64,000 nucleotides of DNA, from assembly GCA_963716725.1 (NCBI GenBank), contig CAVQUB010000013.1:352001-416000 (forward strand), in the 5' to 3' direction. The stretch is from an uncultured delta proteobacterium. Its GTDB lineage: Bacteria > Myxococcota_A > Polyangia > Polyangiales > Polyangiaceae. Under the pieces are notes generated by a model. The model made no database searches. It was not told the DNA's origin and saw only the letters and a list, made by a program, of their open reading frames with translations. This document shows positions 1 through 64,000 of this stretch, piece by piece (positions within the stretch are counted from its first letter, which is position 1; each line of letters opens with the position of its first letter). The position numbers were made by a program, and so were the translations under genes.

Positions 1-1
1 G

Positions 2-532
2 TCAGGGCCGGGCGTCGAGATCGAGGTCCAAATTTCGCTCGTCGGCGACCGCGGAGAGCTCCCGACGCAGGGTCGCGAGAGCCACGTCGCGCGGCACGTG
101 CAGCAGCGCTTCCAGCAGAAATGCCGGGGTTCCGGTCAGCGGTTGGTGGACCACGCCGGTCTCGAGGGAGGCCACGTTCACCCCGAGCCGCGCTACCACC
201 GCCGTCACGGCCTGCACGATGCCCGGCTGGTCCAGACCCACGACGCGGAGCTCGTAGGCCAGCATCCCGGCCTTCGTGCCCGGTGGCTCGGTGTCGCGGA
301 AATGGCACTCGACGCCCAGCGGGGCCAAGGCGGAGCGGCCGCGCTCCTCGGCGGCTCCGAGCTCGGCTACCGTGCCCGACAGAAGCACGAGCATGGCAAA
401 CTCGCCGCCCAAGACCGCCATGCGACTGTCTTCGAGGTTCGCGCCGGCCTGGTGGACCGCTGACGAGATCGCTTGGACCAGTCCCGCTCGATCGGGACCG
501 ATGGCGGTGAGCACCTTGAACCGCTTGGACAT
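2..532 (-). CDS. gcvR: Glycine cleavage system transcriptional repressor-like protein (two ACT domains)
   Basis: TAIGPDRAGLV...NLEDSRMAVLGGEFAM and a second ACT repeat GLDQPGIVQAVT; 176 aa. Confidence 0.8.
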   Translation of the reverse strand: MSKRFKVLTAIGPDRAGLVQAISSAVHQAGANLEDSRMAVLGGEFAMLVLLSGTVAELGAAEERGRSALAPLGVECHFRDTEPPGTKAGMLAYELRVVGLDQPGIVQAVTAVVARLGVNVASLETGVVHQPLTGTPAFLLEALLHVPRDVALATLRRELSAVADERNLDLDLDARP

Positions 533-585
533 GCCCCGACCATGGCGCGCCGGGGCGCCGGGCGCCAGGGTCTAGCGAAGCGGGC

Positions 586-1170
586 TCAGTGCTCGGAGAC
601 GAGCGTCCCCTCGGGGCGCAGCGGGATGACCTTGGTCGCGCTGGGGACGTCCGGGTTCTGGGGATCTTCGCGGATCAGCACGACATCGCCGTCGCGGATT
701 CGGTCCACCCGCCAGTTGATCTCGTAGGCCCGGGCCGTGGTGGTGCTGGCCTGGACGACCTCCGCGCGGCCGACGAACTGGCCACGCTGGACCACGTGAC
801 CCTTCCCGGTGGGGTCGACGAGCATCGCCTTGGCCGGATCGATCCCGGTCACGATGCCGACGAGCTTGAGTTCGTCGACCGAGTACTGGTCGAGCAGAAC
901 CTCGCGCTGCGACTTCACCTTGCCGCGTGCCTCTTCCACGAACATGCTCGCAAAGGAGCGGAAGGGGTCGCGGCTCTTCTCGCTCTCCGCGAACTCGGCC
1001 TCCTGAAAGTCGATCTTTGGAGGACCGACGGCCGCGTCGCCGGCCCCCGCGTCGCCGGCCTGAGAAGTCGCGGGGACGCGCACGCTCGGCGCGCTCGTGG
1101 TTGGAGCATCGCTGCCGCAGCCAGAGACGAGCACGACCAGGAGGAGCGGCATTGCCGAGACGCGGATCAT
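586..1170 (-). CDS. pilP: Type IV pilus assembly lipoprotein PilP
   Basis: Lipobox VSGC, RDPF motif, LDQYSVDELKLVGIV, AMLVDPTGKG; last gene of pilMNO; ATG 1170 overlaps the pilO stop. Confidence 0.85.
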   Translation of the reverse strand: MIRVSAMPLLLVVLVSGCGSDAPTTSAPSVRVPATSQAGDAGAGDAAVGPPKIDFQEAEFAESEKSRDPFRSFASMFVEEARGKVKSQREVLLDQYSVDELKLVGIVTGIDPAKAMLVDPTGKGHVVQRGQFVGRAEVVQASTTTARAYEINWRVDRIRDGDVVLIREDPQNPDVPSATKVIPLRPEGTLVSEH

Positions 1171-1790
1171 TTCTGGCCCCCCGGCGTGGCAGCGCCGGCA
1201 CGTTTGTCCTTGCCGGCCTGGGCGTCGTCCAGCATGCGGAACGCAGTCGCGAGCACGTCCACCTTGATCATGATGTCGGTGCCCTCTTTGGTCTTCGGGT
1301 CCGTGGCGGAGATGTTCTCCATGTTGATGATTCGGTCCAGCTGCCCGACGCCATAGAAGAACTTCGCCACCTGGTGGAACTTCCCGGACAGCTCCAGCTT
1401 CATGGGCACCCGGGCGTAGAACTTGTCGGGGCTCTCTTCGGCCGGAGTCCACGCCGTGAGCGCGACCCCGGAGACGTTGGCGACCGACTGAATCGCGCTC
1501 AAGAACGAGGGGTATTCGGTGGTCTTGGGCAGGATCTTCTCGAGTTCCCGCGCGCGCTGCTCGCGCTCGGTGAGCTCTGCCAGATCCTTCTGGTAAGCGA
1601 ACTCGTTCTTGCGCGCGTCGGCCAGCTCTTCCCGCAGCTGGCGCTCCTTGCCCTGGGCGGCTTTGATCGAGCTGGCGAGGTCGCCATAGAAGACGACGAA
1701 GTAGGCGATTGCCACCAGGACCAACAAGCCCGCGCCGATGCCCGCCTTGGCGACCAACGGGAGCTTGGCAAGGCTGCTTTCTTTGGCCAT
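1167..1790 (-). CDS. pilO: Type IV pilus assembly protein PilO
   Basis: N-terminal TM, coiled coil, FYARVPMKLELSGKFHQVAKFF...LDRIIN. Confidence 0.9.
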   Translation of the reverse strand: MAKESSLAKLPLVAKAGIGAGLLVLVAIAYFVVFYGDLASSIKAAQGKERQLREELADARKNEFAYQKDLAELTEREQRARELEKILPKTTEYPSFLSAIQSVANVSGVALTAWTPAEESPDKFYARVPMKLELSGKFHQVAKFFYGVGQLDRIINMENISATDPKTKEGTDIMIKVDVLATAFRMLDDAQAGKDKRAGAATPGGQK

Positions 1791-2428
1791 CAGTACCTCA
1801 CCTTCGCCTCGAGCTCGAAGCGAACCACTTCCATCTTCGTCACTGCATCCCGCTCCGTGCGCGCAGGCAGCAGCCGCACTTCGTAGAAGAAGCTCGACAG
1901 ACCCATCCGGCGAGCAAGCTCGCTGACGTCTTCACCGTCTCGCGCGATGCCCTCGAGGCGCACCTTGCGTTGCTGCTCGACGAACTTGGTCAGCCACAGT
2001 CGTCGGGCATCCCACGCGGGGTTGTAGACCGCGAGCGGATTGTCCTTGCGCAACTGCTGCAAGCGATCCGGATCGACACTGGGGCCTCGCCCCGGCGTGA
2101 GCAGGCGGGCAAGTTCGAGCATGACCGACGTCGGACCAGTGCGGGCGCTCTGGAGCTTCGAGATCGCGTCCTCTCGCGCGCGCAGTTGCTCGAGCTTTTC
2201 CTTGACCTGCGCGTGGTTCGCGACCGCCTGCTTCGCGCCGTCAATCTGCGTCTGGAGCTCGGCGTTCTTTCGGGTTTGGTCCTTGAGCTCTTCGTTCTTG
2301 ATGCTGTGAAAGACGAAGAGCACCACGACCTCCATCAAGAAGGCCACCAAGAGCGCGATCAGCCAGAGCTGGCTCCCTTCGCTCCGCTCGGCGCGGCGCT
2401 TCTGCGGCAGTAGGTTGATCTTGATCAC
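1790..2428 (-). CDS. pilN: Type IV pilus assembly protein PilN
   Basis: GTG start then IKINLLP (PilM-binding motif), TM, coiled coil. Confidence 0.9.
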   Translation of the reverse strand: MIKINLLPQKRRAERSEGSQLWLIALLVAFLMEVVVLFVFHSIKNEELKDQTRKNAELQTQIDGAKQAVANHAQVKEKLEQLRAREDAISKLQSARTGPTSVMLELARLLTPGRGPSVDPDRLQQLRKDNPLAVYNPAWDARRLWLTKFVEQQRKVRLEGIARDGEDVSELARRMGLSSFFYEVRLLPARTERDAVTKMEVVRFELEAKVRY

Positions 2429-3501
2429 GCCCGCGTCTCCTTTTCGTGCCGGAGCGCGAGACCGGCTGCCACGGACAGCTGCGCCGCTCGGAGCTGCAGG
2501 AGGTTTCCGTCCACTTCGCGGGCTTCGACCTGCAAGCGCTCGGCGGCGGACCACACCTCGGTGGGGACTCGGGCGCGGCGCTCGATGGCCTGCGCCAGGT
2601 TCACCAGACTCGCCGTGCCGCCGGTCACGTAGATGCGGGAGATCTCGCCTTCGCCGCTGGTCGCCAGATAGAAGTCCAGGCTCCGTTGAATCTCGGCAGC
2701 AATGGAATCCGTCACCGTCTCCACCACCTGCACCACCTGCTGGGGCACCATGCCGGCGCGAAAGGGCTCACCGGGGTCCGCCGCGCCGCCGCATTTGTAG
2801 GCCTCCGCCTGTTCGTAGGGGACACCCAGAGCCTTCTGGATTTCGTCCGTCACCACGTTGCCCCCGTTGGCAATTTCCCGGGTGAAGGCGCTCACGCCAT
2901 TGGCGATGATGTTGAGCGAGCACAGACTTGCTCCCACGTTGATCAGGCCGACGGTCTGGTCCGGCGGAAGCCCCCGCGAACGCTCGAACATGTTTTGCAC
3001 GGTGAACGCGTCGATGTCGCAGACCACGGGGCGGAGCTTGGCGTCGCGCGCGAGCTGTGCGTAATCGTTGATCTGATCGCGTTTCGCCGCGACGAGCAGC
3101 AGCTCCATTTGGCTGGTTTCCGGCTTTTTCCGCAGCACCTGGTAGTCGACCTGTACGTCCTTGATGTCGAAGGGGATGTGCTGTTCCGCCTCCCAGTGGA
3201 TCTGCTCGTTGAGCTCCTCGCGCGTCATCATGGGGACCGTGATCTTGCGAATGATCACGCTCTGCCCGGAGACGCTGATGGCGATCTCCTTTTGTTTGAT
3301 TTTTGCGTCGTGGAACACCCGCATCAGCCCCTCCACGACCGCGGAGGCATCCATGACCTGCCCGTCCACGATGGTCTGCGGAGCCAGCGGTGTGTAGCCC
3401 AGGCGCTGTAGCCCCAGGCCGCGGCGGCTCTCCTTGATCTGAACCACCTTGATCGAGCTCGTCCCGATGTCGACCCCGACCAGATTCTTGCCTTCGCCCA
3501 T
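2425..3501 (-). CDS. pilM: Type IV pilus assembly protein PilM (FtsA/actin-like)
   Basis: VGVDIGTSSIK, EAEQHIPF, EIQRSLDFY, VTGG, AAGLALR. Confidence 0.95.
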   Translation of the reverse strand: MGEGKNLVGVDIGTSSIKVVQIKESRRGLGLQRLGYTPLAPQTIVDGQVMDASAVVEGLMRVFHDAKIKQKEIAISVSGQSVIIRKITVPMMTREELNEQIHWEAEQHIPFDIKDVQVDYQVLRKKPETSQMELLLVAAKRDQINDYAQLARDAKLRPVVCDIDAFTVQNMFERSRGLPPDQTVGLINVGASLCSLNIIANGVSAFTREIANGGNVVTDEIQKALGVPYEQAEAYKCGGAADPGEPFRAGMVPQQVVQVVETVTDSIAAEIQRSLDFYLATSGEGEISRIYVTGGTASLVNLAQAIERRARVPTEVWSAAERLQVEAREVDGNLLQLRAAQLSVAAGLALRHEKETRA

Positions 3502-3864
3502 GCAGCCTCGCAGACAGAGGGATTTCTTTTCGAGAAACCCGGCGCAAATGGTTGCACCTCTGGGTCGCTAGCGCCAAGAAACGGGAAGCGACATTCGCCA
3601 AGTACCGATTACCGCGGGGCTAGGGCGCCGACGCAAGCCGCTCTTCATCCGCGCTTTTGCCCGCTCTTCGCTCCGAAGCCCATCGGCTACCTCCGACGCG
3701 GCGCATGCGCGGCCAGCGATTCGCTCTCGTGGGGGGTCCGCCGACCGCGGCGGGCGCGGGGGAATTATGTAAGCAAATCGCCGGCTGCTCAGGTGGTCAG
3801 ATCTCCTCCACTTTTTTTCGCCTTCCGCCAAAGAGCGGTAAAGGCTATCGGGGTGGAGACCCGC

Positions 3865-4818
3865 ATGTCCCGGATTGTTCCTGCCTTCGCCTGCGCTCTC
3901 GTCGTAGCGCTGAGCTCGGCCAGCGGCAGCGCCGCGCCCACGCCCCGAGCGACGCTCGCGGCTGCGAAGGTGCACGTGGTGTACCCGGGCCAGACCTTGG
4001 CGATGATCGCGAAGCGCTACAACGTCTCCGTCGACGCCCTGTGCAAAGCCAACCGCATCACGCGCCGGAGCCCAATTCGACCGAAGCAGCGACTGCTATT
4101 GCCCGGCCGCGACGGCGAGGTGATCCCGGCGTCGCTGCACGCGGACGTCGAGGTCGCTGAAGAAGCGAAACCGGACAAGGCCGACAAGGCCGGCAAGAAG
4201 CCCAAGCAGACCCGGGAAGCCGCCGTCCGGAAGTCGGCCAAGAACGCCAAGAAGGGCGCGGTGCTCTCGCTGCAGAGCTACACCGGCTCGTGGAGTGGTC
4301 CGGTCTTCAAGCACGGAAAGATCTCGGAGTCGGCCCGGACCAGCATCGAAAAGGTCTTGGCCGCATGGCGCACCGGACAGCACCAGCCGATCAACGATCG
4401 GCTGATCCGGATCCTGGTCAAGGTCAGCGCGCATTTCGGGGGCAAACCCATCCGAGTAGTGAGCGGCTATCGCCCCTATTCGTCCAAGCAGTACACGCCC
4501 CACTCTCGGCACAACACCGGGCATGCGGTCGACTTCAGCATTCCCGGCGTCAGTAACCGCCAGCTGCGCGACTACTGTCGGACGCTGGCCAACGTGGGCT
4601 GTGGCTACTACCCGAACTCGAGCTTCGTCCATCTGGACGTGCGGGAGAGCAGCGCCCACTGGGTCGACTTCTCGGGCCCGGGGCAGGCGCCGCGCTACGC
4701 GGGCACGAACGGGCGGGACCCGGGCGCCGACACCGAATCCGAGCGCGAAGAGCCTGCCAACGGCACCGGAGACGGCTCCGGGGACGACGAGCAGCCGTCC
4801 GAGCCTGACCAGATCTGA
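3865..4818 (+). CDS. Secreted LysM + peptidase M15 (YcbK/DUF882-like) peptidoglycan endopeptidase
   Basis: Signal peptide; LysM HVVYPGQTLAMIAKRYNVS; VSGYR, SRHNTGHAVD (H-x6-D) and FVHLD Zn ligands. Confidence 0.85.
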   Translation: MSRIVPAFACALVVALSSASGSAAPTPRATLAAAKVHVVYPGQTLAMIAKRYNVSVDALCKANRITRRSPIRPKQRLLLPGRDGEVIPASLHADVEVAEEAKPDKADKAGKKPKQTREAAVRKSAKNAKKGAVLSLQSYTGSWSGPVFKHGKISESARTSIEKVLAAWRTGQHQPINDRLIRILVKVSAHFGGKPIRVVSGYRPYSSKQYTPHSRHNTGHAVDFSIPGVSNRQLRDYCRTLANVGCGYYPNSSFVHLDVRESSAHWVDFSGPGQAPRYAGTNGRDPGADTESEREEPANGTGDGSGDDEQPSEPDQI

Positions 4819-4884
4819 GCGGCGTGCCGGCAGCGCCGATCCGAGGGCGAGAGCCCCGGGCGAGCCCAGTCCGCAAGAGTCGGT

Positions 4885-5154
4885 TCAGAACTCCTCGTCT
4901 TCGCCGACCTCGAGCTGCCGAGTGGCATGAATGGCGACGACGAAGAGGATGGTGATCGCGAAGAACACCAGCGCGACCTCCAGCCCCAAGGTCCCGGGCG
5001 GCAAGACGAGGCGTTCGGCGACCAGCTCGATCACGAAGAAGATCGAGAAGTAGGCGACCAGCCTCCGTGGCGCCTTCCAAGCACGGAACCGGAAGGCAAA
5101 GACGGCCGTGAGCGCGGTGGCTATCGAGCCGGCGACGACGATGGTGGTCAGCAT
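4885..5154 (-). CDS. Small hypothetical membrane protein (about 3 TM)
   Basis: 89 aa, hydrophobic segments; overlaps the 3' end of the upstream gene. Confidence 0.6.
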   Translation of the reverse strand: MLTTIVVAGSIATALTAVFAFRFRAWKAPRRLVAYFSIFFVIELVAERLVLPPGTLGLEVALVFFAITILFVVAIHATRQLEVGEDEEF

Positions 5155-6380
5155 GGGCGCTCGAAATCGTCGCCTCGAAGCAGCGCGTGCTCGACCAGCC
5201 GGGGTACCCGCTCCGGCTCGAATCCGCGCCAGAACACGTGCCAGCGTGGCAGCCTCATCATTCCGTCACAGACTGAAGTGTACCAAGCCGAGATGCCGTT
5301 GTCGGCCCGGGTGCGCCAGAACAAGCTCGGGAAGTCCCGGCTGGTGACCTGCCAGAGATCGCGGCCCATGCCTTCGCCTCGAGCCACGGGGTCGACGGCA
5401 AATTTCGTCAGATAGGGCCCCGCCTCGGTGTCGTGCACGATGGCTGCACCTCGGTAGTTCTCTTCGACGTAGATTGCCAGAGGCGGCGTGGCGAAGAACG
5501 CCTCGCGCAGGCGATGACCAAAGCTCGACTCGATGCACTGCTGCAGGCGGTCGACTTGGATCTCCGAGAACGAATCGAATCGAGTGATGGCAGTGCCACG
5601 CTTGACCAGGGTTCCAGCCCCCTGGGTGGTGAACAGCTCGCGAAGCAGGTCGAGCGGCGAGGTGATGCTGACCAGCAGCTTTTCGTCCTTGCACGATTCG
5701 AGCAAATGCTTCACGTGGTCGAAGAGCGTCGCGTCTTCTTTGCGCAAAAGCCGTTGCCCCGTGAGCAGCGGCGGATCGGTGCGCAGGTTGATCAAAGACA
5801 GCCCGCCCGCCTCGACCGAGAGCTGATTCTTCTCGGCGATGGTCAGGCTTCGCTCGCTGGTGAGCCGAAGAGGCCCCCGTCGTCGGAGCAGGACCAGCTT
5901 GCGCGAGTCCAGGCCTTCGGCCAGGCGCGCTAACCACGACAGCCGGGCGTCGGCGGTCCGAGTCGAGTCCTCCGCGAGCTGCACGATGGGCCAGCGCCCG
6001 GCGCGCAGCTCGCTGCGCAGCGTCTCGGTCAGGTCGGCCTCACCCGGAAAATGCACGGCGAAGTCGAGCTGCGCCGCCTCGAGGCGACGGAGCAAGCGAT
6101 CGCGCGAGCTGTCGGCCTGCGCCGGATCGAAGAGCCCGAGCACGATGGGCGCAGCCAGGCCGAGATCCGACAAGAACCGCAGTTGCTCGGTGAAAGCGCC
6201 CTGCCCCTGGCGAATCACCGGCGCCCCCGGGGCGATGATCGCGAAGCTCTCCTTGGGCAGCCGGCGGAACAACCCGAGATAGAGTTCGACCTCCGAACGG
6301 CGGCTCACGCTCTCGAGAAACCTGAGCACCGCCTCGGCGGTCGCCGGCAACGGCGCGGTGGATGGTGACTCAGCGGGCAT
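5148..6380 (-). CDS. N-acetylglutamate synthase/kinase-like protein (AAK domain + DUF619/NAT domain)
   Basis: LLRELFTTQGAGTLV, IESSFG, YVEENYRGAAIV, YLTKFAV..ARGEGMGRDLW, LFWR, WHVFW. Confidence 0.8.
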   Translation of the reverse strand: MPAESPSTAPLPATAEAVLRFLESVSRRSEVELYLGLFRRLPKESFAIIAPGAPVIRQGQGAFTEQLRFLSDLGLAAPIVLGLFDPAQADSSRDRLLRRLEAAQLDFAVHFPGEADLTETLRSELRAGRWPIVQLAEDSTRTADARLSWLARLAEGLDSRKLVLLRRRGPLRLTSERSLTIAEKNQLSVEAGGLSLINLRTDPPLLTGQRLLRKEDATLFDHVKHLLESCKDEKLLVSITSPLDLLRELFTTQGAGTLVKRGTAITRFDSFSEIQVDRLQQCIESSFGHRLREAFFATPPLAIYVEENYRGAAIVHDTEAGPYLTKFAVDPVARGEGMGRDLWQVTSRDFPSLFWRTRADNGISAWYTSVCDGMMRLPRWHVFWRGFEPERVPRLVEHALLRGDDFERPC

Positions 6381-6471
6381 CTCGAGGGCCCTCCCTAGCA
6401 CGCGCCTCCCCTCATCGGGAGTTGGTCGAGGGCGCATGGCCAGGAGCGAAGGGGCGAGTATATTGCCGGCC

Positions 6472-8229
6472 ATGCACGTGGGCCTCGTGACACCGCCAGG
6501 CGTTCTCGGCCAGTTCGTGGCTCGAGCCGTCGAGCCCGCGGGACACTCCCTGACCGTGGCGCCGGACCTCGAGGCGCTGTCGGAGCAGGCAGAAAACAAG
6601 CTTGATGTGGTGCTCTTCGCTCCCGTCGTGGCCGGGATCCCAGCCAGCTGCGCGCTCTCGGCGGCGACAGCCGCGGGCATCGCTCCCGAGCGCGCGGTCT
6701 ACCTCGGGCTCGACGTCACCGCCTGTGAAGAGGCTCAGCGCGCCGGGTTCTTCCGCGCACTGTCCATCCCCTTTCAGACCCAAGAACTGCTGGCGACCAT
6801 CGAAGACAGCGCACGAGGCAAGCTGATCGTGCTCTTGGCCGACGACAGCGATCTGATCCACAAACACACGGTGCCGCTGCTGACCGCCGCGGGCTACGAC
6901 GTGCGCGAAGCCTGGGATGGGGAGGAAGCGCTGTCGATGATTCGCGCGAGGAAGCCGGACCTGCTCTTGACCGACGTCGAGATGCCAAAGATGGACGGCT
7001 ACTCGCTGTGTCGGACCGTGAAATCCGACGACGCTCTCGCCGACTTGCCGGTGGTGATCTGCTCGAGCCTGGGCGAGACCGCGGATCTCGAGCGCGGCTT
7101 CGACGCTGGAGCCGACGAGTATTTGGTCAAACCCGTGGTTCCGGAGGAGCTCGTGAGCCGCCTGCACTCGCTGCTAGCGACACGCATGGTGAGCGCCCGC
7201 GAGCAGGTGCTGGTGGTGGACGACTCCGCCGCAATTCGACACTTGGTCGCCGATTGCCTGCGACGCCAGGGCTTTCGCGTGGAGACCGCCGTGGACGGGC
7301 AGAACGGTTTGGACAAGGCCACGGCGACGACGCCAGACCTGGTGCTCACCGACTACGACATGCCGCGCATGACTGGCTTTCAGCTGGTGCACGCGCTTCG
7401 GCGCGACACCAAGACGCGCGACGTGCCCATTGTCATGCTGACAGCGAGAGACACCAAGCGCGACCAAGCGCAGATGCGCGCGGCGGGCCTCACCAGCTAC
7501 CTGGTGAAGCCCTTTGGCACGGACAAGTGCATCGCGATCGTGGAACGGGTCTTGGCGGAGGCGCGCCTCTCCCGCTACAAAGAAGCCTCGCGGCTCTACA
7601 TCAGCGAGGGGGCGATGAAGGCCGCCGAAGAGATGAGCCGCGCGACGGGGGGGTTCGGCGAGGCCCGAGCCAAGGAGGTCGACGCGACGCTGCTCTTCAG
7701 CGACATCTCCGGCTTCACCAACATGAGCTCGAAGATGTCCCCCGCCGAGGTCGTGTCGATCTTGAACGCTTCCTTCGACGCCTTGTGCGTCGTGATCAAG
7801 GAGCAAGGTGGAGACATCGACAAGTTCATCGGCGACGCGATCATGGCGGTCTTCGAAGATCGCCCCGAACTCGACGAACAACACGCGCTGCGGGCCGCCC
7901 GCGCGGCCTGGGGAATGCAGCAAGCACTGGGGCGTTTCAACCAAGGCACGGATCATCGCTTGACCATGCGGATCGGCCTGAACTGCGGGAAGATCGTGCG
8001 CGGCGACATCGGGTCGCGCCACGTCCGCCGCGACTACACCTGCATCGGCGACGTCGTGAACCGCGCCCAGCGGCACGAAGGCAAGGCTCCGCTCGGTGGC
8101 GTGCTCCTGAGCGTCTCGGTATACGAGCGCATTCAGCAGCACGTCCGCGTCAGCGAGGTGACCGGGCTCACGTTCAAGGGCATCGACGAGCCGCAGAGCG
8201 CGTACGTGCTCGAGGGATTCCTAGAATGA
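6472..8229 (+). CDS. Multi-receiver class III adenylate/guanylate cyclase
   Basis: Two intact REC domains (DVEMPKMDG, DYDMPRMTG) plus a degenerate N-terminal REC; cyclase motifs SDISGFT, DKFIGDAIMAVF, DYTCIGDVVNRAQR. Confidence 0.9.
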   Translation: MHVGLVTPPGVLGQFVARAVEPAGHSLTVAPDLEALSEQAENKLDVVLFAPVVAGIPASCALSAATAAGIAPERAVYLGLDVTACEEAQRAGFFRALSIPFQTQELLATIEDSARGKLIVLLADDSDLIHKHTVPLLTAAGYDVREAWDGEEALSMIRARKPDLLLTDVEMPKMDGYSLCRTVKSDDALADLPVVICSSLGETADLERGFDAGADEYLVKPVVPEELVSRLHSLLATRMVSAREQVLVVDDSAAIRHLVADCLRRQGFRVETAVDGQNGLDKATATTPDLVLTDYDMPRMTGFQLVHALRRDTKTRDVPIVMLTARDTKRDQAQMRAAGLTSYLVKPFGTDKCIAIVERVLAEARLSRYKEASRLYISEGAMKAAEEMSRATGGFGEARAKEVDATLLFSDISGFTNMSSKMSPAEVVSILNASFDALCVVIKEQGGDIDKFIGDAIMAVFEDRPELDEQHALRAARAAWGMQQALGRFNQGTDHRLTMRIGLNCGKIVRGDIGSRHVRRDYTCIGDVVNRAQRHEGKAPLGGVLLSVSVYERIQQHVRVSEVTGLTFKGIDEPQSAYVLEGFLE

Positions 8230-8849
8230 ACAAATCCATCCCCATCGTCTCGGTGTTTCTGACCGCCGCCGTCGGCCTCTTGGTCGGAGCGCGCCCCAGC
8301 GTCGCACAGGAAGCCAGTCGCTATCCCTACGACCCCGTCTGCGCCTGGGGCCGAGTCTCCAACGGTAGGGGCATGCTGGTGCGGTGCCTCAGCGAGGGCG
8401 AAGCCCGCGCGTTGCCCGCGAAGCTCGCAGGACCCAGCCTTCCTCCGGCGCCTTCCGCCAGCGCCCCGCCAGCGCCGTCAGGCAGCGCAGCGCCTGCCGT
8501 CCCCGTGGTCGATCCGCAGAAGGCCTTCTCCCTGGTGAGCATCGCGGTCGCCGCTGACACGGGCAACTTGCCCGCCGCCGCCAAGAAGCTGGCGCTCGGC
8601 AAGGAGAAGTTCCTCGAGTGCCTGGGCAAGCACGGTGGACTCGACAAACCCGAAGGCGAAGTCCATGTGCGTTTCTTGGTGAGCGCCCGGGGGCGCGCCG
8701 AGGGCGTCTCGGTGCACAAGCGCGTCGGAATGAGCGACGGCGCGGCGACCTGCATCGCGCACGTCGTCGATCGGCGCGCGGTCGGCAATCCGGCCGCGAC
8801 CATGGTCGGCGCCACCGCGCTGATCCGCGTCTCGAAGCAAAAGAGCTGA
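8226..8849 (+). CDS. Secreted protein, Pro-rich linker, C-terminal AgmX/PglI/TonB_C-like domain
   Basis: ATG 8226 overlaps the cyclase stop; signal peptide; CLGKHGG..GEVHVRFLVSARGRAEGV..TCIAHVV. Confidence 0.6.
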   Translation: MNKSIPIVSVFLTAAVGLLVGARPSVAQEASRYPYDPVCAWGRVSNGRGMLVRCLSEGEARALPAKLAGPSLPPAPSASAPPAPSGSAAPAVPVVDPQKAFSLVSIAVAADTGNLPAAAKKLALGKEKFLECLGKHGGLDKPEGEVHVRFLVSARGRAEGVSVHKRVGMSDGAATCIAHVVDRRAVGNPAATMVGATALIRVSKQKS

Positions 8850-8889
8850 TCGCGGGCCACCCGCTGGGGAAATGCACTAGGGTGCCCGG

Positions 8890-9951
8890 GTGAGCCAACG
8901 CTTACGCGTGCTGGTCGTCGATGACTCCGCCTTCATGCGCGGCGCCATCAGCCGAGTGCTCTCGAGCGACTCCCGCTTCGAGGTTGCCGGGCAGGCGAAA
9001 GACGGCGAAGAGGCCGTGAAGCTGGCGGTCGAGCTCCGACCGGACGTCATCAGCATGGACTTCAACATGCCAGGGCTCAACGGCGCCGAGGCGACGCGCG
9101 CCATTCTGGCCCGGCAGCCGACCCCGATCGTGATGCTCAGCGCACACACGAGCGCCGGAGCGGCGGCCACCGTGCAAGCCCTGGCCGCCGGGGCCGTAGA
9201 TTTCGTCGAGAAGCCGGACGGAGAAGTCAGCGCCAACCTGAGCGCCATCCGGGAGTCGCTGGTCGAAAAGCTGCTCTCCGCCGCCGGGGCCAACGTGCGA
9301 GGGCCGATGACGGTGGTCGACGTCGCGTCGAGCGAACCGCCGATGTCTCGCCGAGCACCCCGCTCGTCTTCCAAACCGATGCCGGCAGGTCTGCGCGTGA
9401 TCGTGATCGCGAGCTCCACCGGCGGTCCGGCGGCGCTGGTGCGGGTACTCCCCGAGATCACGGCGCTGACGAAGGCCGCCGTAATCGTGGTCCAGCACAT
9501 GTCCGCGGGCTTCACCTTGGCGCTCGCCAATCAGCTCGCCGAGCAGTCGGGCTATCCAGTGCACGAGGCCAAGGCCGGCGACGAGCTCGCGGCCGGGAGC
9601 GCCTGGGTCGCACCCGGAGGCTTCCACCTCGTGCTCGAGCGCAACGGCACCGTTTCACTGAGCGAAGCGCCGCCGCTCCATGGTGTGCGGCCGGCGGCCG
9701 ACGTGACCTTCAAAAGCGCAGCTCAGGTCTACGGCGCACGCGCGGTGGGCGTGGTGCTCACGGGAATGGGCCGCGACGGCGCGCTGGGTCTCGCCGCGAT
9801 CAAGGCCGGTGGCGGTCGAACGGTGGCCCAAGACAAAGCCACCTGCACGGTGTATGGCATGCCGAAAGCCGCCGTGGAGATGGGTGTCGTCGATGAGGTC
9901 TTGCCATTGGACCAAATCGGACGAAGCGTGACCCGACTCGTGAGCTCGTGA
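8890..9951 (+). CDS. cheB: Chemotaxis response regulator protein-glutamate methylesterase
   Basis: REC domain plus catalytic motifs ASSTGG, VQHM, LTGMGRDG, VYGMP. Confidence 0.95.
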   Translation: MSQRLRVLVVDDSAFMRGAISRVLSSDSRFEVAGQAKDGEEAVKLAVELRPDVISMDFNMPGLNGAEATRAILARQPTPIVMLSAHTSAGAAATVQALAAGAVDFVEKPDGEVSANLSAIRESLVEKLLSAAGANVRGPMTVVDVASSEPPMSRRAPRSSSKPMPAGLRVIVIASSTGGPAALVRVLPEITALTKAAVIVVQHMSAGFTLALANQLAEQSGYPVHEAKAGDELAAGSAWVAPGGFHLVLERNGTVSLSEAPPLHGVRPAADVTFKSAAQVYGARAVGVVLTGMGRDGALGLAAIKAGGGRTVAQDKATCTVYGMPKAAVEMGVVDEVLPLDQIGRSVTRLVSS

Positions 9952-11789
9952 CGACGACCGACAGAAGCGAAGAGTACCGAACGCGTGCCGCACGCTTCGG
10001 GACCGAGGCCGACCGCCTGGCGGGTCGGTCAAGGCTCGTATCCAACCTGCGCGGCCTGTCCTTTGGGTTGGCGGTCGTCTCCGGGATCGTGGCGGCGACG
10101 GGGCGAGCCGTGACCCTGAGCGGCGCGCTGGCGGCTATCGGGCTCGGCGCTTTCCTGGTGCTGCTCGTGATCCACTCCCGGGTCATCGCCGCAGAAGACA
10201 CGGCCAAGCGCTGGGCGCGCGTGAACTTCGACGGAGTCCGGCGGGTCACCGGGAAGTGGCGCGAGCTCGTGGAGAACGGCTCGAGGTTCCAGGACCCCGC
10301 CCACGCCTATTCGGGGGACATCGATCTGTTCGGCCCGGGCTCTCTCTTCCATCGCCTGTCCGTCGCGCACACCCGCTACGGTCAAGAAGCGCTCGCACGC
10401 TTTCTCACGAACCCGGAGACGCGAGACTCCATCCTCGAGCGGCAGAACGCAGTACGCGCCCTCGGCCCCGAGCTCGAGACTCGCCAAGAGCTGGAAGCGT
10501 TGGGGCTGGGAGCCACCGAGCCGGACGGCAAGGCCCGCGCCGCCCGGCCGGCACCCGATCCCGAACCGCTCCTGGCGTGGGCGGAGAGCACGCCCACGCT
10601 GGGCAAGAAGACCGCGATCGTCTGGGCCGCCCGCGTGCTGCCGCTGCTCTCGGTCGCGGGCATGGTCGGCAGCGCCTGGTTCGGGCTGCCTGCATTGGCT
10701 TGGGGGGTTCCCATCGCGCTGTCCGTGCTGCTGAACCTCACGACCCGCACTGAGACAACGCGGGTATTCGCCGCGGTGTCGAGCACGGAAGGAGCGTTCT
10801 TGCGCTATGGCGCCATGCTCGCGCTGCTCGAGAAGCTCGATCTGCCGAGCCCGCTGCTCCGGTCGATGAAGCAGCAAATCGCCGAGAGTGGGCAGTTGCC
10901 GTCGGTGGCCATGGCCGATTTTCGGCGCGCCGTCAGCTGGTACGATCTGCGTCACAACGGACTGATCCATCCCTTTGCAAACACCATCTTGCTCTGGGAC
11001 ATCCACTGCACCTTGCTGCTCGAGCGCTGGCAGGGCCGGGCCGGCAAGGCCGCTCGCGGCTGGTTTCGGGCGTTGGGTGAGATCGAGGCGCTCTCGTCCT
11101 TTGCAGGCTTTCTGTACGACGACCCCGGCGCCACGTTCCCCGAGCTCTGTGAAGAACCCGCGGTCTTCGAGGCGGAGGCTTTGGCGCACCCGCTGCTCGG
11201 TCCGGGCACACGCGTCGCCAACGACCTCTCGCTGCCCGGTCCCGGGCGCGCGCTCCTGGTGACCGGATCGAATATGAGCGGAAAGAGCACGATGCTGCGC
11301 TCCATGGGGCTCGCCGCCGTGATGACCATGGCGGGTGCTCCGGTGGTGGCGAAGCGCCTCCGCTCGAGCTTGCTCGCGGTGCGCACCAGCATGCGGATCA
11401 GCGATTCGCTCGAGCAAGGCGTCAGCCACTTCTACGCCGAAGTGCGCAAGATGAAGGTCGTGCTCGACGCGACTCAGGGAGAGCTCCCGGTGTTCTTCCT
11501 TCTCGACGAGGTGTTGCACGGCACCAACTCGCGCGAACGACAGATCGGCGCGCGCTGGCTGCTCGGAGAGCTGATCGCGCGCGGCGCGGTCGGAGCGGTG
11601 TCGACGCACGACATGGAGCTTTGTCGCCTGCCCGAAGATCTGATGAAACACGTGGAGCAGGTGCACTTCCAGGAGAACGTCGCGGGCGGAGAGATGAACT
11701 TCGACTACAAGCTTCGCCCGGGCCCCGTGACCGCGGGCAACGCCCTCAGATTGATGAAGATCGTGGGGCTCGACGTGCCCCTGGAGTAG
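9948..11789 (+). CDS. Membrane-anchored MutS-related ATPase (MutS domain V only)
   Basis: N-terminal TMs, DIDLFG, Walker A VTGSNMSGKST, SHFYAE, LLDEVLHGTNS, STHD. Confidence 0.9.
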   Translation: MTTTDRSEEYRTRAARFGTEADRLAGRSRLVSNLRGLSFGLAVVSGIVAATGRAVTLSGALAAIGLGAFLVLLVIHSRVIAAEDTAKRWARVNFDGVRRVTGKWRELVENGSRFQDPAHAYSGDIDLFGPGSLFHRLSVAHTRYGQEALARFLTNPETRDSILERQNAVRALGPELETRQELEALGLGATEPDGKARAARPAPDPEPLLAWAESTPTLGKKTAIVWAARVLPLLSVAGMVGSAWFGLPALAWGVPIALSVLLNLTTRTETTRVFAAVSSTEGAFLRYGAMLALLEKLDLPSPLLRSMKQQIAESGQLPSVAMADFRRAVSWYDLRHNGLIHPFANTILLWDIHCTLLLERWQGRAGKAARGWFRALGEIEALSSFAGFLYDDPGATFPELCEEPAVFEAEALAHPLLGPGTRVANDLSLPGPGRALLVTGSNMSGKSTMLRSMGLAAVMTMAGAPVVAKRLRSSLLAVRTSMRISDSLEQGVSHFYAEVRKMKVVLDATQGELPVFFLLDEVLHGTNSRERQIGARWLLGELIARGAVGAVSTHDMELCRLPEDLMKHVEQVHFQENVAGGEMNFDYKLRPGPVTAGNALRLMKIVGLDVPLE

Positions 11790-11814
11790 GCTCGTGGGTG
11801 GTGCGGTCCTTGAT

Positions 11815-12327
11815 TCAAATCTGGACCACCGGAAAGTCGAAGCGCACGATCACTCGGTCTTGCAGCCGGATGGCGCCGAACAGCGCCTTGTAGGGCTGAA
11901 TGCCCCAGCGGGTCGGAACCAGCTCGGCCTCGCCGCGCCAGTGTCCGTCGGTCTCCCGTGCGGTCGCCGTGATGTCTTGGGTCTTCCCTACCAGCGTCAG
12001 CTTGCCCACGACGCTGTATCCGCCAGCGCCGCGGGTCGCTTCGCCGGCGAATTTGGCGTCCGGAAAGTCGCCCGTGCGGAGGATCTTCTTCTGGACGTTC
12101 GCGTTGATGTCGAGCCGATCGCTCTCGGAAATCCCGTGGGCGTCGAGCACGCCGCCCTTCATCGCGCCCTCCACGGACAGCGACGTCAGCGCGAAGCTGC
12201 CCTCGATGCGCGCGCCGTCGGTCTCGAGATGAAACTGACGCAGCTCGAGCAACAGGTCGTGGGCGACCTTCGACAGCAGGCCGTCTTTGAAGGTCAGGAC
12301 CTCGATGCGACCGGAAACGGGCTTCAT
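11815..12327 (-). CDS. YceI family lipid/polyisoprenoid-binding protein
   Basis: TFKDGLLSKVAHDL, GKLTLVGKT, WGIQPYKALFGAIRLQD. Confidence 0.8.
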   Translation of the reverse strand: MKPVSGRIEVLTFKDGLLSKVAHDLLLELRQFHLETDGARIEGSFALTSLSVEGAMKGGVLDAHGISESDRLDINANVQKKILRTGDFPDAKFAGEATRGAGGYSVVGKLTLVGKTQDITATARETDGHWRGEAELVPTRWGIQPYKALFGAIRLQDRVIVRFDFPVVQI

Positions 12328-12451
12328 CGCGCCGGTTTAGCCGCGGATGGCGCAGAGCGTAAGGGCTGTCGGCGCGCGGAATCTCGAATCACCCTTGCCC
12401 CTGGCCCAGAAGCGGCTAGCGTATGTGTGATTTTCAGCAGTTAGCTCCGCC

Positions 12452-13348
12452 GTGAGCGAGTTCGACGAAAAAACCCGGGTAACTCAGGTGGTCCAGCGGC
12501 CGTCGCCGGAGGAGAGCTCCGGCAACGACTGCGTGGTCGTGATCTACACGAAGGAACCGGGGCTGCTCGGGAAGCGGTTCGTGCTCGACCGCAACGAGAT
12601 CGGCATCGGGCGCGGCGCCGACAACATGATCGTGCTCGACGGTGACTCGGTCTCGCGCCGGCACGCCCAAATCGAACGCCGCAACAGCCGCTGGTTCATC
12701 GTGGACCACGGCTCGACCAACGGGACCTACCTCAACGAGGAGCAAATCGTCCGCGAAGCTCCCCTGAACAACAGCGATCGCCTCAAGGTCGGACCGACCA
12801 TTCTCAAATTTCTGTCGGGCGCCGACGCCGAGGCCAAATACCACGAAGAGATCTACCGCATGACCATCGTCGATGGTCTGACGCAGATCCACAACAAGCG
12901 GTACCTCTACGAGGCCCTCGAACGAGAAGTACTGCGCGCCCGCCGCCATGGCCGACCGCTCAGCATCCTGATGTTCGACATCGATTTCTTCAAACGCGTC
13001 AACGATCAGTACGGACACCTCGCTGGGGACTACGTGCTGCGCGAGTTGGCGAGGGTGGTACAATCTCGGATCCGACGCGACGAGGTCTTCGCTCGCTACG
13101 GCGGGGAAGAATTCGTGATCGCGCTGCCCGAGACGCCGCTGGAGGGAGCGGCTTCGCTGGCCCAGAATCTTCGCGCGCGCGTGGCGGAGCACACCTTCAT
13201 CTTCCAAGGTGAAAGCATCCCCGTCACCGTGAGCATCGGCGCCGCGGTCCTGAGCCCGGAGGACAAGACCGCGACGGATCTGGTCCAGCGCGCCGACGAA
13301 AAGTTGTACGAAGCGAAGCGCGGCGGCCGCAATCGGGTCTGCCACTGA
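12452..13348 (+). CDS. FHA-domain diguanylate cyclase
   Basis: FHA (IGRG, SVSRRHA, GSTNGTY) plus GGDEF domain (RYGGEEF, DIDFFKRVND, RxxD I-site RRDE). Confidence 0.93.
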   Translation: MSEFDEKTRVTQVVQRPSPEESSGNDCVVVIYTKEPGLLGKRFVLDRNEIGIGRGADNMIVLDGDSVSRRHAQIERRNSRWFIVDHGSTNGTYLNEEQIVREAPLNNSDRLKVGPTILKFLSGADAEAKYHEEIYRMTIVDGLTQIHNKRYLYEALEREVLRARRHGRPLSILMFDIDFFKRVNDQYGHLAGDYVLRELARVVQSRIRRDEVFARYGGEEFVIALPETPLEGAASLAQNLRARVAEHTFIFQGESIPVTVSIGAAVLSPEDKTATDLVQRADEKLYEAKRGGRNRVCH

Positions 13349-13375
13349 CGCGAGGCTCGCCGCGAGCCGCCGACC

Positions 13376-14704
13376 ATGAGCTTCAGCGAGTTCCCTCCGC
13401 CCCCCGAGCTCGATCCGGGGCAGGATCTGCCGCACCTGCGCGTGCCCCCGCCGGGCCCGGCGTCGCGATCGTGGCTGGTGCGCTACGCGCACTCGGCGGC
13501 GCCCATGGGCCCGAAGCGCATGCCGGGGCAGCGCGCTTCGACGGTGGTGTTCGCTCGAGGCCTTGGCTGCAACATGATCGATGTCGACGGCAACCGCTAC
13601 GTGGACCTGGCGGCCGGGTTCGGCGCGCTCTTGTTGGGCCACTCGCCTCCGGCTATCCGCCGCGTGCTCGAGCTGCAGGCCAATCGCCTGTGGCAAGCCC
13701 TGGGCGACGTGCACCCCGCCGATGCCCGCGTCGCGCTCACTGAGCGCCTCGCGCGGCTGCATCCGAGCGGCGACGCCCAGGTCGTGCTCGGACAGTCGGG
13801 CGCCGACGCCATCACTGCCGCGCTCAAGACCGCCGCGCTCTTCACCGGCAAGGCGGGGGTGCTCGCTTTCAGCGGCGCGTATCACGGTCTGTCCTACGGA
13901 CCGCTCGCTGCGCTGGGGCTGCGTGATAGCTATCGTGCCCCCTTCTCGGCACAGCTCAATCCGTCCGTCCGTTTCGTGCCCTACCCTCACGACGAAGCCT
14001 CGCTCGACGCATCGATCGAACGCGCTCGCTTCGAGCTGGCTCGAGGTGACGTGGGAGCGGTGATCGTCGAGCCGATCTTGGGGCGCGGCGGCTGTGTCGT
14101 GCCTCCACCTGCGTTCATGGAACAGCTCGCCACGCTGGCGCGGGGGGCGTCGGCGCTGCTGATCGCGGATGAGATTTGGACCGGACTGGGGCGATGCGGG
14201 GCGTGGCTTCGTTCGTCCCGCGATGGTGTCATCGCCGACGTGATTTGCCTGGGCAAGGGCCTGGGCGGGGGCTTGCCCATCAGCGCGTGCATCGGCCGGC
14301 GGGAGGTGATGGCGGCCTGGTCTCGCGACGATGAAGTCGTCCACACCTCCACCTTTGCGGGCGCGCCCTTGGCTTGCGCCACGGCGCTCGCCACTCTGGA
14401 CGCGCTGTCGCGTGATCACCTGCCAGAGCGCGCCGCCGCCGTCGGGGAGCGCTTCGCCCATCGCCTGGCCGAGGTCGGAGTGAAAGTGCGGGGCGCGGGG
14501 CTGATGTTGGGCATCGAACTCGGAGGTCAGCCCGGCGCCGCCGTGAAGCTCGGGAAACGCCTGCTCGCCGCGGGCTACCTCACGAGCACCGGCGGCGGCG
14601 CGCGAGAGACGCTGGTTCTGACTCCTCCGCTCGTCATCGCCGAGACGTTGCTCGACGCCTTCGCCTCGGAGCTCGCGCTCTGCGCACCGGGGCTGCTTTC
14701 GTGA
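13376..14704 (+). CDS. Class III PLP-dependent aminotransferase
   Basis: DVDGNRYVD, AYHGLS, VEPILG, ADEIWTGLGR, LGKGLGGG, HTSTFAG. Confidence 0.9.
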   Translation: MSFSEFPPPPELDPGQDLPHLRVPPPGPASRSWLVRYAHSAAPMGPKRMPGQRASTVVFARGLGCNMIDVDGNRYVDLAAGFGALLLGHSPPAIRRVLELQANRLWQALGDVHPADARVALTERLARLHPSGDAQVVLGQSGADAITAALKTAALFTGKAGVLAFSGAYHGLSYGPLAALGLRDSYRAPFSAQLNPSVRFVPYPHDEASLDASIERARFELARGDVGAVIVEPILGRGGCVVPPPAFMEQLATLARGASALLIADEIWTGLGRCGAWLRSSRDGVIADVICLGKGLGGGLPISACIGRREVMAAWSRDDEVVHTSTFAGAPLACATALATLDALSRDHLPERAAAVGERFAHRLAEVGVKVRGAGLMLGIELGGQPGAAVKLGKRLLAAGYLTSTGGGARETLVLTPPLVIAETLLDAFASELALCAPGLLS

Positions 14705-15798
14705 GCCTAACGGACGAGTCCGACGCGCTGCACGCGCGTGTGCGCGCCTTCGCTCGGGGTCAGAGCCACGAAGGCTTCGACGCCCTCGCCCTCGAGATCG
14801 CGCAGTTTCAACGGCGGTGGTCGGCGGGCTTTCGGCGTCTGTGCGCGGCGCACGGCGGCTTCTCGAACGTCGACGAGATCCCTGCCGTTCCCAGCGATGC
14901 CTTTCGACTGGCTCGCGTCGCCGTGCACCCGCCCCAGCTCGACGTCGCGCGCTTCATGACCAGCGGCACGAGTGGCAGCAATCGCGGCGTCCACGCGCTG
15001 CGCACTCTCGAGACCTACTCGGAGGTCGCCCGCGCCTGGGGTTCGCGAGGGCTGTGCTCGCCGAAACAGCCGACACGCGTCGTGCTCGCGTTGGCTGAAG
15101 ACCCCGGTGATCCCGGCGAGTCGTCCCTCGGCCACATGATGCGCCTGTTCATGGGCTCCTTCGATGGGCGCGCGCGCGACGCTTGGCTGATAGGAGACGG
15201 CCGGGTGCGCCTGGAGGCCTGCGACCGCGCCCTGGGCGAGGCCCGCGCTCTCGGCGAGCCGCTCTTGGTCTTGGCCCCGGCCTTCGCCCTGGTTGCGCTG
15301 CTCGAAGCCCTGAACGGCCGGGTGATCGAGGCCCCGGCAGGCACGGTGGTGATGCAGACGGGCGGCTTCAAGGGACGCACGCGTGAGCTCGATCCGAATA
15401 CGCTGCGCGCCGAGGTCGCGCGAACGTTCTGCATTCCACCCGAGCAAGTCGTGGGCGAGTACGGCATGACCGAACTCTCGAGCCAGCTCTACGAGGGCAC
15501 GCTGCCGGGAGGTGAGCTCGCGGCGGAGCCGGGCGTGTACTTGCCGCCGCCGTGGCTCCGCGTCAGCGCCGTCGATCCGCTCACCTTGACCGAGGTCCCC
15601 GCAGGCGAGACGGGCCTCGCACGCTTCGTGGATCTCGCCAACGTCGACGGCGCGGTCGCCGTGCTCACCCAAGACCTCGTGCGCCGACGTGGCGAGGGCA
15701 TCGAGCTCGTCGGTCGCAAGCCGGGCGCGCCGCCACGCGGTTGCTCACTCGCCATCGAGGCGATGCTGAGTCAGCCCGTGAGCTGCTCGGACAAGTAG
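14701..15798 (+). CDS. LuxE-like acyl-protein synthetase
   Basis: FMTSGTSG, MQTGGFKGR, GEYGMTELSSQ, DLAN, LTQDL, C-terminal RGCS. Confidence 0.85.
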   Translation: MSLTDESDALHARVRAFARGQSHEGFDALALEIAQFQRRWSAGFRRLCAAHGGFSNVDEIPAVPSDAFRLARVAVHPPQLDVARFMTSGTSGSNRGVHALRTLETYSEVARAWGSRGLCSPKQPTRVVLALAEDPGDPGESSLGHMMRLFMGSFDGRARDAWLIGDGRVRLEACDRALGEARALGEPLLVLAPAFALVALLEALNGRVIEAPAGTVVMQTGGFKGRTRELDPNTLRAEVARTFCIPPEQVVGEYGMTELSSQLYEGTLPGGELAAEPGVYLPPPWLRVSAVDPLTLTEVPAGETGLARFVDLANVDGAVAVLTQDLVRRRGEGIELVGRKPGAPPRGCSLAIEAMLSQPVSCSDK

Positions 15799-16241
15799 AG
15801 CTCTTTTCCGATCTGGCGAGCAGCGTGCAGCTGCGCTTCGAGCCAGTCGATAGACTCTTCTTCTTCTTTCAAGATGGCCGCCAGAAGCTCACGTGTTCCG
15901 TGGTCGCCTTTGGCCACGCAGAGCGCGATGCCTTTGTTCAGGCGGGCCCGCGCCTCGACCTCGACGGCGAGATCGAGCTCGTGCTGCTCGATGGGATCTT
16001 CGCCGACGCGCACCGGGTACAAGCGCTGCATATTCGGGGTGCCGTCCAAGAACAGGATGCGTTCGATCACGGTGTCGGCATGCCGCATCTCTTCGATCGA
16101 CTCCTCGCGCTTCTTCTTGGCCAGCCGCGGATAGCCCCAGTTGCCGCACATCTTGGCGTGCACGAAGTACTGGTTGATGGCGGTCAGCTCTGCGCTGAGC
16201 AGGTCGTTCAAGAGCTCGATGACTTCGGGGTCGCCTTTCAC
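15771..16241 (-). CDS. bfr: Bacterioferritin
   Basis: GTG start after GGAGG; KGDPEVIELLN..ELTAINQYFVH, EEMRHAD, ERILFLDG. Confidence 0.95.
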   Translation of the reverse strand: MKGDPEVIELLNDLLSAELTAINQYFVHAKMCGNWGYPRLAKKKREESIEEMRHADTVIERILFLDGTPNMQRLYPVRVGEDPIEQHELDLAVEVEARARLNKGIALCVAKGDHGTRELLAAILKEEEESIDWLEAQLHAARQIGKELYLSEQLTG

Positions 16242-16338
16242 GCATTCCTCCAGGGGCGGAGCGTAGTGTCCCCGACCTCCAATGCGTACCGCCAATCCGA
16301 CGGGGCAAAATCACCTGGAAAATGGGGCCTGTCATTTT

Positions 16339-16357
16339 GATATTGAAAGTCATTTTC
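16339..16357. promoter_or_regulatory. Fur box between divergent bfr and bfd
   Basis: GATATTGAAAGTCATTTTC matches 15/19 of the consensus GATAATGATAATCATTATC; AT-rich island in high-GC DNA. Confidence 0.8.
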
Positions 16358-16386
16358 ATCTGGCTAGACTGAGCCTCGGAGGTCAC

Positions 16387-16596
16387 GTGCTGGTCTGTCA
16401 CTGCCACAAGGTCTGCCACCGAAGAGTCCTGGAAGCCTGCGACGCCGGCGCGGAGAGCGTGGAAGAGGTCGGCCGCGCCTGCGGGGCCGGCACCAGTTGC
16501 GGCGGCTGTCGCCCTCTGGTCGAGGATCTAATCCGCGTGCATCGCCGCGCGGCCGCCAGCTCCGGCGAACCCCAGAGCCACGCTCCGGCCGCCTGA
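16387..16596 (+). CDS. bfd: Bacterioferritin-associated [2Fe-2S] ferredoxin
   Basis: GTG after GGAGG; VCHCHKV...GAGTSCGGC. Confidence 0.9.
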   Translation: MLVCHCHKVCHRRVLEACDAGAESVEEVGRACGAGTSCGGCRPLVEDLIRVHRRAAASSGEPQSHAPAA

Positions 16597-16733
16597 TCAC
16601 GCGCCTGGGAGCTGCAAGCGCGGACAGCCCGCTCTCGGCGCTGCGCTCCCGGCTCGAAGGCGCGAGGTTGATCACGCAAGCTGGCACTGATGGTCGGCGC
16701 CACGTCATACTGCCCCGGCTCCCCGCCCGGCTC

Positions 16734-17789
16734 ATGTCCTCGCAAGCCCGCCTCAGCGCACTGATCAACGCCGCGAGGCGGCTCAGCGATCCCCGGGACC
16801 CGTTGGGTCACGCGGCCCGCGCCCAGCTGCCCTCGAGCACTGGGCTGTCGCCGGAGAACGTCGAACTCGCCCTGCGCGAGGTGCTGGAGACCGAGCCCAC
16901 CGAGAGCGAGATCCGCGCGCTGATCGCCTCGGCTCCACCGGCGCCCCGCGTGCACGTCCAGCTCGCGCCGAACGTGTTCACCGCTCCGCTCCGGGCCATC
17001 GCGCTGGCGCTGGCCCAATCGCCCAGCGTGTTCGTCCGTGCGTCGCGACGTGAGCCCGTGTTCGCTCGATTGCTCCAGCAAGCCTCCGCGGCCTTCGAGC
17101 TCGTCGAGTCGCTGGCGCCGGCGCCCGGCGATCACCTCTGGGCCTACGGCTCAGACGACACGCTGTCGAGCCTCCTTCGGCAGCTGCCGGCCGGCGTCGT
17201 TCTGCACGCTCACGGCCCGGGGTTCGGCATCGCGTTGATCGCCGCAGGCGCTTCCGGCGCGGCGAGTGCCTTGGCGAGCGACCTGGTTCCCTTCGACCAG
17301 CGCGGCTGCTTGAGCCCTCGCGTGGCGGTGGTCGTGGGTACGGCGGACGACGCGCGCAGCTTCGCACGAGAGGTCGCGCTGGAGCTGGATCGCGCCGCGT
17401 CGCGGGTGCCGCTCGGCCGCATCGATGACGATGAACGCGCGGCGTGTGCCCTGCTGCGCGAGACCATGAGCTACGCCGGTGAGGTCTTCGGTTGCGGCTC
17501 GGGCTGGGTCGCCGTGGACGAGGTCCCCCAGCGCTTGGTGCCCACGCCGGGCGCGCGGTCCTTGGTGGTGACACGCTCGGAATCGTCGCTCGACTGGCTT
17601 CAAGCCTTCGACGCCGTCATCACTTGCGTGGGGATCGCGGGGCCCGAGTCCCTCGTGCACGCGGCGGCGCAGGCGCTGCCCGGCGCACGACTGTGTCCGC
17701 TCGGCGGCATGCAGCGCCCGGCCTTCGACGGTCCGGTGGATCGGCGGCCCGGGTCGCGACCGCGACGCACCGGGGGGGATTCGAGCTAG
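16734..17789 (+). CDS. LuxC-like acyl-CoA reductase
   Basis: STGLSPENV, AYGSDDT, HGPGFG, FDQRGCLSP (catalytic Cys), LGGMQRP..DG. Confidence 0.8.
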   Translation: MSSQARLSALINAARRLSDPRDPLGHAARAQLPSSTGLSPENVELALREVLETEPTESEIRALIASAPPAPRVHVQLAPNVFTAPLRAIALALAQSPSVFVRASRREPVFARLLQQASAAFELVESLAPAPGDHLWAYGSDDTLSSLLRQLPAGVVLHAHGPGFGIALIAAGASGAASALASDLVPFDQRGCLSPRVAVVVGTADDARSFAREVALELDRAASRVPLGRIDDDERAACALLRETMSYAGEVFGCGSGWVAVDEVPQRLVPTPGARSLVVTRSESSLDWLQAFDAVITCVGIAGPESLVHAAAQALPGARLCPLGGMQRPAFDGPVDRRPGSRPRRTGGDSS

Positions 17790-17799
17790 ACTCCGCCCG

Positions 17800-19074
17800 G
17801 TGTCGATGACGAAGCGGGGCGGATTGCTCCTGGGGCTCCTCGGCCTCGGCGCGTGCGGCAACCCGCTGATGGGCGGCAGCGGCGGCGCGCTCCGGGCCAA
17901 AGCACCCGAAACAGAGACGGGGCAGTCGAAGTGCAAGGTCGCCGCCAGCGCGGAGAACCCGCTGGTGACCGAGTGGCCGGCGTCCGAGAAGGCCAACCTC
18001 GAGGCGCGATTGCGCGAGGGAGGCGTGGTCGTCAGCTATTCGGGCTGCGAGATGAAACTGTTGCCGCAGTGCCGCGTGCGCGGCGCCTACGGCTGGCGCC
18101 GCACCACGACGACCACCGATGTGGTGGAGATCCACGACGCCGATGAGCTCTACGCGAAGCTGCCCCTCGGTGCAGTCTCCCTCGAGGGCCAGCTCGAGCG
18201 GAGCGGTCGCCTCGCGGTGCAAACCACGATCGCCGGGCAGCTGGAGCTGCAGGGCTGGGACAAACAGGTCTCCGAGGACGCGACCTGCGCGGGCGCCAGC
18301 CACCTGGTCGGCGCGCTGTCCATCGGCGCCTTCAAGCTGCGGGCTGGTGGCAGCCTGAAGGCCAAGGGCGGAGTGGGCGTGGTCGGCGTAGGCTCGACGG
18401 GCGCCGCGACTCAGAGTTCGGAGTCCGTACTGCGGGAGGCCGGGTCGCCGGACGCCTGCAAAGAGTCGACGGACGCGGCTGCGCACAATGAGTGCCGATC
18501 GCCGATTCAGGTCTTCCTCTGGCCGCTGCCCAAGGAGCTGGCCGACCGCGGCCCCGCAGGCGCCGTCAAGGTCAACTTCCTCTCGGCAAACTCCGAGCAC
18601 CAGTACGACGTCGCAGTGAGCGACCGGAAGCTGTGCACCACCCCCTGCTCGCGTTGGGTGGATCCGGCCGTTCCATTCAGCTTCGTGCACGAAGCGGCCT
18701 GGTACGAGCGCAACGAGCGCATTGAAGTGCCAGATCTGCGCGAGCACCAGGCGAAGGGCAACAAGGTCGACGCTCGCGCCTACCCCACCAAGACCGGCAA
18801 GCTGGCCGGCGGCATCGTCATGACGACCTTCGGCGGCATCGGTGTGCTCACCGGCGCAGCGCTGACGGCTGTCGGCGCCGCCAAAGACCAGAGCTCCACG
18901 CTCACCGCGGGCCTGATCACGCTGCCGGTGGGCATCGGGCTCACGGTGCCTGGGATTTTGCTGATCGTGAACAGCGGGTCTCGAGTCGAGATTGATCCGG
19001 CCAACCCGAATGCACCCGCGCCGATGCCCACCGCGGCGCGACGCCTCGAGCTCGGAGTGGGCGGACGGTTCTGA
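17800..19074 (+). CDS. Hypothetical lipoprotein, Cys-containing, with C-terminal TM hairpin
   Basis: Lipobox LGAC; 424-aa ORF. Confidence 0.65.
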   Translation: MSMTKRGGLLLGLLGLGACGNPLMGGSGGALRAKAPETETGQSKCKVAASAENPLVTEWPASEKANLEARLREGGVVVSYSGCEMKLLPQCRVRGAYGWRRTTTTTDVVEIHDADELYAKLPLGAVSLEGQLERSGRLAVQTTIAGQLELQGWDKQVSEDATCAGASHLVGALSIGAFKLRAGGSLKAKGGVGVVGVGSTGAATQSSESVLREAGSPDACKESTDAAAHNECRSPIQVFLWPLPKELADRGPAGAVKVNFLSANSEHQYDVAVSDRKLCTTPCSRWVDPAVPFSFVHEAAWYERNERIEVPDLREHQAKGNKVDARAYPTKTGKLAGGIVMTTFGGIGVLTGAALTAVGAAKDQSSTLTAGLITLPVGIGLTVPGILLIVNSGSRVEIDPANPNAPAPMPTAARRLELGVGGRF

Positions 19075-19078
19075 GGGC

Positions 19079-20689
19079 TCACACGCCGTCGGCGGCGAGG
19101 GAGTCGAGCACGTTCTCCCGCGGACGCACGTGGAAGAGCAGACTGCGGAGCGGAGCCTCCGCCATGATTCCCTCCCAGGTTCGACGCCGCGGCCGCTTCA
19201 TCTGATCGGCGAGCGCGTCGGGAAAGCCCGTCAAGGGATCGATGTCCTCGATCAGGATCGCGTGCTGATGGATCAAGCCATCGGCCTTCTTGCCCTGAAT
19301 GGCCACCACGTCACCGGGAAGGAAGAGATCGGCGGCGGCGACGAGCGAGCGAAAGAAACGCGATCGTTCCCCAAAGGCGACGCGCTCCTCGGGCTCGAGG
19401 CGCCGATGCTCGAAGAGCTCGGGATGCTCCGAGGCGAACTTCTCGAAGGCGAGCACGGATCGTCGGTTCACGATCCCCAGCTGGTCGAAGTCCAAGCCTC
19501 CCACCTTGCGCCCGAGCTCTGCGCCCCGAGCCGAGAACCAGGTCCCGGAGGCGCGCTCGAAGCTGTCGAGCACGAAGTCCACGCACATCTGTGGCGGCAG
19601 GGGTCGCCCGCGGCTGTCGAAGACCGGATAGCTCTGTTCCTCGTGGCTGAAATAGGGCTGTCCGCGCTGATACGCCCAGCGCCACGCCGGCCGCAGCTGC
19701 CCGTCGCGCTCGGCGGTCTTTTCGTCTTTGGGTCGGTCGAAGGGCACGGCTTCCGCCACTTGTTCGTCGATGGCCGTCCGCAAACGAGCCAGGGCGGCCC
19801 GCCGTCGCGTGCCCGCGCTTCGAATGCGAGCGATCTGCTCGCGCTCGCTCTTTGGAGCGTCGTGACAGGCGATCGACAGCGCCGCTCCCTTGGACTCGAG
19901 CAGGGTCTTCACCCACACCTCTCCGAAGCGGAGCTCGGCCAAGAGGGCCTTCGAGGTGCGCCGGGAGATGCGCGCTCGCAAAAAACCCGCCTCGCGCCCC
20001 AACGCCCGGAGGTCCCGGTGAAGCGGCTCACCCAACTCGGTCTTCCGTACCGCCACGCGATCCCCGAGCAGCAGTTCGCCCGGGCGTCCGTCGGCGGACC
20101 GATAGCTGGCGAAGCGCCCCGCGCTGCGCCGCAGCTCGAAGGTAGTAGCGCCGCGCTGAACTACGATCTCGGGTTCGTCGAAGAGGGCCGTCAGCTCGAT
20201 CATCGTCACCAGGGCGAGGGCCTCGTGCGGATGCCTCGAGTAGAGGTAGCCCTCGCGCAGCAAGAGCGCCCGCAAGGTGGCTCGGTCACCGCGGTGGCGC
20301 GTGAGCGCGTTCTTCACGCTGGACGGCCCCGGCTTCTTCGCCAGCGCCTCAGCCGTGCTTCGCGCGCCGGCCGGGAGCGCGCGCGCGTCGCTGCGCTCGG
20401 GCTCACGGAGCCAGATCAACGGCTCGCCGCGAGCGCGACCCAGGATCTCGATGCGAGCCTCGTCGATCGCCGGAGCTCCCGGGAGCTCCGCTTCGGTCGC
20501 GAGAGAAGCGAGCCGGCTGCGACAGGCGTCGAGTTCGACGTCCCGCGGCGCTTCGGCCGGCGCCGGCGCCGCGCTGGGAATCGGCGAGGGAGCTGCGGAG
20601 GTCCGCCCGCAACCAGCGAGCATGAACCAGACTAGGACGACGCCGGCGCGCATCTTCGCCCATGCTAACGCCAGAACGGACCCGCGCAT
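19079..20689 (-). CDS. Hypothetical lipoprotein with possible NlpC/P60 (DUF1287-like) C-terminal domain
   Basis: Lipobox LAGC; CVDFV, NRRSV, PGDVV, HAILI. Confidence 0.55.
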   Translation of the reverse strand: MRGSVLALAWAKMRAGVVLVWFMLAGCGRTSAAPSPIPSAAPAPAEAPRDVELDACRSRLASLATEAELPGAPAIDEARIEILGRARGEPLIWLREPERSDARALPAGARSTAEALAKKPGPSSVKNALTRHRGDRATLRALLLREGYLYSRHPHEALALVTMIELTALFDEPEIVVQRGATTFELRRSAGRFASYRSADGRPGELLLGDRVAVRKTELGEPLHRDLRALGREAGFLRARISRRTSKALLAELRFGEVWVKTLLESKGAALSIACHDAPKSEREQIARIRSAGTRRRAALARLRTAIDEQVAEAVPFDRPKDEKTAERDGQLRPAWRWAYQRGQPYFSHEEQSYPVFDSRGRPLPPQMCVDFVLDSFERASGTWFSARGAELGRKVGGLDFDQLGIVNRRSVLAFEKFASEHPELFEHRRLEPEERVAFGERSRFFRSLVAAADLFLPGDVVAIQGKKADGLIHQHAILIEDIDPLTGFPDALADQMKRPRRRTWEGIMAEAPLRSLLFHVRPRENVLDSLAADGV

Positions 20690-20732
20690 TCACTTTGCCG
20701 CAGGATCCGAGTAGGTTTCGGCGCTGGCGCTC

Positions 20733-22562
20733 ATGAGAACTCTGACTCGGGGATGGTTGGCGGGCGCCGGGGCGCTCGCGTTGGTGGCCGCAGGCGCGCT
20801 TTCGTGCAGCGATGGCGAAGAGGGAGGCGAGGCTGCGACCAGCTCATCGGGAGGCGGCGCGGGCGGGAGCGGCGGCGCGGCGGGAGCGGCCGGGCTCGCG
20901 GGGGCCGGCGCGTCGACCGGTCAAGTCTGCGGCAACGGGAAGCTCGAGGGCGAGGAGGAGTGCGACGACGGCAATTTCGTCGGGGCCGACGGCTGCGAAA
21001 ACAACTGCGACGTCACCTGCAAGTCGGCAGGCGACTGCGATGACGCGGATCCCTGCACGGGAACCGAGGCCTGCGGCGCCAACCACGCCTGCAGCGCCGG
21101 CACTCCGCTGTCGGACGGTACGGCCTGCGGGGAGGGGCTGGTCTGCGTGAACGGCAACTGCGCCACGCCTCAATGCGGCGACGGCCAGAAGCAGATCGGC
21201 GAGGAGTGCGACGACGGCAACGCCCTGAGTGGAGACGGCTGCGACTTCTGCAAATTCTCGTGCGTGTCGACGGACGCCCTTCGAGATTGCACGAAGAGCG
21301 GTGACTCCTGCGCCGGAACGAACGCCTGTGACGACGTCAAGCACACCTGCACCGCCGGCGCGAAGCTCAGCGAGGGCGCGGCCTGTGGCGCCGGCACCGG
21401 CAAGTGCCTGGGCGGCATCTGCACGCTCCTCAGCTGCGGCAACGCGCAACTCGACTCCGGCGAAGAGTGCGACCCACCGGCAGCCGGCACTTGCAGCGCG
21501 CAATGCCAGAAGGTCGTCACGCCCGTCTGCGGCAATGGGACCATCGAGCCACCGGAGCACTGCGACGATCAGGCCACGGCAAACTTGGACGGCTGCGGCG
21601 CAAAGTGCGCCTACGAGATGGTGCTCCGCATGATCGATCTCGACATTCGCGGCGGCCCGGCCCCGAGCTTCTGCAGCGTCACCAAGAACCAGCTGGGGAA
21701 TGTGGCGCTGACACCGACCGCGCTCAGCACCCTGAACAACGATTTGCAGAAGGGCATCGACAGCGGCGGCACGAACATCATGCTGCAGCTGCTCGGCCTC
21801 GACGAACTCACCGGCACTGCAGATGCCTCCATCGAGATCGGCGTGCTCTCGGGCGAACTCGACAAGGCCAAGGGCACGTGGCCAATCGACGGCACGAACC
21901 CCATCGACTGGTGGTTCTCCATCGACCAAAAGGGGGTCGACGCCAGCGGGCTTCCGACGGGCAAGATCGGCGCAGGATCGATCCTCGCGAAGGTGCTCAC
22001 CGCGGGGCCCAGCACCATCGACCTCGCGCTGACGCTCGGTGGCAGCGCCGCGGTGCTCGGAATGCGTGACGCAAAATTGCGCGCTGCCGCCAGCGGCGCA
22101 CCGGACGTCCCCGCACCTCCGCCGGCCTCCCTCGCCGCAGGGCTCGCCGTATTCGGCGAGCTGCTGTCGAACCAAAGTAGCCAGGGCTTGTGCGGCAACG
22201 TGACCGTGAGCTCGCTCGCCAAGATCCCGATCCCCGAGACGCTCACGGTCGGCTTCGCCGCCTGCCAGGAGTGCCCCGGATCCAAGAAGTACAAGTTCTG
22301 CGGCAAGGACCAGCCCGTCAGCGACAGCTGCAATTCGTTGCTCGATGCGCTGGTCGGCGGTTGCAAGGGCTTCAACTGCGCCCTGACCACCGTCAACCCC
22401 ACGCAACCCGACGTGGCCAAGCCCGCGGGAAAGCTCACGCTGCTCGAGAATCAAGGGGCGCTGAACAAGATCCCGAGCGCCGACGCGACCGACAACCTCG
22501 ACGCGTACTCGGCGTTCCTGTCGTTCCGCGCGCGCCGCGCGCACATCACCGCGAAGCACTGA
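20733..22562 (+). CDS. Lipoprotein with myxobacterial Cys-rich (DUF4215-type) repeats
   Basis: Lipobox ALSC, Gly linker, repeated CGNG..E.CDDGN...DGC units. Confidence 0.85.
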   Translation: MRTLTRGWLAGAGALALVAAGALSCSDGEEGGEAATSSSGGGAGGSGGAAGAAGLAGAGASTGQVCGNGKLEGEEECDDGNFVGADGCENNCDVTCKSAGDCDDADPCTGTEACGANHACSAGTPLSDGTACGEGLVCVNGNCATPQCGDGQKQIGEECDDGNALSGDGCDFCKFSCVSTDALRDCTKSGDSCAGTNACDDVKHTCTAGAKLSEGAACGAGTGKCLGGICTLLSCGNAQLDSGEECDPPAAGTCSAQCQKVVTPVCGNGTIEPPEHCDDQATANLDGCGAKCAYEMVLRMIDLDIRGGPAPSFCSVTKNQLGNVALTPTALSTLNNDLQKGIDSGGTNIMLQLLGLDELTGTADASIEIGVLSGELDKAKGTWPIDGTNPIDWWFSIDQKGVDASGLPTGKIGAGSILAKVLTAGPSTIDLALTLGGSAAVLGMRDAKLRAAASGAPDVPAPPPASLAAGLAVFGELLSNQSSQGLCGNVTVSSLAKIPIPETLTVGFAACQECPGSKKYKFCGKDQPVSDSCNSLLDALVGGCKGFNCALTTVNPTQPDVAKPAGKLTLLENQGALNKIPSADATDNLDAYSAFLSFRARRAHITAKH

Positions 22563-22577
22563 GCGACTGCGGGGCGT

Positions 22578-22952
22578 CTAACCGTGCTCGAGACGCGCAC
22601 GCAGCTCCGCGGCCTCGCTCACGAGTTCGTGGGGTCGGGCGTGATCGAGCAGGGCGCAGGCCCGCTTCTTGTGCTGCTTGGCTCCGCGGCTGTCGCCCTT
22701 TGCTTCGAGCACGATGGCTCGATGCTCGAGCATTAGCGCAGCGAGCACGACCTTGTCACCGCTGCCGATCACCAGCGCGGCGGACCGAGCGTCGAACAGC
22801 TCGATGCCCCGCGGCAGAGCGAGGGCCTGCTCGGCCAAAGTGAGCTCCGCCTCGGCCTCGCCCGGCTGCCCCTCGCGTGCGAGCTTGGCCGCGCGCGCCA
22901 GGGCCTGAGTGAGCTGCTCGATCAGCCGACCGATGTAGTCCTGGCGAAGCAC
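22578..22952 (-). CDS. Hypothetical helical protein (DUF6483-like)
   Basis: Start MLRQDYIGRLIEQL; 124 aa. Confidence 0.55.
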   Translation of the reverse strand: MLRQDYIGRLIEQLTQALARAAKLAREGQPGEAEAELTLAEQALALPRGIELFDARSAALVIGSGDKVVLAALMLEHRAIVLEAKGDSRGAKQHKKRACALLDHARPHELVSEAAELRARLEHG

Positions 22953-23024
22953 GCCCCCAGCGTAGCTCAGTCTCGGCGGCCCGGTCGGGCCCTCGACCCG
23001 ACGGCCGGTCTCGGCCTAAGCTCG

Positions 23025-23747
23025 GTGGGCGTGGGGCATTTTGTCGTGAATTCGCCCTGGCTCGGCCGCTTCGCGGGCGCGCTGCTGCTGCTCGGCGTCA
23101 CCTCGTCCGCGGGGGCGGATCTGGCGCCACCGCCTGGCGCCAAAATCACGCTCGAGCTCAGCGTGGACGGACAGTCGTCGCTCTCTCACCTGCGCTTCTT
23201 CGTGACCAACTGCAAAGAGCCCGTCGAAGAGTCGGTGCTGGAGGCGGACAAGCCACTGATCTGCAACCCGGAGCGCGGACCCGTGCGCGTCATCGGCCTC
23301 AAGGAGGGCGATCTGATCGATCTCTTCGCGCTCATCCGTCGGGACGCCGGGCGCGCAGAGTCGGCGATCTTCCTCTCGCAGAAGGTCAAGACCTGCGGGG
23401 AGATCGAAGAGCGGGATCGCAACTTCTCCCAGGTGTCGCAGGTCACCTTGGTGCAGGCTCGATACGCCATCGCGCCTCATGGCAAGGACGGCTGCAAGCT
23501 GACGCGCATCTCGGCCACCACCAAGACCAAGGCCGATCTCCAAGCAGCGAGCAAACCGACGCCACCCACGCCCACTCCGCCGGCCTCCTCCGTGGCGCCC
23601 CCCGCGCCGACGGCGGCCCAGAAGTCCGACTGCGACTGCCGCGCAGCGCCCGGGGGTCGCGGCGATCTCGGGCTCGGCTGGCTGACCTCGATGTTGGTGC
23701 TCGCGATCACTCGAAGTCGTGCCGCGCGCCCGCGTCAGACGCGCTGA
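23025..23747 (+). CDS. Secreted protein with MYXO-CTERM-like sorting tail
   Basis: Signal peptide, Pro-rich linker, SDCDCRAAPG + hydrophobic stretch + Arg-rich end. Confidence 0.7.
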   Translation: MGVGHFVVNSPWLGRFAGALLLLGVTSSAGADLAPPPGAKITLELSVDGQSSLSHLRFFVTNCKEPVEESVLEADKPLICNPERGPVRVIGLKEGDLIDLFALIRRDAGRAESAIFLSQKVKTCGEIEERDRNFSQVSQVTLVQARYAIAPHGKDGCKLTRISATTKTKADLQAASKPTPPTPTPPASSVAPPAPTAAQKSDCDCRAAPGGRGDLGLGWLTSMLVLAITRSRAARPRQTR

Positions 23748-23893
23748 ATCGTCGCCGAGATCAGCATCCACGCCGCCAACGCGAGCAGCACCCAACCGAC
23801 GATGCGCACCCCTCTCGTGATGTGCTGTCGGCCGAAGCGCTCGCGGTGGCGTTCAGCCAGCGCTGCCACGCCCACGAACCAGATCACGGCCAT
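23735..23893 (-). pseudogene. Possible remnant of a LysE-family translocator C-terminus
   Basis: 52 aa with two TMs, WFVGVAALAERHRERFG..ITRGVRIVGWVL; no N-terminal part. Confidence 0.35.
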
Positions 23894-23894
23894 C

Positions 23895-24653
23895 CTACCC
23901 GGCGCTGATCCGCACGACGCCGTCGTCGATGCGTTGCTGGAGCGCAACCTGAGTCGCTCGGCGCGCCGCACCGAGCGCGCGAACCCCGTCTTGGAGACGG
24001 AAGGGTCCCGAACGAGGCAAGCCGTCGAGCACCAACGCCACGAGACCCGGGCGCTTCGGCGGCACCAGGCTCTTGTCGCCCTTGCCGCGCCAGGGCGAGC
24101 GCGACGCGAGGTGATGGTGGAGCACGCGCCGACCGCTGGGCACACCCTCGAGACCGGGGCGGTCCAGGATGCCGCCATCGAGCAAGGGGCGCCCGCCGTG
24201 CCAGGTGGGCTGAAACAACAAAGGCACGGTGCAGCTCGCTTGGATCGCGGGTGCGATCTTTCCGTGGTTGAGCACCCGCGTCGATCGTGAGTACAGATCG
24301 AAGACCGACACGGCCAGCGGCACGCGGCACCCCGAGAAGTGTTCGACCCGCAGCAGGGAGTCGATGCGCGCGCGAAAGCGTCGACCGCGAAGCAACCCCA
24401 GCCCCGGCCAGGGGTCCCAGAAGTCCTCCCGCCGGAGACGCGTGAGCTCGACTTCGAGGGCCGGCGCGTCGATGCCCGAAGCCCAGAGTCCGGCCACCAG
24501 CGCACCGGCGCTCGAGCCCGCGACCTCTGCGGGAAGGACGCCAGCCTCCTCGAGAGCCGCGAGCATGCCGGTGTGCGCAAAGAATCCGAAGAATCCGCTG
24601 GACATCGCCAGCGAAAACGGACCTTCGGCGAGCCAGTCGCGGAGCGTGATCAT
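23895..24653 (-). CDS. Patatin-like phospholipase
   Basis: SSGFFGFFAH, GSSAG nucleophile motif, DGG. Confidence 0.9.
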   Translation of the reverse strand: MITLRDWLAEGPFSLAMSSGFFGFFAHTGMLAALEEAGVLPAEVAGSSAGALVAGLWASGIDAPALEVELTRLRREDFWDPWPGLGLLRGRRFRARIDSLLRVEHFSGCRVPLAVSVFDLYSRSTRVLNHGKIAPAIQASCTVPLLFQPTWHGGRPLLDGGILDRPGLEGVPSGRRVLHHHLASRSPWRGKGDKSLVPPKRPGLVALVLDGLPRSGPFRLQDGVRALGAARRATQVALQQRIDDGVVRISAG

Positions 24654-24744
24654 GCGCGGGAGTGGACTACACTAGCCACTCAATCGCGCTGAGGCCACGT
24701 CGTCGGCTCGACCCTGCGCGGCTCGCAGCAGAACCGAGCTTTCG

Positions 24745-25200
24745 ATGCTGAAGAAACTGCTGTTCACCACCTCGCCGCGCAACCTCAATCTCGCGCTGCT
24801 CTTGCTCCGCCTCGGCTTCGGCGCCTCGATGGCGCTTGCACATGGTCTCGGCAAGGTGAAAGACCTCGCTGGTTTCACGGCGGGCGTGGCCGCTCGCGGG
24901 GTTCCGATTCCGGAGCTCCTGGGTCCGGCGGCCGCGCTCAGCGAGCTGGTTGGTGGCCTCTTGCTCGCGCTCGGCTTGCTCACACGCCCCGCAGCCGGGT
25001 TCGTGCTGGCAACCATGGCGGTGGCAGCCTTCCACGTGCATGGCAACGACCCCTTCGCGCGCAAGGAGCTCGCGCTCGCCCACGGCCTGGTCGCTCTGGC
25101 CATCGCCATCGGAGGGCCAGGACGCTTCAGCTTGGACGCACGGCTATTCGGTCAACCCGGCTTGCCGTCGACCCGCGGCGCCAGCAGCATCGGCACGTAG
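24745..25200 (+). CDS. DoxX family membrane protein
   Basis: LLLLRLGFG..HGLGK, ELVGGLLLALGLLTR, GPGRFSLD. Confidence 0.9.
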   Translation: MLKKLLFTTSPRNLNLALLLLRLGFGASMALAHGLGKVKDLAGFTAGVAARGVPIPELLGPAAALSELVGGLLLALGLLTRPAAGFVLATMAVAAFHVHGNDPFARKELALAHGLVALAIAIGGPGRFSLDARLFGQPGLPSTRGASSIGT

Positions 25201-26366
25201 ACGACCAGATAGGCGAGGAACGCCAGAGCGAAGAGCACACCCGCGGTCGTCATCGAGTGCCGGTACGCGACGTTGCCCCCGAGCGGACCGAACACCCGCA
25301 GCAGCGCCGCCACGACCACTGCACCGAAGGCGACGCTGATCACGGGCTTCACCGCCAGCATGCGCCCGGTGTGCCCCAGGGACACTCTCGCCATCATGCC
25401 GAGGGTCAGCGAGCCGATGGCGCCGGCGGTGAACGCATGGAGGGCTGCGCTCGCGGTGAACGCAGGAGTGACCGCCATGCTGGCGCGCAGCAGAAAGCCC
25501 AGGGCGATGAACCCGTGCCCCAGGTGCAAGATCCACAGCAGCGGACTGCGGAAGGTGTGCAGCGTGCCCCAGGTCAGACTCCGGGCCAGCACCAAAATGC
25601 CGGCCAGCGCGGCCAGCGCGCCCACGATTCGTTCGTCGAACGAGGCGAGATCCGCCAGCGCCGCCGCGACGACCCCGGCGATCGCCGCGGTATCGAGCCG
25701 AGGCTGATTGCGAATGGTCTGCTGATCCGTCGCGTTCCTGGTGAACATCGGCACGACGCGGGCCGTCATCACCACGATCATGGCGATGATCACATAGGTC
25801 GCGAGCCACGCCCCTTTGCGCGACCCCTCAGCCCAGATGCCGAGCGATCCGAGATGCATGGCTAGGTTGCCCAAGAAGAGCAGCGAAAGCATGACGACGA
25901 ACTGATAGTTTCGTTGATTCCGCGCGGTGACGATCGGCCTCGCGCACGCCCATGCCAAGAGTGGGAGAAAGGCGAGGTCGACCGCGGCGGGCACGAAGCG
26001 CGGCAAGCGATCCGCCACCAGCGGTGCGACGCGGCCGGCGAGCCACACCGCTGCCAGAACCGCCAAGAGCCTTCCAGTGGCGGTCTCCCGCGAGGTCCAG
26101 TTGCCGATCGCGGTGAGCAGAAACCCAGCGATCACCGCCAGGGCGAAGCCAAAGAGCATCTCGTGCGCGTGCCAGAAGGTAGCGCCGAAATACGCTCCCG
26201 GATTCATCCCGCCCCGCAGCGCGAGCACCCAGATCGGCATCACGACCGCGGCCTGAGCCGCTGCGAGCAAGAAGAATGGGCGAAAGCCCTTGGCAAGGAT
26301 TGCGGGCTTGACCAGCGGAGTTGCCGGCCCCGACTGGAGGAGGGAACGTTGCACCACGGGCCGCAT
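25152..26366 (-). CDS. nnrS: NnrS family protein (nitrosative stress)
   Basis: GFRPFFL, WHAHEMLFGF, GFLLTAIGNWT, RVSLGHTGR, PRVDGKPG. Confidence 0.95.
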   Translation of the reverse strand: MRPVVQRSLLQSGPATPLVKPAILAKGFRPFFLLAAAQAAVVMPIWVLALRGGMNPGAYFGATFWHAHEMLFGFALAVIAGFLLTAIGNWTSRETATGRLLAVLAAVWLAGRVAPLVADRLPRFVPAAVDLAFLPLLAWACARPIVTARNQRNYQFVVMLSLLFLGNLAMHLGSLGIWAEGSRKGAWLATYVIIAMIVVMTARVVPMFTRNATDQQTIRNQPRLDTAAIAGVVAAALADLASFDERIVGALAALAGILVLARSLTWGTLHTFRSPLLWILHLGHGFIALGFLLRASMAVTPAFTASAALHAFTAGAIGSLTLGMMARVSLGHTGRMLAVKPVISVAFGAVVVAALLRVFGPLGGNVAYRHSMTTAGVLFALAFLAYLVVYVPMLLAPRVDGKPG

Positions 26367-26411
26367 GTAGCGCCAGAGCCTGGCCGAGCCAAGCCCCCTG
26401 CGGGAAGACGC

Positions 26412-28280
26412 TCAGTCCATCACCCGGAGCCGCAGCTTGCCATCGACCGACGACTCCTTGGGGGTGACCACGGAGAGCGGGTCATCGGACAGCGGAAGTC
26501 GTTGGTTTTTGGCGTACACCGGGTGCTTGCCGTGCTTGCGGGACCACTCGGCGACGCTGGCGGTGCGGTACATCTTCTCGACGACCTGGCGCCAGCCGAC
26601 CCCGGTGTTGTAGGCGCAAAACGGAATCTCCCCCAGCTGGGTGCCGTAGGGGATGATGCACATCTCGGTGCGGCGGAAGTCGTAGTTGAAGAGATCTTGG
26701 AAGTGCATGCCGGCGACGAACAAGAAGCGCCAATCGAACGCGCTCGCGTCGCCCTCGGTGGCGCCGACGCGGCCACCCCGCGCGCCCATTTGGCTCAGCA
26801 CCTGACGCACGAGGGTCGACAACTCGAAACCCTCCGGTGCGCGCTCGGGACGGAAGTTGCGCAGCAGCGCCAGTCCCACCTCCGCCAACGTGCGCTTGGG
26901 TCCGAGCCCGGCGTCGGCCACCAAGACCAAGTCGCGGAGCAGGCGCGGGAGATCCATGATCTCTGCTACGGGCACCATCTGCTTGGTGCGCTTGTTGACC
27001 AACAGCACGGTGCCGATGCCGCAGTCGGGGTGGCAGCCGCATTTGAGTGAGCCAAACTCGGCGTCGGCGCCCAGCGTCAGGTCGACCACGTCGCTGAAGG
27101 GATTCATGGCCGAGAGGGGGAACCAATCGCGGAGCGGCTCGGTCGCGCCGAGTTGCTCTTGGAGATCTCGGGCGAGATGACTCAGGGTGTAGCGCTGTGC
27201 GCGTCGTGTCGCGTCGTCGACGTCTTCGTCGCGTCCGGTGAAGCTGATGGGCTGGAACGACACGACCGTCACTTTGTCGGCATTTTCGATGGCAAAGCGC
27301 ACGATGCGCCCGACCTCTGCGTGGTTGACCCCGCGCACGACGGTCACCACCAACACCACGTCGATGCCGGCGGCCGCGAGGTTCTCGATGGCGCGCAGCT
27401 TCACGTCGTAGAGGTTGTCGATCTTGCGATGCGAGTTTGCTTCGTTGCCGACACCGTCGAACTGGAGGTAGGCGAGCCGGAGACCTGCGGCCTTGGCCTG
27501 CCGGCAGAACTCCGGATCTTGCGCGAAGCGGATGCCGTTGGTAGCGCACTGCACGCAAAAATATCCGAGGTCTCGCGCGTAGCGGACGCTGTCGATGAAC
27601 GCTGGGTGCAGCGTGGGCTCGCCGCCTGAAAACTGCACGCTGAGCTGACGCTTTGGCTTCACCGTGAGCGCGTCGTCCAATATGCGGCGCACTTCGTCGA
27701 AGGAGAGCTCGTGCACGTAGCCAACCTGGTTGGCGTCCATGAAGCACGGCTCGCACATCATGTTGCAGCGGTTGGTGAGGTCGACAGTGAGCACCGCGCC
27801 GCGACCGTACTTCACACTCGAGGTGCCGTGGTCACGCAGGCTGGTCTTGGGCGCCAGGTAGTCGCGCCCGGGAAACAAGCTCTCGATGCGCCTCAGGAAC
27901 TCGGCGTCTACGCTCAGCACCTCTTCGAAGCGCCCGTGCGCGGGGCACGTCTTGACCATCCAGACCTCACCGTCGCGCTCGACGATGTCGGCGGGGATCT
28001 CGCCGGGATGGTTGTGCAGGACGTCCAGGGGCCTCTGGCCCGAGACAACCGCCTTGCGCACCTCTCGGACGCAGGTCGGGCAGAGCGAGTCGGTGCGGCG
28101 GGGGAAACCGAGCGCAGGGAACGAGCGCTCGCCGGCGCGGATCAACGGCGCGGGGGCCCAGTTCGGCGTGAGCGAGTCGCCGCGCGCGCGGGCGTTGTAA
28201 GCGAGGACCAAGGGCCAGAGTCGGTTCGCGGCGGCGGCGGCCAGGGTCGCGGCGCGACGACTGAAAGTTGGAGCGGGCAT
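26412..28280 (-). CDS. Radical SAM enzyme, Tes/GDGT-MAS (MJ0619) family
   Basis: SLCPTC, KTCPAHG, DLTNRCNMMCEPCF, QFSGGEPT, YLQFDG, CHPDCG, MHFQD.FNYD, CIIPY..IPFCAYN. Confidence 0.8.
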   Translation of the reverse strand: MPAPTFSRRAATLAAAAANRLWPLVLAYNARARGDSLTPNWAPAPLIRAGERSFPALGFPRRTDSLCPTCVREVRKAVVSGQRPLDVLHNHPGEIPADIVERDGEVWMVKTCPAHGRFEEVLSVDAEFLRRIESLFPGRDYLAPKTSLRDHGTSSVKYGRGAVLTVDLTNRCNMMCEPCFMDANQVGYVHELSFDEVRRILDDALTVKPKRQLSVQFSGGEPTLHPAFIDSVRYARDLGYFCVQCATNGIRFAQDPEFCRQAKAAGLRLAYLQFDGVGNEANSHRKIDNLYDVKLRAIENLAAAGIDVVLVVTVVRGVNHAEVGRIVRFAIENADKVTVVSFQPISFTGRDEDVDDATRRAQRYTLSHLARDLQEQLGATEPLRDWFPLSAMNPFSDVVDLTLGADAEFGSLKCGCHPDCGIGTVLLVNKRTKQMVPVAEIMDLPRLLRDLVLVADAGLGPKRTLAEVGLALLRNFRPERAPEGFELSTLVRQVLSQMGARGGRVGATEGDASAFDWRFLFVAGMHFQDLFNYDFRRTEMCIIPYGTQLGEIPFCAYNTGVGWRQVVEKMYRTASVAEWSRKHGKHPVYAKNQRLPLSDDPLSVVTPKESSVDGKLRLRVMD

Positions 28281-28431
28281 CGAGCGGCGAACAATAGCAG
28301 ACGGGGCAGCGGCGGCGGGAGGACCGCGCCGGGTCGGAGCGCGCGGCTGGATCCCGCGGCTGATCCGCGCGGCCGGTTCCACATCGCCGGTGATTCCGAT
28401 AGCCTGCACGTGCCCAGTTCAAGGAGGGACC

Positions 28432-28857
28432 ATGTTCGACCAGGTCGAGCGGCAGGAGCTCAGCGCGGCGATCGCGGTGGCCGAAGAGGGACACCGCGGT
28501 GAGGTGCGCGTCCACCTCGAGCGCCGCTGTCCCGGACGCAACTCCCCCAGCGAGCGCGCCGAAGAGCTATTCACCGCATTCCGGATGGACCGCACGCGAG
28601 AGGACACCGCGGTGTTGCTCTACGTATCGTTCGACGATGGGCGTTCCGCCGTGCACGCGGGGTCCGGTGTGCGGCAGTCGGCAACACCCGACTACTGGCG
28701 GACCGTCGCCGAGGAGATCGAGCGCGGCTTTGCCATCGACGAACCGCTCGCCGGCCTGTGCGCGGCCATCGAACAGATCGGTGAGATGCTGCGCGTGTAC
28801 GCCCCAGGGGAAGACCTGGCGGGCAACGAGTTGCCGGACGCGATCACGATGTCGTGA
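28432..28857 (+). CDS. TPM domain protein
   Basis: AEEGHRGEVRVHLE, M.RTR..AVLLY, NELPDAI; GGAGG RBS. Confidence 0.85.
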   Translation: MFDQVERQELSAAIAVAEEGHRGEVRVHLERRCPGRNSPSERAEELFTAFRMDRTREDTAVLLYVSFDDGRSAVHAGSGVRQSATPDYWRTVAEEIERGFAIDEPLAGLCAAIEQIGEMLRVYAPGEDLAGNELPDAITMS

Positions 28858-28929
28858 GGCGCGGATCCGCCGCTCGACCATTCACCTCCAGCACCCCCGC
28901 GGAGCGATTGCGGGTAGAGTCGCGCCCGC

Positions 28930-30075
28930 ATGTCGGCCGGACTCGCTCACCCGCTCCTGATCGTGGGCGACGTGCACCTGCGCCGCACGCCGCGGCCCGC
29001 GGTGGACGAAGCCCTGGCGAAACTGGTGGAGAGTCATCCCGACCACGAGATCGTCCTGAACGGCGACAGCTTCGATCTTTCGACCGATCCGCCGGAGCAC
29101 CCACCGTGCGAGAGCGTTGCGAGAATCCTTGCGACCAACTCGCTCTCGCGGAACGCGCTTTCCGCTCACCTCAGCCGTGGCGGCCAGCTGACCCTGGTCG
29201 CTGGAAACCACGACGCTGCGCTGAGCTCGCCGGAGGTTACCGATGTACTTCGCTCCAAGCTCGGCGCTGGGCTCTCGGTAGCGCCCTGGTTCATTCGCCG
29301 AGGCGCGGTGCACATCGAGCACGGTCACCTCTACGATCCCGACAACGCGCCTTCTCATCCCCTGGCGCGCTGGAGCCTCGCGACGGAGCCCCTGGGCGTG
29401 GCCCTCACTCGACGCTTCGTCGCGGCGAGCGGGGTGTGGGAGTTCGCGCACGGAAACGAGACGACTCCCCTGGCTGGGCTCCTCGGCACGATCCGTCGCC
29501 ACGGCGCTCGGGCTCCGCTCAAGATTTGGCGCTACTACTCGGTTGCCACGGAGCTGACCTTCGAGGCTGGGCGTCAGCCAGGCATCGATGAGGAGCGTGC
29601 CCGCGGCGCGCGGGCGGTAGCAGAATTGGCCCGCGAGGTCGGCGTCGATGCCGACGCTCTGCACGCGCTCGCCCTGGCGTCGTGGGGCGCCACGCACCAT
29701 CGGCGCGGCGCGACCTTCCAGCGATTGTACCTGGATCGCTCCCTCGCCACGGCCACTCTGCTCGCCGCGGCCGGAGTGGCGCTCGCCGGCTCACCGGTGG
29801 GCGCCGGCGCCGCCCTGCTTTCCGCCAGCTATCTGGGGTGGTCCATCTCGCGCGGGACGAATCGATACCGCGGGCTCGTGACTCGCCGCATGGACGACGC
29901 CGCCGCGCAGATCGCCGAACTCACCCATGCCTCGGTGGTCGTGCTCGGGCACACACACCAAGTCGCTGACCGAGACGGCTACCTGAACCCCGGCTCCTTC
30001 GCCTACCCAACCGGCTCCGAGCGCCGCTTCGTGCGCGTCGTGCAGGACGGGAGTCCCGAACTCGGCGCAATCTGA
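28930..30075 (+). CDS. Calcineurin-like metallophosphoesterase with C-terminal TMs
   Basis: GDVHL, NGDSFD, GNHD, EHGH, GHTH. Confidence 0.85.
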   Translation: MSAGLAHPLLIVGDVHLRRTPRPAVDEALAKLVESHPDHEIVLNGDSFDLSTDPPEHPPCESVARILATNSLSRNALSAHLSRGGQLTLVAGNHDAALSSPEVTDVLRSKLGAGLSVAPWFIRRGAVHIEHGHLYDPDNAPSHPLARWSLATEPLGVALTRRFVAASGVWEFAHGNETTPLAGLLGTIRRHGARAPLKIWRYYSVATELTFEAGRQPGIDEERARGARAVAELAREVGVDADALHALALASWGATHHRRGATFQRLYLDRSLATATLLAAAGVALAGSPVGAGAALLSASYLGWSISRGTNRYRGLVTRRMDDAAAQIAELTHASVVVLGHTHQVADRDGYLNPGSFAYPTGSERRFVRVVQDGSPELGAI

Positions 30076-30129
30076 GCGGCGAAGGTCGTGAGCCACGAGA
30101 TCGAGCCCGACGACCAGCCCTGGCCGAGC

Positions 30130-30594
30130 TCAGACTCCGATGCCCTCCGCCCCGAGCTCGATGAACAAGCCTTGGGCTTCGGCGTAGGGCGCGCCGTCCG
30201 CGGCGAGCAAGTGCCCGCGGGTGTGCACCTTGCGGCCTTCGACCCGGTCGATGAACGCTTCGATCAAGACGTCGCTCCCGAGGGGCAGCATGCGGCGAAA
30301 ACTGACCTCTATCTTTGCGGCGAGCACCCGGTGGCCGTTCAGCCACCCGACCTTGCCGATGGCGTCGTCGAGCACCGACGCCATGCTGCCGCCGTGCGCG
30401 TGACCGGGCGGACCTTCACACCACGGCCCGAACCACACGCGCCCGACCAGCGCGTCGTCGTTGTCGCGGCGGAAGTAAGCGACGCGCATGCGCAGGTCGC
30501 CTTCTTGCCCATGAACCCAGGACCGACCGGATTTGGCGGTGATCGGCGAGAGCGGAGACCAGCCGGTTTCGGCGACGACGGGCGGCGGCTGCAT
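30130..30594 (-). CDS. PaaI/hotdog-fold thioesterase
   Basis: EGPPGHAHGG..ASVLDDAIG, GRKV. Confidence 0.85.
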   Translation of the reverse strand: MQPPPVVAETGWSPLSPITAKSGRSWVHGQEGDLRMRVAYFRRDNDDALVGRVWFGPWCEGPPGHAHGGSMASVLDDAIGKVGWLNGHRVLAAKIEVSFRRMLPLGSDVLIEAFIDRVEGRKVHTRGHLLAADGAPYAEAQGLFIELGAEGIGV

Positions 30595-30601
30595 TCGAAA
30601 C

Positions 30602-31144
30602 CTAGCGTGCTCCCGCGCTGTTCCAACCGCCGTCGAGCTCGGCAACACCTTCGTGGACGTGCAGGCGCCGCTTCACGTCGAGGCCTCCGGAGAAGCCGCC
30701 GAGGGATCCGTCGGAGGCCACCACCCGGTGGCAGGGCACCAAGATGGGCAGCGGGTTTTTGGCCATTGCGGCGCCGACCGCCCGCGCAGCGCCCGGCTTG
30801 CCCACCCGCTTGGCGAGGTCGCCGTAGGTCGTGAGCTGACCGAAGCTCACGCGCATGAGCTGCCGGAGCACTCGGCCCTGGAACTCGCCGGTCAAGCGGA
30901 AGTCCGTGGCCACGCCGAAGGTGCGACGGCGACCGCGGAAGTACTCCCCGATCTCGGTCGTGGCGCGCAGGCGCGCGCGCCTTTCGAGCACGACGTCATC
31001 ACCGCCAGCCGCTCGCAAGCGTTCGAGCAGGGCAGCCGCATCGGGCTCTCCGAACTCGATGGCAACGACGCCGCGATCACTCTCGACAACGGTGAGCGGG
31101 CCCACGGGTGAGCGCAAGGTGGCGTAGCGGAATTTGACAGCCAT
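30602..31144 (-). CDS. ogt: Methylated-DNA-protein-cysteine methyltransferase
   Basis: SPVG, TYGDLA, ARAVG, NP...LVPCHRVV. Confidence 0.93.
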   Translation of the reverse strand: MAVKFRYATLRSPVGPLTVVESDRGVVAIEFGEPDAAALLERLRAAGGDDVVLERRARLRATTEIGEYFRGRRRTFGVATDFRLTGEFQGRVLRQLMRVSFGQLTTYGDLAKRVGKPGAARAVGAAMAKNPLPILVPCHRVVASDGSLGGFSGGLDVKRRLHVHEGVAELDGGWNSAGAR

Positions 31145-31195
31145 TGCGCCGAGGATTGTCCGGGCAGAGCGCGCTGCCGTCAATGCGGCGCCCGC

Positions 31196-31882
31196 TCAGG
31201 GTTTGATCACCTGAGTGCCCTTGGGCGGCTTGAAATCGAACTCGCCGGCCGGAACCTTCTCGTTCACGGTGGGCGTCACGAAGTCGAATCGATTGCGGTT
31301 GCCCTGAGCGTCGAGCAGGAGCACGCGGCGAACCTGATAGGTCCCCGAATCGACGTAGAGCAGGATCTTCTGGTACGCGGGCGTCGCCTCTTTGGGCACA
31401 CCCTCGAGCACGTAGCCGCCTTCGAATTGCAAGTCCTTCGCGTTCAGCTTGCGCAGCTTGAAGCTCTTCTTGAGGTTGCCGCCACCCACCAAGAACGCGA
31501 GCGCGGCCGGGTACTGGCTCTTGCCCATGGGCTGCTCGTACATTTGCTTGTTCTCGGCCTCGTAGATCTTGATGATCTTGCCGTCCGACACCACGCGGTT
31601 GCCATTGTTGGTGTAGCGCCAGCTCATCCGACCTGGCTTCTCGAAGATCACCGACCCGGCGCTGTCTTTGCGCTTGTTGTAGGCCTTCACCTGGTAGCGC
31701 TGCTTGAAACCCGCCTTGAAGTTCTTGGTCTTGTCGTAGAACTTCTGGACGCTCTCGGCGACCTCATTGGCGCTCGGTTCGCTCTTCGCGACCGGTTTGG
31801 CCTGGGCGCTGGCGGTGGTGCTCAGCCAGAGCGGCGCCACCAAGGTGATCGAGAGGGAGAGGAGAGCGTGCCGGAGTTTCAT
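31196..31882 (-). CDS. lolA: Outer membrane lipoprotein carrier LolA
   Basis: Signal peptide, AGFKQ, FEKPGRMSWRY, VSDGK, DAQGNRNRFDF, FKPPKGTQV. Confidence 0.9.
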   Translation of the reverse strand: MKLRHALLSLSITLVAPLWLSTTASAQAKPVAKSEPSANEVAESVQKFYDKTKNFKAGFKQRYQVKAYNKRKDSAGSVIFEKPGRMSWRYTNNGNRVVSDGKIIKIYEAENKQMYEQPMGKSQYPAALAFLVGGGNLKKSFKLRKLNAKDLQFEGGYVLEGVPKEATPAYQKILLYVDSGTYQVRRVLLLDAQGNRNRFDFVTPTVNEKVPAGEFDFKPPKGTQVIKP

Positions 31883-32090
31883 GGTCGACGGGTCCTGGCG
31901 GATCTAACAAACAACGCGGGGCGGTATTCGCAGCTTGCGGCTGCTGGTGCAGGATCAGACGAGGGAGGCGCCTCGAAGATTCGCCGGAGCCGGCCTTTTA
32001 GCACACACGCCCGCAGCGGCATGTGCACGTGCCATTTGTCGGGCAAGCCGGCGTAGGGCCCGAAACGCCCCCGAAAGGGGGCACGTCCGA

Positions 32091-32666
32091 TCAGGGGGCT
32101 CGCCGGCCTCGCTCGGCGACCAAGGCGCGCAGAGCTGCCTGATGCTTGCGGCGATTCGAGCCGGCCCCTGGCCCACGGCCGAGCCCGAGCTTCTCGGCAA
32201 CGGGACCGATCCGGAGGTGGGTGACGGCGAGCGCGAGCGCGTCGGCGGCGTCGCTCGGCGGCAGGTCCGGAAGCGCGAGCACGGCGCGCACCATCATCGC
32301 GACCTGCCGCTTGTCGGCCTGTCCGCGCCCCGCCACCGTGAGCTTCACCCGGGCGGGTGGGTACTCGGCCACCGCCACCGCCGCGCGCGCGAGCGCCAAG
32401 AGCACCACACCCCGGGCGTGGCCGAGCTTCGAGGCAGCCTGGGCGTCCTTGTGGAAGAACAGGCTCTCGACGGAGCCAACGTCCGGACTGAAGCGCGCAA
32501 TGACCTCCGTGAGTTCGATGTCGATGCGGTGCAATCGGTTCGCGAGAGCGGCCTTGGCGTCCAGTCGGATCACGCCGTGGGCCAGATGGGCGAGGCGCTG
32601 TCCCCGCCTTTCGACCACCCCCCAGCCCAGGTTCAAGGTGCCCGGATCGATGCCGAGTGCGATCAC
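32091..32666 (-). CDS. ruvC: Holliday junction resolvase RuvC
   Basis: LGIDPG, ESLFF, KLGHARG, EYPP..VK, ADKRQV, DAADALA. Confidence 0.95.
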   Translation of the reverse strand: MIALGIDPGTLNLGWGVVERRGQRLAHLAHGVIRLDAKAALANRLHRIDIELTEVIARFSPDVGSVESLFFHKDAQAASKLGHARGVVLLALARAAVAVAEYPPARVKLTVAGRGQADKRQVAMMVRAVLALPDLPPSDAADALALAVTHLRIGPVAEKLGLGRGPGAGSNRRKHQAALRALVAERGRRAP

Positions 32667-32766
32667 CCCACGGTCGTAGCAGGCATCGAGACGGATGGAA
32701 AGCAGAGGCCCGAGCGCGGAGTCCCCGTGCGCCAAAGGAGGCGCGCGCCTGCCTACCAAGCGAGGC

Positions 32767-33936
32767 TCAAGCTCCGCCGCTGGTTGAGATTGGTTCGGGC
32801 TCGGTAGTGGCGGGCGAGGCCCACTTGCCCATCGCCTCCGCGTCCAGGCGGTCAGGACCGGGCTCGTCGGCGGCCCGCCGGCGGATCAGCTCGTCCACGC
32901 AGGCGAAGAGCATCGAGTTGTCGCAGCGCGCGAAGCGCTCGAGGTTGTTCGAGAGCTCGTCGGTGCGAGCCAAGAATCCCGCTATAACGTCCTGATCGAG
33001 CCGCTCTGCCCACTGGCCGTAGCCCAGGTGCTCGAGGTAGCGCGCGTTGAGCTCTTGCTCGTACTGCTGCTCGATGGGAACCGACAGCATCGGGACATGA
33101 AGGCTGACGGCCTCGCTCATGAGCGAGAACCCGCCTCCGGCGATCACCGCGCGAGCTGTGCGTAGGTCATCGACGAAGCCAGACTCCGAGAACGCGCGCA
33201 GCGTGACGTTACCGTCGGTGCCCTCGCGCCCCATGCCGTAGACCCGAAAACGGTAGGGCAGCTTCTTGAGGGTGGGGATCAGCTCGTCGTTGTTCGCGGC
33301 CGTTTGGTAGACCAGCACGTGGTCCCCAGGTTCGCGTCGGGCGGCGAGGATCTCGGGGCGCAGGATCGGCGGCACCAGCGTGGTCCGCCGCTTCCTGACC
33401 GGCGGGTAGAAGAAGCTCGTCACCAGGTAGTGGTACGCGCCGGGCATCTTGACCTTCACGGCGAGCTTCGCGATGCGAAAGTTCATGCCGCGGGATTTGG
33501 TCACGGACTTCTCTTGCCGACAGCGGTTGATCACCTGCATGTTGTCGATGCTGACCACGGGCAAGAAGTGGTTCAGCGCATAGAACGCAGCCCACGACTC
33601 GAAGTCGCTCACGACGAGCTCCGGAGTGAAGCCGTCTTCGGCGACCTTCCGGTACACCTCGATGTTCTTCTTGATGCCCTTCGGCGCCTTCTTCAAGTTG
33701 TGGAAGAGTGACTCGCTCTTGTCGAGCCGATTGCCAAAGTAGCGCAGGGACAGCCCGTGGATCTCTTCCACGCTGAGCTTCGGCCGCCCCGCCAAGCGTT
33801 CGGTCAAGAACTTGTGCGCGCGTCCCGAGACCACCACCTTGATCTCGTGGCCTTGGCCGAGCAGGTGCTCCAAGACCACGCGGCTGCGCGTAGCGTGTCC
33901 CATGCCCTCGCCGACCACTCCGTAAAGGATCTTCAT
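32767..33936 (-). CDS. GT-B glycosyltransferase, MJ1255/VC2487 family
   Basis: MKILYGVVGEGMGHATRS, SDFE, SIDN, GGFSLMSEA, QYEQELNA. Confidence 0.88.
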   Translation of the reverse strand: MKILYGVVGEGMGHATRSRVVLEHLLGQGHEIKVVVSGRAHKFLTERLAGRPKLSVEEIHGLSLRYFGNRLDKSESLFHNLKKAPKGIKKNIEVYRKVAEDGFTPELVVSDFESWAAFYALNHFLPVVSIDNMQVINRCRQEKSVTKSRGMNFRIAKLAVKVKMPGAYHYLVTSFFYPPVRKRRTTLVPPILRPEILAARREPGDHVLVYQTAANNDELIPTLKKLPYRFRVYGMGREGTDGNVTLRAFSESGFVDDLRTARAVIAGGGFSLMSEAVSLHVPMLSVPIEQQYEQELNARYLEHLGYGQWAERLDQDVIAGFLARTDELSNNLERFARCDNSMLFACVDELIRRRAADEPGPDRLDAEAMGKWASPATTEPEPISTSGGA

Positions 33937-34029
33937 GAACGCCGAGCCTCGTGCGCCTGAGTCGGGGGGTCGAGCGGGGCAAATGTTCACCAGTGGCCGC
34001 GGGGCGGCCGCCGGGATAGAGGCCAGCGC

Positions 34030-34347
34030 GTGATTCCCACCCTCAGCGGCAAACAGCGAAGCTTCCTCCGGGCCCTGGCCCACGATCTGCGGCCCGTGGT
34101 TCAGATCGGCGTCGCCGGAGTCACCCCCGGCGTCCTGGCCGAAATCGCCCGCGCCCTGGAGACTCACGAGCTGATCAAGGTGCGGGTGAGCAAAGAATCC
34201 CCGCTCAGCCCGGACGAGGCCAGAGCGCCCGTCGAGAGCGAGACGAGCTCCCAAGTAGCGCAGGTCATCGGCCGCATGCTGGTCATCTATCGCCGTCGCA
34301 AGAAGGATCCGAAGATCGTGCTGCCGAAAGAAAGCGCCAAGAAGTAG
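34030..34347 (+). CDS. yhbY: Ribosome assembly RNA-binding protein YhbY
   Basis: LRALAHDLRPVVQIG, HELIKV, QVIGR. Confidence 0.93.
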   Translation: MIPTLSGKQRSFLRALAHDLRPVVQIGVAGVTPGVLAEIARALETHELIKVRVSKESPLSPDEARAPVESETSSQVAQVIGRMLVIYRRRKKDPKIVLPKESAKK

Positions 34348-34358
34348 ACTGCCTCACC

Positions 34359-34856
34359 ATGCACGGCGGCCGCCCGACTACCTTCAACAACATCCTCGTG
34401 GCCACGGACTACTCGGACACGGGGCAGGACGCGCTCAGCGAAGCCCTCCTGCTCGCCTCGGAGCGCGACACGACGACCATGCACGTGGTCCACGTGGCCA
34501 GCTCGGCCGGCGAAAACGTCGAGATCACGACGGCGGACGGCTCGTTGGTGACCAGCGTTGGGAACGCCGTGACGCAGCTGGAGGCCCACGTCGAGCGGGC
34601 TCGAGTTGCCGCGATCGTGCAGGGCGAGCCCATTGAGAGCGAGCGTGTGAGCGTTCACGTGCGCGTGGGCATCTCCGAAGACGAGATCCTCCGGCTGGCG
34701 GCGGACCTCGCCGCGGATCTGATCGTGCTCGGCACCCATGGCCGCCGGGGGCTTCGAGCCCTGGTGCTCGGCTCGGTGGCGGAAAGCGTCGTCCGGAGAG
34801 CCGAGTGCGCGGTGCTCGTCGTGCGCTCCAAGCAGTACGCTCCCCACGAGGCTTGA
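34359..34856 (+). CDS. Universal stress protein
   Basis: ILVATDYS, DLIVLGTHGR, LGSVAESVVR. Confidence 0.9.
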   Translation: MHGGRPTTFNNILVATDYSDTGQDALSEALLLASERDTTTMHVVHVASSAGENVEITTADGSLVTSVGNAVTQLEAHVERARVAAIVQGEPIESERVSVHVRVGISEDEILRLAADLAADLIVLGTHGRRGLRALVLGSVAESVVRRAECAVLVVRSKQYAPHEA

Positions 34857-34858
34857 GC

Positions 34859-35428
34859 ATGGCCGACAAGACGCATCGCGTGCAGAGCCCAGACCACCTG
34901 GTCTGGCTCGACCTGGAGATGACCGGGCTCGACCCCCGAGCAGACGTGATCCTGCAGGCGGCCGTGATCATCACGGACGCCGATCTGAACCCGCTCGAAG
35001 AGCTGAGCATGGACGTGTGGCAGCCGCCTGAAGCGCTGGCAAAGATGGTGCCCTTCGTCCGCGACATGCACGAAAAGACCGGGCTGCTCTCGCGTCTCTC
35101 CGCGTCCAAGACCGATCTTCGCGCGGCCGAGAAGAAGCTGATGGAACGGGTGACGGGCTGGTGCCCCTACGGCGCCGTCTTGTGCGGCAATAGCGTGCAC
35201 AACGACAAGGCGTTCATCGATCGCTGGATGCCCGGACTCGCCGGCTACCTCTCGTACCGACTGGTCGACGTCTCGAGCTTCAAGGTCTTGGCTCGACTCT
35301 GGTACGGCGACGGCGCGGTGTTCGACAAACCGAGCGAAGGCGAGCACGACGCGCTGGTGGACATTCGAAACAGCATCGCCGAGCTCGTGCACTACCGCGC
35401 ACTGATGATGCGCCCCAAAGCGGGCTGA
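34859..35428 (+). CDS. orn: Oligoribonuclease
   Basis: WLDLEMTGLD, CGNSV..D, YRLVDVSS, HDALVDIRNSI. Confidence 0.95.
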   Translation: MADKTHRVQSPDHLVWLDLEMTGLDPRADVILQAAVIITDADLNPLEELSMDVWQPPEALAKMVPFVRDMHEKTGLLSRLSASKTDLRAAEKKLMERVTGWCPYGAVLCGNSVHNDKAFIDRWMPGLAGYLSYRLVDVSSFKVLARLWYGDGAVFDKPSEGEHDALVDIRNSIAELVHYRALMMRPKAG

Positions 35429-35432
35429 CCCC

Positions 35433-36857
35433 TCAGCACGCGCGGTGGCCCGGCCCCGGGAAGATCTTGCCCGGGTTGAGCAGGCCGCGGGGATCGAAGA
35501 CGCGTTTGATGTCGCGCTGCAGCTCGATCAGCTCGCCCGACTGCTCCAAATGCAGGTAGGGCGCCTTCAGGACGCCGATCCCGTGCTCCCCGCTGAGCGT
35601 GCCCCGCAGCGCCACCACGTCGCAGAACAACTGCTCGATGGCGCGCTCGACGGCGGGCGCCTCGTCCTGATGATCCCAGAGAAAGTTCACGTGAAGGTTG
35701 CCATCGCCCGCGTGCCCGTAGGTGAGATGTCGCACGCCGAGCCCCTCGCAGCTCTTTGCCACTCGGTCGAGCAGCTCCGGGATTTGTTGGCGGGGCACGA
35801 CGACGTCCTCGCTCAGCTTGAAGCGCGTCAGCTTGCGCACCGCTCGACTCATCTCGCGACGCGCCGCCCAGAGCTTCTCCCGCTGGCCCGCGTCCTGGGC
35901 AACCAGGACTTCGATGGCTCCCTCGCAGGCATTGCCCACCCGTTCGGCCTGCTCCTCGGTCTCGCGGGGCTCACCGTCCACCTCGATCAGGAGCAGCGCG
36001 CCCGCTTGCTCGCGAAACTCGTTCCCGGCGGCGCGCATGGCATCCAGCGTGTGTCCGTCCAAGAGCTCGATGCAGCGCGGCACGAGCCCGGCGCCCGTCA
36101 TGGCCGTGACGGCGACGCTGGCGGCGCGCACGTCGGAGAAGAGCGCGAGCAAGGTCATCACGCTCGGCGGCTTCGGTACCAGGCGCAGGGTGATATCGCC
36201 AAACACCGCCAGGGTTCCCTCGCTGCCGACCAGCAACGCCGTCACGTCGTAGCCGGTCACTCCTTTCACGGTGCGCCTTCCCGGTGTGATGCGCTGCCCG
36301 CCGATCAAGAAGGCCTCGACACCGAGCACGTACTCGCGGGTGACGCCGTATTTGAAAGCTCGCGGGCCGCCGGCGTTCTCCGCGACGTTGCCGCCGAGCG
36401 CGCAGCTCTCGACGCTGTTGGGATCCGGTGGGTAGAAGAGCCCGTCGCGTTCGACGGCTGCGTGCAACTCACCGAGCACCAGGCCGGGTTCGACGACCGC
36501 GATCATTTCTCGCCGATCGATCTCCTTGATCTGGTTCATGCCCAGCGTGCACAAGACGATGCCCCCGGAGCGCGGAACCGCACCTCCGGTGCGACCGGTG
36601 CCGGCGGCGCGCGGCGTGATGGGGACCTCCGCTTCCCGCGCCACGGCCAGGGCCTTCGAGATGTCGCTCTGGGACTCCGCCCGTACGACGGCGAAGGGCA
36701 CCGCCCCCTCGGCCTCGGACTCGTCACGTCCGAAGCCGGCGCAGGCGTCGGGGTCGGTCAGGACCTTCGAGGGGCCCAGCGTGCGCTCGAGGAGCCGCAG
36801 CGCTTTTTCCCGCGCAGCGGCGGAGGGAACTGGCAGCACGGCAGTGGTGGTGCTCAT
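35433..36857 (-). CDS. FAD-linked oxidase, GlcD/D-lactate dehydrogenase family
   Basis: YPPDP, GGNVAENAGG, KYGVT, GSEGTL, HAGDGNLH, SGEHGIG, LNPGK. Confidence 0.9.
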   Translation of the reverse strand: MSTTTAVLPVPSAAAREKALRLLERTLGPSKVLTDPDACAGFGRDESEAEGAVPFAVVRAESQSDISKALAVAREAEVPITPRAAGTGRTGGAVPRSGGIVLCTLGMNQIKEIDRREMIAVVEPGLVLGELHAAVERDGLFYPPDPNSVESCALGGNVAENAGGPRAFKYGVTREYVLGVEAFLIGGQRITPGRRTVKGVTGYDVTALLVGSEGTLAVFGDITLRLVPKPPSVMTLLALFSDVRAASVAVTAMTGAGLVPRCIELLDGHTLDAMRAAGNEFREQAGALLLIEVDGEPRETEEQAERVGNACEGAIEVLVAQDAGQREKLWAARREMSRAVRKLTRFKLSEDVVVPRQQIPELLDRVAKSCEGLGVRHLTYGHAGDGNLHVNFLWDHQDEAPAVERAIEQLFCDVVALRGTLSGEHGIGVLKAPYLHLEQSGELIELQRDIKRVFDPRGLLNPGKIFPGPGHRAC

Positions 36858-36981
36858 GAAATACAGGATAGCTCGGCTCGGGCCTCTCGATTTCTCGGAC
36901 TTTCTGGCGCTACGCGCGATCACCTTGACGACGGCGGCGCCACGGGTACCTTCTCGGCCTTCCGCAGGCTGACAAGCCACC

Positions 36982-37069
36982 GGAGAGGTGACCGAGTGGC
37001 CGAAGGTACCCGCTTGCTAAGCGGGCGTAGGTCAAAAGCCTACCGAGGGTTCGAATCCCTCCCTCTCCG
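36982..37069 (+). tRNA. tRNA-Ser (GCT), long variable arm, CCA not encoded
   Basis: Acceptor stem GGAGAGG/CCTCTCC+G; anticodon arm CCCGC-TTGCTAA-GCGGG; variable arm; T arm GAGGG-TTCGAAT-CCCTC. Confidence 0.97.
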
Positions 37070-37092
37070 CAAACCAACTCGCGTCGGACGCC

Positions 37093-38382
37093 TCAGGTCC
37101 GTTTGCTGAACGGCGACGCGATCATCTCGTCACCGTAGCGTTCGACCAAGGTGTCCGGCGCCGCGTCACGCCCCGCGCTGAGCCACTCGGTGGTCTCGTC
37201 GAGACGCAGGCTCTGTCGAACGCCGAGGTTCCAAAGGAACTTCACGGCCAGGACGGAGTTCTGTTGGAACAGCGGGTACACCGCCTCGCGGGTCAGCGAC
37301 AGCAAGCGGCATGGCTCGATGGTCCTCACCGTAGCCGAACGTGGTCGGTTGGTGAGCAGCGCCATCTCACCGAAGTGACTGCCCGCCACGAGCTCCGCCA
37401 GGCGCTTGCCGCCGCGCTCCACCGAGGCCCGCCCGCTGGCGATGATGTAGAAGCTGGCGCTCGCCTCGCCCTCGCATACCACCGCGGTGTCCGCCGGGAC
37501 CTCTTCCGAACGCAACGCCCCGGCGACCTCGAGCAGCTCCGAGTAGCTGAGCTCCCTCAAGACCTCGATGCCCGCAAGCGCGCGCAGCGCTTGGGTCACG
37601 CGGCTCAGGCGGATGGAATCCTCGGCAGCGGCCGCGGCTTCGGCAGCCACTTCGACGGCGATCACGCTGATGTTGTCTTCTCCGCCGCGCTCGTTCGCCG
37701 CGTCGACCAAGCGGTCGGGGGCGGCGGCAAAGTCCGCGAGAAACGGCACGAGCTCGGCGGATTCGACGAAGTAGCCGTGCAGGCCGTCGCTGCAGAGCAG
37801 GAGTCTGTCGGCCGGCAGCAGGTCGAAGGAGAGCGTATCGACGTCCACGTGGCGATTGGGCCCTACCGCGCGCGACAGCATATTGGTGGGGATGTTCTGG
37901 ATCGCTTCCGCGCGACTCATGCCACGACGCACGGCCTCTGCAATGAAGGTGTGGTCGTTGCTGATCTGATGGATCTGACCGGCTCGCAACAGGTAGAGCC
38001 GACTGTCGCCGACGTGCGCGAGCGCCGCCGTGCCTGCGGCGATCAGCAGGGCTGTGCAGGTGGTGCCTGCTCCCCGCTTCGACGAGTCCTGCTCACCGAT
38101 GGCGTGCACACGAGCGTTGGCCCGGTCGACGCCGTCGCGCAGCAGCTCGGCGAGCCCCGTCGCCCGCCTCTCCGGCTCGAGCTCGTCGATGGCAGACAAG
38201 CCTTCTGCCACGCGCTCGGCGATGGTCGCCACCGCAGCCTGCGACGCGACCTCACCGGCGGCATGGCCGCCCATGCCATCGCAGACGATGAACAGACCGA
38301 GGTCTTCGTCCACAAGGACCGAGTCTTCATTGCCTTGTCGGAGTCGGCCGACGTCCGTCTTCGAAGTTGCAGTGATCCGCAC
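37093..38382 (-). CDS. PP2C Ser/Thr phosphatase with C-terminal cNMP-binding domain
   Basis: GRLRQGNED, CDGMGGH, HVGDSR, CSDGL, GGEDN; cNMP motifs FGEMALL, PRSATV. Confidence 0.9.
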   Translation of the reverse strand: MRITATSKTDVGRLRQGNEDSVLVDEDLGLFIVCDGMGGHAAGEVASQAAVATIAERVAEGLSAIDELEPERRATGLAELLRDGVDRANARVHAIGEQDSSKRGAGTTCTALLIAAGTAALAHVGDSRLYLLRAGQIHQISNDHTFIAEAVRRGMSRAEAIQNIPTNMLSRAVGPNRHVDVDTLSFDLLPADRLLLCSDGLHGYFVESAELVPFLADFAAAPDRLVDAANERGGEDNISVIAVEVAAEAAAAAEDSIRLSRVTQALRALAGIEVLRELSYSELLEVAGALRSEEVPADTAVVCEGEASASFYIIASGRASVERGGKRLAELVAGSHFGEMALLTNRPRSATVRTIEPCRLLSLTREAVYPLFQQNSVLAVKFLWNLGVRQSLRLDETTEWLSAGRDAAPDTLVERYGDEMIASPFSKRT

Positions 38383-38465
38383 GCCGCCCACGATATCGGG
38401 GCCCAAGCCGGCCGCAATGATGGAAGTGAGCTTGGCGGAACTGACGCGGCGGGCTAGCATCTTGC

Positions 38466-39125
38466 GTGCGGTTCGAGGCGCGGGTGAGGCACGTGCGGCG
38501 GGGGACCAGGGCGCTGGCGGCGCTGGTGCTGGGCTTCGTTTCGGCGGGTTGCGGCAGCGACGAGGGCGGCGAACCGGGCGCTCAGGGTGGCGGCGGCGGC
38601 CTCGGCTCTTCCTGCCAGCTGCCCTTCCTCGGCGACGCCTCGAAGCCCATCGAGATCAAGGTCACGGCGCGGGGTGCCGATCTGGTCTCGAAAGAAATCT
38701 CCGAGGGCGCCCAGGTCCCGTTGATCCTCCCGCCGCAGGGGGGCCGAGTGATGTTCATCGGCGTCTTGGCCACGAACCTCTCGCCTTGCAGCGTCGAGAT
38801 CAACGGAACGCTCCGCGACCTCGGCTCGAACGAGACCCGGGTCGACGGGCGCAAGACCAACCTGGCGACCACGGGGGACGGCTGGGGGTCGAGCGTCGAC
38901 ACGGACATCTCGACGTTTTCGATGATCCCGACCTGTCCGAACCAATGGGCGTCGACCGATGTGTTCGGTCACACCTTCGAGCTCGAGCTCAGCATCACCG
39001 CGAAGAACGGCCAGATGGCTTCGAAGAAGCTGAACGTCACCCCGGTTTGCGGCGAACCGGCAAACGAGGCCGAGTGCAAGTGCCAGTGCACCATGGGATA
39101 CACGCTCGGGACCACGTGCAGTTGA
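38466..39125 (+). CDS. Hypothetical lipoprotein
   Basis: Lipobox SAGC, Gly linker, PPQGG motif, Cys-rich end. Confidence 0.65.
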   Translation: MRFEARVRHVRRGTRALAALVLGFVSAGCGSDEGGEPGAQGGGGGLGSSCQLPFLGDASKPIEIKVTARGADLVSKEISEGAQVPLILPPQGGRVMFIGVLATNLSPCSVEINGTLRDLGSNETRVDGRKTNLATTGDGWGSSVDTDISTFSMIPTCPNQWASTDVFGHTFELELSITAKNGQMASKKLNVTPVCGEPANEAECKCQCTMGYTLGTTCS

Positions 39126-39144
39126 GGCAACGAGGCAGGTAACG

Positions 39145-40434
39145 ATGACCACTCGATGGACGAAGGCAATGACCCTGGCGCTGGCGGCGACCGTGCTGTC
39201 GGTGGGCGCCTGCGGCGGTGACGACGCGGCCCAGGCAAAGCCCGGGCCGGACGCGGGGACCGACTCCGCTTCGGACGCAGCGAACTGCATCGACACCGGC
39301 CAGCACCCCATGCCGCGCACGGAGGCTTTCTCGGTGTTCGACGCCAAGCGCCAGCGCGTAGTGATCTTCGGCGGCGATCTCGGCGTGCCGGTGCAATGCA
39401 ACCCCGCACCCAAGCCCACCGGCGAACTGTGGCTCTACGACGTCGCCTGCAAGAGCTTCTCGCAAGCCAGCCCGAGCGGCGGACCGGGACCCCGAACGCG
39501 CGGCCTGGCCGTGCACGATCCGGAGGGCGATCGCTTGATCGTGTTCGGCGGTCGCTACCGCGAGGCGTCATCGGGCCCCTACACGGTCTACAACGAAGCT
39601 TGGGCGCTCGATCTCGAGACTCTCGCCTGGCAGCAGATCGCCACCACCGGCACCGCGCCATCGGGGCGCAGTAGCGTGGCCGGCGTGTACAGCCCGGCCA
39701 CGAAGGAGCTCGTCCTCTTCGGGGGCAACGCCAGCACCAGCGGGCTCTCGTTCACGCCGCTCGACGATGTGTGGGCCTTGAATCTCGCCACGGGCGCGTG
39801 GCGTGAAATCGTGGCGACGGGACCAAAGCCGCCCGCGCGGCTGTTTCATTCCGCGGCGCTCGATCCGGCAACAGGTCGGCTTTACGTCTACGCCGGCGGA
39901 GGGGCCGGAGCCTTCCAGGGTCCATTCATGACCGACCTGTGGTCCTTCGACCTCGCCACGAGCACCTGGGCGGAGGAGAGCGCGGGCACGGCCGGGGCCC
40001 CCCTGGGACGCATTCACTCTTCCCTGACCTTCGACTCGAAACAGAATCGACTCGTGGTGTTCGGCGGTCACGACGACGGCGCCGTCGGCAACAACAACGA
40101 CACGTGGTCCTTCGACCCTGCGAGCAAGAAGTGGACGGAGCTGGTGCCCGCCGAGACCGTGAAGACCCCGGCGCCGCAGTTCTGCTTGTTCCCGCCCGAT
40201 TTCACCGTGCCGAACCTGCAAGCGCCGGATCGCCGCTCGGCCCACGCCGCTGTCCTCGATGAAGCGAGCGGTCGCTGGCTCGTCTACGGTGGCAAGACGG
40301 ACTGCGGCAACGTCGATGACGTGTGGTCCTTCGACCTGACCACGAACCAGTGGCAGACCGAGGTGCCGTCGACGGTGGGTGAGGCCTGCGTCCGCGGCAA
40401 GAATGCGGGGCAGTGCAGCACGCTGTGCATTTAG
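39145..40434 (+). CDS. Kelch-repeat beta-propeller lipoprotein
   Basis: Lipobox VGAC; repeated (V/L)FGG...D.W..D....W units. Confidence 0.85.
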   Translation: MTTRWTKAMTLALAATVLSVGACGGDDAAQAKPGPDAGTDSASDAANCIDTGQHPMPRTEAFSVFDAKRQRVVIFGGDLGVPVQCNPAPKPTGELWLYDVACKSFSQASPSGGPGPRTRGLAVHDPEGDRLIVFGGRYREASSGPYTVYNEAWALDLETLAWQQIATTGTAPSGRSSVAGVYSPATKELVLFGGNASTSGLSFTPLDDVWALNLATGAWREIVATGPKPPARLFHSAALDPATGRLYVYAGGGAGAFQGPFMTDLWSFDLATSTWAEESAGTAGAPLGRIHSSLTFDSKQNRLVVFGGHDDGAVGNNNDTWSFDPASKKWTELVPAETVKTPAPQFCLFPPDFTVPNLQAPDRRSAHAAVLDEASGRWLVYGGKTDCGNVDDVWSFDLTTNQWQTEVPSTVGEACVRGKNAGQCSTLCI

Positions 40435-41723
40435 CCTCGGTCTTCGCGATCCTCGTCGCCTCGAGCGTCCTCGCGATCGCGCCGGGCGTCAGCGCTCATG
40501 GCGCATTCCCGGCGGCACGACAGCTCGCCGTCGACCCCAACGACTCGAATCGGATCTTCGCACGCGCCACCTATGGTGTGCTTTCGAGCGACGACCACGG
40601 CCAGAGCTGGCGCTGGGTGTGCACCAAAGCCGCGGGCTACGGATCCACCGAGCAACCCGCGTTGGCAGTGAGCGGGAGCGGTGCGCTGCTGCTCGGCACC
40701 TTCGACGGTCTGTTGACCTCACCGGATCACAGCTGCAGCTGGGCACCGACTCCGTCCCTCGCCCGCACGGTGACAGGACTCGCGGTCGACGCCAAGAACC
40801 CCAAGCGCATTGTGGTGCTGATCTCGACCAGCGCTTCGAAGGGTGGGTTCGACAGCGAGCTGTGGCAGTCGTCGAACGCGGGAGCCAGCTACGACGAAGT
40901 GGCGGGCTCCCTCGATGCGACCACCCTGTTCACGGGCGTCGGCATCGCAGCTTCGGATCCGGCACGGATCTACTTGAGCGGCTTGCAGGGCTCCAAGAAC
41001 GTCGTCTTCACGAGCCACGATTCCGGAACGAGCTGGGAACCTGCCGTGGTTCTCGCGGTCACGCCCGGATCCACGACAGAGATCGTCGGAGTGCATCCCG
41101 AAGACGCCGATCGAGTGTACGTGCGAGCTGGACATGCGAAGACCCAGTCGAGCGAGGGGGCGCTGCTCGTGTCCGACGACGGAGCCAAGACCTTCGGCGA
41201 AGCTCTGAAGCGGCAGGCGCCGCTCTTGGGCTTTGCTCTCTCCCCGGACGGCAGCAGAGTCTTCGTCAGCTATGGCGATCCCCGCGGCGGCGTGAGCCTG
41301 GACGAAGCTGCGCTCGGGCTGTATTCGGCGAAGAGCGACGAGAACGTGTTCAGCCGCGTCTACCCGGGGCCCGTCGCATGTGTCTCATTCGTGGGTCCAG
41401 AGCTCTGGGCCTGCACCAGCCAAGCGGAGCACGGCTTCGAGATCGGGCGGTCCGAGGACGCGGGTGCGAGCTTCGCGCCGGTGATGAAGCTCTCGGGTTT
41501 GAGCGGCCCGCTCGGCTGCCCCGAGGCTTCCAGCGTCGGAACGACGTGCAGCCCGGCCGACTGGGACGACGTCTGCGTCGACACGGGCAAGTGCCACGAT
41601 GCGGCGCCACCGGGTGACCGGGCGGGGTGCGGGTGTCGGAGCGCGTCGGGAACGGGCGGCTCGTGGTTGGGCATCGCGCTGGTGGTCGCGGCGTTGGGTC
41701 GGCATCGGCCGCGTCTGCGCTGA
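40413..41723 (+). CDS. BNR/Asp-box beta-propeller protein with MYXO-CTERM tail
   Basis: SDDHGQSW, SHDSGTSW, SDDGAKTF, SEDAGASF; GCGCR + TM + Arg-rich tail. Confidence 0.8.
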   Translation: MQHAVHLASVFAILVASSVLAIAPGVSAHGAFPAARQLAVDPNDSNRIFARATYGVLSSDDHGQSWRWVCTKAAGYGSTEQPALAVSGSGALLLGTFDGLLTSPDHSCSWAPTPSLARTVTGLAVDAKNPKRIVVLISTSASKGGFDSELWQSSNAGASYDEVAGSLDATTLFTGVGIAASDPARIYLSGLQGSKNVVFTSHDSGTSWEPAVVLAVTPGSTTEIVGVHPEDADRVYVRAGHAKTQSSEGALLVSDDGAKTFGEALKRQAPLLGFALSPDGSRVFVSYGDPRGGVSLDEAALGLYSAKSDENVFSRVYPGPVACVSFVGPELWACTSQAEHGFEIGRSEDAGASFAPVMKLSGLSGPLGCPEASSVGTTCSPADWDDVCVDTGKCHDAAPPGDRAGCGCRSASGTGGSWLGIALVVAALGRHRPRLR

Positions 41724-41794
41724 GCCAACCGCGCGCGCCAACTCGCGGTTGGCGGGCGCCGATCCGAGCCCGCGAAATCCCGCAGCGCCAGCGT

Positions 41795-41810
41795 TGGTGT
41801 GGTGCTTGCA
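41795..41810 (+). promoter_or_regulatory. Possible sigma-54 (-24/-12) promoter
   Basis: TGGTGTGGTGCTTGCA has GG-N10-GC spacing, 16 nt before the ATG at 41826. Confidence 0.3.
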
Positions 41811-41825
41811 CAGTCATTGGCGCTA

Positions 41826-42911
41826 ATGCGTCTTCACACTCTCGCCCTCACGGCCGGGTTGGCCCTTGCCGGTTGCGCGCTCGACTCCGAGCCCGACCTC
41901 AGCCCGGAGCCGTCGACCGGGGGAGCAGCGGGCGCGGCCGGAATCAGCGGCACGGGCAGCGCCTGGGGAAGCGGCGGGGCGGCGGGCGCGGCGGGTGCGG
42001 CCGGTTCCGGCAGCGCGGCCGGTTCCGGCGGAACGACGGCGGCGGGCGGAACGACGGGTTCCGGTGGCGCGGCCGGTTCCGGTGGCGCGGCCGGTTCCGG
42101 CGGAGCGGCGAGCTCCGGCGGAACGACGGCGGCGGGCGGGAGCGGCGGCGGGAATAGCTCTTGTCCGCGGGTGAAGGTGAGCGTTGCCGCCGGCGCGAAC
42201 CTCAATGTGCGACCGACGCCATCGACCAAGCAAGCGGCGGTGGGCGAGCTCGCGAACGGCGACATCGTGGACCTGCTCGATCAGGTCAAGGGCGAGCCCG
42301 TGAGCGGCAACGATCTCTGGTTCCAGATCTCCGCGCCCAGCGTGAAGGGCTACATCTCTAGCACCTTCGCCAGCTGTACCCTCGAGAAGCCACCCGTGAT
42401 CACTGCGCCGGACGGCTACTACTTGCCGCTCGCTTGCGGCAAGTCTGCGAAGATCGCCCAGGGCAACAACGGCGGCTTCAGCCACCAAGGCAAGAGCTAC
42501 TACGCCTACGACTTCGCCATCAGCCTCAACACGCCGATGGTGGCCATGGCGGACGGCGTCGTGAAATACCGCTACGACAAGACCGGGCCGGGCGACCCTT
42601 GCTACAACGGCGGCAGCTCGTCGTGCTACCCCTACGCGAACTACGTCGTGCTCAAGCACGGCGACGGCAAGCTCACCACCTACAAACATCTGAACCAGGT
42701 GAAAGTCACGCTGGGGCAGAAGGTGAAGCGGGGTGCGGTGATTGGGCTGTCCGGTTCGACGGGTTATTCCACGGGTCCGCACGCCCACGTGATGCGCATG
42801 GACGACTGCGGGCAGTACTCGTGTCAGTCGATCCCGCTGAAGTTCGTCGACGTCAGCGGCGACCACATGCCGAACACCGGGCAGGTGGTGAAGAGCGGCA
42901 ACTGCCCCTAG
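41826..42911 (+). CDS. Lipoprotein with SH3b domain and M23 metallopeptidase
   Basis: Lipobox LAGC, Gly linker, LNVRPTPS, HQGKSYYAYD, YKHL, GYSTGPHAH. Confidence 0.88.
   Translation: MRLHTLALTAGLALAGCALDSEPDLSPEPSTGGAAGAAGISGTGSAWGSGGAAGAAGAAGSGSAAGSGGTTAAGGTTGSGGAAGSGGAAGSGGAASSGGTTAAGGSGGGNSSCPRVKVSVAAGANLNVRPTPSTKQAAVGELANGDIVDLLDQVKGEPVSGNDLWFQISAPSVKGYISSTFASCTLEKPPVITAPDGYYLPLACGKSAKIAQGNNGGFSHQGKSYYAYDFAISLNTPMVAMADGVVKYRYDKTGPGDPCYNGGSSSCYPYANYVVLKHGDGKLTTYKHLNQVKVTLGQKVKRGAVIGLSGSTGYSTGPHAHVMRMDDCGQYSCQSIPLKFVDVSGDHMPNTGQVVKSGNCP
41990..42150 (+). repeat. Coding Gly/Ala/Ser low-complexity repeats (GSGGAA units)
   Basis: Imperfect 18-bp GGTTCCGGTGGCGCGGCC units in the M23 linker; boundaries approximate. 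Confidence 0.7.
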
Positions 42912-42919
42912 CCCGACCG

Positions 42920-44740
42920 CTACCGCACTACGAACGCGAAGGGCAGGGTCGCCAGCGCCGTCTCGTCTTGCATGAGCGGCGCGAGCGCGGAGACGAAGGG
43001 GCGCAGGTCGCTCGCGACGGCGCGCGTGAGAGGGGCCCTCGCGCGAGTCACGCGCTCGACAGCCTGCTGGACCGCATTGGCTTCGGCGCTCTCGCCCAAG
43101 AGCAGCGACTCGATCAGACTCTCGTCCCGCCCCACGACAACGACGGGCGCGCGTTCGTCGAGCTTGCCGAGATCGCGCGCGACCGCAAGCGCACGCGACA
43201 GCCCGCCGAGTTCGTCCACCAGCTTCTTCTCGAACCCCTGCCGTCCGCTCCAAATGCGGCCCTCGGCTGCGGTCCGGACGGTGTCGATGGGAAGATTGCG
43301 GCTCTCGGCCACACGCTCGAGAAAGAGCTGGTAGATCTCCTCCATCTGCTTCTTCACGCGCTGGCGGGTTGGGTCGTCCCACTTGGCCAAGGCCGAGAGG
43401 TACGCGGCGCGGGACCCAGCTCCCGGCTCGGGGCTCGCGGGAAAGGTCACGGTGTTGACTCCGTATTCGGCCAGCGCTTCGTTCAGGACTATCTTGCCGC
43501 CAAACACGCCGATGCTGCCCACGATGCTGGTGGGCTCCGCGATCACGCGATCGGCAGCGCAGGCCAAATAGTAACCGCCGCTGGCGGCCATCTCGCCCAC
43601 CGAGGCGACGATGGGCTTCTTCTTCTTGAGTTCGCGCAGCTCGTACCAGATCAGATCGCTGGCGAGTGCCGAGCCGCCCGGCGAGTCGATGCGCAGCACG
43701 ACCACCTTGACGGAGTCGTCCTTTGCCAGCTTGCGCAAGGTCTTGGTCAGCGCCTTGGCGGTGATGCCCCCGCCGTCGAGCAGCCCTCCTGGCGCCATGC
43801 TGATGGCGCCTTCGGCCGGCACCACGGCGATGTGCGGGCGCCCCGCGGCGTTGTCGTCCGCCCCCGACAGGATACGAATGAGCTCGCCGATATCCGGTCC
43901 CTCGGAGGGCTGGCTCTTGGCTCCGAAACCCGTCGTCACGCGCTCCGCCGACGCTCGCCGCTTGGCGTCTTCCAATGCCTGGGATTCGTAGCCCAGCTCG
44001 TCCACCAGGCCACGTTCCTTGGCCTCGCGCGGTGACCATGGCCCGGTCTCCATATCCGCGCGGGCCGAGCGTCCACGCTTGGCGGCCTCGACGCCGTCGA
44101 GCCACGTCGTGCGAATCGACGCCAGGGTCTCGGTGAGCGCCAGTCTCGCCTCGTCACTCGGTCCGTCGCGCGTCAGCGGCTCGGAACCGCTCTTGAATTT
44201 GCCCGCGTGCAGGAAGTCGGCGCTGATCTTCAGCTTGTCGAGCGCCGACTTGAAATACACGGCCTGGCCGGCGATGCCGACCGTGGCGACTTCACCGGCC
44301 GGCGACAGCCAGATCCGGTCGCAGCCCGCCAGCGCGACCCAGGCGCCGGCGTTGTCGAGCCCGTGGGCGTGACAGACCACCGGCTTGCCCTGTTGCCGAA
44401 TCCCAGCCAGCAGAGTCGCGAGCTCATGCGCCCTCGCGAACCCCACGGAGCGTTCTCCCAAACGCACGAACACGCCCTTCGCGTCCTGGTCGTCCCGCAC
44501 GCGCTCGAGAGCTCGTACCAGGCCCACGTAGGTGCGCGCGGCCGGGAGCGGCAGGAAGCCGCCCTCGGTGGACTCGGGAGCTCCCCGCGACAGGTCGATC
44601 TCGACGACTTTGGCGCCGGCCTTTGCGAACAGCGACGACGACGCTCGCTTGCCGACGGTGCCGGTCCAGCTGCGCGGACGGCCTTCGCACGAAAGTGCCA
44701 CGCTCGCGCAGAGCACCAGCGAAAGCGCGGCGCGCTTCAC
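42920..44740 (-). CDS. sppA: Signal peptide peptidase SppA (protease IV, S49)
   Basis: GKFKSGSE, LRIDSPGGSALAS, MAASGGYY, GSIGV, AEGRIWSG. Confidence 0.9.
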   Translation of the reverse strand: MKRAALSLVLCASVALSCEGRPRSWTGTVGKRASSSLFAKAGAKVVEIDLSRGAPESTEGGFLPLPAARTYVGLVRALERVRDDQDAKGVFVRLGERSVGFARAHELATLLAGIRQQGKPVVCHAHGLDNAGAWVALAGCDRIWLSPAGEVATVGIAGQAVYFKSALDKLKISADFLHAGKFKSGSEPLTRDGPSDEARLALTETLASIRTTWLDGVEAAKRGRSARADMETGPWSPREAKERGLVDELGYESQALEDAKRRASAERVTTGFGAKSQPSEGPDIGELIRILSGADDNAAGRPHIAVVPAEGAISMAPGGLLDGGGITAKALTKTLRKLAKDDSVKVVVLRIDSPGGSALASDLIWYELRELKKKKPIVASVGEMAASGGYYLACAADRVIAEPTSIVGSIGVFGGKIVLNEALAEYGVNTVTFPASPEPGAGSRAAYLSALAKWDDPTRQRVKKQMEEIYQLFLERVAESRNLPIDTVRTAAEGRIWSGRQGFEKKLVDELGGLSRALAVARDLGKLDERAPVVVVGRDESLIESLLLGESAEANAVQQAVERVTRARAPLTRAVASDLRPFVSALAPLMQDETALATLPFAFVVR

Positions 44741-46869
44741 GGATTGACCCCCGGCAGATCCGTGGTGTCGACGTGGGGCTTCTCTTCCGGTGGCTTCGCC
44801 GCCGCGGCATCCGTCGCCTTCTCGGGCGGCTTGTCCGGTGGCTTTTCTGAGCCCGAGGGCGGAGGTGAGGGCGCGGTTTCGCCCTGACCGATGCGTTGTG
44901 CGGCGTGCTGCCCGTAGCTCGAACCCGCGCCAGCCTGCTCCAGCACCCGGCGATAGAGCGTGAGCGCACCCTTGCGGTCTCCCGATTCCCATTTCTGATC
45001 CGCGCGGGCCACCAACGCGGGCAGGTAGCTCGGGTTCTCTTTGAGGACCTTGTCGTACATTTTAGCCGCTGCTTCGGGGTCCTTCTTGGCCTTGGCAACG
45101 TCGGCTAGGCCGGCCATCGCCTCGGTGTTGTTTGGCTCATTGGCGAGCACCTCGTTGTAGAGTTGCTCGGCGCGATCGTAGTTGCCCGCCTTGTAGGCCG
45201 AAGCCGCCTGCTGAAGCTTCGCTCGGAAGTCGTTGGTCCCCTTCGGCACCAAGTCGTCGTCGACGGCTCCCCTGCCGGACGTGTCGAGCAGGGGTAGCGT
45301 CGCCGGATCGACTGCGGCAACTTCGGCGCCTCCGTCCACCCCCGCATCTCCCAGCCCGAGGTGCCGTTTGACGAAGTGCGCGAGGTCTTCGTAGAGGGGG
45401 TGCCCCGCGGCGCGCTCCCGTTGCTTCTCCAACTCGCTCTGCGCTTGCTCTGCCTGTCCGGCGCGAACCAGCGCGTAGATCAGCGCTGAACGCGCCCGGC
45501 CCAAGGCACGCTCGGCTTGTGCTGCGCTCCGCAGGCGATCCACCACGCTGCCCCACACAGGCTGGGACTCCGCGAGATCGAGCGCCGCGAGCACATACGC
45601 ATTTTCGCCCGTGGGGCTCGACGCCAGCGGCTTCACCAGAGCACGCGCTGCTTGGAGATCTCCGGCGAGCCGTAGGATGTCCACACGCGACCGCAAGACG
45701 GCGGGGTTGTCGGAAGCCACCGCCACGGCACGGTCGATGGCTTCTTGGGCCTTGCCGACTCGAGCACCGAGCTGCCGGTGAGTCGCCTGCACGAGTTGCT
45801 TGTCGGCGGGGTCGAGCAAACGCAGCCGCAACCAGAGCATGTCGGCTCGCATGGCTTCGAGTCGGGCCAGAGCCGCGAGAACCGTGGCTTCCTTGTCAGC
45901 GAGGACCGAGGCCTTGTCGAGTTCGCCTCGGGCGCCCTCGAAATCACCTTCTTCGAGCTTGCGCTCGGCCTCGAGCAAGAAGCCCGCGACGCGTGCGTCG
46001 GCGCTCGCTGCCGTCGCGGGTGCGGACTTTCGATACTGCTCGAGATAGCGGCGCCCCACCGTGGCGGCGAGCAGCACCGCAACACCCGCCAAGACCAGGG
46101 CCGCGATCCAGCGCGAGCGGAGGCGTCGGGAGTGCGGCTCCGGGAGGTACAGCGACGCTTGCTCCGACCGATAGCTGCCGGCGCGCACGTCACTGGGAGT
46201 CGGCGAGTAGTCGAGGTCCGGCACCGACTCGCGGATCGTGACCTGCTTCGGGGCGGCGGACCCGGCCACGCGGGCCGGCAGCTGGTTGCGCGGCAAGGTG
46301 GGCGGCTCGGCCTCTTGACTGCTGGCTGGGGCTTCGTCGACCAGCATCGTCCCGCCCGACATCACCCGGCGGTCGGCAGTCGGGACATCAGCGGAGGTCT
46401 GGGTCGGTGCCTCGGTGTCCGCGATGTTAGGTGGCAAGACTGGCGGCGGCGGCAGCGCCGCACCGGGCAGCGGTCCGGCGTAGGAGCCAGCGGCGGGTGG
46501 CGCGACGCCTGCCAAGGTTCGCGCTTGCGCGGGCGCGCGCAGACTCGCCCCGGCGCGCCCGTGGAAGAACGGCTCGAGCTCCGCGATGGCTCCCAGCGGG
46601 CGCGGGGGCTGACCGCCGCGGGCGAGCAGGTCTTCGGGCCCGACTTGGCGCTGAGCGATGCCTCGCTGCATCTCGCGCAGCGAGGTGTAGACCAGCTCAC
46701 GCCCACTCGCGGTGCGCACCACCCAGCGCTCGGGCACCGCCTGCTCGCGGGTCGAGTGCACCTTGAATTGGAAGCCACAATTGGTGCACTTGACCGTGGT
46801 CCCACGATCTGAGACCAGCGCGTCGTCGAACTCGTATTCAGTTCCGCAACGACCGCAGCGGACGTCCAT
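44737..46869 (-). CDS. Zinc-ribbon (MJ0042-type) membrane protein with TPR repeats
   Basis: MDVRCGRCGTEY..VKCTNCGFQF, Pro-rich linker, TM, TPR repeats. Confidence 0.8.
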   Translation of the reverse strand: MDVRCGRCGTEYEFDDALVSDRGTTVKCTNCGFQFKVHSTREQAVPERWVVRTASGRELVYTSLREMQRGIAQRQVGPEDLLARGGQPPRPLGAIAELEPFFHGRAGASLRAPAQARTLAGVAPPAAGSYAGPLPGAALPPPPVLPPNIADTEAPTQTSADVPTADRRVMSGGTMLVDEAPASSQEAEPPTLPRNQLPARVAGSAAPKQVTIRESVPDLDYSPTPSDVRAGSYRSEQASLYLPEPHSRRLRSRWIAALVLAGVAVLLAATVGRRYLEQYRKSAPATAASADARVAGFLLEAERKLEEGDFEGARGELDKASVLADKEATVLAALARLEAMRADMLWLRLRLLDPADKQLVQATHRQLGARVGKAQEAIDRAVAVASDNPAVLRSRVDILRLAGDLQAARALVKPLASSPTGENAYVLAALDLAESQPVWGSVVDRLRSAAQAERALGRARSALIYALVRAGQAEQAQSELEKQRERAAGHPLYEDLAHFVKRHLGLGDAGVDGGAEVAAVDPATLPLLDTSGRGAVDDDLVPKGTNDFRAKLQQAASAYKAGNYDRAEQLYNEVLANEPNNTEAMAGLADVAKAKKDPEAAAKMYDKVLKENPSYLPALVARADQKWESGDRKGALTLYRRVLEQAGAGSSYGQHAAQRIGQGETAPSPPPSGSEKPPDKPPEKATDAAAAKPPEEKPHVDTTDLPGVNP

Positions 46870-47034
46870 CGAAGTGCCTCGGAAAAACGGCAAAATACTT
46901 AGCATGGGGGCCGGGGTTCGGGGGACTTTCGGACGGCGCACGTGCCGCCGGCTCAACGCCCGCTTGTCTGGCGCACGGCAGTTGCTAGGCTGGGCACACG
47001 ATTCGGCTCGAAAAGCCGTGCGAGAGGCTTGTTC

Positions 47035-47550
47035 ATGAAGCATGCGCTGCTCTTTGGACTGTCGCTGGTGGGCGCAGCGTTGGTCCCCGGCTGCCCCATC
47101 TATCCGGAAGAACGCCTGTTCTGTGAGTCGAGTCTGGACTGCCCGAGCGGCTACGCTTGTGACCCGGGATCGGGGTACTGCGTCATTCCGAGCGGAACCG
47201 GCGGTTCCACCGGGAAGAGCTGCGACGCGCCCAAAGACTGCGGGTTCAACCAGACCTGTAGCTCGAAAGGCGTCTGCAAGACCGGGGACTGCTCGTTCCA
47301 CGGCTGCGTGGGCGGATACACCTGCGCGGTCGATCAGGGCACTTGGACCTGCGTCTCGGGAAGCGGCGGCACGGGCGGGAACGACGCGGGAGCCGACGCC
47401 AGCAACGACGCCGCCGCGGATTCGGCGTCGGGAGGCGCGGGCGGAAGCGCCGGCGCAGGCGGGTCAGCCGGGAGCGGTGGCGCCGGAGGAACTGGCGGGA
47501 GCGCCGGCGCACCGGCGGGCGGCACGTCGGGCGACGCCGCGCCGGACTGA
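47035..47550 (+). CDS. Small Cys-rich lipoprotein with Gly-rich tail
   Basis: Lipobox VPGC; C-x5-C-x5-C modules. Confidence 0.7.
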   Translation: MKHALLFGLSLVGAALVPGCPIYPEERLFCESSLDCPSGYACDPGSGYCVIPSGTGGSTGKSCDAPKDCGFNQTCSSKGVCKTGDCSFHGCVGGYTCAVDQGTWTCVSGSGGTGGNDAGADASNDAAADSASGGAGGSAGAGGSAGSGGAGGTGGSAGAPAGGTSGDAAPD

Positions 47551-47552
47551 GA

Positions 47553-48260
47553 TCACTTCACGACGCGCAGCCACGGGGGCAGCGGCTTCTTTCCTCGGGC
47601 TGCCGGCGGCTCGGGCGTCACGGGCCCGGGAGCGCCTTCGCTGCTGCTCTCAGCCGCGCCGGGCGCAGGCTCAGGGTCCGTCGCGACCTCCGCGAGCAGA
47701 GGTGCTGCCACGACACGAGCTGCCTCGGACAGCGCAGGCGCAGCGTCGGCGGGCTCGGGCGCAGCGTCGGCGGGCTCGGGCGCAGCGTCGGCGGGCTCGG
47801 GCGCAGCGTCGGCGGGCTCGGGCGCAGTGTCGGCGGGCTCGGGCGCAGCTGCAGCGGGGACTGCCCGCAAATGAGCGCGCTTCGCCGCCTTCTCTTCGAC
47901 CACCGCGGCGGCCTTCGCGGCCTGGGCCGCTACCTCTGGCGGAATGTCATCGGGCCACACCATGGCGCGCCCATCCGACCCGACCAACGCGTAGATGCTC
48001 TTCCACGGCAAGAAGCAGAAGAAGGGCGAACGATTGAAGCTCAACGTGCACGTGATGCTGTCGTCGTTGACTTCCAGATCACGAATGGGCACCGGCATGT
48101 TGAGCCCGATCTGGAGCACCAGCTGGGCTTGCTTCTTGAACCACTGAGGAACGCGCACCTCGTCGGGCCGCGGATCGATGTGGACGAAGACGTCACTCTG
48201 CTCGAGTAGAGCGATTGCGACATCTTTCTTCGCGGGGAGGCGCTGCTCGTCGGGACCCAT
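47553..48260 (-). CDS. SspB-like ClpXP adaptor (stringent starvation protein B family)
   Basis: VRVP..LVLQIG, IRDLEV, TLSFNR, PWKSIYAL, C-terminal LRVVK (ClpX-binding). Confidence 0.8.
   Translation of the reverse strand: MGPDEQRLPAKKDVAIALLEQSDVFVHIDPRPDEVRVPQWFKKQAQLVLQIGLNMPVPIRDLEVNDDSITCTLSFNRSPFFCFLPWKSIYALVGSDGRAMVWPDDIPPEVAAQAAKAAAVVEEKAAKRAHLRAVPAAAAPEPADTAPEPADAAPEPADAAPEPADAAPEPADAAPALSEAARVVAAPLLAEVATDPEPAPGAAESSSEGAPGPVTPEPPAARGKKPLPPWLRVVK
47737..47849. repeat. 21-bp tandem repeat, 5 copies plus a partial, encoding EPADAAP
   Basis: GGCGCAGCGTCGGCGGGCTCG four times exact, one copy with 1 mismatch, then an 8-nt partial. Confidence 0.95.
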
Positions 48261-48338
48261 CGCCCGAGGCAAATACCCTCAGGCGGGGATGAACGCCAGC
48301 AGAACACCCTCGACCTCCGACCGGACCCGACGGTTTTT

Positions 48339-49767
48339 TGCGGGGAAAGCCAGATCGACACCGGCGGAGGCGTCGGCGGCAGCGGGGGCACTTCGGGGGC
48401 CGGCGGCGTCGCGGGCAGCGGCGGCGGCGCGGGCAGCGGCGGCGGCGGAGGAAGCGGTGGAACCAGCGGGGGCACCGGCGGCACCGGCGGCACCGGCAGC
48501 ACCGGCGGCGTCACCACCCCGCCGGCGACGCTGACCAAGGGCGCGCCCGTCATCGAGACCAACGGAGTGATCGTGCCGGGCCTCATTGACCCGCACAAAC
48601 CACGGACTCTTCAACATCTTCGACGAGACGGACTGGACGCCGAAGAAGCTCTACACGAACCACAACCACTGGGCGGACAAGAACAACGAGCCGCGCTACT
48701 CCCAGATGGTCGACGCGAAGCAGTCGCTCGAGTCGGCGGCGGGGGCCAACGTGGCCTGCGAGATGGACAAGTTCGGCGAGACCAAGGCTCTGATCGCGGG
48801 CACCACCTCGTTCTTGGTGGCGGCGACCTCACGCAAGTGCTTCAGCTCCTTAGTCCGCACGGTCGACACGAAGTACAACAACATCGAGAGCCCGCCGATT
48901 GACCCCGTTCGCACGTCGATCGCAGTACCGTCGGGCGGGGACGCCACCACGGTGTGCAACGCCATCACCGCGGGCGATACCTACGTCGTGCACGTGGCCG
49001 AGGGCACCGACGGGCCAGCACTGAACGAGTTCACGACGCTATCGAACGGCGCGAGCGGCTGCCTCATCAACAGCCACGTGACCGTCGTGCACGGCACCGC
49101 CCTGACCGCGACGCAGTTCCAAACCATGGGCACTGCCAACATGGGCCTGGTCTGGTCGCCGAAGTCCAACATGTTCTTGTACAACGCGACCACGAACATC
49201 CCTGCCGCTATCGCCGCGGGCGTGAAGAAGATCGCGCTGGGTCCAGACTGGGCGCTGGGCGGCAGCGTGAACATGCTCGACGAGCTTCGCTTCGCCGACG
49301 CTCACGACAACGCCAACTGGGGCAACATCCTCAGCACCAAGAAGATCGTGGAGATGGGCAGCATCGAGGGCGCCCGGGTGCTCGGCCTGGAGAAATACAT
49401 CGGCTCCCTCGAGGTCGCCAAGCGCGCCGATCTGTTCGTGGTGCCTGGCAACACCAGCAACGCCTACGAGGCGGTCTTGGCGGCAACTCCCACCACGGTA
49501 CGCATCACCATGGTGGACGGCCGCGTGCTCTACGGTGACAAGGCGCTGCAGGCCGCCGGCCCGGCGAACCCCGGGTGCGAGCCGCTGCCGGTGTGCGGAG
49601 TCGACAAGTTCCTGTGCGCAGCGGAGACGACCACCACGGACAAGCTGAACCAGACCTACGCGCAGTATCACGCGGCGCTGGCCAGCGCGACCAAGACCTA
49701 CGACGACACCGTGGCGCCCGCCGGCGGGCCGTTCTCGCCGATCACGTCACTGACCAAGTGCCCGTAG
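48339..49767 (+). pseudogene. Frameshifted, 5'-truncated amidohydrolase-family lipoprotein
   Basis: PGLIDPH lies in one frame and NHGLFNIF in another; removing one A at 48597-48599 restores DPHNH; HVAEG, VHGT, GPDW downstream; no start codon upstream. Confidence 0.75.
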
Positions 49768-49881
49768 ACCGCGCGCAGCGAAGAGACCGACGACCGAGTC
49801 CGGCGGCGCGCCCCAATCCGACCGAGGCCGCTTCAGAACGCCGCCCTCGCAGCCCAGGGCAAAACGCCATAGCATCGGAGG

Positions 49882-52800
49882 ATGCGAAGCTTCTGTCTAG
49901 GGCTCGGGTCAGTCACGTTCGGCCTCTGCGCGCTGATCGCCTGCGGCGGCGATCCGGAGTTCACGAGCAACCCGGCCACCGGTGGCGCGACGACCGGCGG
50001 CGTTGCGGGCACGAGCGGCAACGGAAGCAGCGGCGCTAGCGGCGGCAGCGGTGGACTCGTGCTCGATGGGGGCGGCGGCGATGCCCCCGCCGATGCCGAC
50101 GCCTGCGCAACGATCAGCTGTCCGAACGACCAGCACTGCGATCCCACCACGGGCGCCTGCGTGCCCAACGACTGCACGGCGCTCGGCTGCAAGGCCACGG
50201 AGATCTGCATCACCACCGATGGCGGTGCCTATTGCAAAGACAACTCGTGCACCGGCGACGTGGAGTGTCCCGCAGACCAGTACTGCAACGGCACCGTCTG
50301 TGTGATCGACGTCTGCGCCCCAGGAGACGAGAAATGCCAGGGGCAGGAGCTCTTGGTCTGCAAACCCAACGGCAGCGGCTCGGACAAGAAAGTCTCGTGC
50401 GGCGGAGGGTCACCCTATTTCCAGAGCAAGTGCCAAGACGGCGGCACCGGCAAGGCCGACTGCCCCTGCGAAGACGACTGGGATTGTCCGAACTTCACCG
50501 AGTGCGTCGCGGGGACCTGCGAGGGCACGGGCGTCGCGCCCACCTGCTCGTTGCCGCCCGAGCCGTTCAAGAACGTGCTGCCCGCCAACGAGATCAGCTG
50601 GGGCGGCACCTTCGCCAACCCCAAGGCCGTGGGCAGCCCCTTCCCGGACTCCACGCAGGTGGTGATGACCCCGCTGGTGGTGAACCTGGACGACGACACC
50701 GGCGACGGGGTGATCGACGAGCGCGACTTCCCTGAGATCGTCTTCGCGTCGTTCTGCAATTCGGAATACACCTCGAACGGCGTGCTCCGAGCCATCCACG
50801 GCGGCGGCAAGAACAAGGGCAAGGACTTCTTCGCCAATTGCGGCGGCACCGAGTGGCACGAAGGCGATCCGGCCTTCCCCTCGTGTACCTGCGCAAGCGC
50901 CGAGCTCGACTCGACCGCAGTGCTCGCGGCCGGGGATCTCGATGGCGACGGCAAGCCGGAGATCGTCGGGCTCAGCGAGACGGACGGCATCATCATCTAC
51001 AACAACCTGGGACAGGTCCTGTCCAAGAGCGCGAACTTCAGCCTGGGAGGCGCCGACCCGGCGCCGTCCCTGGTCAACGTCGACAACGCCGGCTTCGCGG
51101 AGATCGTGATTGGCCGCAGCGTTTTTTCGCTGGAGAAGGACGCCAACGGCAAGCTGAAGATTCTGGATCGCTTCGAGGGCTCGCTGATGCACGGCACCAA
51201 TGGACAAGGCCCGGTCTCCTGCGTGGCGAACCTAGTCGGCGACTCGAAACAAGAGATCGTCGCGGGCAGCAGCGTCTACCGCATGGCCACCCCACCCGCG
51301 GGCGCGAAGAAGCGCGCCGACTGCACCGGCAGCGAGACCGGCGAAGCCAAGACTTGGTGCGACGGCAAGCTGGTCGTGGTGTGGGACGGACAGACGGTCA
51401 ACGGCGCCACCGCCCTGCCCAACGGCAACCGCGAGGGCTTCTGCGCCGTCGCCGACGTGCTTGGCGCCAATCAGACCAAGGCCCCGGGCCCCGACAGCCC
51501 CCTCGACGGAACGGCAGAGGTCATCCTCGTCTCCAACGGCCGCCTGTTGGTGCTGAACGGCCAGACCGGCAAGCTGGCGTTGAACCTCGACTCGGCCGCC
51601 GGAACCGCCGGTGGCCCGCCCAACGTCGATGATTTCGACGGCGACGGTTTCCCTGAGATCGGCACGGCCTTCGCGCTGGCCTACGTGGTCTTCGACCTCC
51701 AGGCCACCGCAGCCGAGTGCCCGGCGTGGACGGGCGTCACGGACTCGAACGCCAACAAGCCACGCACGCCGCCGAGCGCGACGTGCCAGAAGGACTCCGA
51801 CTGCGGCAACACGGCCAAGTTCTCGTGCAACGAGTCGACCAGCCAATGCGTGTGCTTGCACAACAGCTGGCGGCGACTGACCGAGGACGACTCGAGCCGG
51901 GTCACGGGCTCGAGCGTCTTCGACTTCAACGGAGATGGCGCCGCCGAGGTCATCTACAACGACGAGTGCAACTTCCGGGTCTACGACGGCTTGAACGGCG
52001 GGGAGTTCTTCAAGCAGCCCAGCGAGAGCCGAACGCGCATCGAGTACCCGGTGGTGGCCGACGTCGACAACGACGGCAACGCCGAGATCGTGTTCTCGAC
52101 CAGCACCGAGAGCGGTTTCTGCTCCGAAAACAAGGACAGCCAGTACAACGCGGGCATCGAGGTGTGGGGGGACGCCAAGGACACCTGGGTCAGCGCCCGT
52201 CGCATCTGGAACCAGCACGCCTATCACGTGACCAACGTGACCGAAGATGGCCACGTCCCCAGCTTCGAGCCCGAGAGCTGGAAGCCCTACAACGGGCGGC
52301 TCTACAACACCTATCGATCGAACCCGCGCTCCAGCGGCGTCGCGCCGGATCTGGTGGTGCAAGCGGTCCAGGTCTCGTCACCCGACGCGACCTGCGGCAA
52401 GCTCTCGAAGAAGCTCGACATCACGGTGCAGATCGCCAACATCGGCGATCTGCGCGTGGGCCCCGGAGTCGTGGTGAGCTTCCAGGGCACCTGGACCGCC
52501 GTACCGCTCACCGAGGCCCTGAAGACCGCGGCGGCCGCGCCGCTCACGGTCGTCATCGGACAGAACATCGAGCCCGGCGAGGTGATCTGGCTCAGCGCCA
52601 GCTACGACGCGGCGAACAACTCACCCGGCGTGCTGCCGGACAAGATCGCCGTCACGGTGGACGAGGGCAACGCCGAGCGCGAGTGCAACGAGACCAACAA
52701 CACGCTCTCCAAGGACGTGAGCGCCGGGGCTCAGTTGCCCGATTTGCGGGTGAAGCTCGGCGCACCGACCTGCCTCCCGGGCCCCACGCCCAAGGTTCCG

Positions 52801-53085
52801 ACCACCGTCAGCAACGACGGCTCGGCACCCGCGAGCAACGTGCTCGTGCGCTACTACGCTGGCGATCCGCAGGCCGGCGGCAAGCCCGTCCACGACGAAG
52901 TGCTCCCCGGACCCATCGCCGCAGGCGGCAACGCGAGCGTCACCGCGACCATGACCAGCTTCCCGAAAGGCGTGAGCGTGCTGATCTACGCCGTGGTTGA
53001 TCCCGACAACGTCATCGCCGAGTGCAACGACGGCAACAACACCGACGACGCGGACTCGAAGGTCACCTGCGGGGGCGTGCAATGA
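49882..53085 (+). CDS. Large lipoprotein with Cys-rich, FG-GAP/VCBS and CARDB domains
   Basis: Lipobox LIAC; DLDGDGKPEI, DFDGDGFPEI, DFNGDGAAEV, DVDNDGNAEI; two CARDB ends (ECNETNN, ECNDGNN). Confidence 0.85.
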   Translation: MRSFCLGLGSVTFGLCALIACGGDPEFTSNPATGGATTGGVAGTSGNGSSGASGGSGGLVLDGGGGDAPADADACATISCPNDQHCDPTTGACVPNDCTALGCKATEICITTDGGAYCKDNSCTGDVECPADQYCNGTVCVIDVCAPGDEKCQGQELLVCKPNGSGSDKKVSCGGGSPYFQSKCQDGGTGKADCPCEDDWDCPNFTECVAGTCEGTGVAPTCSLPPEPFKNVLPANEISWGGTFANPKAVGSPFPDSTQVVMTPLVVNLDDDTGDGVIDERDFPEIVFASFCNSEYTSNGVLRAIHGGGKNKGKDFFANCGGTEWHEGDPAFPSCTCASAELDSTAVLAAGDLDGDGKPEIVGLSETDGIIIYNNLGQVLSKSANFSLGGADPAPSLVNVDNAGFAEIVIGRSVFSLEKDANGKLKILDRFEGSLMHGTNGQGPVSCVANLVGDSKQEIVAGSSVYRMATPPAGAKKRADCTGSETGEAKTWCDGKLVVVWDGQTVNGATALPNGNREGFCAVADVLGANQTKAPGPDSPLDGTAEVILVSNGRLLVLNGQTGKLALNLDSAAGTAGGPPNVDDFDGDGFPEIGTAFALAYVVFDLQATAAECPAWTGVTDSNANKPRTPPSATCQKDSDCGNTAKFSCNESTSQCVCLHNSWRRLTEDDSSRVTGSSVFDFNGDGAAEVIYNDECNFRVYDGLNGGEFFKQPSESRTRIEYPVVADVDNDGNAEIVFSTSTESGFCSENKDSQYNAGIEVWGDAKDTWVSARRIWNQHAYHVTNVTEDGHVPSFEPESWKPYNGRLYNTYRSNPRSSGVAPDLVVQAVQVSSPDATCGKLSKKLDITVQIANIGDLRVGPGVVVSFQGTWTAVPLTEALKTAAAAPLTVVIGQNIEPGEVIWLSASYDAANNSPGVLPDKIAVTVDEGNAERECNETNNTLSKDVSAGAQLPDLRVKLGAPTCLPGPTPKVPTTVSNDGSAPASNVLVRYYAGDPQAGGKPVHDEVLPGPIAAGGNASVTATMTSFPKGVSVLIYAVVDPDNVIAECNDGNNTDDADSKVTCGGVQ

Positions 53086-53354
53086 GCGAGGACGATCGAG
53101 AGACGATCCTCGCTCGACGCCGCCTCTTCGTGGTGTCCGCGCTGGCGAGCCTGGCGGTGACCCAGACCAGCTGCGACAAGGTCACCCAGCCCTGCCTGAG
53201 CATCGAGCGCGTTCCCGACGCAGCCGCGCCCATGTCCTGCCTGAAGCCAATCGCGCCTCCCCCAACCGCCAGTTCGAGCGCCGGCGCGGACGCGGGCCGG
53301 GCCATCGAACCCAGGCCGACGGCGTGCCTCGAGGTCCCGGCGCCGGCGAAGTAG
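53082..53354 (+). CDS. Small secreted peptide/lipoprotein with three xCL repeats
   Basis: ATG overlaps the upstream stop; ILARRRLF + hydrophobic stretch + SC; QPCLS, MSCLK, TACLE. Confidence 0.7.
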   Translation: MSEDDRETILARRRLFVVSALASLAVTQTSCDKVTQPCLSIERVPDAAAPMSCLKPIAPPPTASSSAGADAGRAIEPRPTACLEVPAPAK

Positions 53355-53399
53355 CAGCGCCACGCGCCGGCTCCGAACCGAGCGTGATACGCTGCCCTC

Positions 53400-53594
53400 G
53401 TGTCGCGCTCGTCGCCCCACCTCGAAGACGTCCGCGGCGTGCTGCTGGAGCAGTGGGGCTCGATGGATTTCGAGTACGTCGAACGCGTGCTGGCGGCCCG
53501 GATGATCGCGCTCGACGACCCCAGACTTGCGCCGCGCTTCGCCCGCGTCGTGCGGCAAGTGGAGCGACTGCTGGACCAACCCCCACGGCGGTGA
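53400..53594 (+). pseudogene. Possible C-terminal fragment of a nucleotidyltransferase (DUF6036/AbiEii-like)
   Basis: HLEDVRGVLLEQWGSMDFEYVERVL resembles the D.EDV.G.L...LD..YV tail; 64 aa. Confidence 0.3.
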
Positions 53595-53637
53595 CGATTG
53601 CACGTCGTCGAAGTGCTATTCTTCCGGCGAGGCAGCC

Positions 53638-54606
53638 ATGGATCTCGATGCGATGCTGGAGAAATGCGGGCGCGAGCAGTGGAGCGTCGGGGACCTCGAC
53701 TGGAGCGGTCGCCCCCGCGACATGAGCCCCGAGGACGAGATCGCCATCGTCCAGTACTTCACCGACATGGCGGGCATCGAGCGTCTAGCCGGGGCGTTGT
53801 TCGAGGCCCAACGCCGGAACGCTGACGATCCACGGCTCGAGGCTATCTTCAAGAGCTTCGTGAAGGACGAGATCCGCCACGCCCACGCCGCGCAGATGCT
53901 GGCGGACTACTACGACGTGCACCACTACCGGCGCTATGTGACGAGCCCCGCGCTGATGCGATTCGCGCCTCACTTCATGAACTTGATCCAGTACTTGCCG
54001 CCCGAGATCGCCAACACCTACATCACGAGCGGCGAGCTGATCCTGGACGTCGCGCTGCTGCGCTCGATCGACGACCACGTCGACGACGAGATGAGCAATC
54101 GCGCCATGGAACTCATCAACCGCGACGAGTCCCGACACATCGCCGTCGATTTCCGCATGGTCGAACACTATGCATCGAGGCAGTACAAACAGAAGCTGCG
54201 ACAGCGCCCACCGGCACCGCTGCCCAAACGGCTCCGGGCTGCCTGGGCCTTCGTCAGCGTCCTCTATTTCGGGGCGCCGTTCTTCCGGGACGTCTTCTTC
54301 GAGCCCATGCACCACATCGACCCGAGCGGGCGGCGGATTCGCGAAGCGTTCAAACGCATCCAGCTCTTGGGCACCAAGCAAGAGCTCCAAGAGCACCCCT
54401 TCACGCGCTTCATGACCGGGCTGCAAGACGTCTACAACGACCGACCGGCGGTGCGCTTGGTGTTCGGTCGACTGATTCGGCGCATCACCGGAGTCGATGA
54501 GAGCCTGATGGCGCGCCTCTACGATCAGAAAGAAGTCGAACGCTCGAATCGCATGAGCTTCGACGAGCTGGCCGAAGAAGCGCTGTCAGCGAAGTTCGCG
54601 AGCTGA
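53638..54606 (+). CDS. Ferritin-like di-iron protein (desaturase/oxygenase-like)
   Basis: QWSVGDLDW, GIE, DEIRH, GE, DESRH (two ExxH motifs). Confidence 0.8.
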   Translation: MDLDAMLEKCGREQWSVGDLDWSGRPRDMSPEDEIAIVQYFTDMAGIERLAGALFEAQRRNADDPRLEAIFKSFVKDEIRHAHAAQMLADYYDVHHYRRYVTSPALMRFAPHFMNLIQYLPPEIANTYITSGELILDVALLRSIDDHVDDEMSNRAMELINRDESRHIAVDFRMVEHYASRQYKQKLRQRPPAPLPKRLRAAWAFVSVLYFGAPFFRDVFFEPMHHIDPSGRRIREAFKRIQLLGTKQELQEHPFTRFMTGLQDVYNDRPAVRLVFGRLIRRITGVDESLMARLYDQKEVERSNRMSFDELAEEALSAKFAS

Positions 54607-54615
54607 GCCGCGGCG

Positions 54616-57135
54616 TCAGAAGCAGCTCTTCACCGCCGCCACCACGCGCTCGACGTCGGGCACGCTCAGGCACTCGAGGGCCTTGTTGTAGGCGATGGGA
54701 TGGTCGCCGGCGCCCACGCGGACCGGCGCAGCCGCCAGGAGCCCGTGGGCCCGGCCTGCGACCCGCGCCACGACCTCGGCCCCGAACCCACCTCGCAGGG
54801 GGCTCTCCTCCACCGTGACCAAGCGCCGGGTCTTCGCCACCGACTCGATGATCGTCTCGGTGTCGAGCGGCGCGACCGTGCGCGGGTCGACGACCTCGAC
54901 GTCAATGCCCTCTCGTTCGAGCTCCTGCGCGGCCTCGAGAGCGACCTGCACCATGTACGAGAGCGCCACGATGGTCACGTCCCTGCCCGCGCGCACCACT
55001 CGCGCCACGCCGAGCGGAGCCACGTCGTCACCCGACGGGACCGGTCCTTCGGTCAGGTAGAGCAGCTTGTGCTCGAAGAACAGCACCGGGTTGTCGGAGC
55101 GGATCGCCGCCTTCAGCAAGGCGCGGCAGTCTCGCACGGTGCCCGGCGCCACGATGATCAGGCCGGGGATATTCATGAACCAGGACTCGAGGGACTGCGA
55201 GTGCTGCGCCGCCATGCCGAGCCCGGCGCCGCCGGGCGTGCGCACGACCATCGGGATCGAGTACTGCCCGCCGGACATGTAGCGGAGCTTGGCGGCCTGG
55301 TTCACCAAGGGGTCGGCGCAGACGGTGAGGAAGTCCGAGAACAGGATCTCGGCCACCGGACGCAGGCCGTTCATGGCCGCGCCCACCGCACCACCCACGA
55401 TAGCGTTCTCGCTGATGGGAGTGTCGCGCACGCGCCGCTTGCCGAACTCGTCGACCAAGCCGGTGGTCACGGCGAGGTAGCCGCCAAGGGTGACGTCCTC
55501 ACCGAGCAGCACCACCCTCGGATCGCGCTGCATCTCTTCGCGGAGGGCAAGGTTGATGGCCCCGGAGGCGGTCATGGTCAGGGTCTCGCCCAGGCTCGCG
55601 GGCTGGACGCGCTTCGGCTCCGGCGAGAACACATGGGTGACTAGTGCCGAGGGCCCGGGCTCGGGCGAGCGGCGCGCGAAGTCCATGGCGGCATCGACGG
55701 TGGAACGCGCCTCGTCGGCCAAGGTCTTCGAGCCCTCGTCGTCGAGCGTTCCTTCGCCCAAGAGGGCGCGACGGTGGCGAACGCAGGGATCCTTCTGCTT
55801 CCACTCCTCGAGCTCGGTGGCGCTTCGATAGCTCTGCGCGTCACCTTCCATGTGGCCGCGCCAACGATACGTGACGCACTCGAGCAAGGCCGGGCCCTCG
55901 CCCGCGCGCGCCCGCGCCACCAGCTCGATCGCGGCGCGGTGCACCGCGTCGACGTCGTTTCCGTCCACGGTCACGCCAGGCATTCCGTAGGAGGCAGCTC
56001 GGTCCGAGAGCTGCGAGATGTTGGTGGAGCCGGCTCGCGGCGTGAACTCCCCGTAGCCGTTGTTCTCGATCACGAACAATACCGGCAGCTTCCACACGGC
56101 GGCGAGGTTCAACGCCTCGTGGAACATGCCTTGATTGGTGGCGCCATCGCCCATGAAGGCCACCGCGACCAAGTCGCGCTCCTGATGCGAAAACGCCAGC
56201 GCCGCTCCCATGGCCATCAGCGGGGAGCTGCCCACGATACCGTTGGCGCCGATGGCACCGACGCTGGCATCGGTCACGTGCATGCTGCCGCCCTTGCCCG
56301 CACAGAGCCCGGTCTCCTTGCCGAAAATCTCGGCCATCATGCGATCCGGCGGCGCGCCCTTGGCGAGCATGTGACCATGCCCGCGGTGAGTGGTGGCGAT
56401 GACGTCGTCGCGCCGCAGCGCGAAACACACGCCCACGGCCACCGCCTCTTGGCCCGTGCTCAGGTGGATCGCGGCCGTTGGCAAGCCGCCGGCCTGCCAC
56501 TCGCCCGCGAGTCGCTCTTCGAGCTCGCGGATCAACAGCATGCGCCGCAGCATCTCGATGCGCAGCTCACGCGGTGCTGTCGGGAGCTCGGCGTGGGCCG
56601 TGGCAGGCACGACTGGCTCGGTCCCGGTCGGAGGACGGGTGTCCGTCGAACCGCCCGCGGCGGTGGTTCCGCGCTTGCGAAAGCGAGCCAGCAGCCGCCG
56701 CCAGTCGATCCGGCGCTTCTTCACCGCTCCCGCGTCGCGCTCCTCGAGCCCCAGCTCCCGCAGCACCTCGGGGTAGATGCTGAAGGCGGGTCGAATGGCG
56801 GGCAGCAGCTTGAGCGCCCCGGTCACGTCACCGCGCGCCCGCACGCGTCCGGTGGCGATGGCGCGTACGGGGTTCAGCTGGCCGCTCCAGAACTCGTGGG
56901 CGGTGTCCGACGACTGCACCATCTCGACGTCGGCCGGGCCGCTGTCGCCGGTCAAGAAGCGCGCGGGTCGATGCTCGAGATCGAAGGTCAGTACCGATCC
57001 GAGGTCGGGGTATCGAAAGCGGACGACGAGTTCGGTGCTGGTGAGGGGATCGGCGACGGCGGGCGACGCCATCAGGCGCTCGAACAGCTTGGCCATCACG
57101 CGCTCGAACTCGGCTCGGTCGGCGAATTTGGGCAT
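54616..57135 (-). CDS. SCP2-like domain fused to ThDP-dependent dehydrogenase E1 alpha + E1 beta
   Basis: N-terminal FWSGQLNPVRAIATGRVRARGD (SCP2); HRGHGH, GGSMH, GDGATNQG..ENN; DTPISE, QHSQ, FFEHK. Confidence 0.88.
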   Translation of the reverse strand: MPKFADRAEFERVMAKLFERLMASPAVADPLTSTELVVRFRYPDLGSVLTFDLEHRPARFLTGDSGPADVEMVQSSDTAHEFWSGQLNPVRAIATGRVRARGDVTGALKLLPAIRPAFSIYPEVLRELGLEERDAGAVKKRRIDWRRLLARFRKRGTTAAGGSTDTRPPTGTEPVVPATAHAELPTAPRELRIEMLRRMLLIRELEERLAGEWQAGGLPTAAIHLSTGQEAVAVGVCFALRRDDVIATTHRGHGHMLAKGAPPDRMMAEIFGKETGLCAGKGGSMHVTDASVGAIGANGIVGSSPLMAMGAALAFSHQERDLVAVAFMGDGATNQGMFHEALNLAAVWKLPVLFVIENNGYGEFTPRAGSTNISQLSDRAASYGMPGVTVDGNDVDAVHRAAIELVARARAGEGPALLECVTYRWRGHMEGDAQSYRSATELEEWKQKDPCVRHRRALLGEGTLDDEGSKTLADEARSTVDAAMDFARRSPEPGPSALVTHVFSPEPKRVQPASLGETLTMTASGAINLALREEMQRDPRVVLLGEDVTLGGYLAVTTGLVDEFGKRRVRDTPISENAIVGGAVGAAMNGLRPVAEILFSDFLTVCADPLVNQAAKLRYMSGGQYSIPMVVRTPGGAGLGMAAQHSQSLESWFMNIPGLIIVAPGTVRDCRALLKAAIRSDNPVLFFEHKLLYLTEGPVPSGDDVAPLGVARVVRAGRDVTIVALSYMVQVALEAAQELEREGIDVEVVDPRTVAPLDTETIIESVAKTRRLVTVEESPLRGGFGAEVVARVAGRAHGLLAAAPVRVGAGDHPIAYNKALECLSVPDVERVVAAVKSCF

Positions 57136-57138
57136 GGC

Positions 57139-58215
57139 TCACCCCGCAACGGATCGATGCGAGGCCAAGAGTGGCAGGCGCCGGCGCTGCCCGAGCTTCA
57201 CCCACGACTTCACCGGCTCGAGGTTGCCCTCGCACACCTCCGAGATCTCGACGCGATGAATCGATACGCATTTGTGACAGCTCTCGCCGGTCTTGCCCGC
57301 CAGCTCACGCAAGCGCGGGTGGCGCAGCACCTGCTCCAGACTCTGATCCTTCAAATTGGCGATCGGTCGGGTCCCCCAGTGCATGCAGTCGACCACGTCG
57401 CCGTTGGCCTCGATGGGCAGCATGAACTTGGGCCAGTGGCAGCTGTACTCCGGCGGGCCCTTCTGCATCATGCTCATGTGCGTGTTCGAGTTGAGAATGG
57501 GATAACCGCGCTGCTTGAGATCCTTCAAGACGCCGAACGCAGTGGAGAGTTCGGCCTGTGAGGGTGCAAAGCTCGAGATGTCAACGTCGCTCTCTGCGGT
57601 GGCCGCTTCTTCGCGCAGAGCGTTGAAGACACCGAGCACTCCCAGATCCGCCATCAGCTCGGCCATGCGCCGGAGTGTGGCTGTGTCGGCGTTGGCTTTC
57701 TGAAGCGTGCAGACGAATAGGATGGTCTTCTTCGGATCGCGCGCCCGAAGTGCCCGGGTGCCCGCCACGATCTCGCCGAACAGGCCGCGGATCCCGCGAA
57801 TTTCGTCGTGTTTGACCGAAGGGTGGTCGAGCGAGATGCTGACCTTGTCGATGTTATCGGCGACGGCGTCGAGCTTCTTCCGGAGCAAGAAGCCATTGGT
57901 CACCATGTTGCTGATCAAGCCCACGTCCCGAGCGTGACGGACGATCTCCTCGAAGTCGCGATGCAAGAGCGGCTCGCCTCCCCAGATCGAAAGGCCGATG
58001 AATCCGGCGCGGCGCGCGTCGGTGTAGAGCTGCTTGATGGCCGGCGTCGAGAGCTGATCCCGCGGATCGTAGAAGTCCGGATTCCAAGCGCAGAAGCCGC
58101 AGCGTGCGTTGCAGCGTGCGGTGAGGGCATGCACCAAGTAGATCGGGTGTTGGACTCCCAGACGGGCTCCGGCGAGCCGGCGGGTGAGTTCGAAGATATT
58201 CGCTCTTGCGTTCAT
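57139..58215 (-). CDS. Radical SAM protein with C-terminal SPASM/twitch-like Cys cluster
   Basis: CNARCGFC, GGEPL, TNG, SLD; CHWP..GDVVDC, CHKC. Confidence 0.9.
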   Translation of the reverse strand: MNARANIFELTRRLAGARLGVQHPIYLVHALTARCNARCGFCAWNPDFYDPRDQLSTPAIKQLYTDARRAGFIGLSIWGGEPLLHRDFEEIVRHARDVGLISNMVTNGFLLRKKLDAVADNIDKVSISLDHPSVKHDEIRGIRGLFGEIVAGTRALRARDPKKTILFVCTLQKANADTATLRRMAELMADLGVLGVFNALREEAATAESDVDISSFAPSQAELSTAFGVLKDLKQRGYPILNSNTHMSMMQKGPPEYSCHWPKFMLPIEANGDVVDCMHWGTRPIANLKDQSLEQVLRHPRLRELAGKTGESCHKCVSIHRVEISEVCEGNLEPVKSWVKLGQRRRLPLLASHRSVAG

Positions 58216-58817
58216 GACGTGGACCTTTCGAGAAGCGTGGTGAGTTCGGCGACGTGGCGCCGACGAAGCGCCAGGCGCTCGGGCGACAGCGGGTCCTCTC
58301 CCAAGAATGCCCCGAGCACAGGCTCGTAGATGAAGTAGCCGGAGATCGCTCCGAACACGCTGATGGCGAGGTCGCGCGCGACGTCACGATCGCCGAAGTG
58401 CTGTTCGAGGAGCTCGCGCAGCGGGCCAACGATGGCGGCGGCGCTGTCGCGCACGACGTCTCCACGATCGATGAGCTGCCGGAGCAGGAGCCGCTGCAGA
58501 TCTCGTTCTTCGACCAAGAAGTCGAAGTGAGCGAGAGCGAGGCGGACCGGCAACCCGGCTCGGTCGCCTTCTGCAACCGCGGCAGAGAGCCGCTTCAGAA
58601 GGCGGCTCTGGGCATCGGCCACGACGGTGTCGTAGAGCGCCTGCTTGCCGCCAAAGTAGTAGTTGATCATCGCTGCGGTGGTGGCTGCGCGCTCGGCGAT
58701 GGTCCGCACCGAGGCGGCGCCGAAGCCGCTCTCCGCAAACTCGCTCCGCGCCGCCGCCACGATGCGCTCGCGCACGCCATCGCTCGCCGACCCAGGAATC
58801 ATGCTCGAATCAGCCAT
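58212..58817 (-). CDS. TetR/AcrR family transcriptional regulator
   Basis: RIVAAARSEFAESGF..SVRTIAERA..INYYFGGKQALY. Confidence 0.93.
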   Translation of the reverse strand: MADSSMIPGSASDGVRERIVAAARSEFAESGFGAASVRTIAERAATTAAMINYYFGGKQALYDTVVADAQSRLLKRLSAAVAEGDRAGLPVRLALAHFDFLVEERDLQRLLLRQLIDRGDVVRDSAAAIVGPLRELLEQHFGDRDVARDLAISVFGAISGYFIYEPVLGAFLGEDPLSPERLALRRRHVAELTTLLERSTS

Positions 58818-58844
58818 TAAACACTCGTTCTAAACACGTGTTTA
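58818..58844. promoter_or_regulatory. Tandem TetR-type operator
   Basis: Perfect palindrome TAAACACGTGTTTA (58831-58844) plus a degenerate copy TAAACACTCGTTCT (58818-58831) directly before the TetR start. Confidence 0.8.
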
Positions 58845-58886
58845 ACAACCGGCGATGGCAAAGTCAAGCGCCGGACGCGCCGGGCA

Positions 58887-60041
58887 TCATTCGACGGTGA
58901 TCAATGGCGCTGCGAACCCGCCGCCGGCGAAGTCCGCGTCGCGGATCAGCTCGGGCGCGGCGCCCGATCCGCCCAAGTCGAAGGCCTCGATGCTCTGGGT
59001 CGTCGCGGCCAAGACGCGCCCCGCCGGCGACAGCGCGAGCGAGCGGCAGAACCATGGTGACGACTCCACCGGACCGGAGAGCGGAACCATCGATGGTTCC
59101 GCGTCGAGGCGGAGCGGCAGGAGCACCAGGGCGCCGGTCGAAGATCCCCGGGACAAGAGCAGGACGAGCGCGTCCCGATCCGCGGCGACCTCCACGCACT
59201 CGATGCTGCCCTTCGCGCCCGGCACCGTCACGCTGCGGAAGCTCGTCGGCACCGCAGGATCGACCCGGGAGATCTCGGCGATCTCGATCTGCGACCCGTC
59301 CTCGTGCTTCCTCACCAAGTACGCTTCGTCGCGATCCTCAGCGCCCGCGAGACGCGAGCTCGGACGACCCGGGGCTGGGATGGAGTGGAAGTCGATCTGC
59401 CACTGCGAGTCGAAGCGCGCCACGAGCAGTGAGTCGAAGGTCTCGCCTGCGTCGAAGCCGGTACTGCTCAAGGACAAGAGCCGTCCCGGAACGCTCGCCG
59501 ATACGAGGCTCGAGGGGCGATTGATCGCTTGGCTGCCCGGCACCAGGCGCAGAGCGGAGTCGAGCAACGACCAGGTCACCGCCATGTCCTCGGTCAGGAC
59601 CAAGACGTAGGGCGGGAAGGGAAAGAGACGCGCGCCGGGTCCAAGCTCATCGCTCTCGCCCACCAGAGAGAGCTGCCCGTCGACGATGTCGAAGGCTCGA
59701 ACCCTGGAGGTCTCCAGGTCGTTGGGCGAGGTCGCCGCGAGGAGCCGCGAGCCATCGAGCACCAGATCGCCGACCACCTCGCCGACGACGGTCGTCGACA
59801 GCACGTGGCCCGTCGCCGGGTCGAAGGCCGCGACTTGGCTCGGTCCACTGCGAGCGTAGGCGCGCTTCTTCAAACTCGGAGCGACGGAGCTCACAGGAGG
59901 GCCGATGGCGGGGTCCGCAGGGATCGTCGCCGGACCAGGACCCGCGTCGTGTTCTTCAGCGACCGCTCGGAAGGGCTCACCCGCGCAGGCGGTGAGCACG
60001 AGCACACAGAGACTCGCGATGGACTTTCGGATCGGTGGCAT
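58887..60041 (-). CDS. Hypothetical lipoprotein, probably beta-propeller
   Basis: Lipobox LTAC; beta-rich 384-aa ORF. Confidence 0.6.
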   Translation of the reverse strand: MPPIRKSIASLCVLVLTACAGEPFRAVAEEHDAGPGPATIPADPAIGPPVSSVAPSLKKRAYARSGPSQVAAFDPATGHVLSTTVVGEVVGDLVLDGSRLLAATSPNDLETSRVRAFDIVDGQLSLVGESDELGPGARLFPFPPYVLVLTEDMAVTWSLLDSALRLVPGSQAINRPSSLVSASVPGRLLSLSSTGFDAGETFDSLLVARFDSQWQIDFHSIPAPGRPSSRLAGAEDRDEAYLVRKHEDGSQIEIAEISRVDPAVPTSFRSVTVPGAKGSIECVEVAADRDALVLLLSRGSSTGALVLLPLRLDAEPSMVPLSGPVESSPWFCRSLALSPAGRVLAATTQSIEAFDLGGSGAAPELIRDADFAGGGFAAPLITVE

Positions 60042-60123
60042 GACCCCGCCTCGGCCCGCGCCGGCGGAGAGTTTCCGAAAAAGTCTTGCTCACGCATTCA
60101 GCACTTGGGCGCAGGTGCGCTGC

Positions 60124-60615
60124 TCAGTCCAACTCGCGCGGGCGCCACACCTGAACGAGCTCCGCTCCCGCTTCGCGGCCGACCTCCGCCCAATCATCGA
60201 CCGCGAGACTGAAGCGCGCGATGGCCGCCGTGGGCATCGCCTCACGCATGGCAGCAAGGTCGCTCACCAGCTCTTCGGTGCCGGGGTTGTGGCCGACCAC
60301 CAAGAGACAGCCGACTTCGTCGGAAACACCGGCGATCTCCTCGAGGATCTGCCCGGGGGACGCCAGGTAGAGCTCACGTCGGAGTCGCAGCTCGGGCTTC
60401 CAGCCAAATGCTTCGGCGACCGCCGACGCGGTGGTCCGTGCGCGCAGCGCGGTGGAGCTCAGGATCAGATCCGGAACCACGGCGTGCTGGACCAAGATCG
60501 CGGCCATCTGCGGCGCGCTGCGTTCACCGCGGGTGTTGAGCGGGCGATCGTGATCCGAGACGCCGTCGTCGTCCCAGCTCGACTTGGCGTGTCGCATCAA
60601 GAGCAGCGTCTTCAT
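60124..60615 (-). CDS. sixA: SixA-like phosphohistidine phosphatase
   Basis: LMRHAKSSW, DHDRPL, SS.A.RA, VGHNP. Confidence 0.88.
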   Translation of the reverse strand: MKTLLLMRHAKSSWDDDGVSDHDRPLNTRGERSAPQMAAILVQHAVVPDLILSSTALRARTTASAVAEAFGWKPELRLRRELYLASPGQILEEIAGVSDEVGCLLVVGHNPGTEELVSDLAAMREAMPTAAIARFSLAVDDWAEVGREAGAELVQVWRPRELD

Positions 60616-60616
60616 C

Positions 60617-62236
60617 TCAGGGCTTCTTCGCCGGGAGCCACTCGGCCTTGGTGGTGAGCGCGGTGCCAATCTCGACCCGGGTGATGTCCCCCTTGTCGCA
60701 GACGATCTTCACCTTCGGAACGCCCTCGTCCGTGGTGACGACGCTGGCGACCTTGGCGGTCTCGGTGTGGACCTGGCCCGCGCAGAAGGCCATGACCTTC
60801 AGCCCCGCGCTGACGACGCCCGCGCGCAGCGAGGCGACGTCGACCACGACGTTGGCCTTGTCCGCCATGCGCTCGACGGTGGCCTTGCGGCCCTCGACCT
60901 TCTTGACGGTGCCGAGGTGGTAGTCCTTGGCGGGTGCGCGCAGCGGCGCCCACACCACCACGCCCGTCAGCTGGTCGCCCGGCGGCAGCCAGGAGCTGGT
61001 GTCGGTCGGCTTGAGGTTCTTGGCCTCGACCCAGGCGCTGGCCTTCTCGAAGAGCGACGGGCCTTCGGCCGCACCGGGATCTTCTTTGGCGATCAGCGCA
61101 AAGGCCCCGCCCTTGCCCAAAAGCCACGTCTTCTGCCCGTGGTCGAGCTTGCCGGACTCCGCTCCGGCACTGCTCTCTGCGGGCCTCAGTGAGAGGGCAC
61201 CCCAGGCCCATGCCGCGCTAGGCTTCGTCAGCTTGCAGCGCAGGCGCTCGCACTCCACCGCAATCGCCAGCCGCCAACGTGCCATCTCGATCTCATCGGG
61301 CACCTTTTCCCAGCCCGCGACCTTCACCGCGTCGTCGATCTGCTTCTGAACTTCTCCGGGTTTCTTGGCGCCGAGCGCGGTCTTGATCAGCGCCTGGATG
61401 TGCAGCTTGACGGCGTCGCGCACCACGTCGTTGGCGATGGCCCGCTCGGCGGAGGTCAGCTTGCCTTCCTTTTCGAGCGCATCCAGCTTGGCGAAAGCCT
61501 CCTGCCACTTCTGCGCGTCGAGCAGCGGCTTCAGCACGCCGAGACCCCGATGCACCAACTGCTGTTGGAGGACCTTCTCGAGCTTCGCGTAGCTCTCCTT
61601 GTCGAAGGCCGTGGTGGTGTCGGGCGCGGTCAACAGCGAGCGCGCGGCCTCCACGTTTCCCGCCTTCACTTCCTCGGCCAACTTCTGCTCGAGACAGCCG
61701 AAGAGCGCGGCCTTGGTCTTGTCCTTGAGCGCAGTCTTGAAGTGCTGCCTCGCCTTGGCGCGCACTGGATCCGCGACTGCCTTCAGCGCGCTGGCGCACT
61801 TGCCCGCGCTCGCGTTCTCGATGGCCCGCTTGGCGGAGCGTTCGGCCCGCGCATCGTCGATGTCCTGCTGAACGGCTCGCGCGGCCTGGGTGAGATCGAC
61901 ACCGGCGTACAGCGTCGCCTCTTCCGCGCGATCGTCCGCCGTCGAGAAGTCCGAGGCCTTCAGCAGCGCTCGTGCTTCGTCGACCAGGAGCTGCGCGAGT
62001 TCGTCGCGACCTTCCGCCGCCGCATTGGTGTCACGAAACCGCGAGACCAGTCGCCGGTAGGGCTCGGGCTTCTTCTCGGCGCGAGCCCTGGCCAGGAGGC
62101 TTGCGGCGCGCTCCTCGTCACGCTGCGAACCCGCCGGAGTCTCCGATCCGGCCCCGCCGCCGCCGCATGCGGCGACTGTCGACGCGAGCACGCCCACCAG
62201 CCCCAGGACCCTGAAACCCGAAGTGAAGCTCATCAC
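60617..62236 (-). CDS. Hypothetical lipoprotein (helical N-terminus, beta-rich C-terminus)
   Basis: Lipobox VAAC; 539 aa. Confidence 0.65.
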   Translation of the reverse strand: MMSFTSGFRVLGLVGVLASTVAACGGGGAGSETPAGSQRDEERAASLLARARAEKKPEPYRRLVSRFRDTNAAAEGRDELAQLLVDEARALLKASDFSTADDRAEEATLYAGVDLTQAARAVQQDIDDARAERSAKRAIENASAGKCASALKAVADPVRAKARQHFKTALKDKTKAALFGCLEQKLAEEVKAGNVEAARSLLTAPDTTTAFDKESYAKLEKVLQQQLVHRGLGVLKPLLDAQKWQEAFAKLDALEKEGKLTSAERAIANDVVRDAVKLHIQALIKTALGAKKPGEVQKQIDDAVKVAGWEKVPDEIEMARWRLAIAVECERLRCKLTKPSAAWAWGALSLRPAESSAGAESGKLDHGQKTWLLGKGGAFALIAKEDPGAAEGPSLFEKASAWVEAKNLKPTDTSSWLPPGDQLTGVVVWAPLRAPAKDYHLGTVKKVEGRKATVERMADKANVVVDVASLRAGVVSAGLKVMAFCAGQVHTETAKVASVVTTDEGVPKVKIVCDKGDITRVEIGTALTTKAEWLPAKKP

Positions 62237-62326
62237 GCGGAGGATGGTTCCGCCGGGGCGCCGTCATAGTCAAGTGGAGCGGTTCCATCGGGCCCCGAGT
62301 CAATCTATTGAGCAACGGAGACCGCC

Positions 62327-62923
62327 GTGCCCAACCCTGCCCCGCCGCTCCCCGAAGGCTCCGCTGACGTCGCCGCGTGGGCCCGGGGCCGACGCATGAA
62401 GCTGGAACCGTGGCCCGACCAAGCGTGGTTCTCGGCGTGGGAGCCCTTCGACACCATGGTCGGCGCAGAAGCGTGGTTCAACGCGGCTTCGTGGTCGGTG
62501 CCACCAGGCAGCGCGACCATCGCCGAGCCGTGGCACGCCCTCGTCGACAGCGAGCCCGTGGATCGCACGGCGCTGCTGTTCGTGACGCATCCTGGCTTCG
62601 TGCGCCGCGCGGCCGCCCGGGGCGGAGAACACTTCAATACCCGCGTGAGCTACCTGGAGAATCCGCCGATGCCGACGGTGAAGGTCGGCGACCCGGTTTG
62701 GGACGAGCACATGCTCACGCTCGCCGCGTCGCCGTCCGAAGCCGCAGCGGCGTTTCCCAAGGGAGCCCGAGCCCTCCTGGCCTCGTGGCGATTCTCGGGC
62801 CACATCGAGGTCCGACCGGGGGGGCTCGTCGTTCACTTCGCGGGGACGCGGCCCATGCCTGCCCACCTCGATCGGCTGTTTCACGCCACGGAAGCGCTGG
62901 TCAAAGAGCTTGCACGCAGCTGA
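62327..62923 (+). CDS. Hypothetical protein
   Basis: 198 aa, GGAG RBS, Trp-rich. Confidence 0.6.
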   Translation: MPNPAPPLPEGSADVAAWARGRRMKLEPWPDQAWFSAWEPFDTMVGAEAWFNAASWSVPPGSATIAEPWHALVDSEPVDRTALLFVTHPGFVRRAAARGGEHFNTRVSYLENPPMPTVKVGDPVWDEHMLTLAASPSEAAAAFPKGARALLASWRFSGHIEVRPGGLVVHFAGTRPMPAHLDRLFHATEALVKELARS

Positions 62924-62969
62924 GCCGCCCGCTGTGAAGCCCGGCGTCTAGTGCTACCGTGAGCCCACG

Positions 62970-63671
62970 ATGGCGCAGCGGATCTTGGTGGTCGAGGACG
63001 AACCCGCCATTGCGGAGTCCGTCGCCTACGCTCTGCGCCGCGACGGATTTGCCGTAGAGATCGCAGGAACCTGCGCCCAGGCCACGAGCGCGGGCGACGC
63101 CGAGCTGATCGTGCTCGACCTGATGCTGCCCGACGGCAGCGGGTTCGACCTGATCGGCAGCTGGCGTCGAGCCGGGCGCCTCACCCCCATCATCGTGCTC
63201 TCGAGCCGCGACGGGGAGGCCGACCGCGTCGCCGCCCTCGAGACGGGCGCCGACGACTACGTCATGAAGCCATTTTCGCCGCGAGAAGTCGTGGCCCGAG
63301 TGCGAGCCGTGTTGCGCCGCGTGGGTCCCGCCGCGAGCTCGCCCGGAGCCGCCGAGCTGAGCCCGCTCTCGGCCGATCAGTCGACACGACGCGCCCAAGT
63401 CGACGGCAAGCCGCTGGAGTTGACCCGCGTCGAGTTCGACCTGCTGGCAAACCTGCTCGAGAGTCCGGGACGCGTGTACACCCGCGCACAGATCATCGAC
63501 AAGGTCTGGGGCGACGGCTTCGCCATCACGGATCGCACCATCGATTCCCACGTGAAGAGCCTGCGCAAGAAGGTCGCGGACGCGGGCGGGGATCCGGGGC
63601 TCATCGAGACCGTGCGTGGCGTGGGCTATCGCGTCGCCGATCAGCCTCGCCCGCCAGCAGAGAAGCCGTGA
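62970..63671 (+). CDS. OmpR-family response regulator (CreB-like)
   Basis: VEDEPAIA, DLMLPD, GADDY..KPFSPRE, DRTIDSHVKSLR, ETVRGVGY. Confidence 0.9.
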   Translation: MAQRILVVEDEPAIAESVAYALRRDGFAVEIAGTCAQATSAGDAELIVLDLMLPDGSGFDLIGSWRRAGRLTPIIVLSSRDGEADRVAALETGADDYVMKPFSPREVVARVRAVLRRVGPAASSPGAAELSPLSADQSTRRAQVDGKPLELTRVEFDLLANLLESPGRVYTRAQIIDKVWGDGFAITDRTIDSHVKSLRKKVADAGGDPGLIETVRGVGYRVADQPRPPAEKP

Positions 63672-64000
63672 CGCGACTGATCATCGTCGCGGCGGCTGCC
63701 ATCGCGCTGATCTTGTTCGCGGCGTTCATCGCGGCGCGCCTGCTCGCGACCCGCACCCGCGGACTCTCGATCCGCATGCAGATCTTCCTCGCCCTCGCCC
63801 TCATCGTCGGCGCCTTCGCCTTCGGCCTCGGCATCATGGTGATCGATCGCATCGAGGCCCGCGCGGTGCGCCTGGCCAATCAAGCTGCGCTGGACGAGAG
63901 CGCTATCGTGGCCGGGATCTTCGGCGCCGAAATGGATCGCGGCAACCTGCGCGTCGAAGACATCGCGGTGCGCCTCGAAGCGGAGCGCCTGCGCGGCGCG
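63668..64000 (+). CDS. Membrane sensor histidine kinase (CreC-like), truncated by the window end
   Basis: GTG overlaps the regulator stop; two TMs; SIRMQIFL; kinase domain lies outside the window. Confidence 0.6.
   Translation, partial: MTRLIIVAAAAIALILFAAFIAARLLATRTRGLSIRMQIFLALALIVGAFAFGLGIMVIDRIEARAVRLANQAALDESAIVAGIFGAEMDRGNLRVEDIAVRLEAERLRGA

Follow-up and report, generated by a model that had tools for sequence, protein, structure and literature searches.

Branched GDGTs are widely used palaeothermometers, and both their producers and the synthase are still debated. The window analyzed here, a stretch of 64,000 nucleotides from an uncultured member of the Polyangiaceae, encodes a radical SAM protein that resembles tetraether lipid synthase (Tes, or GDGT-MAS) and has one of the cofactor-binding segments of that enzyme replaced. 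The locus raises the question of whether the protein belongs to the Tes family, whether it stands alone, and whether it may join lipid tails.

The published record on bacterial members of the family is mixed. A preliminary description of this DNA had linked bacterial Tes homologues to brGDGT in Acidobacteria, and PMC8941075 indeed considers them candidates for making brGDGT in this group; two Tes homologues of S. usitatus have been proposed for the same role (PMC10087280). The activity of bacterial Tes has been called unconfirmed (PMC11868695), and in the literature examined we found no demonstrated activity of any bacterial Tes homologue. For Chen et al. 2025, the citing passage in PMC13023045 speaks of co-occurrence. 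Of 14 acidobacterial producers of iso-diabolic acid screened by Sahonero-Canavesi et al. (E <= 1e-50, at least 30% identity), only 3 had a Tes homologue, and the authors concluded that another pathway exists. Sporomusa ovata possesses a Tes homologue and is listed without a membrane-spanning lipid (Table S21, PMC13159169). Since the supplementary tree of Zeng et al. 2022 lists entries from Sorangium cellulosum So ce56 (sce6491) and Chondromyces crocatus, a Tes homologue in a myxobacterium was already known.

Family membership and predicted fold

The gene is read as follows.

26412..28280, minus strand: gene of the Tes-like radical SAM protein, starting at an internal ATG at 28280 (622 aa; stop codon 26412-26414)

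The ORF listing of the window gives a longer frame, 26412..28409 on the minus strand (665 aa, GTG start). The closest database matches are 615-629 aa long at a query coverage of 100%, among them a protein of 622 aa with 99% identity. Because the lengths of the homologues fit 622 aa, the ATG at 28280 is preferred and the upstream GTG at 28409 is unsupported. The best matches with a named source all belong to Polyangiaceae or Myxococcota (67–99% identity). The GC3 of the gene is 0.85 versus a GC2 of 0.47, similar to other genes of this window of 67% G+C.

The protein matches the Pfam domains PF23545 (E 9e-17, residues 60-122) and PF04055, the radical SAM domain (E 5e-21, 76.1 bits against a gathering threshold of 29.5, with the CX3CX2C motif). 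The NCBIfam Tes model NF045702 aligns over 2-484 of its 486 positions (E 1e-104), and a phmmer search identifies the PDB entries 7TOL/7TOM (E 2e-74), 7TOL being aligned with residues 94-583. An AlphaFold2 model of moderate confidence (pLDDT 71.5, pTM 0.79; input alignment of 9 sequences) was compared to the PDB using Foldseek. The target-normalised TM score is 0.82 to 7TOM and 0.85 to 7TOL (E 7e-32/5e-31, 541–557 columns, 30–31% identity), and every other PDB match is confined to the radical SAM core of about 230 columns. The predicted structure—suggested earlier as a check on this protein—recovers the four-domain GDGT-MAS fold. A C-terminal helical sub-domain (residues 421-480) is modelled with pLDDT 81–88, and its helices are amphipathic. 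Pfam, NCBIfam, PDB and Foldseek matches, together with the best named relatives, agree with the description as a Tes/GDGT-MAS-fold radical SAM enzyme of a Polyangiaceae-type myxobacterium.

The label "Tes/GDGT-MAS-family" nevertheless has to be narrowed. It stands for fold and family; it does not extend to a Tes equivalog, as the score of 350.7 bits lies below the NF045702 equivalog cutoff of 450, and one of the four metallocofactor sites is gone. Nine other members of the lineage score 220–414 bits, such that all ten tested are below the cutoff; canonical representatives reach at least 450 bits in 13 of 17 cases. Against 7TOL, the window protein obtains 254 bits and the representatives of the canonical group 459–502. 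The second-best NCBIfam model, TrsS (NF045646), shares the N-terminal half (residues 94-379), but its 228.8 bits fall short of the 490-bit cutoff, and only the first ~300 model positions are matched.

Predicted metal sites and the replaced segment

The following features, all on the minus strand, are listed from the N-terminus of the protein; row counts refer to the alignment of the lineage.

28101..28280, minus strand: N-terminal extension, residues 1-60, without counterpart in canonical Tes rows
27912..28100, minus strand: putative rubredoxin-like CX2C...CX2H site (C67, C70, C112, H115), PF23545, in 74 of 74 rows
27777..27845, minus strand: loop TSLRDHGTSSVKYGRGAVLTVDL, by alignment in place of the [4Fe-4S]N ligand motif
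27744..27767, minus strand: radical SAM CX3CX2C (C172, C176, C179), within PF04055 at 27291-27779, in 74 of 74 rows
27231..27257, minus strand: FQPISFTGR loop, whose Q343, S346 and R350 align with GDGT-MAS Gln268, Ser271 and Arg275
27018..27041, minus strand: CGCHPDCG, opening segment of the region for the C-terminal auxiliary cluster (C414, C416, H417 and C420, each in 74 of 74 rows)
26607..26711, minus strand: GMHFQD...EMCIIPY...IPFCAYN block, in which M525 corresponds to the labile Met439 and Y545 to Tyr459 by alignment

All motifs named in the preliminary description are present in the 622-aa translation, namely SLCPTC at residue 65, KTCPAHG at 110, DHGTSSVKYGRG at 150, NRCNMMCEPC at 170, CGCHPDCG at 414, GMHFQD at 524, EMCIIPY at 539 and IPFCAYN at 552. 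The rubredoxin-like, radical SAM and C-terminal cluster sites are all retained, and both the fold and the pattern of cofactor ligands are those of the family. With GDGT-MAS/Tes (MJ0619, 7TOL/7TOM, NF045702) the window protein shares the domain order—rubredoxin-like site, radical SAM core, C-terminal cluster domain—as well as the whole-chain fold, the CX3CX2C motif, the Gln/Ser/Arg of the SAM loop and, at the C-terminal cluster, the labile Met together with the conserved Tyr. In GDGT-MAS, Gln268, Ser271 and Arg275 close over 5'-dAH/SAM according to PMC9433317; their counterparts are invariant in the lineage alignment. The same paper describes Met439 and Tyr459 as fully conserved across 1000 archaeal homologues. 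Here M525, Y545, C541 and C555 are each conserved in 72 of 74 rows. C420 aligns with the sole Cys of the archaeal HQHCG motif. Judged by family-wide conservation, C420, C541 and C555 are probably the ligands of the C-terminal cluster. C414 is an additional cysteine, invariant in the clade. Some C-terminal cysteines are gone in the sister sub-branches P0126, P0130 and P0152.

The N-terminal auxiliary cluster of GDGT-MAS, [4Fe-4S]N, is coordinated by C73, C77, C80 and the conserved His of the CPxxCGxC segment, as given in PMC9433317. The window protein lacks these ligands: when phmmer aligns it with the GDGT-MAS chain, a gap followed by DHGTSSVK stands opposite CPYDCGLCPNH, so that C73 is deleted, C77 becomes H151, C80 becomes S154 and H83 becomes K157. 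The exchange of CPxxCGxC for DHGTSSVKYGRG, which the preliminary description had put forward, is borne out by alignment. The cysteine motif CPxxCGxCxxH occurs in 0 of 79 rows of the lineage, and the replacement loop is itself conserved (H151, G152, R160 and G161 100%, G159 99%, S154 97% of 74 rows). The rubredoxin-like motif of GDGT-MAS is C9X2C12X20C33X2H36 (PMC9433317), and 27 of 29 canonical rows have 20–27 residues between the ligand pairs. The window protein has 41 residues here (41–46 in 73 of 73 clade rows) and, unlike GDGT-MAS/Tes, carries about 60 extra N-terminal residues as well as the invariant Cys414. The extension consists of a predicted helix (6-31) and a conserved PxW..PL..PxLGxPRxTD stretch, with P39, W41, P45, P55, G58, P60 and R61 conserved in 99–100% of 74 rows; the first ligand Cys stands at a median position of 17 in canonical rows versus 83 in clade ORFs. 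Replacement loop, rubredoxin insert of ~21 residues and N-terminal extension are shared by the core 73-74 clade rows. The radical SAM motif differs as well, reading NRCNMMCxPCFM in the lineage and NRCNLxCPxCFA in GDGT-MAS/Tes.

Distribution and genomic neighborhood

The variant is not peculiar to the window organism and forms a large clade. In two trees the window protein falls inside a bacterial lineage that a long branch sets well apart from canonical Tes (SH-aLRT 100 in both). The trees are based on ORFs picked by BLAST and quick searches with SH-aLRT as the sole support measure; the fragmentary loci L044, L046, L048, L052, L056, L057 and L069 were left out, and P0175, which carries CPKECGLC, is labelled otherwise in one of them. 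Canonical bacterial homologues are likewise members of the Tes family proposed for branched membrane-spanning lipids, with a putative function in both cases, but their representatives retain CPxxCGxC. The homologues of Koribacter versatilis and Solibacter usitatus, with a reported 40–42% identity to archaeal Tes (Zeng 2022, PMC8941075), would fall in this canonical group.

At least 597 relatives of the window lineage were found in species-representative genomes, many of them Acidobacteriota and Polyangiaceae, and intact homologues number in the thousands. The 80 loci kept for comparison include many Acidobacteriota of the Pyrinomonadaceae/Blastocatellia, Vicinamibacterales, Bryobacterales/Solibacter and Terriglobales, orders whose cultured members produce iso-diabolic acid (PMC13159169). 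The clade also occurs in MAGs of Thermoanaerobaculia and Holophagales (L020, L023, L025, L055); the cultured strains of SD23 and SD8, relatives of these groups, have no iso-diabolic acid (Table S21, PMC13159169). One carrier is available in culture, Polyangium fumosum DSM 14668. A Pyrinomonadaceae protein used as query matched uncultured relatives alone (at least 91% identity), and the orthologue of a Sorangium MAG, used to find sce6491, matched MAG proteins or proteins without a name. In listings and abstracts, our literature search found no report of diabolic or membrane-spanning lipids from myxobacteria.

Downstream of the gene lies the following neighbor.

25152..26366, minus strand: gene of an NnrS-family membrane protein, co-oriented with the Tes-like gene and separated from it by 45 nt that hold no terminator-like site

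Both genes are probably co-transcribed in the window. When the ORFs within 6 kb were clustered all against all, no family was present in more than 16 of 81 neighborhoods, and the commonest neighbor is a generic ABC ATPase found on either strand. No conserved lipid gene was found among the neighbors in these 81 neighborhoods, nor did the clustering reveal a conserved biosynthetic gene cluster or precursor-peptide-like partner beside the clade gene. Among the closest Polyangiaceae only, a metallophosphoesterase gene is found upstream in 7 loci and in the window, and LuxC/LuxE/aminotransferase genes downstream in 5-6 loci, an adjacency that may reflect recent common ancestry. Acyl-activating and acyl-reducing genes of LuxE/LuxC type are near the gene in the window and in the closest Polyangiaceae loci. 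An FAD-linked oxidase at 35433-37016 was considered as alkyl-DHAP synthase for ether lipids and rejected, its top model being GlcD with 383 bits (cutoff 568).

Proposed function and its alternatives

The leading reading, to which we give an even chance, is that the protein is a Tes/GDGT-MAS-fold enzyme whose metal sites number three rather than four and which couples lipid tails by radical chemistry. The sites would comprise one iron of rubredoxin-like type and two [4Fe-4S] clusters, that of radical SAM and the C-terminal auxiliary one. Fold, cofactor-ligand pattern, separation of the lineage and its conservation are observed; substrate, product, C–C coupling and electron path are inferred. 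As in GDGT-MAS, the radical SAM cluster would cleave SAM and the 5'-deoxyadenosyl radical would take a hydrogen from a lipid chain at its terminal carbon. A sulfide of the C-terminal cluster, the cluster that would bear the labile Met ligand, would hold the substrate radical until another radical, derived from SAM and located on a second chain, attacks and a C(sp3)–C(sp3) bond is formed. Electrons would reach the radical SAM cluster without passing a surface N-terminal cluster, either through the enlarged rubredoxin-like domain or from some other donor. The lipids of the bacterial host would be of the ester/ether acyl type instead of archaeol; likely substrates are the tails (acyl or alkyl) of bacterial glycerolipids, and the product may be a diabolic or iso-diabolic, membrane-spanning or macrocyclic lipid. 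A functional comparison outside the family, set beside the window protein by description, is Mss of Thermotoga and Thermoanaerobacter, likewise a radical SAM coupler of two fatty-acyl tails, for which a Tes-like auxiliary-cluster mechanism has been postulated (PMC13459092). By its published description, Mss is remotely related to Tes, stems from anaerobes and is active in E. coli only when oxygen is excluded. For tail coupling we counted the fold, the retained catalytic residues and their conservation, the distribution in Acidobacteriota, the S. usitatus literature and the nearby LuxE/LuxC genes. Counted against it were the 30–31% identity to the validated enzyme, the score below the equivalog cutoff, the missing conserved lipid neighbor, the carriers in Thermoanaerobaculia/Holophagales, Sporomusa ovata, the 3 of 14 producers, the unconfirmed activity of bacterial Tes and the lack of a myxobacterial report in listings and abstracts.

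It is possible, if doubtful, that the same fold and radical chemistry serve another hydrophobic substrate or reaction and yield no membrane-spanning lipids—for example an intramolecular macrocyclisation, a cross-link, a C–S bond, or part of the route to a secondary metabolite or a quinone. The long, fully supported branch, the ten of ten scores under the equivalog cutoff and the lineage-specific traits (HG.S..KYGRG loop, Cys414, rubredoxin insert, N-terminal extension) would fit a changed task, as would the cysteine losses in P0126, P0130 and P0152, which show that this region of the family has drifted in function, and the carrier taxa whose cultured relatives lack iso-diabolic acid. However, all residues tied to the GDGT-MAS mechanism in the passages considered of PMC9433317 are kept, the C-terminal domain, located beside the lipid pockets in GDGT-MAS, is of full length, and the neighborhoods offer neither a conserved biosynthetic cluster nor a precursor-peptide-like partner.

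A joint action with NnrS, a haem/copper membrane protein of nitric-oxide stress, for instance in its maturation or repair, is suggested by the short gap, shared strand and missing terminator. We consider it very improbable, as an NnrS match occurs within 6 kb in 1 of 80 related loci and there ~5.5 kb away, the downstream slot of the closest relatives is taken by a LuxC-like gene, and the one paper found to mention both NnrS and radical SAM concerns, judged by its listing, an unrelated regulon. Even less credit is due to the name 7,8-dihydro-6-hydroxymethylpterin dimethyltransferase, which many databases use: a Pfam domain is called Zn_ribbon_HMPTM and many close homologues bear the JGI name, yet it traces to the first annotation of MJ0619, database names are transferred annotations, and Lloyd et al. 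(PMC9433317) failed to corroborate pterin activity and showed lipid coupling instead. The loss of one cofactor site might point to a defunct remnant of an archaeal Tes gene gained by horizontal transfer; this is equally implausible, and the conservation data contradict it: across phyla, 72-74 of 74 rows keep ligands and catalytic residues, and thousands of homologues are intact. Because the replacement loop is conserved and the GC3 of 0.85 resembles that of the host genes, the gene is not a decaying copy.

Returning to tail coupling, a more specific and rather unlikely version is that the lineage represents the sought aerobic coupler of brGDGT tails and would make (iso-)diabolic membrane-spanning lipids in soil Acidobacteriota and, unnoticed until now, in Polyangiaceae, the loss of the surface-exposed N-terminal cluster and the enlarged rubredoxin-like domain being adaptations to O2. 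Mss has been described from anaerobes only, and canonical Tes homologues are absent in most producers of iso-diabolic acid according to the literature. As a large, conserved group with the Tes fold that is spread over aerobic soil phyla and falls under the customary homology thresholds, the lineage is a clear candidate to examine for tail coupling. Published screens would undercount the lineage, as its identity to archaeal Tes sits at their cut-off of ~30%. With Polyangium fumosum DSM 14668 as cultured carrier, the lineage becomes experimentally approachable, and a Tes variant that naturally lacks the N-terminal cluster would tell if C(sp3)–C(sp3) coupling can do without this cluster. Should the lineage have another function, it would call for caution against equating a metagenomic "Tes homologue" with tetraether potential.

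The gene and its family assignment

The open reading frame has a GC3 of 0.85 and a GC2 of 0.47, the same pattern as in the other real genes of the window, whose G+C content is 64-71%. The ATG at 28280, the start already chosen in the preliminary description, yields 622 residues; homologues of 615-629 aa span this protein fully and one database protein of 622 aa is 99% identical, and the gene is therefore taken as 26412..28280. All motifs named earlier were found, at residues 65, 110, 150, 170, 414, 524, 539 and 552.

26412..28409, minus strand: open reading frame
26412..28280, minus strand: gene of the Tes-like radical SAM protein
Residues 60-122: HMPTM/MJ0619 zinc-ribbon (Pfam PF23545, E 9e-17)
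Residues 168-330: radical SAM domain (Pfam PF04055, E 5e-21)

Among the NCBIfam models, NF045702, the equivalog model for tetraether lipid synthase Tes, ranks first (E 1e-104, model positions 2-484 of 486), followed by TrsS (228.8 bits versus a cutoff of 490). The sole full-length PDB relative is GDGT-MAS (7TOL/7TOM; E 2e-74, 254 bits). An AlphaFold2 model based on a 9-sequence alignment (pTM 0.79, mean pLDDT 71.5, with low confidence chiefly in the cofactor loops, the predicted linker 499-511 and the C-terminal tail) matches 7TOL and 7TOM with target-normalised TM scores of 0.85 and 0.82 over 541-557 columns at 30-31% identity, and the remaining structural matches are limited to the radical SAM core of approximately 230 columns. 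The proposed membership in the Tes family thus holds with respect to the end-to-end model match and the full GDGT-MAS fold, but the score of 350.7 bits lies below the curated Tes cutoff of 450.

Cofactor sites

GDGT-MAS contains four metallocofactors, as described by Lloyd et al. (PMC9433317): a rubredoxin-type iron with the ligand motif C9X2C12X20C33X2H36, an N-terminal auxiliary [4Fe-4S] cluster (ligands C73, C77, C80 and a conserved His), the radical SAM (RS) cluster held by CX3CX2C, and a C-terminal auxiliary cluster with the labile Met439 and the conserved Tyr459 nearby, where the S-C intermediate is formed. Residues were mapped by alignment, corrected for the 20-residue tag offset of the deposited chain, which sets M439 and Y459 exactly on the aligned CMHF and IHY.

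Aligned residues of GDGT-MAS and the window protein
C33, H36: C112, H115
C73: 5-residue gap
C77: H151
C80: S154
H83: K157
RS cysteines: C172, C176, C179
Gln268, Ser271, Arg275: Q343, S346, R350
Met439: M525
Tyr459: Y545

The replacement of the archaeal CPxxCGxC segment, reported earlier, is borne out: its ligands correspond to the gap, H151, S154 and K157, so that, judged from the alignment, the N-terminal cluster would be unable to form. The residues predicted to serve SAM cleavage and the substrate-radical cluster are all kept. C420, C541 and C555 are the counterparts of cysteines that the whole family conserves in its C-terminal domain and, by this conservation, probably ligate the C-terminal cluster.

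A separate branch and its carriers

In an exhaustive search, 534 of the 50%-identity representatives matched at E <= 1e-30. From this list, the 49 listed representatives between 470 and 720 residues long were aligned with the window protein and are of two kinds, split by their loop and RS motifs: those at approximately 31-40% identity carry CPxxCGxC and NRCNLxCPxCFA (the canonical Tes relatives), and the closer ones carry HxHG-[ST]S..-K[YF]GRGAVLTV and NRCNMMCxPCFM. In a scan covering one genome per species, at least 597 loci encoded relatives, and the best 80 were kept. In a tree of 108 rows (73 loci, the window protein and 34 representatives, with 7 fragmentary loci left out) 79 rows lie behind one branch of length 0.66 (SH-aLRT 100), and none of the 79 has the N-terminal cluster cysteines. 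A 54-row tree, computed with the LG+C20 PMSF mixture, shows the identical split (SH-aLRT 100); both trees come from quick searches and contain several long branches, and all support values are SH-aLRT. The window protein falls in this well-separated branch, with canonical Tes on the other side, and within a group of 8 Polyangiaceae rows (support 99 in the 108-row tree).

By bit score the validated GDGT-MAS belongs with the canonical side: against 7TOL, two representatives of that side reach 459 and 502 bits, compared with 302 for the basal member of the window lineage and 254 for the window protein. The NCBIfam cutoff of 450 follows the split, as it is reached by 13 of 17 canonical representatives and by none of 10 window-lineage proteins. 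The full N-terminal cysteine motif is also missing from two representatives of the canonical side, P0188 and P0247, and this cluster was therefore apparently lost on more than one occasion, independently. The Tes model still gives P0188 a score of 584 bits.

We note further variants. In P0126, P0130 and P0152, a sister sub-branch of the window clade, the cysteines of the C-terminal cluster region are partly or wholly gone with the RS motif intact, a further cofactor loss within the family. P0264, with a large insertion within CX3CX2C, and P0226 (1045 aa) are consistent with the intein-containing form of Tes that NCBIfam models separately (NF045703).

Conservation in the core clade was counted over 74 rows (72 loci, the window protein and P0122). 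The rubredoxin ligands, the RS cysteines and C414/C416/H417/C420 occur in all 74; M525, C541, Y545 and C555 in 72. The replacement loop is itself conserved (H151, G152, R160 and G161 100%, G159 99%, S154 97%, Y158 86%, K157 80%). The rubredoxin-like site contains an insertion of approximately 21 residues, its spacing being 41-46 in all 73 clade rows counted versus 20-27 in 27 of 29 canonical rows. Cys414 is an additional invariant cysteine, found at the same column in one of 30 canonical representatives (P0156). The N-terminal extension of the clade bears a conserved PxW..PL..PxLGxPRxTD stretch, and in the window protein it opens with a predicted helix (residues 6-31).

Among the best 80 of the at least 597 loci, carriers are Polyangiaceae, Labilithrix and other Myxococcota, many Acidobacteriota (Pyrinomonadaceae/Blastocatellia, Vicinamibacterales, Bryobacterales including a Solibacter usitatus MAG, Terriglobales, Thermoanaerobaculia, Holophagales), as well as Acidimicrobiia, Gemmatimonadota, Thermodesulfobacteriota and a few Pseudomonadota; the only cultured strain is Polyangium fumosum DSM 14668. 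The Pyrinomonadaceae versions (proteins P0272-P0391) have 679-681 aa, approximately 55 residues more than the myxobacterial ones. One of their clusters has 686 member sequences, and the gene is therefore abundant in sampled soils.

Gene neighbourhood and possible function

13349-17789, both strands: class-III aminotransferase, LuxE-like acyl-protein synthetase, ferritin-like protein, LuxC-like acyl-CoA reductase
23895-24653, minus strand: patatin-like phospholipase, within 4 kb of the gene
25152-26366, minus strand: NnrS-family gene (PF05940, E 4e-106)
30130-30648, minus strand: 4HBT-type thioesterase, within 4 kb of the gene
20733-22562, 39034-40434 and 49873-53085, all plus strand: large secreted-type repeat proteins (repeat types DUF4215; Kelch propeller; FG-GAP plus CARDB)
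54616-57138, minus strand: 840-aa protein in which an N-terminal SCP2 lipid-carrier domain precedes the fused E1 alpha and beta parts of a 2-oxoacid dehydrogenase; it may relate to branched-chain fatty-acid primer supply

The NnrS gene lies 45 nt downstream on the same strand, with no terminator-like site in the gap. A functional coupling to it is nevertheless poorly supported: a match within 6 kb occurs at one of the best 80 of the at least 597 loci, and the adjacency therefore looks like a local arrangement. Neither the patatin-like phospholipase nor the thioesterase recurs at any of these 80 loci, and, when all flanking ORFs were clustered without bias, no family exceeded 16 of 81 neighbourhoods. 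A metallophosphoesterase gene is found upstream in the window and in the closest Polyangiaceae loci among these 80. In the closest loci (L001-L005, L034) LuxC-like, LuxE-like and class-III aminotransferase genes follow just downstream; in the window this trio is 9-12 kb away, and the NnrS-DoxX-patatin-DUF4215 block therefore looks interposed. These shallow links point to lipid metabolism weakly at best.

The retained catalytic apparatus argues for chemistry like that of GDGT-MAS, which would comprise two rounds of SAM-derived hydrogen abstraction, the first substrate radical being stored on the C-terminal cluster. The loss of the N-terminal cluster together with the enlarged rubredoxin-like site suggests that the electron supply has been rewired and that function has been kept; pseudogenisation and pterin methylation are both poorly supported. 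That a lipid tail is the substrate and the product membrane-spanning, as the preliminary description proposed, has about an even chance given homology at 30% identity. The main rival, in which related radical chemistry acts on a different hydrophobic substrate, is less likely.

Zeng et al. (2022) list 456 bacterial Tes homologues, propose a role in brGDGT synthesis, and include Sorangium cellulosum So ce56 sce6491 and a Chondromyces crocatus protein in their supplementary tree (PMC8941075); Halamka et al. invoke two S. usitatus homologues (PMC10087280). Of 14 acidobacterial iso-diabolic-acid producers, only 3 had Tes homologues (E <= 1e-50, >= 30% identity) in the study of Sahonero-Canavesi et al., who favour other enzymes (PMC13159169), and work on the Black Sea published in 2025 describes the activity of bacterial Tes as unconfirmed (PMC11868695). 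Listings and abstracts on diabolic acid and myxobacteria contained no report of membrane-spanning lipids in myxobacteria, and a non-exhaustive selection of the literature, including a 2026 review, no description of a bacterial lineage without the N-terminal cluster.

The window protein is thus, by sequence, an unremarkable member of a bacterial Tes-family branch that is very large, already catalogued and of putative function. What may be new is that this branch forms a three-cofactor variant, carries conserved additions of its own and scores below the curated Tes cutoff. If it were true that this lineage is an aerobic membrane-spanning-lipid synthase, the significance would be high.

Follow-up and report, generated by a model that had tools for sequence, protein, structure and literature searches.

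An operon joining a TetR-family repressor, a radical SAM enzyme and an SCP2-E1alpha-E1beta fusion in an uncultured myxobacterium: a candidate two-step module

Which chemistry could bring together, behind one repressor, a radical SAM (rSAM) enzyme and a ThDP-dependent E1 carrying a lipid-binding SCP2 domain? Such an operon was found in the 64,000-nucleotide stretch of DNA analysed here (the window), which covers 352-416 kb of contig C13 in the 7.9-Mb assembly of an uncultured myxobacterium (genome completeness 84%). The original prediction recognised no described pathway in it, and full-text literature searches likewise returned no description of a TetR-rSAM-SCP2-E1 combination.

Operon layout and predicted control

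All three open reading frames were read on the minus strand of the window, in the order tetR (P0003, 58212-58817, 201 aa; TetR_N 47.2 bits), rSAM gene (P0002, 57139-58215, 358 aa; Pfam Radical_SAM 65 and SPASM 33.1) and SCP2-E1alpha-E1beta fusion (P0001, 54616-57135, 839 aa, assigned from Pfam domains and relatives). Read directly from the sequence, the tetR/rSAM junction (...TCATGAAC) is a 4-nt ATGA overlap and the rSAM/fusion junction (TGA-GCC-ATG) a 3-nt gap, both as originally claimed. The three genes make up one compact TetR-headed unit with translational coupling.

The upstream neighbour, a 384-aa beta-propeller gene (58887-60041, minus strand) conserved at about 60% identity in two related loci (L008, L009), lies on the same strand, and the operator is therefore located inside a 69-nt same-strand intergenic gap. 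An open reading frame on the plus strand (58855-59610), seemingly divergent from tetR, was rejected as a shadow.

The palindromic operator that had been claimed upstream of the operon was recovered as a perfect 14-bp palindrome, TAAACACGTGTTTA (site 1, 58831-58844), matched once in the window (0.03 expected) and once in the whole 7.9-Mb assembly. An imperfect repeat, GAACGAGTGTTTAA on the minus strand (site 2, 58817-58830), abuts the tetR ATG. In 9 orthologous loci the pattern TAAAC-N4-GTTTA recurred ahead of tetR, the N4 spacer differing among them, and the tandem second site (GAAC-N4-GTTTA) was found in six loci (L008, L009, L015, L016, L031, L040). A candidate -35 box, TTGACT (58862-58867, minus strand), was read upstream of site 1, and a TTGAC box stands an equal distance upstream of the operator in L008, L009, L011, L012, L015 and L031. 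The last six bases of site 1 on the minus strand, TAAACA, form a -10-like hexamer 17 nt from this box; a strict sigma-70 scan called no promoter at the operon start because the hexamer ends in A rather than T. The operon is thus predicted to be repressed by its own TetR through a palindromic operator overlapping the promoter, and as the assembly contains this operator pattern only once, the TetR regulon appears to be this single operon.

Operons of this kind at other loci also start with tetR, the orthologues sharing 45-78% identity, and the C-terminal part gave a TetR_C_29 score of 21.2 bits, under the Pfam cut-off. The arrangement resembles TetR-controlled lipid catabolic units of the KstR, FadR and PsrA type in its N-terminal TetR helix-turn-helix, predicted autoregulation, palindromic operator over the promoter and hydrophobic-substrate context. 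It differs from them in a regulon apparently limited to its own operon and in scores far under the NCBIfam equivalog cut-offs (KstR 19 vs 280; FadR 22 vs 200).

Features of the two enzymes

The rSAM enzyme displayed the core motif CX3CX2C (C35/C39/C42) and four auxiliary cysteines (C259, C277, C313, C316), all invariant in the alignment. The SPASM label overstates the enzyme: no auxiliary cysteine beyond these four is invariant, a number that fits a single cluster. In the AF2 model (pLDDT 84), only one helix (residues 7-19) precedes the core and no RRE-like or other peptide-recognition domain was seen; a precursor peptide gene would not fit at either junction, given the 4-nt overlap and 3-nt gap. 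Foldseek matched the model best to BlsE (7vob, TM 0.66/0.72), followed by SkfB, SuiB and DesII, although twitch/SPASM enzymes in general give such matches, and many of the matched proteins are peptide maturases. No curated NCBIfam family could be assigned, every cut-off being far from reached (PTO1314 85.8 vs 306, PqqE 80.9 vs 381, HpnH 52.9 vs 225, BlsE 52.4 vs 400).

Together, the four invariant auxiliary cysteines, the short pre-core region, the BlsE-like fold and the lack of precursor-peptide space suggest an enzyme of the small-molecule type. Twitch-type small-molecule enzymes such as BlsE and DesII (8hzv), to which BtrN also belongs, share with it the CX3CX2C core, the C-terminal four-cysteine site, the single auxiliary cluster and the lack of a peptide-recognition domain. 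BlsE is its best match in both sequence and fold, but the two are only about 20% identical, and the genomic partners here are TetR and SCP2-E1 rather than sugar-nucleotide genes.

The fusion protein starts with an SCP2 lipid-binding domain (residues 20-110, 56806-57078, minus strand; PF02036 28.4 bits, cut-off 21.3), which phmmer matched (E = 3e-4) to peroxisomal multifunctional enzyme 2 in its SCP2-like domain. A linker that is basic, then Pro/Thr-rich (residues ~131-190, 56566-56745, minus strand), separates it from the E1alpha part; across L125-L191, a 16-sequence alignment contained zero invariant columns and two nearly invariant ones (P168, L184), and these ~60 linker residues are probably flexible. 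The E1alpha, ThDP diphosphate-binding part follows (residues 197-495, 55651-56547, minus strand; E1_dh 277.5 bits), then the E1beta part (54643-55575, minus strand) with its Transket_pyr (residues 521-693) and Transketolase_C (709-831) Pfam domains. The GDG...ENN motif and the GH428M histidine aligned with human PDH E1alpha (1ni4_A), and AAQH645SQ with the same motif in human PDH E1beta (6cer_B). With the complete ThDP motif and the two catalytic histidines retained, the E1 chemistry is predicted to be intact.

The E1 domains and motifs are shared with the alpha2beta2 E1 of pyruvate and acetoin dehydrogenases (human 1ni4/6cer, Pyrobaculum 1ik6, Thermus 1um9). Unlike those enzymes, the window protein joins alpha and beta in one chain, bears an N-terminal SCP2 domain, has the family motif THRGHGHM in place of the usual YR.HG, and is encoded at a locus devoid of E2/E3. 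Its beta part passed the NCBIfam PDH E1-beta subfamily cut-off (340.4 vs 321), but the PDH equivalog cut-offs were not reached (E1alpha 326 vs 394; E1beta 349 vs 454).

Distribution of the trio and of its partners

The gene-neighbourhood check that the original prediction called for revealed that the trio recurs: it is conserved, and confined to part of the Myxococcota. The rSAM gene was present at 16 of 61 SCP2-fusion loci (11 type A, at least 45% identity; 5 type B, 25-31%), while 39 had sufficient upstream DNA and no rSAM. Among 401 sampled Myxococcota genomes, 15 encoded the rSAM and 10 a full-length fusion; all 10 carried the rSAM, within 1.2 kb in nine. Full-length fusion relatives shared 45-91% identity. 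Two distinct fusion subclades show the linkage, each including both rSAM subtypes, and adjacency was kept (gaps of 7 to 121 nt) in fusions down to 55% and rSAMs of 25-30% identity. Fusions without rSAM were widespread in Chloroflexota, Acidobacteriota and Desulfobacterota. TetR-rSAM pairs occurred without fusion in four genomes (G285, G259, G349, G273) and unlinked to it in another (G109). Each enzyme being found alone, neither requires the other. The two-enzyme module originally proposed thus holds as a compact, recurring TetR-headed unit but not as a fixed pair.

Where the rSAM is missing, other genes occupied its position beside the fusion: short-chain dehydrogenases (SDR; L036, L045, L069, L071), NAD-epimerase/3beta-HSD-like genes (L034, L035, L038, L039, L042), saccharopine-dehydrogenase-like genes (L017, L018, L020), a Glu/Leu/Phe/Val dehydrogenase (L073) and class-III aminotransferases (L051, L061, L065, L072). 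Fusions of the Desulfobacterota clade adjoin aminotransferases, a Leu/Val-type dehydrogenase and amino-acid permeases, neighbours which point to amino-acid-derived 2-oxoacids, not lipids, as substrate. Some relatives neighbour NAD-epimerase/RmlD-like, sugar-nucleotide-type enzymes.

A sister four-gene cassette (L024, L058, L078, G165, G362, G271) keeps the gene order and the TetR, rSAM and fusion families of the window operon and has a 350-aa hydratase-like barrel protein between rSAM and fusion; in fold, this protein is similar to AttH (2ich), kievitone hydratase (7a0t) and a 25-phosphosteroid lyase (9g4c). An AcxABC-type ketone carboxylase is inserted within the L024 cassette, in one of the 16 rSAM-linked loci. 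The barrel protein and this carboxylase hint at a hydrophobic, isoprenoid-type substrate. The window operon differs in lacking both genes and in its rSAM, which is of the other subtype (25-30% identical). The barrel protein was not found in the 84% complete host genome; an acetone carboxylase gamma subunit gave no match there either, the control of the same search being likewise silent. Besides tetR, rSAM and fusion, only two small barrel-type proteins recurred in related loci. A 155-aa, faintly DUF4334-like protein (c12) accompanied type-A operons in 7 of 80 loci and is encoded in the host genome on another contig than the operon.

As originally claimed, E2 and E3 genes were absent from operon and window: in a genome search, PF00198 matched on C15, C12, C11, C8 and at 42 kb of C13, none in the window, and PF02852 had no match on C13. 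By tblastn, E2 was found within 10 kb at 0 of 61 SCP2-fusion loci vs 12 of 19 classical split-E1 loci. PF00198 was present in two of five fusion-bearing genomes; the three that gave no match were the isolate Desulfoluna spongiiphila, a 3.4-Mb single-chromosome MAG and a Spirochaetota MAG. This pattern suggests an E2-independent E1, although both histidines that serve lipoyl transfer are kept and an E2 encoded elsewhere in the host genome may act in trans.

Weighing the possible functions

An ordinary E1 paralogue docked on housekeeping E2/E3 encoded elsewhere would convert a hydrophobic, branched or long-chain 2-oxoacid to acyl-CoA by oxidative decarboxylation, with SCP2 serving only solubility and the rSAM supplying or tailoring the oxoacid. 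The conserved ThDP motif and histidines, the subfamily-level beta score, the host E2 genes on four other contigs and the amino-acid neighbours of the Desulfobacterota fusions are consistent with this, as is the retained Transketolase_C domain, the domain of E1beta that contacts E2. It nevertheless seems unlikely given the E2-free loci, the three carriers without a PF00198 match, the unmet equivalog cut-offs and the complete E1alpha/E1beta/E2 locus already present on C15. Somewhat less likely still is a biosynthetic role, in which the E1, much like the E1-like enzymes behind acyl-branched sugars, would act as a carboligase that adds an acyl anion derived from a 2-oxoacid to an acceptor, either a lipid or a keto-sugar, and the rSAM would tailor the resulting acyloin into a membrane lipid, signal or secondary metabolite. 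BlsE and DesII, the closest structural relatives, tailor sugar-derived natural products, and sugar-nucleotide-type enzymes occur near relatives. Two papers attribute carboligation to E1 and other ThDP enzymes (PMC7696235, PMC9306805). But the trio has no conserved synthase, glycosyltransferase, acyltransferase or exporter alongside it, and the ketone carboxylase of L024 suggests breakdown. Catabolic or detoxifying units that respond to an inducer are also the more usual setting for an autorepressed TetR with a single genomic operator.

The remaining alternatives concern the link between the two enzymes. A merely shared regulator, with adjacency due to co-regulation by the same inducer or to genomic drift, would fit the occurrence of each enzyme alone in several genomes, yet is very unlikely in view of an adjacency that survives the sequence divergence noted above, across both fusion subclades and both rSAM subtypes. 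There is only a slim chance that the rSAM matures a protein, in the manner of anSME or LipA, by modifying the fusion itself, for instance its tethered N-terminal arm or active site. Many twitch/SPASM relatives do act on peptides or proteins (SkfB, SuiB, anSME, PqqE) and the coupling in Myxococcota is tight, but most fusions of other phyla keep all motifs without any rSAM, TetR-rSAM pairs occur where no fusion was found, and the model contains no RRE-like domain.

We tentatively favour, as one possibility short of an established function, an inducible, oxygen- and E2-independent two-step module: a hydrophobic small molecule would be activated or oxidised by the rSAM and cleaved by the E1 beside the new carbonyl. 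The lipid substrate originally proposed gains indirect support from the lipid- or isoprenoid-type barrel proteins of sister loci, whereas within the window the SCP2 domain is its sole basis. A hydrophobic inducer would release TetR; the SCP2 domain would present the substrate, from which the rSAM would abstract a hydrogen, oxidising or rearranging it to place a carbonyl beside an oxygenated carbon (an alpha-hydroxyketone or 2-oxo group). The ThDP of the E1, acting as an E2-independent lyase or decarboxylase, would then attack this carbonyl and split the adjacent C-C bond, leaving a shortened acyl or aldehyde fragment and setting free a small ketone or aldehyde; the order, rSAM before E1, is a guess. 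Across the family, a NAD-dependent dehydrogenase, an amino-acid dehydrogenase or an aminotransferase may replace the rSAM in relatives as the carbonyl-making enzyme.

Layout and predicted control of the operon

Three consecutive minus-strand genes made up the operon, in the order tetR (58212-58817, 201 aa), the radical SAM gene (57139-58215, 358 aa, with Pfam Radical_SAM and SPASM matches) and the SCP2-E1alpha-E1beta fusion gene (54616-57135, 839 aa, with Pfam SCP2, E1_dh, Transket_pyr and Transketolase_C). The tight packing described in the original prediction was confirmed at both junctions: tetR and the radical SAM gene overlapped in a common ATGA, and the radical SAM stop codon was followed by GCC (3 nt) and then by the ATG of the fusion. 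The tetR product belonged to the TetR family (PF00440, 47.2 bits).

A 69-nt gap between tetR and the 384-aa gene upstream of it housed the candidate promoter and operator elements. On the minus strand it displayed TTGACT, a 17-nt spacer, TAAACA and then a second, imperfect copy of a palindrome. The palindromic candidate operator proposed upstream of tetR was indeed there, as the perfect palindrome TAAACACGTGTTTA at 58831-58844, which included the TAAACA hexamer; the imperfect copy directly abutted it and ended at the tetR ATG. The pattern TAAAC-N4-GTTTA had a single match in the window (0.03 expected) and one in the whole 7.9-Mb assembly, at the operon itself. In nine orthologous loci the region ahead of tetR kept the half-sites, with variation in the four central bases and with the tandem second site and the TTGAC box each kept in six of the nine. 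Such conserved half-sites around a variable centre are the phylogenetic footprint of a predicted autorepressed promoter. The promoter named here is a conserved, near-consensus candidate outside the calls of a strict sigma-70 scan, which found no promoter between 54200 and 59100.

The genes upstream of tetR shared the orientation of the operon. A beta-propeller gene (58887-60041, minus strand, 384 aa, weakly BamB/PQQ_2-like) was about 60% identical in loci L008 and L009, and the gene of a 539-aa protein without Pfam family (60617-62236, minus strand) shared about 80% identity with these loci. Both were rejected as operon members, their conservation being limited to these two closest loci. The ORF at 58855-59610 on the plus strand, apparently divergent from tetR, was discarded as a shadow of the conserved propeller gene, and the long plus-strand ORFs covering the 384-aa and 539-aa genes were shadows too. 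Downstream, a putative convergent 359-aa ORF (53527-54606, plus strand) ended 9 nt from the fusion stop codon and gave faint AurF/ferritin-like di-iron matches only (E = 0.004); having no homologue in related loci, it was not retained as an operon member. Beyond it, a 1067-aa product (49882-53085, plus strand) combined FG-GAP repeats with a CARDB domain at its C terminus, an architecture typical of myxobacterial surface proteins. The region 42920-47301 (minus strand) encoded a 690-aa S49 (SppA-type) peptidase and an 854-aa zinc-ribbon/TPR protein, whose ORFs overlapped at 44737-44992, so that one start codon was probably placed too far upstream.

The assembly holding the operon comprised 35 contigs and was 84% complete, the window spanning 352001-416000 of contig C13. 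For each of the three proteins, the nearest relatives came from MAGs labelled Polyangiaceae, Myxococcales or Sandaracinaceae, and near-identical DNA was found in metagenomes of biofilter, wastewater, sediment and groundwater origin. Among the sequencing runs listed with near-identical sequence, none was of RNA.

Distribution of the fusion and its radical SAM partner

The fusion family was distributed across Myxococcota, Chloroflexota, Acidobacteriota, Desulfobacterota and Spirochaetota, and encompassed at least 120 clusters at 90% identity. A degenerate-pattern scan, with one genome per species, gave 572 fusion relatives, of which the best 80 loci were kept. By tblastn, 61 of these 80 began with an SCP2 part, and the other 19 were truncated or carried classical split E1alpha/E1beta genes. 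Among the 61 SCP2-fusion loci, 16 harbored a radical SAM homologue, 39 lacked a radical SAM gene although 1.2 kb or more of upstream sequence was available, and six had no upstream DNA. Two radical SAM subtypes were distinguished by identity to the enzyme of the window: type A (at least 45%; 11 of the 16, located 7-121 nt from the fusion), to which the latter belongs, and type B (25-31%; five of the 16). A TetR homologue preceded the radical SAM gene in 13 of the 16 loci.

In a second sample of 401 evenly drawn Myxococcota genomes, the radical SAM enzyme was present in 15 (E <= 1e-30) and the full-length fusion in 10, a search that scored two candidate fusions per genome and may miss second copies. 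All 10 fusion genomes also encoded the radical SAM enzyme, in nine cases on the same contig and 7 to about 1200 nt away, and in one genome (G109) on a different contig. Five sampled genomes possessed the radical SAM gene and no full-length fusion at the search threshold: TetR-radical SAM pairs were followed by unrelated genes in G285 and G259, TetR, radical SAM and a 155-aa protein (c12) were cut by a contig end in G059, G273 displayed radical SAM and c12, and in G349 the gene stood amid genes of no known kind. The trio thus recurs, but as a modular rather than a fixed set. Within Myxococcota the fusion is nearly always accompanied by the radical SAM enzyme, which can occur without the fusion, and beyond Myxococcota the fusion occurs without the radical SAM enzyme.

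A FastTree phylogeny covered the fusion of the window together with 60 from the loci, each of these being 700 aa or longer, with truncated and shorter entries dropped. It separated a Desulfobacterota/Spirochaetota clade from a Myxococcota/Chloroflexota/Acidobacteriota clade. The fusions linked to radical SAM genes were confined to two Myxococcota subclades, one holding the window's fusion (nine rows, all nine linked, support 99) and the other with six of twelve rows linked. Subtypes A and B were each present in both subclades, so the linkage was either kept or re-made, between fusions about 55% identical and radical SAM enzymes about 28% identical. Linkage across such diverged partners is hard to reconcile with chance adjacency.

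Clustering and Pfam annotation of all ORFs of the best 80 of the 572 loci displayed no universal neighbour of the fusion among these 80. The recurring same-strand flanking gene was often a carbonyl-making enzyme. Pfam identified an SDR in L036, L045, L069 and L071, an NAD-epimerase/3beta-HSD-like protein in L034, L035, L038, L039 and L042, a saccharopine-dehydrogenase-like protein in L017, L018 and L020, a Glu/Leu/Phe/Val dehydrogenase in L073, and class-III aminotransferases, often with an amino-acid permease, in L051, L061, L065, L072 and L014, all beside the fusion and on its strand. In Myxococcota, the radical SAM gene takes the position of the carbonyl-making enzyme beside the fusion.

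Anatomy of the fusion and the radical SAM enzyme

The N-terminal part of the fusion is a predicted lipid-binding SCP2 domain. Residues 20-110 matched PF02036 (28.4 bits, gathering cut-off 21.3), and the first 134 residues found the SCP2-like domain of peroxisomal multifunctional enzyme 2 (MFE-2) in the PDB (E = 3e-4). An interval of about 60 residues, basic and then Pro/Thr-rich, led to the E1 part and contained no invariant column in a 16-sequence family alignment. The E1 part comprised E1_dh (residues 197-495, 277.5 bits), Transket_pyr (521-693, 147.3 bits) and Transketolase_C (709-831, 123.3 bits), with PDH-type E1 subunits as nearest solved structures. The ThDP motif GDGATNQG...ENNGYG and the alpha histidine H428 (GH428M; GHSMSD in human) aligned with human E1alpha (1ni4_A), the beta histidine H645 (AAQH645SQ) aligned with human E1beta, and all three were invariant in the family. 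The histidines of the alpha GH-S/M and beta QHSQ motifs have roles in catalysis and lipoyl transfer. The fusion missed the cut-offs of the PDH E1 alpha (TIGR03182, 326.2 against 393.85) and E1 beta (NF008854, 348.6 against 454) equivalogs, and its beta part passed the looser PDH E1-beta subfamily NF006667 (340.4 against 321).

E1 enzymes are textbook components of lipoyl-dependent megacomplexes, and 2-oxoacid and acetoin dehydrogenase complexes (E1+E2+E3; AcoABCL) have a lipoyl-bearing E2 and an E3 encoded with E1, or at least in the same genome; the fusion family deviates from this pattern in its partners. The window matched neither PF00198 nor PF02852, in agreement with the claim that it holds no E2 or E3 gene. 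Among the best 80 of the 572 loci, tblastn detected an E2 in none of the 61 SCP2-fusion loci, whereas 12 of the 19 non-SCP2 loci had one. Of five genomes carrying the fusion, two matched the E2 catalytic domain (PF00198); the three without a match were the isolate Desulfoluna spongiiphila AA1, a 3.4-Mb single-chromosome MAG carrying a type-B cassette, and a Spirochaetota MAG of unstated completeness. The fusion is read as an E1 working without E2, and a tethered lipid-binding domain in a protein never encoded beside E2 in these loci suggests that the family acts on hydrophobic substrates as a free-standing ThDP lyase or decarboxylase.

Other E1- and E3-like genes were seen around the family. 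The window's own genome encoded a second fused E1alpha/beta protein without SCP2 part (G000:C32:267472-269496; a 718-aa frame, 32% identical over residues 188-828). Cultured carriers of the fusion include Desulfoluna spongiiphila AA1 and D. limicola ASN36. In both cultured Desulfoluna species (L055 2070-5628; L079 1774-5254), a flavoprotein resembling dihydrolipoamide dehydrogenase, with some 34% identity to an E3, accompanied a sigma-54 activator about 5-8 kb upstream of the fusion, with no E2 nearby.

The radical SAM enzyme reached no curated NCBIfam family cut-off. Its best scores stayed far below the respective cut-offs (PTO1314 85.8/306, PqqE 80.9/381, HpnH 52.9/225, BlsE 52.4/400), as did MftC (43.1/265). 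It matched PF04055 with 65 bits, its model fitted radical SAM folds, and the CX3CX2C core (C35, C39, C42) was invariant in an alignment of both subtypes. Exactly four further cysteines were invariant, C259, C277 (GX4C), C313 and C316, while C328 was variable. A full SPASM domain has the seven-cysteine motif CX9-15GX4C...CX2CX5CX3C...C and two auxiliary clusters; with only four invariant extra cysteines, one twitch-type auxiliary-cluster site is predicted here.

Foldseek placed BlsE first (TM 0.66/0.72), followed by SkfB, SuiB, DesII, PqqE, viperin, MoaA and anSME. Radical SAM maturases of RiPPs (PqqE, MftC, sactisynthases) come with a precursor peptide gene and an RRE/PqqD-like domain, both absent here: the AlphaFold2 model (pLDDT 84) had a single helix ahead of the barrel and hence no RRE, and the 4-nt overlap with tetR and the 3-nt gap to the fusion leave no space for a peptide ORF, making a small-molecule substrate the economical reading. 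A language-model atlas placed the enzyme near HpnH/DUF3463-type clusters, which served as a lead only; it differs from the adenosyl-hopene transferases in failing TIGR03470 (52.9 against 225) and in having no DUF3463 Pfam match.

Proposed chemistry, rival readings and sister cassettes

We tentatively favour, as a quite possible reading, that an oxygen-independent radical SAM step is coupled to an E2-independent C-C cleavage of a hydrophobic substrate by the E1. TetR would be released by a hydrophobic inducer. The radical SAM enzyme would then abstract a hydrogen, independently of oxygen, from a substrate that the tethered SCP2 domain holds or brings in, giving a carbonyl beside an oxygenated carbon. 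The ThDP of the E1 would add to this carbonyl and the adjacent C-C bond would be broken without E2. The products set free would be a chain of reduced length and a small ketone or aldehyde.

Other explanations assign the two enzymes different roles. That the fusion is an ordinary E1 using a housekeeping E2 is unlikely: E2 and E3 genes were present outside the window in its own genome, so that the fusion may use E2 in trans in this organism, and the beta part resembles PDH E1; the PDH equivalog cut-offs were missed and E2 was absent from every SCP2-fusion locus surveyed. A biosynthetic carboligase, joining rather than breaking C-C bonds, is a slightly less likely reading still. The radical SAM enzyme and the fusion could lack any functional link, given that each occurs without the other; this is very improbable, as an adjacency kept across two subclades and both radical SAM subtypes is hard to reconcile with chance. 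Least probable is a radical SAM enzyme acting as maturase of the fusion protein: several of its structural matches, such as PqqE, are maturases, yet many fusions occur without it. A predicted complex of the radical SAM enzyme with the SCP2 domain (residues 1-135) scored 0.00 in a run without controls, a value that counts on neither side as to binding.

Type-B cassettes encoded an additional protein. A gene of about 350 aa, without Pfam family even in a permissive scan, was inserted between the radical SAM gene and the fusion (L013, L024, L058, L078, G165, G362, G271), giving a four-gene cassette, whereas the window's operon has only 3 nt at this place. Its model (pLDDT 70.7, moderate confidence, built from four sequences) was a barrel with fold matches to AttH (2ich), kievitone hydratase (7a0t), 25-phosphosteroid lyase (9g4c) and fungal Diels-Alderases, proteins that act on prenyl or isoprenoid termini. 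The barrel profile (A3) had no match in the window's own genome (84% complete). A DUF2804 protein immediately preceded the fusion in a Desulfobacterales MAG (L063 8986-9990), and showed no relation to the barrel protein (hhalign probability 0.2).

The cassette of L024 (1036-12529) ran TetR, radical SAM, barrel, hydantoinase A, hydantoinase B, acetone-carboxylase gamma and SCP2-E1 fusion, a complete hydantoinase-A/-B/acetone-carboxylase-gamma set being wedged between the barrel gene and the fusion; a gene for MeaB (B12-mutase chaperone) lay upstream and divergent. This was the only ketone carboxylase among the 16 radical SAM-linked loci of the best 80 of 572. The acetone carboxylase gamma profile (PF08882) was silent in the window's own genome, but so was its control everywhere, and this silence therefore carries no weight. 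In a Binatia locus (L085 2021-14655), an AcxABC-like ketone carboxylase adjoined a split E1alpha/E1beta-E2-E3 cluster, a second, independent meeting of ketone carboxylase with E1. A further candidate relative, the ThDP enzyme that acetone induces in Desulfococcus biacutus, was rejected, being of the acetolactate-synthase type (COG0028) and not an E1 (PMC4103992).

The c12 protein often accompanied type-A operons (seven of the 80 loci, plus G059 and G273). Its sole match in a permissive Pfam scan was faintly DUF4334-like (E = 0.18), and the atlas placed it among unnamed Myxococcota/Actinomycetota clusters, with GXWXG/DUF4334 at 0.88 as a lead only. In the window's own genome, c12 was found on another contig than the operon (G000:C12:282796-283227; L089 7764-8237), 45 nt from a divergent aldehyde dehydrogenase gene and near genes of the creatininase family and acyl-CoA synthetase type; the operator pattern was not found upstream of it.

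The barrel fold and the single carboxylase insertion of L024 suggested a narrower version of the favoured cleavage reading, which we regard as improbable: a so far undescribed, oxygen-independent clipping of a terminal isopropyl or isopropylidene unit, as acetone, from isoprenoid-type lipids, candidates being sterol, hopanoid, carotenoid or polyprenyl side chains. The terminal carbon would be, or become, a tertiary alcohol, made in the sister cassette by the kievitone-hydratase/25-phosphosteroid-lyase-like barrel; the radical SAM enzyme would oxidise the neighbouring carbon, and the SCP2-tethered E1 would cleave the tertiary alpha-ketol without E2 into acetone, which the L024 carboxylase would consume, and a side chain three carbons shorter. 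The window's own genome (84% complete) had no match to triterpene cyclase (PF13243) and thus gave no hint that it makes a sterol or hopanoid substrate of its own. If this version is true, the linker-borne SCP2 domain would be a swinging lipid carrier, like a lipoyl arm.

Every part of the operon belongs to known superfamilies, and public names are generic ('SCP2 sterol-binding domain-containing protein', '2-oxoisovalerate dehydrogenase E1 component', 'radical SAM protein'). The combination was proposed to be undescribed, and a full-text search, with subscription journals outside its scope, found neither an SCP2-E1 fusion nor its radical SAM pairing. Of broader reach is the family of lipid-tethered E1 enzymes without E2, and the TetR-radical SAM coupling is its Myxococcota-specific handle: in this phylum the fusion is repeatedly coupled to an uncharacterised radical SAM enzyme with a predicted single auxiliary cluster, under a dedicated TetR. 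Through the conserved candidate operator and its TetR, the inducer and hence the substrate could be approached directly. The trio would provide a compact system in which to test whether lipids undergo anaerobic C-H activation and then C-C cleavage, processes poorly charted in the anoxic sediments, groundwater and wastewater that are the source habitats of this DNA.
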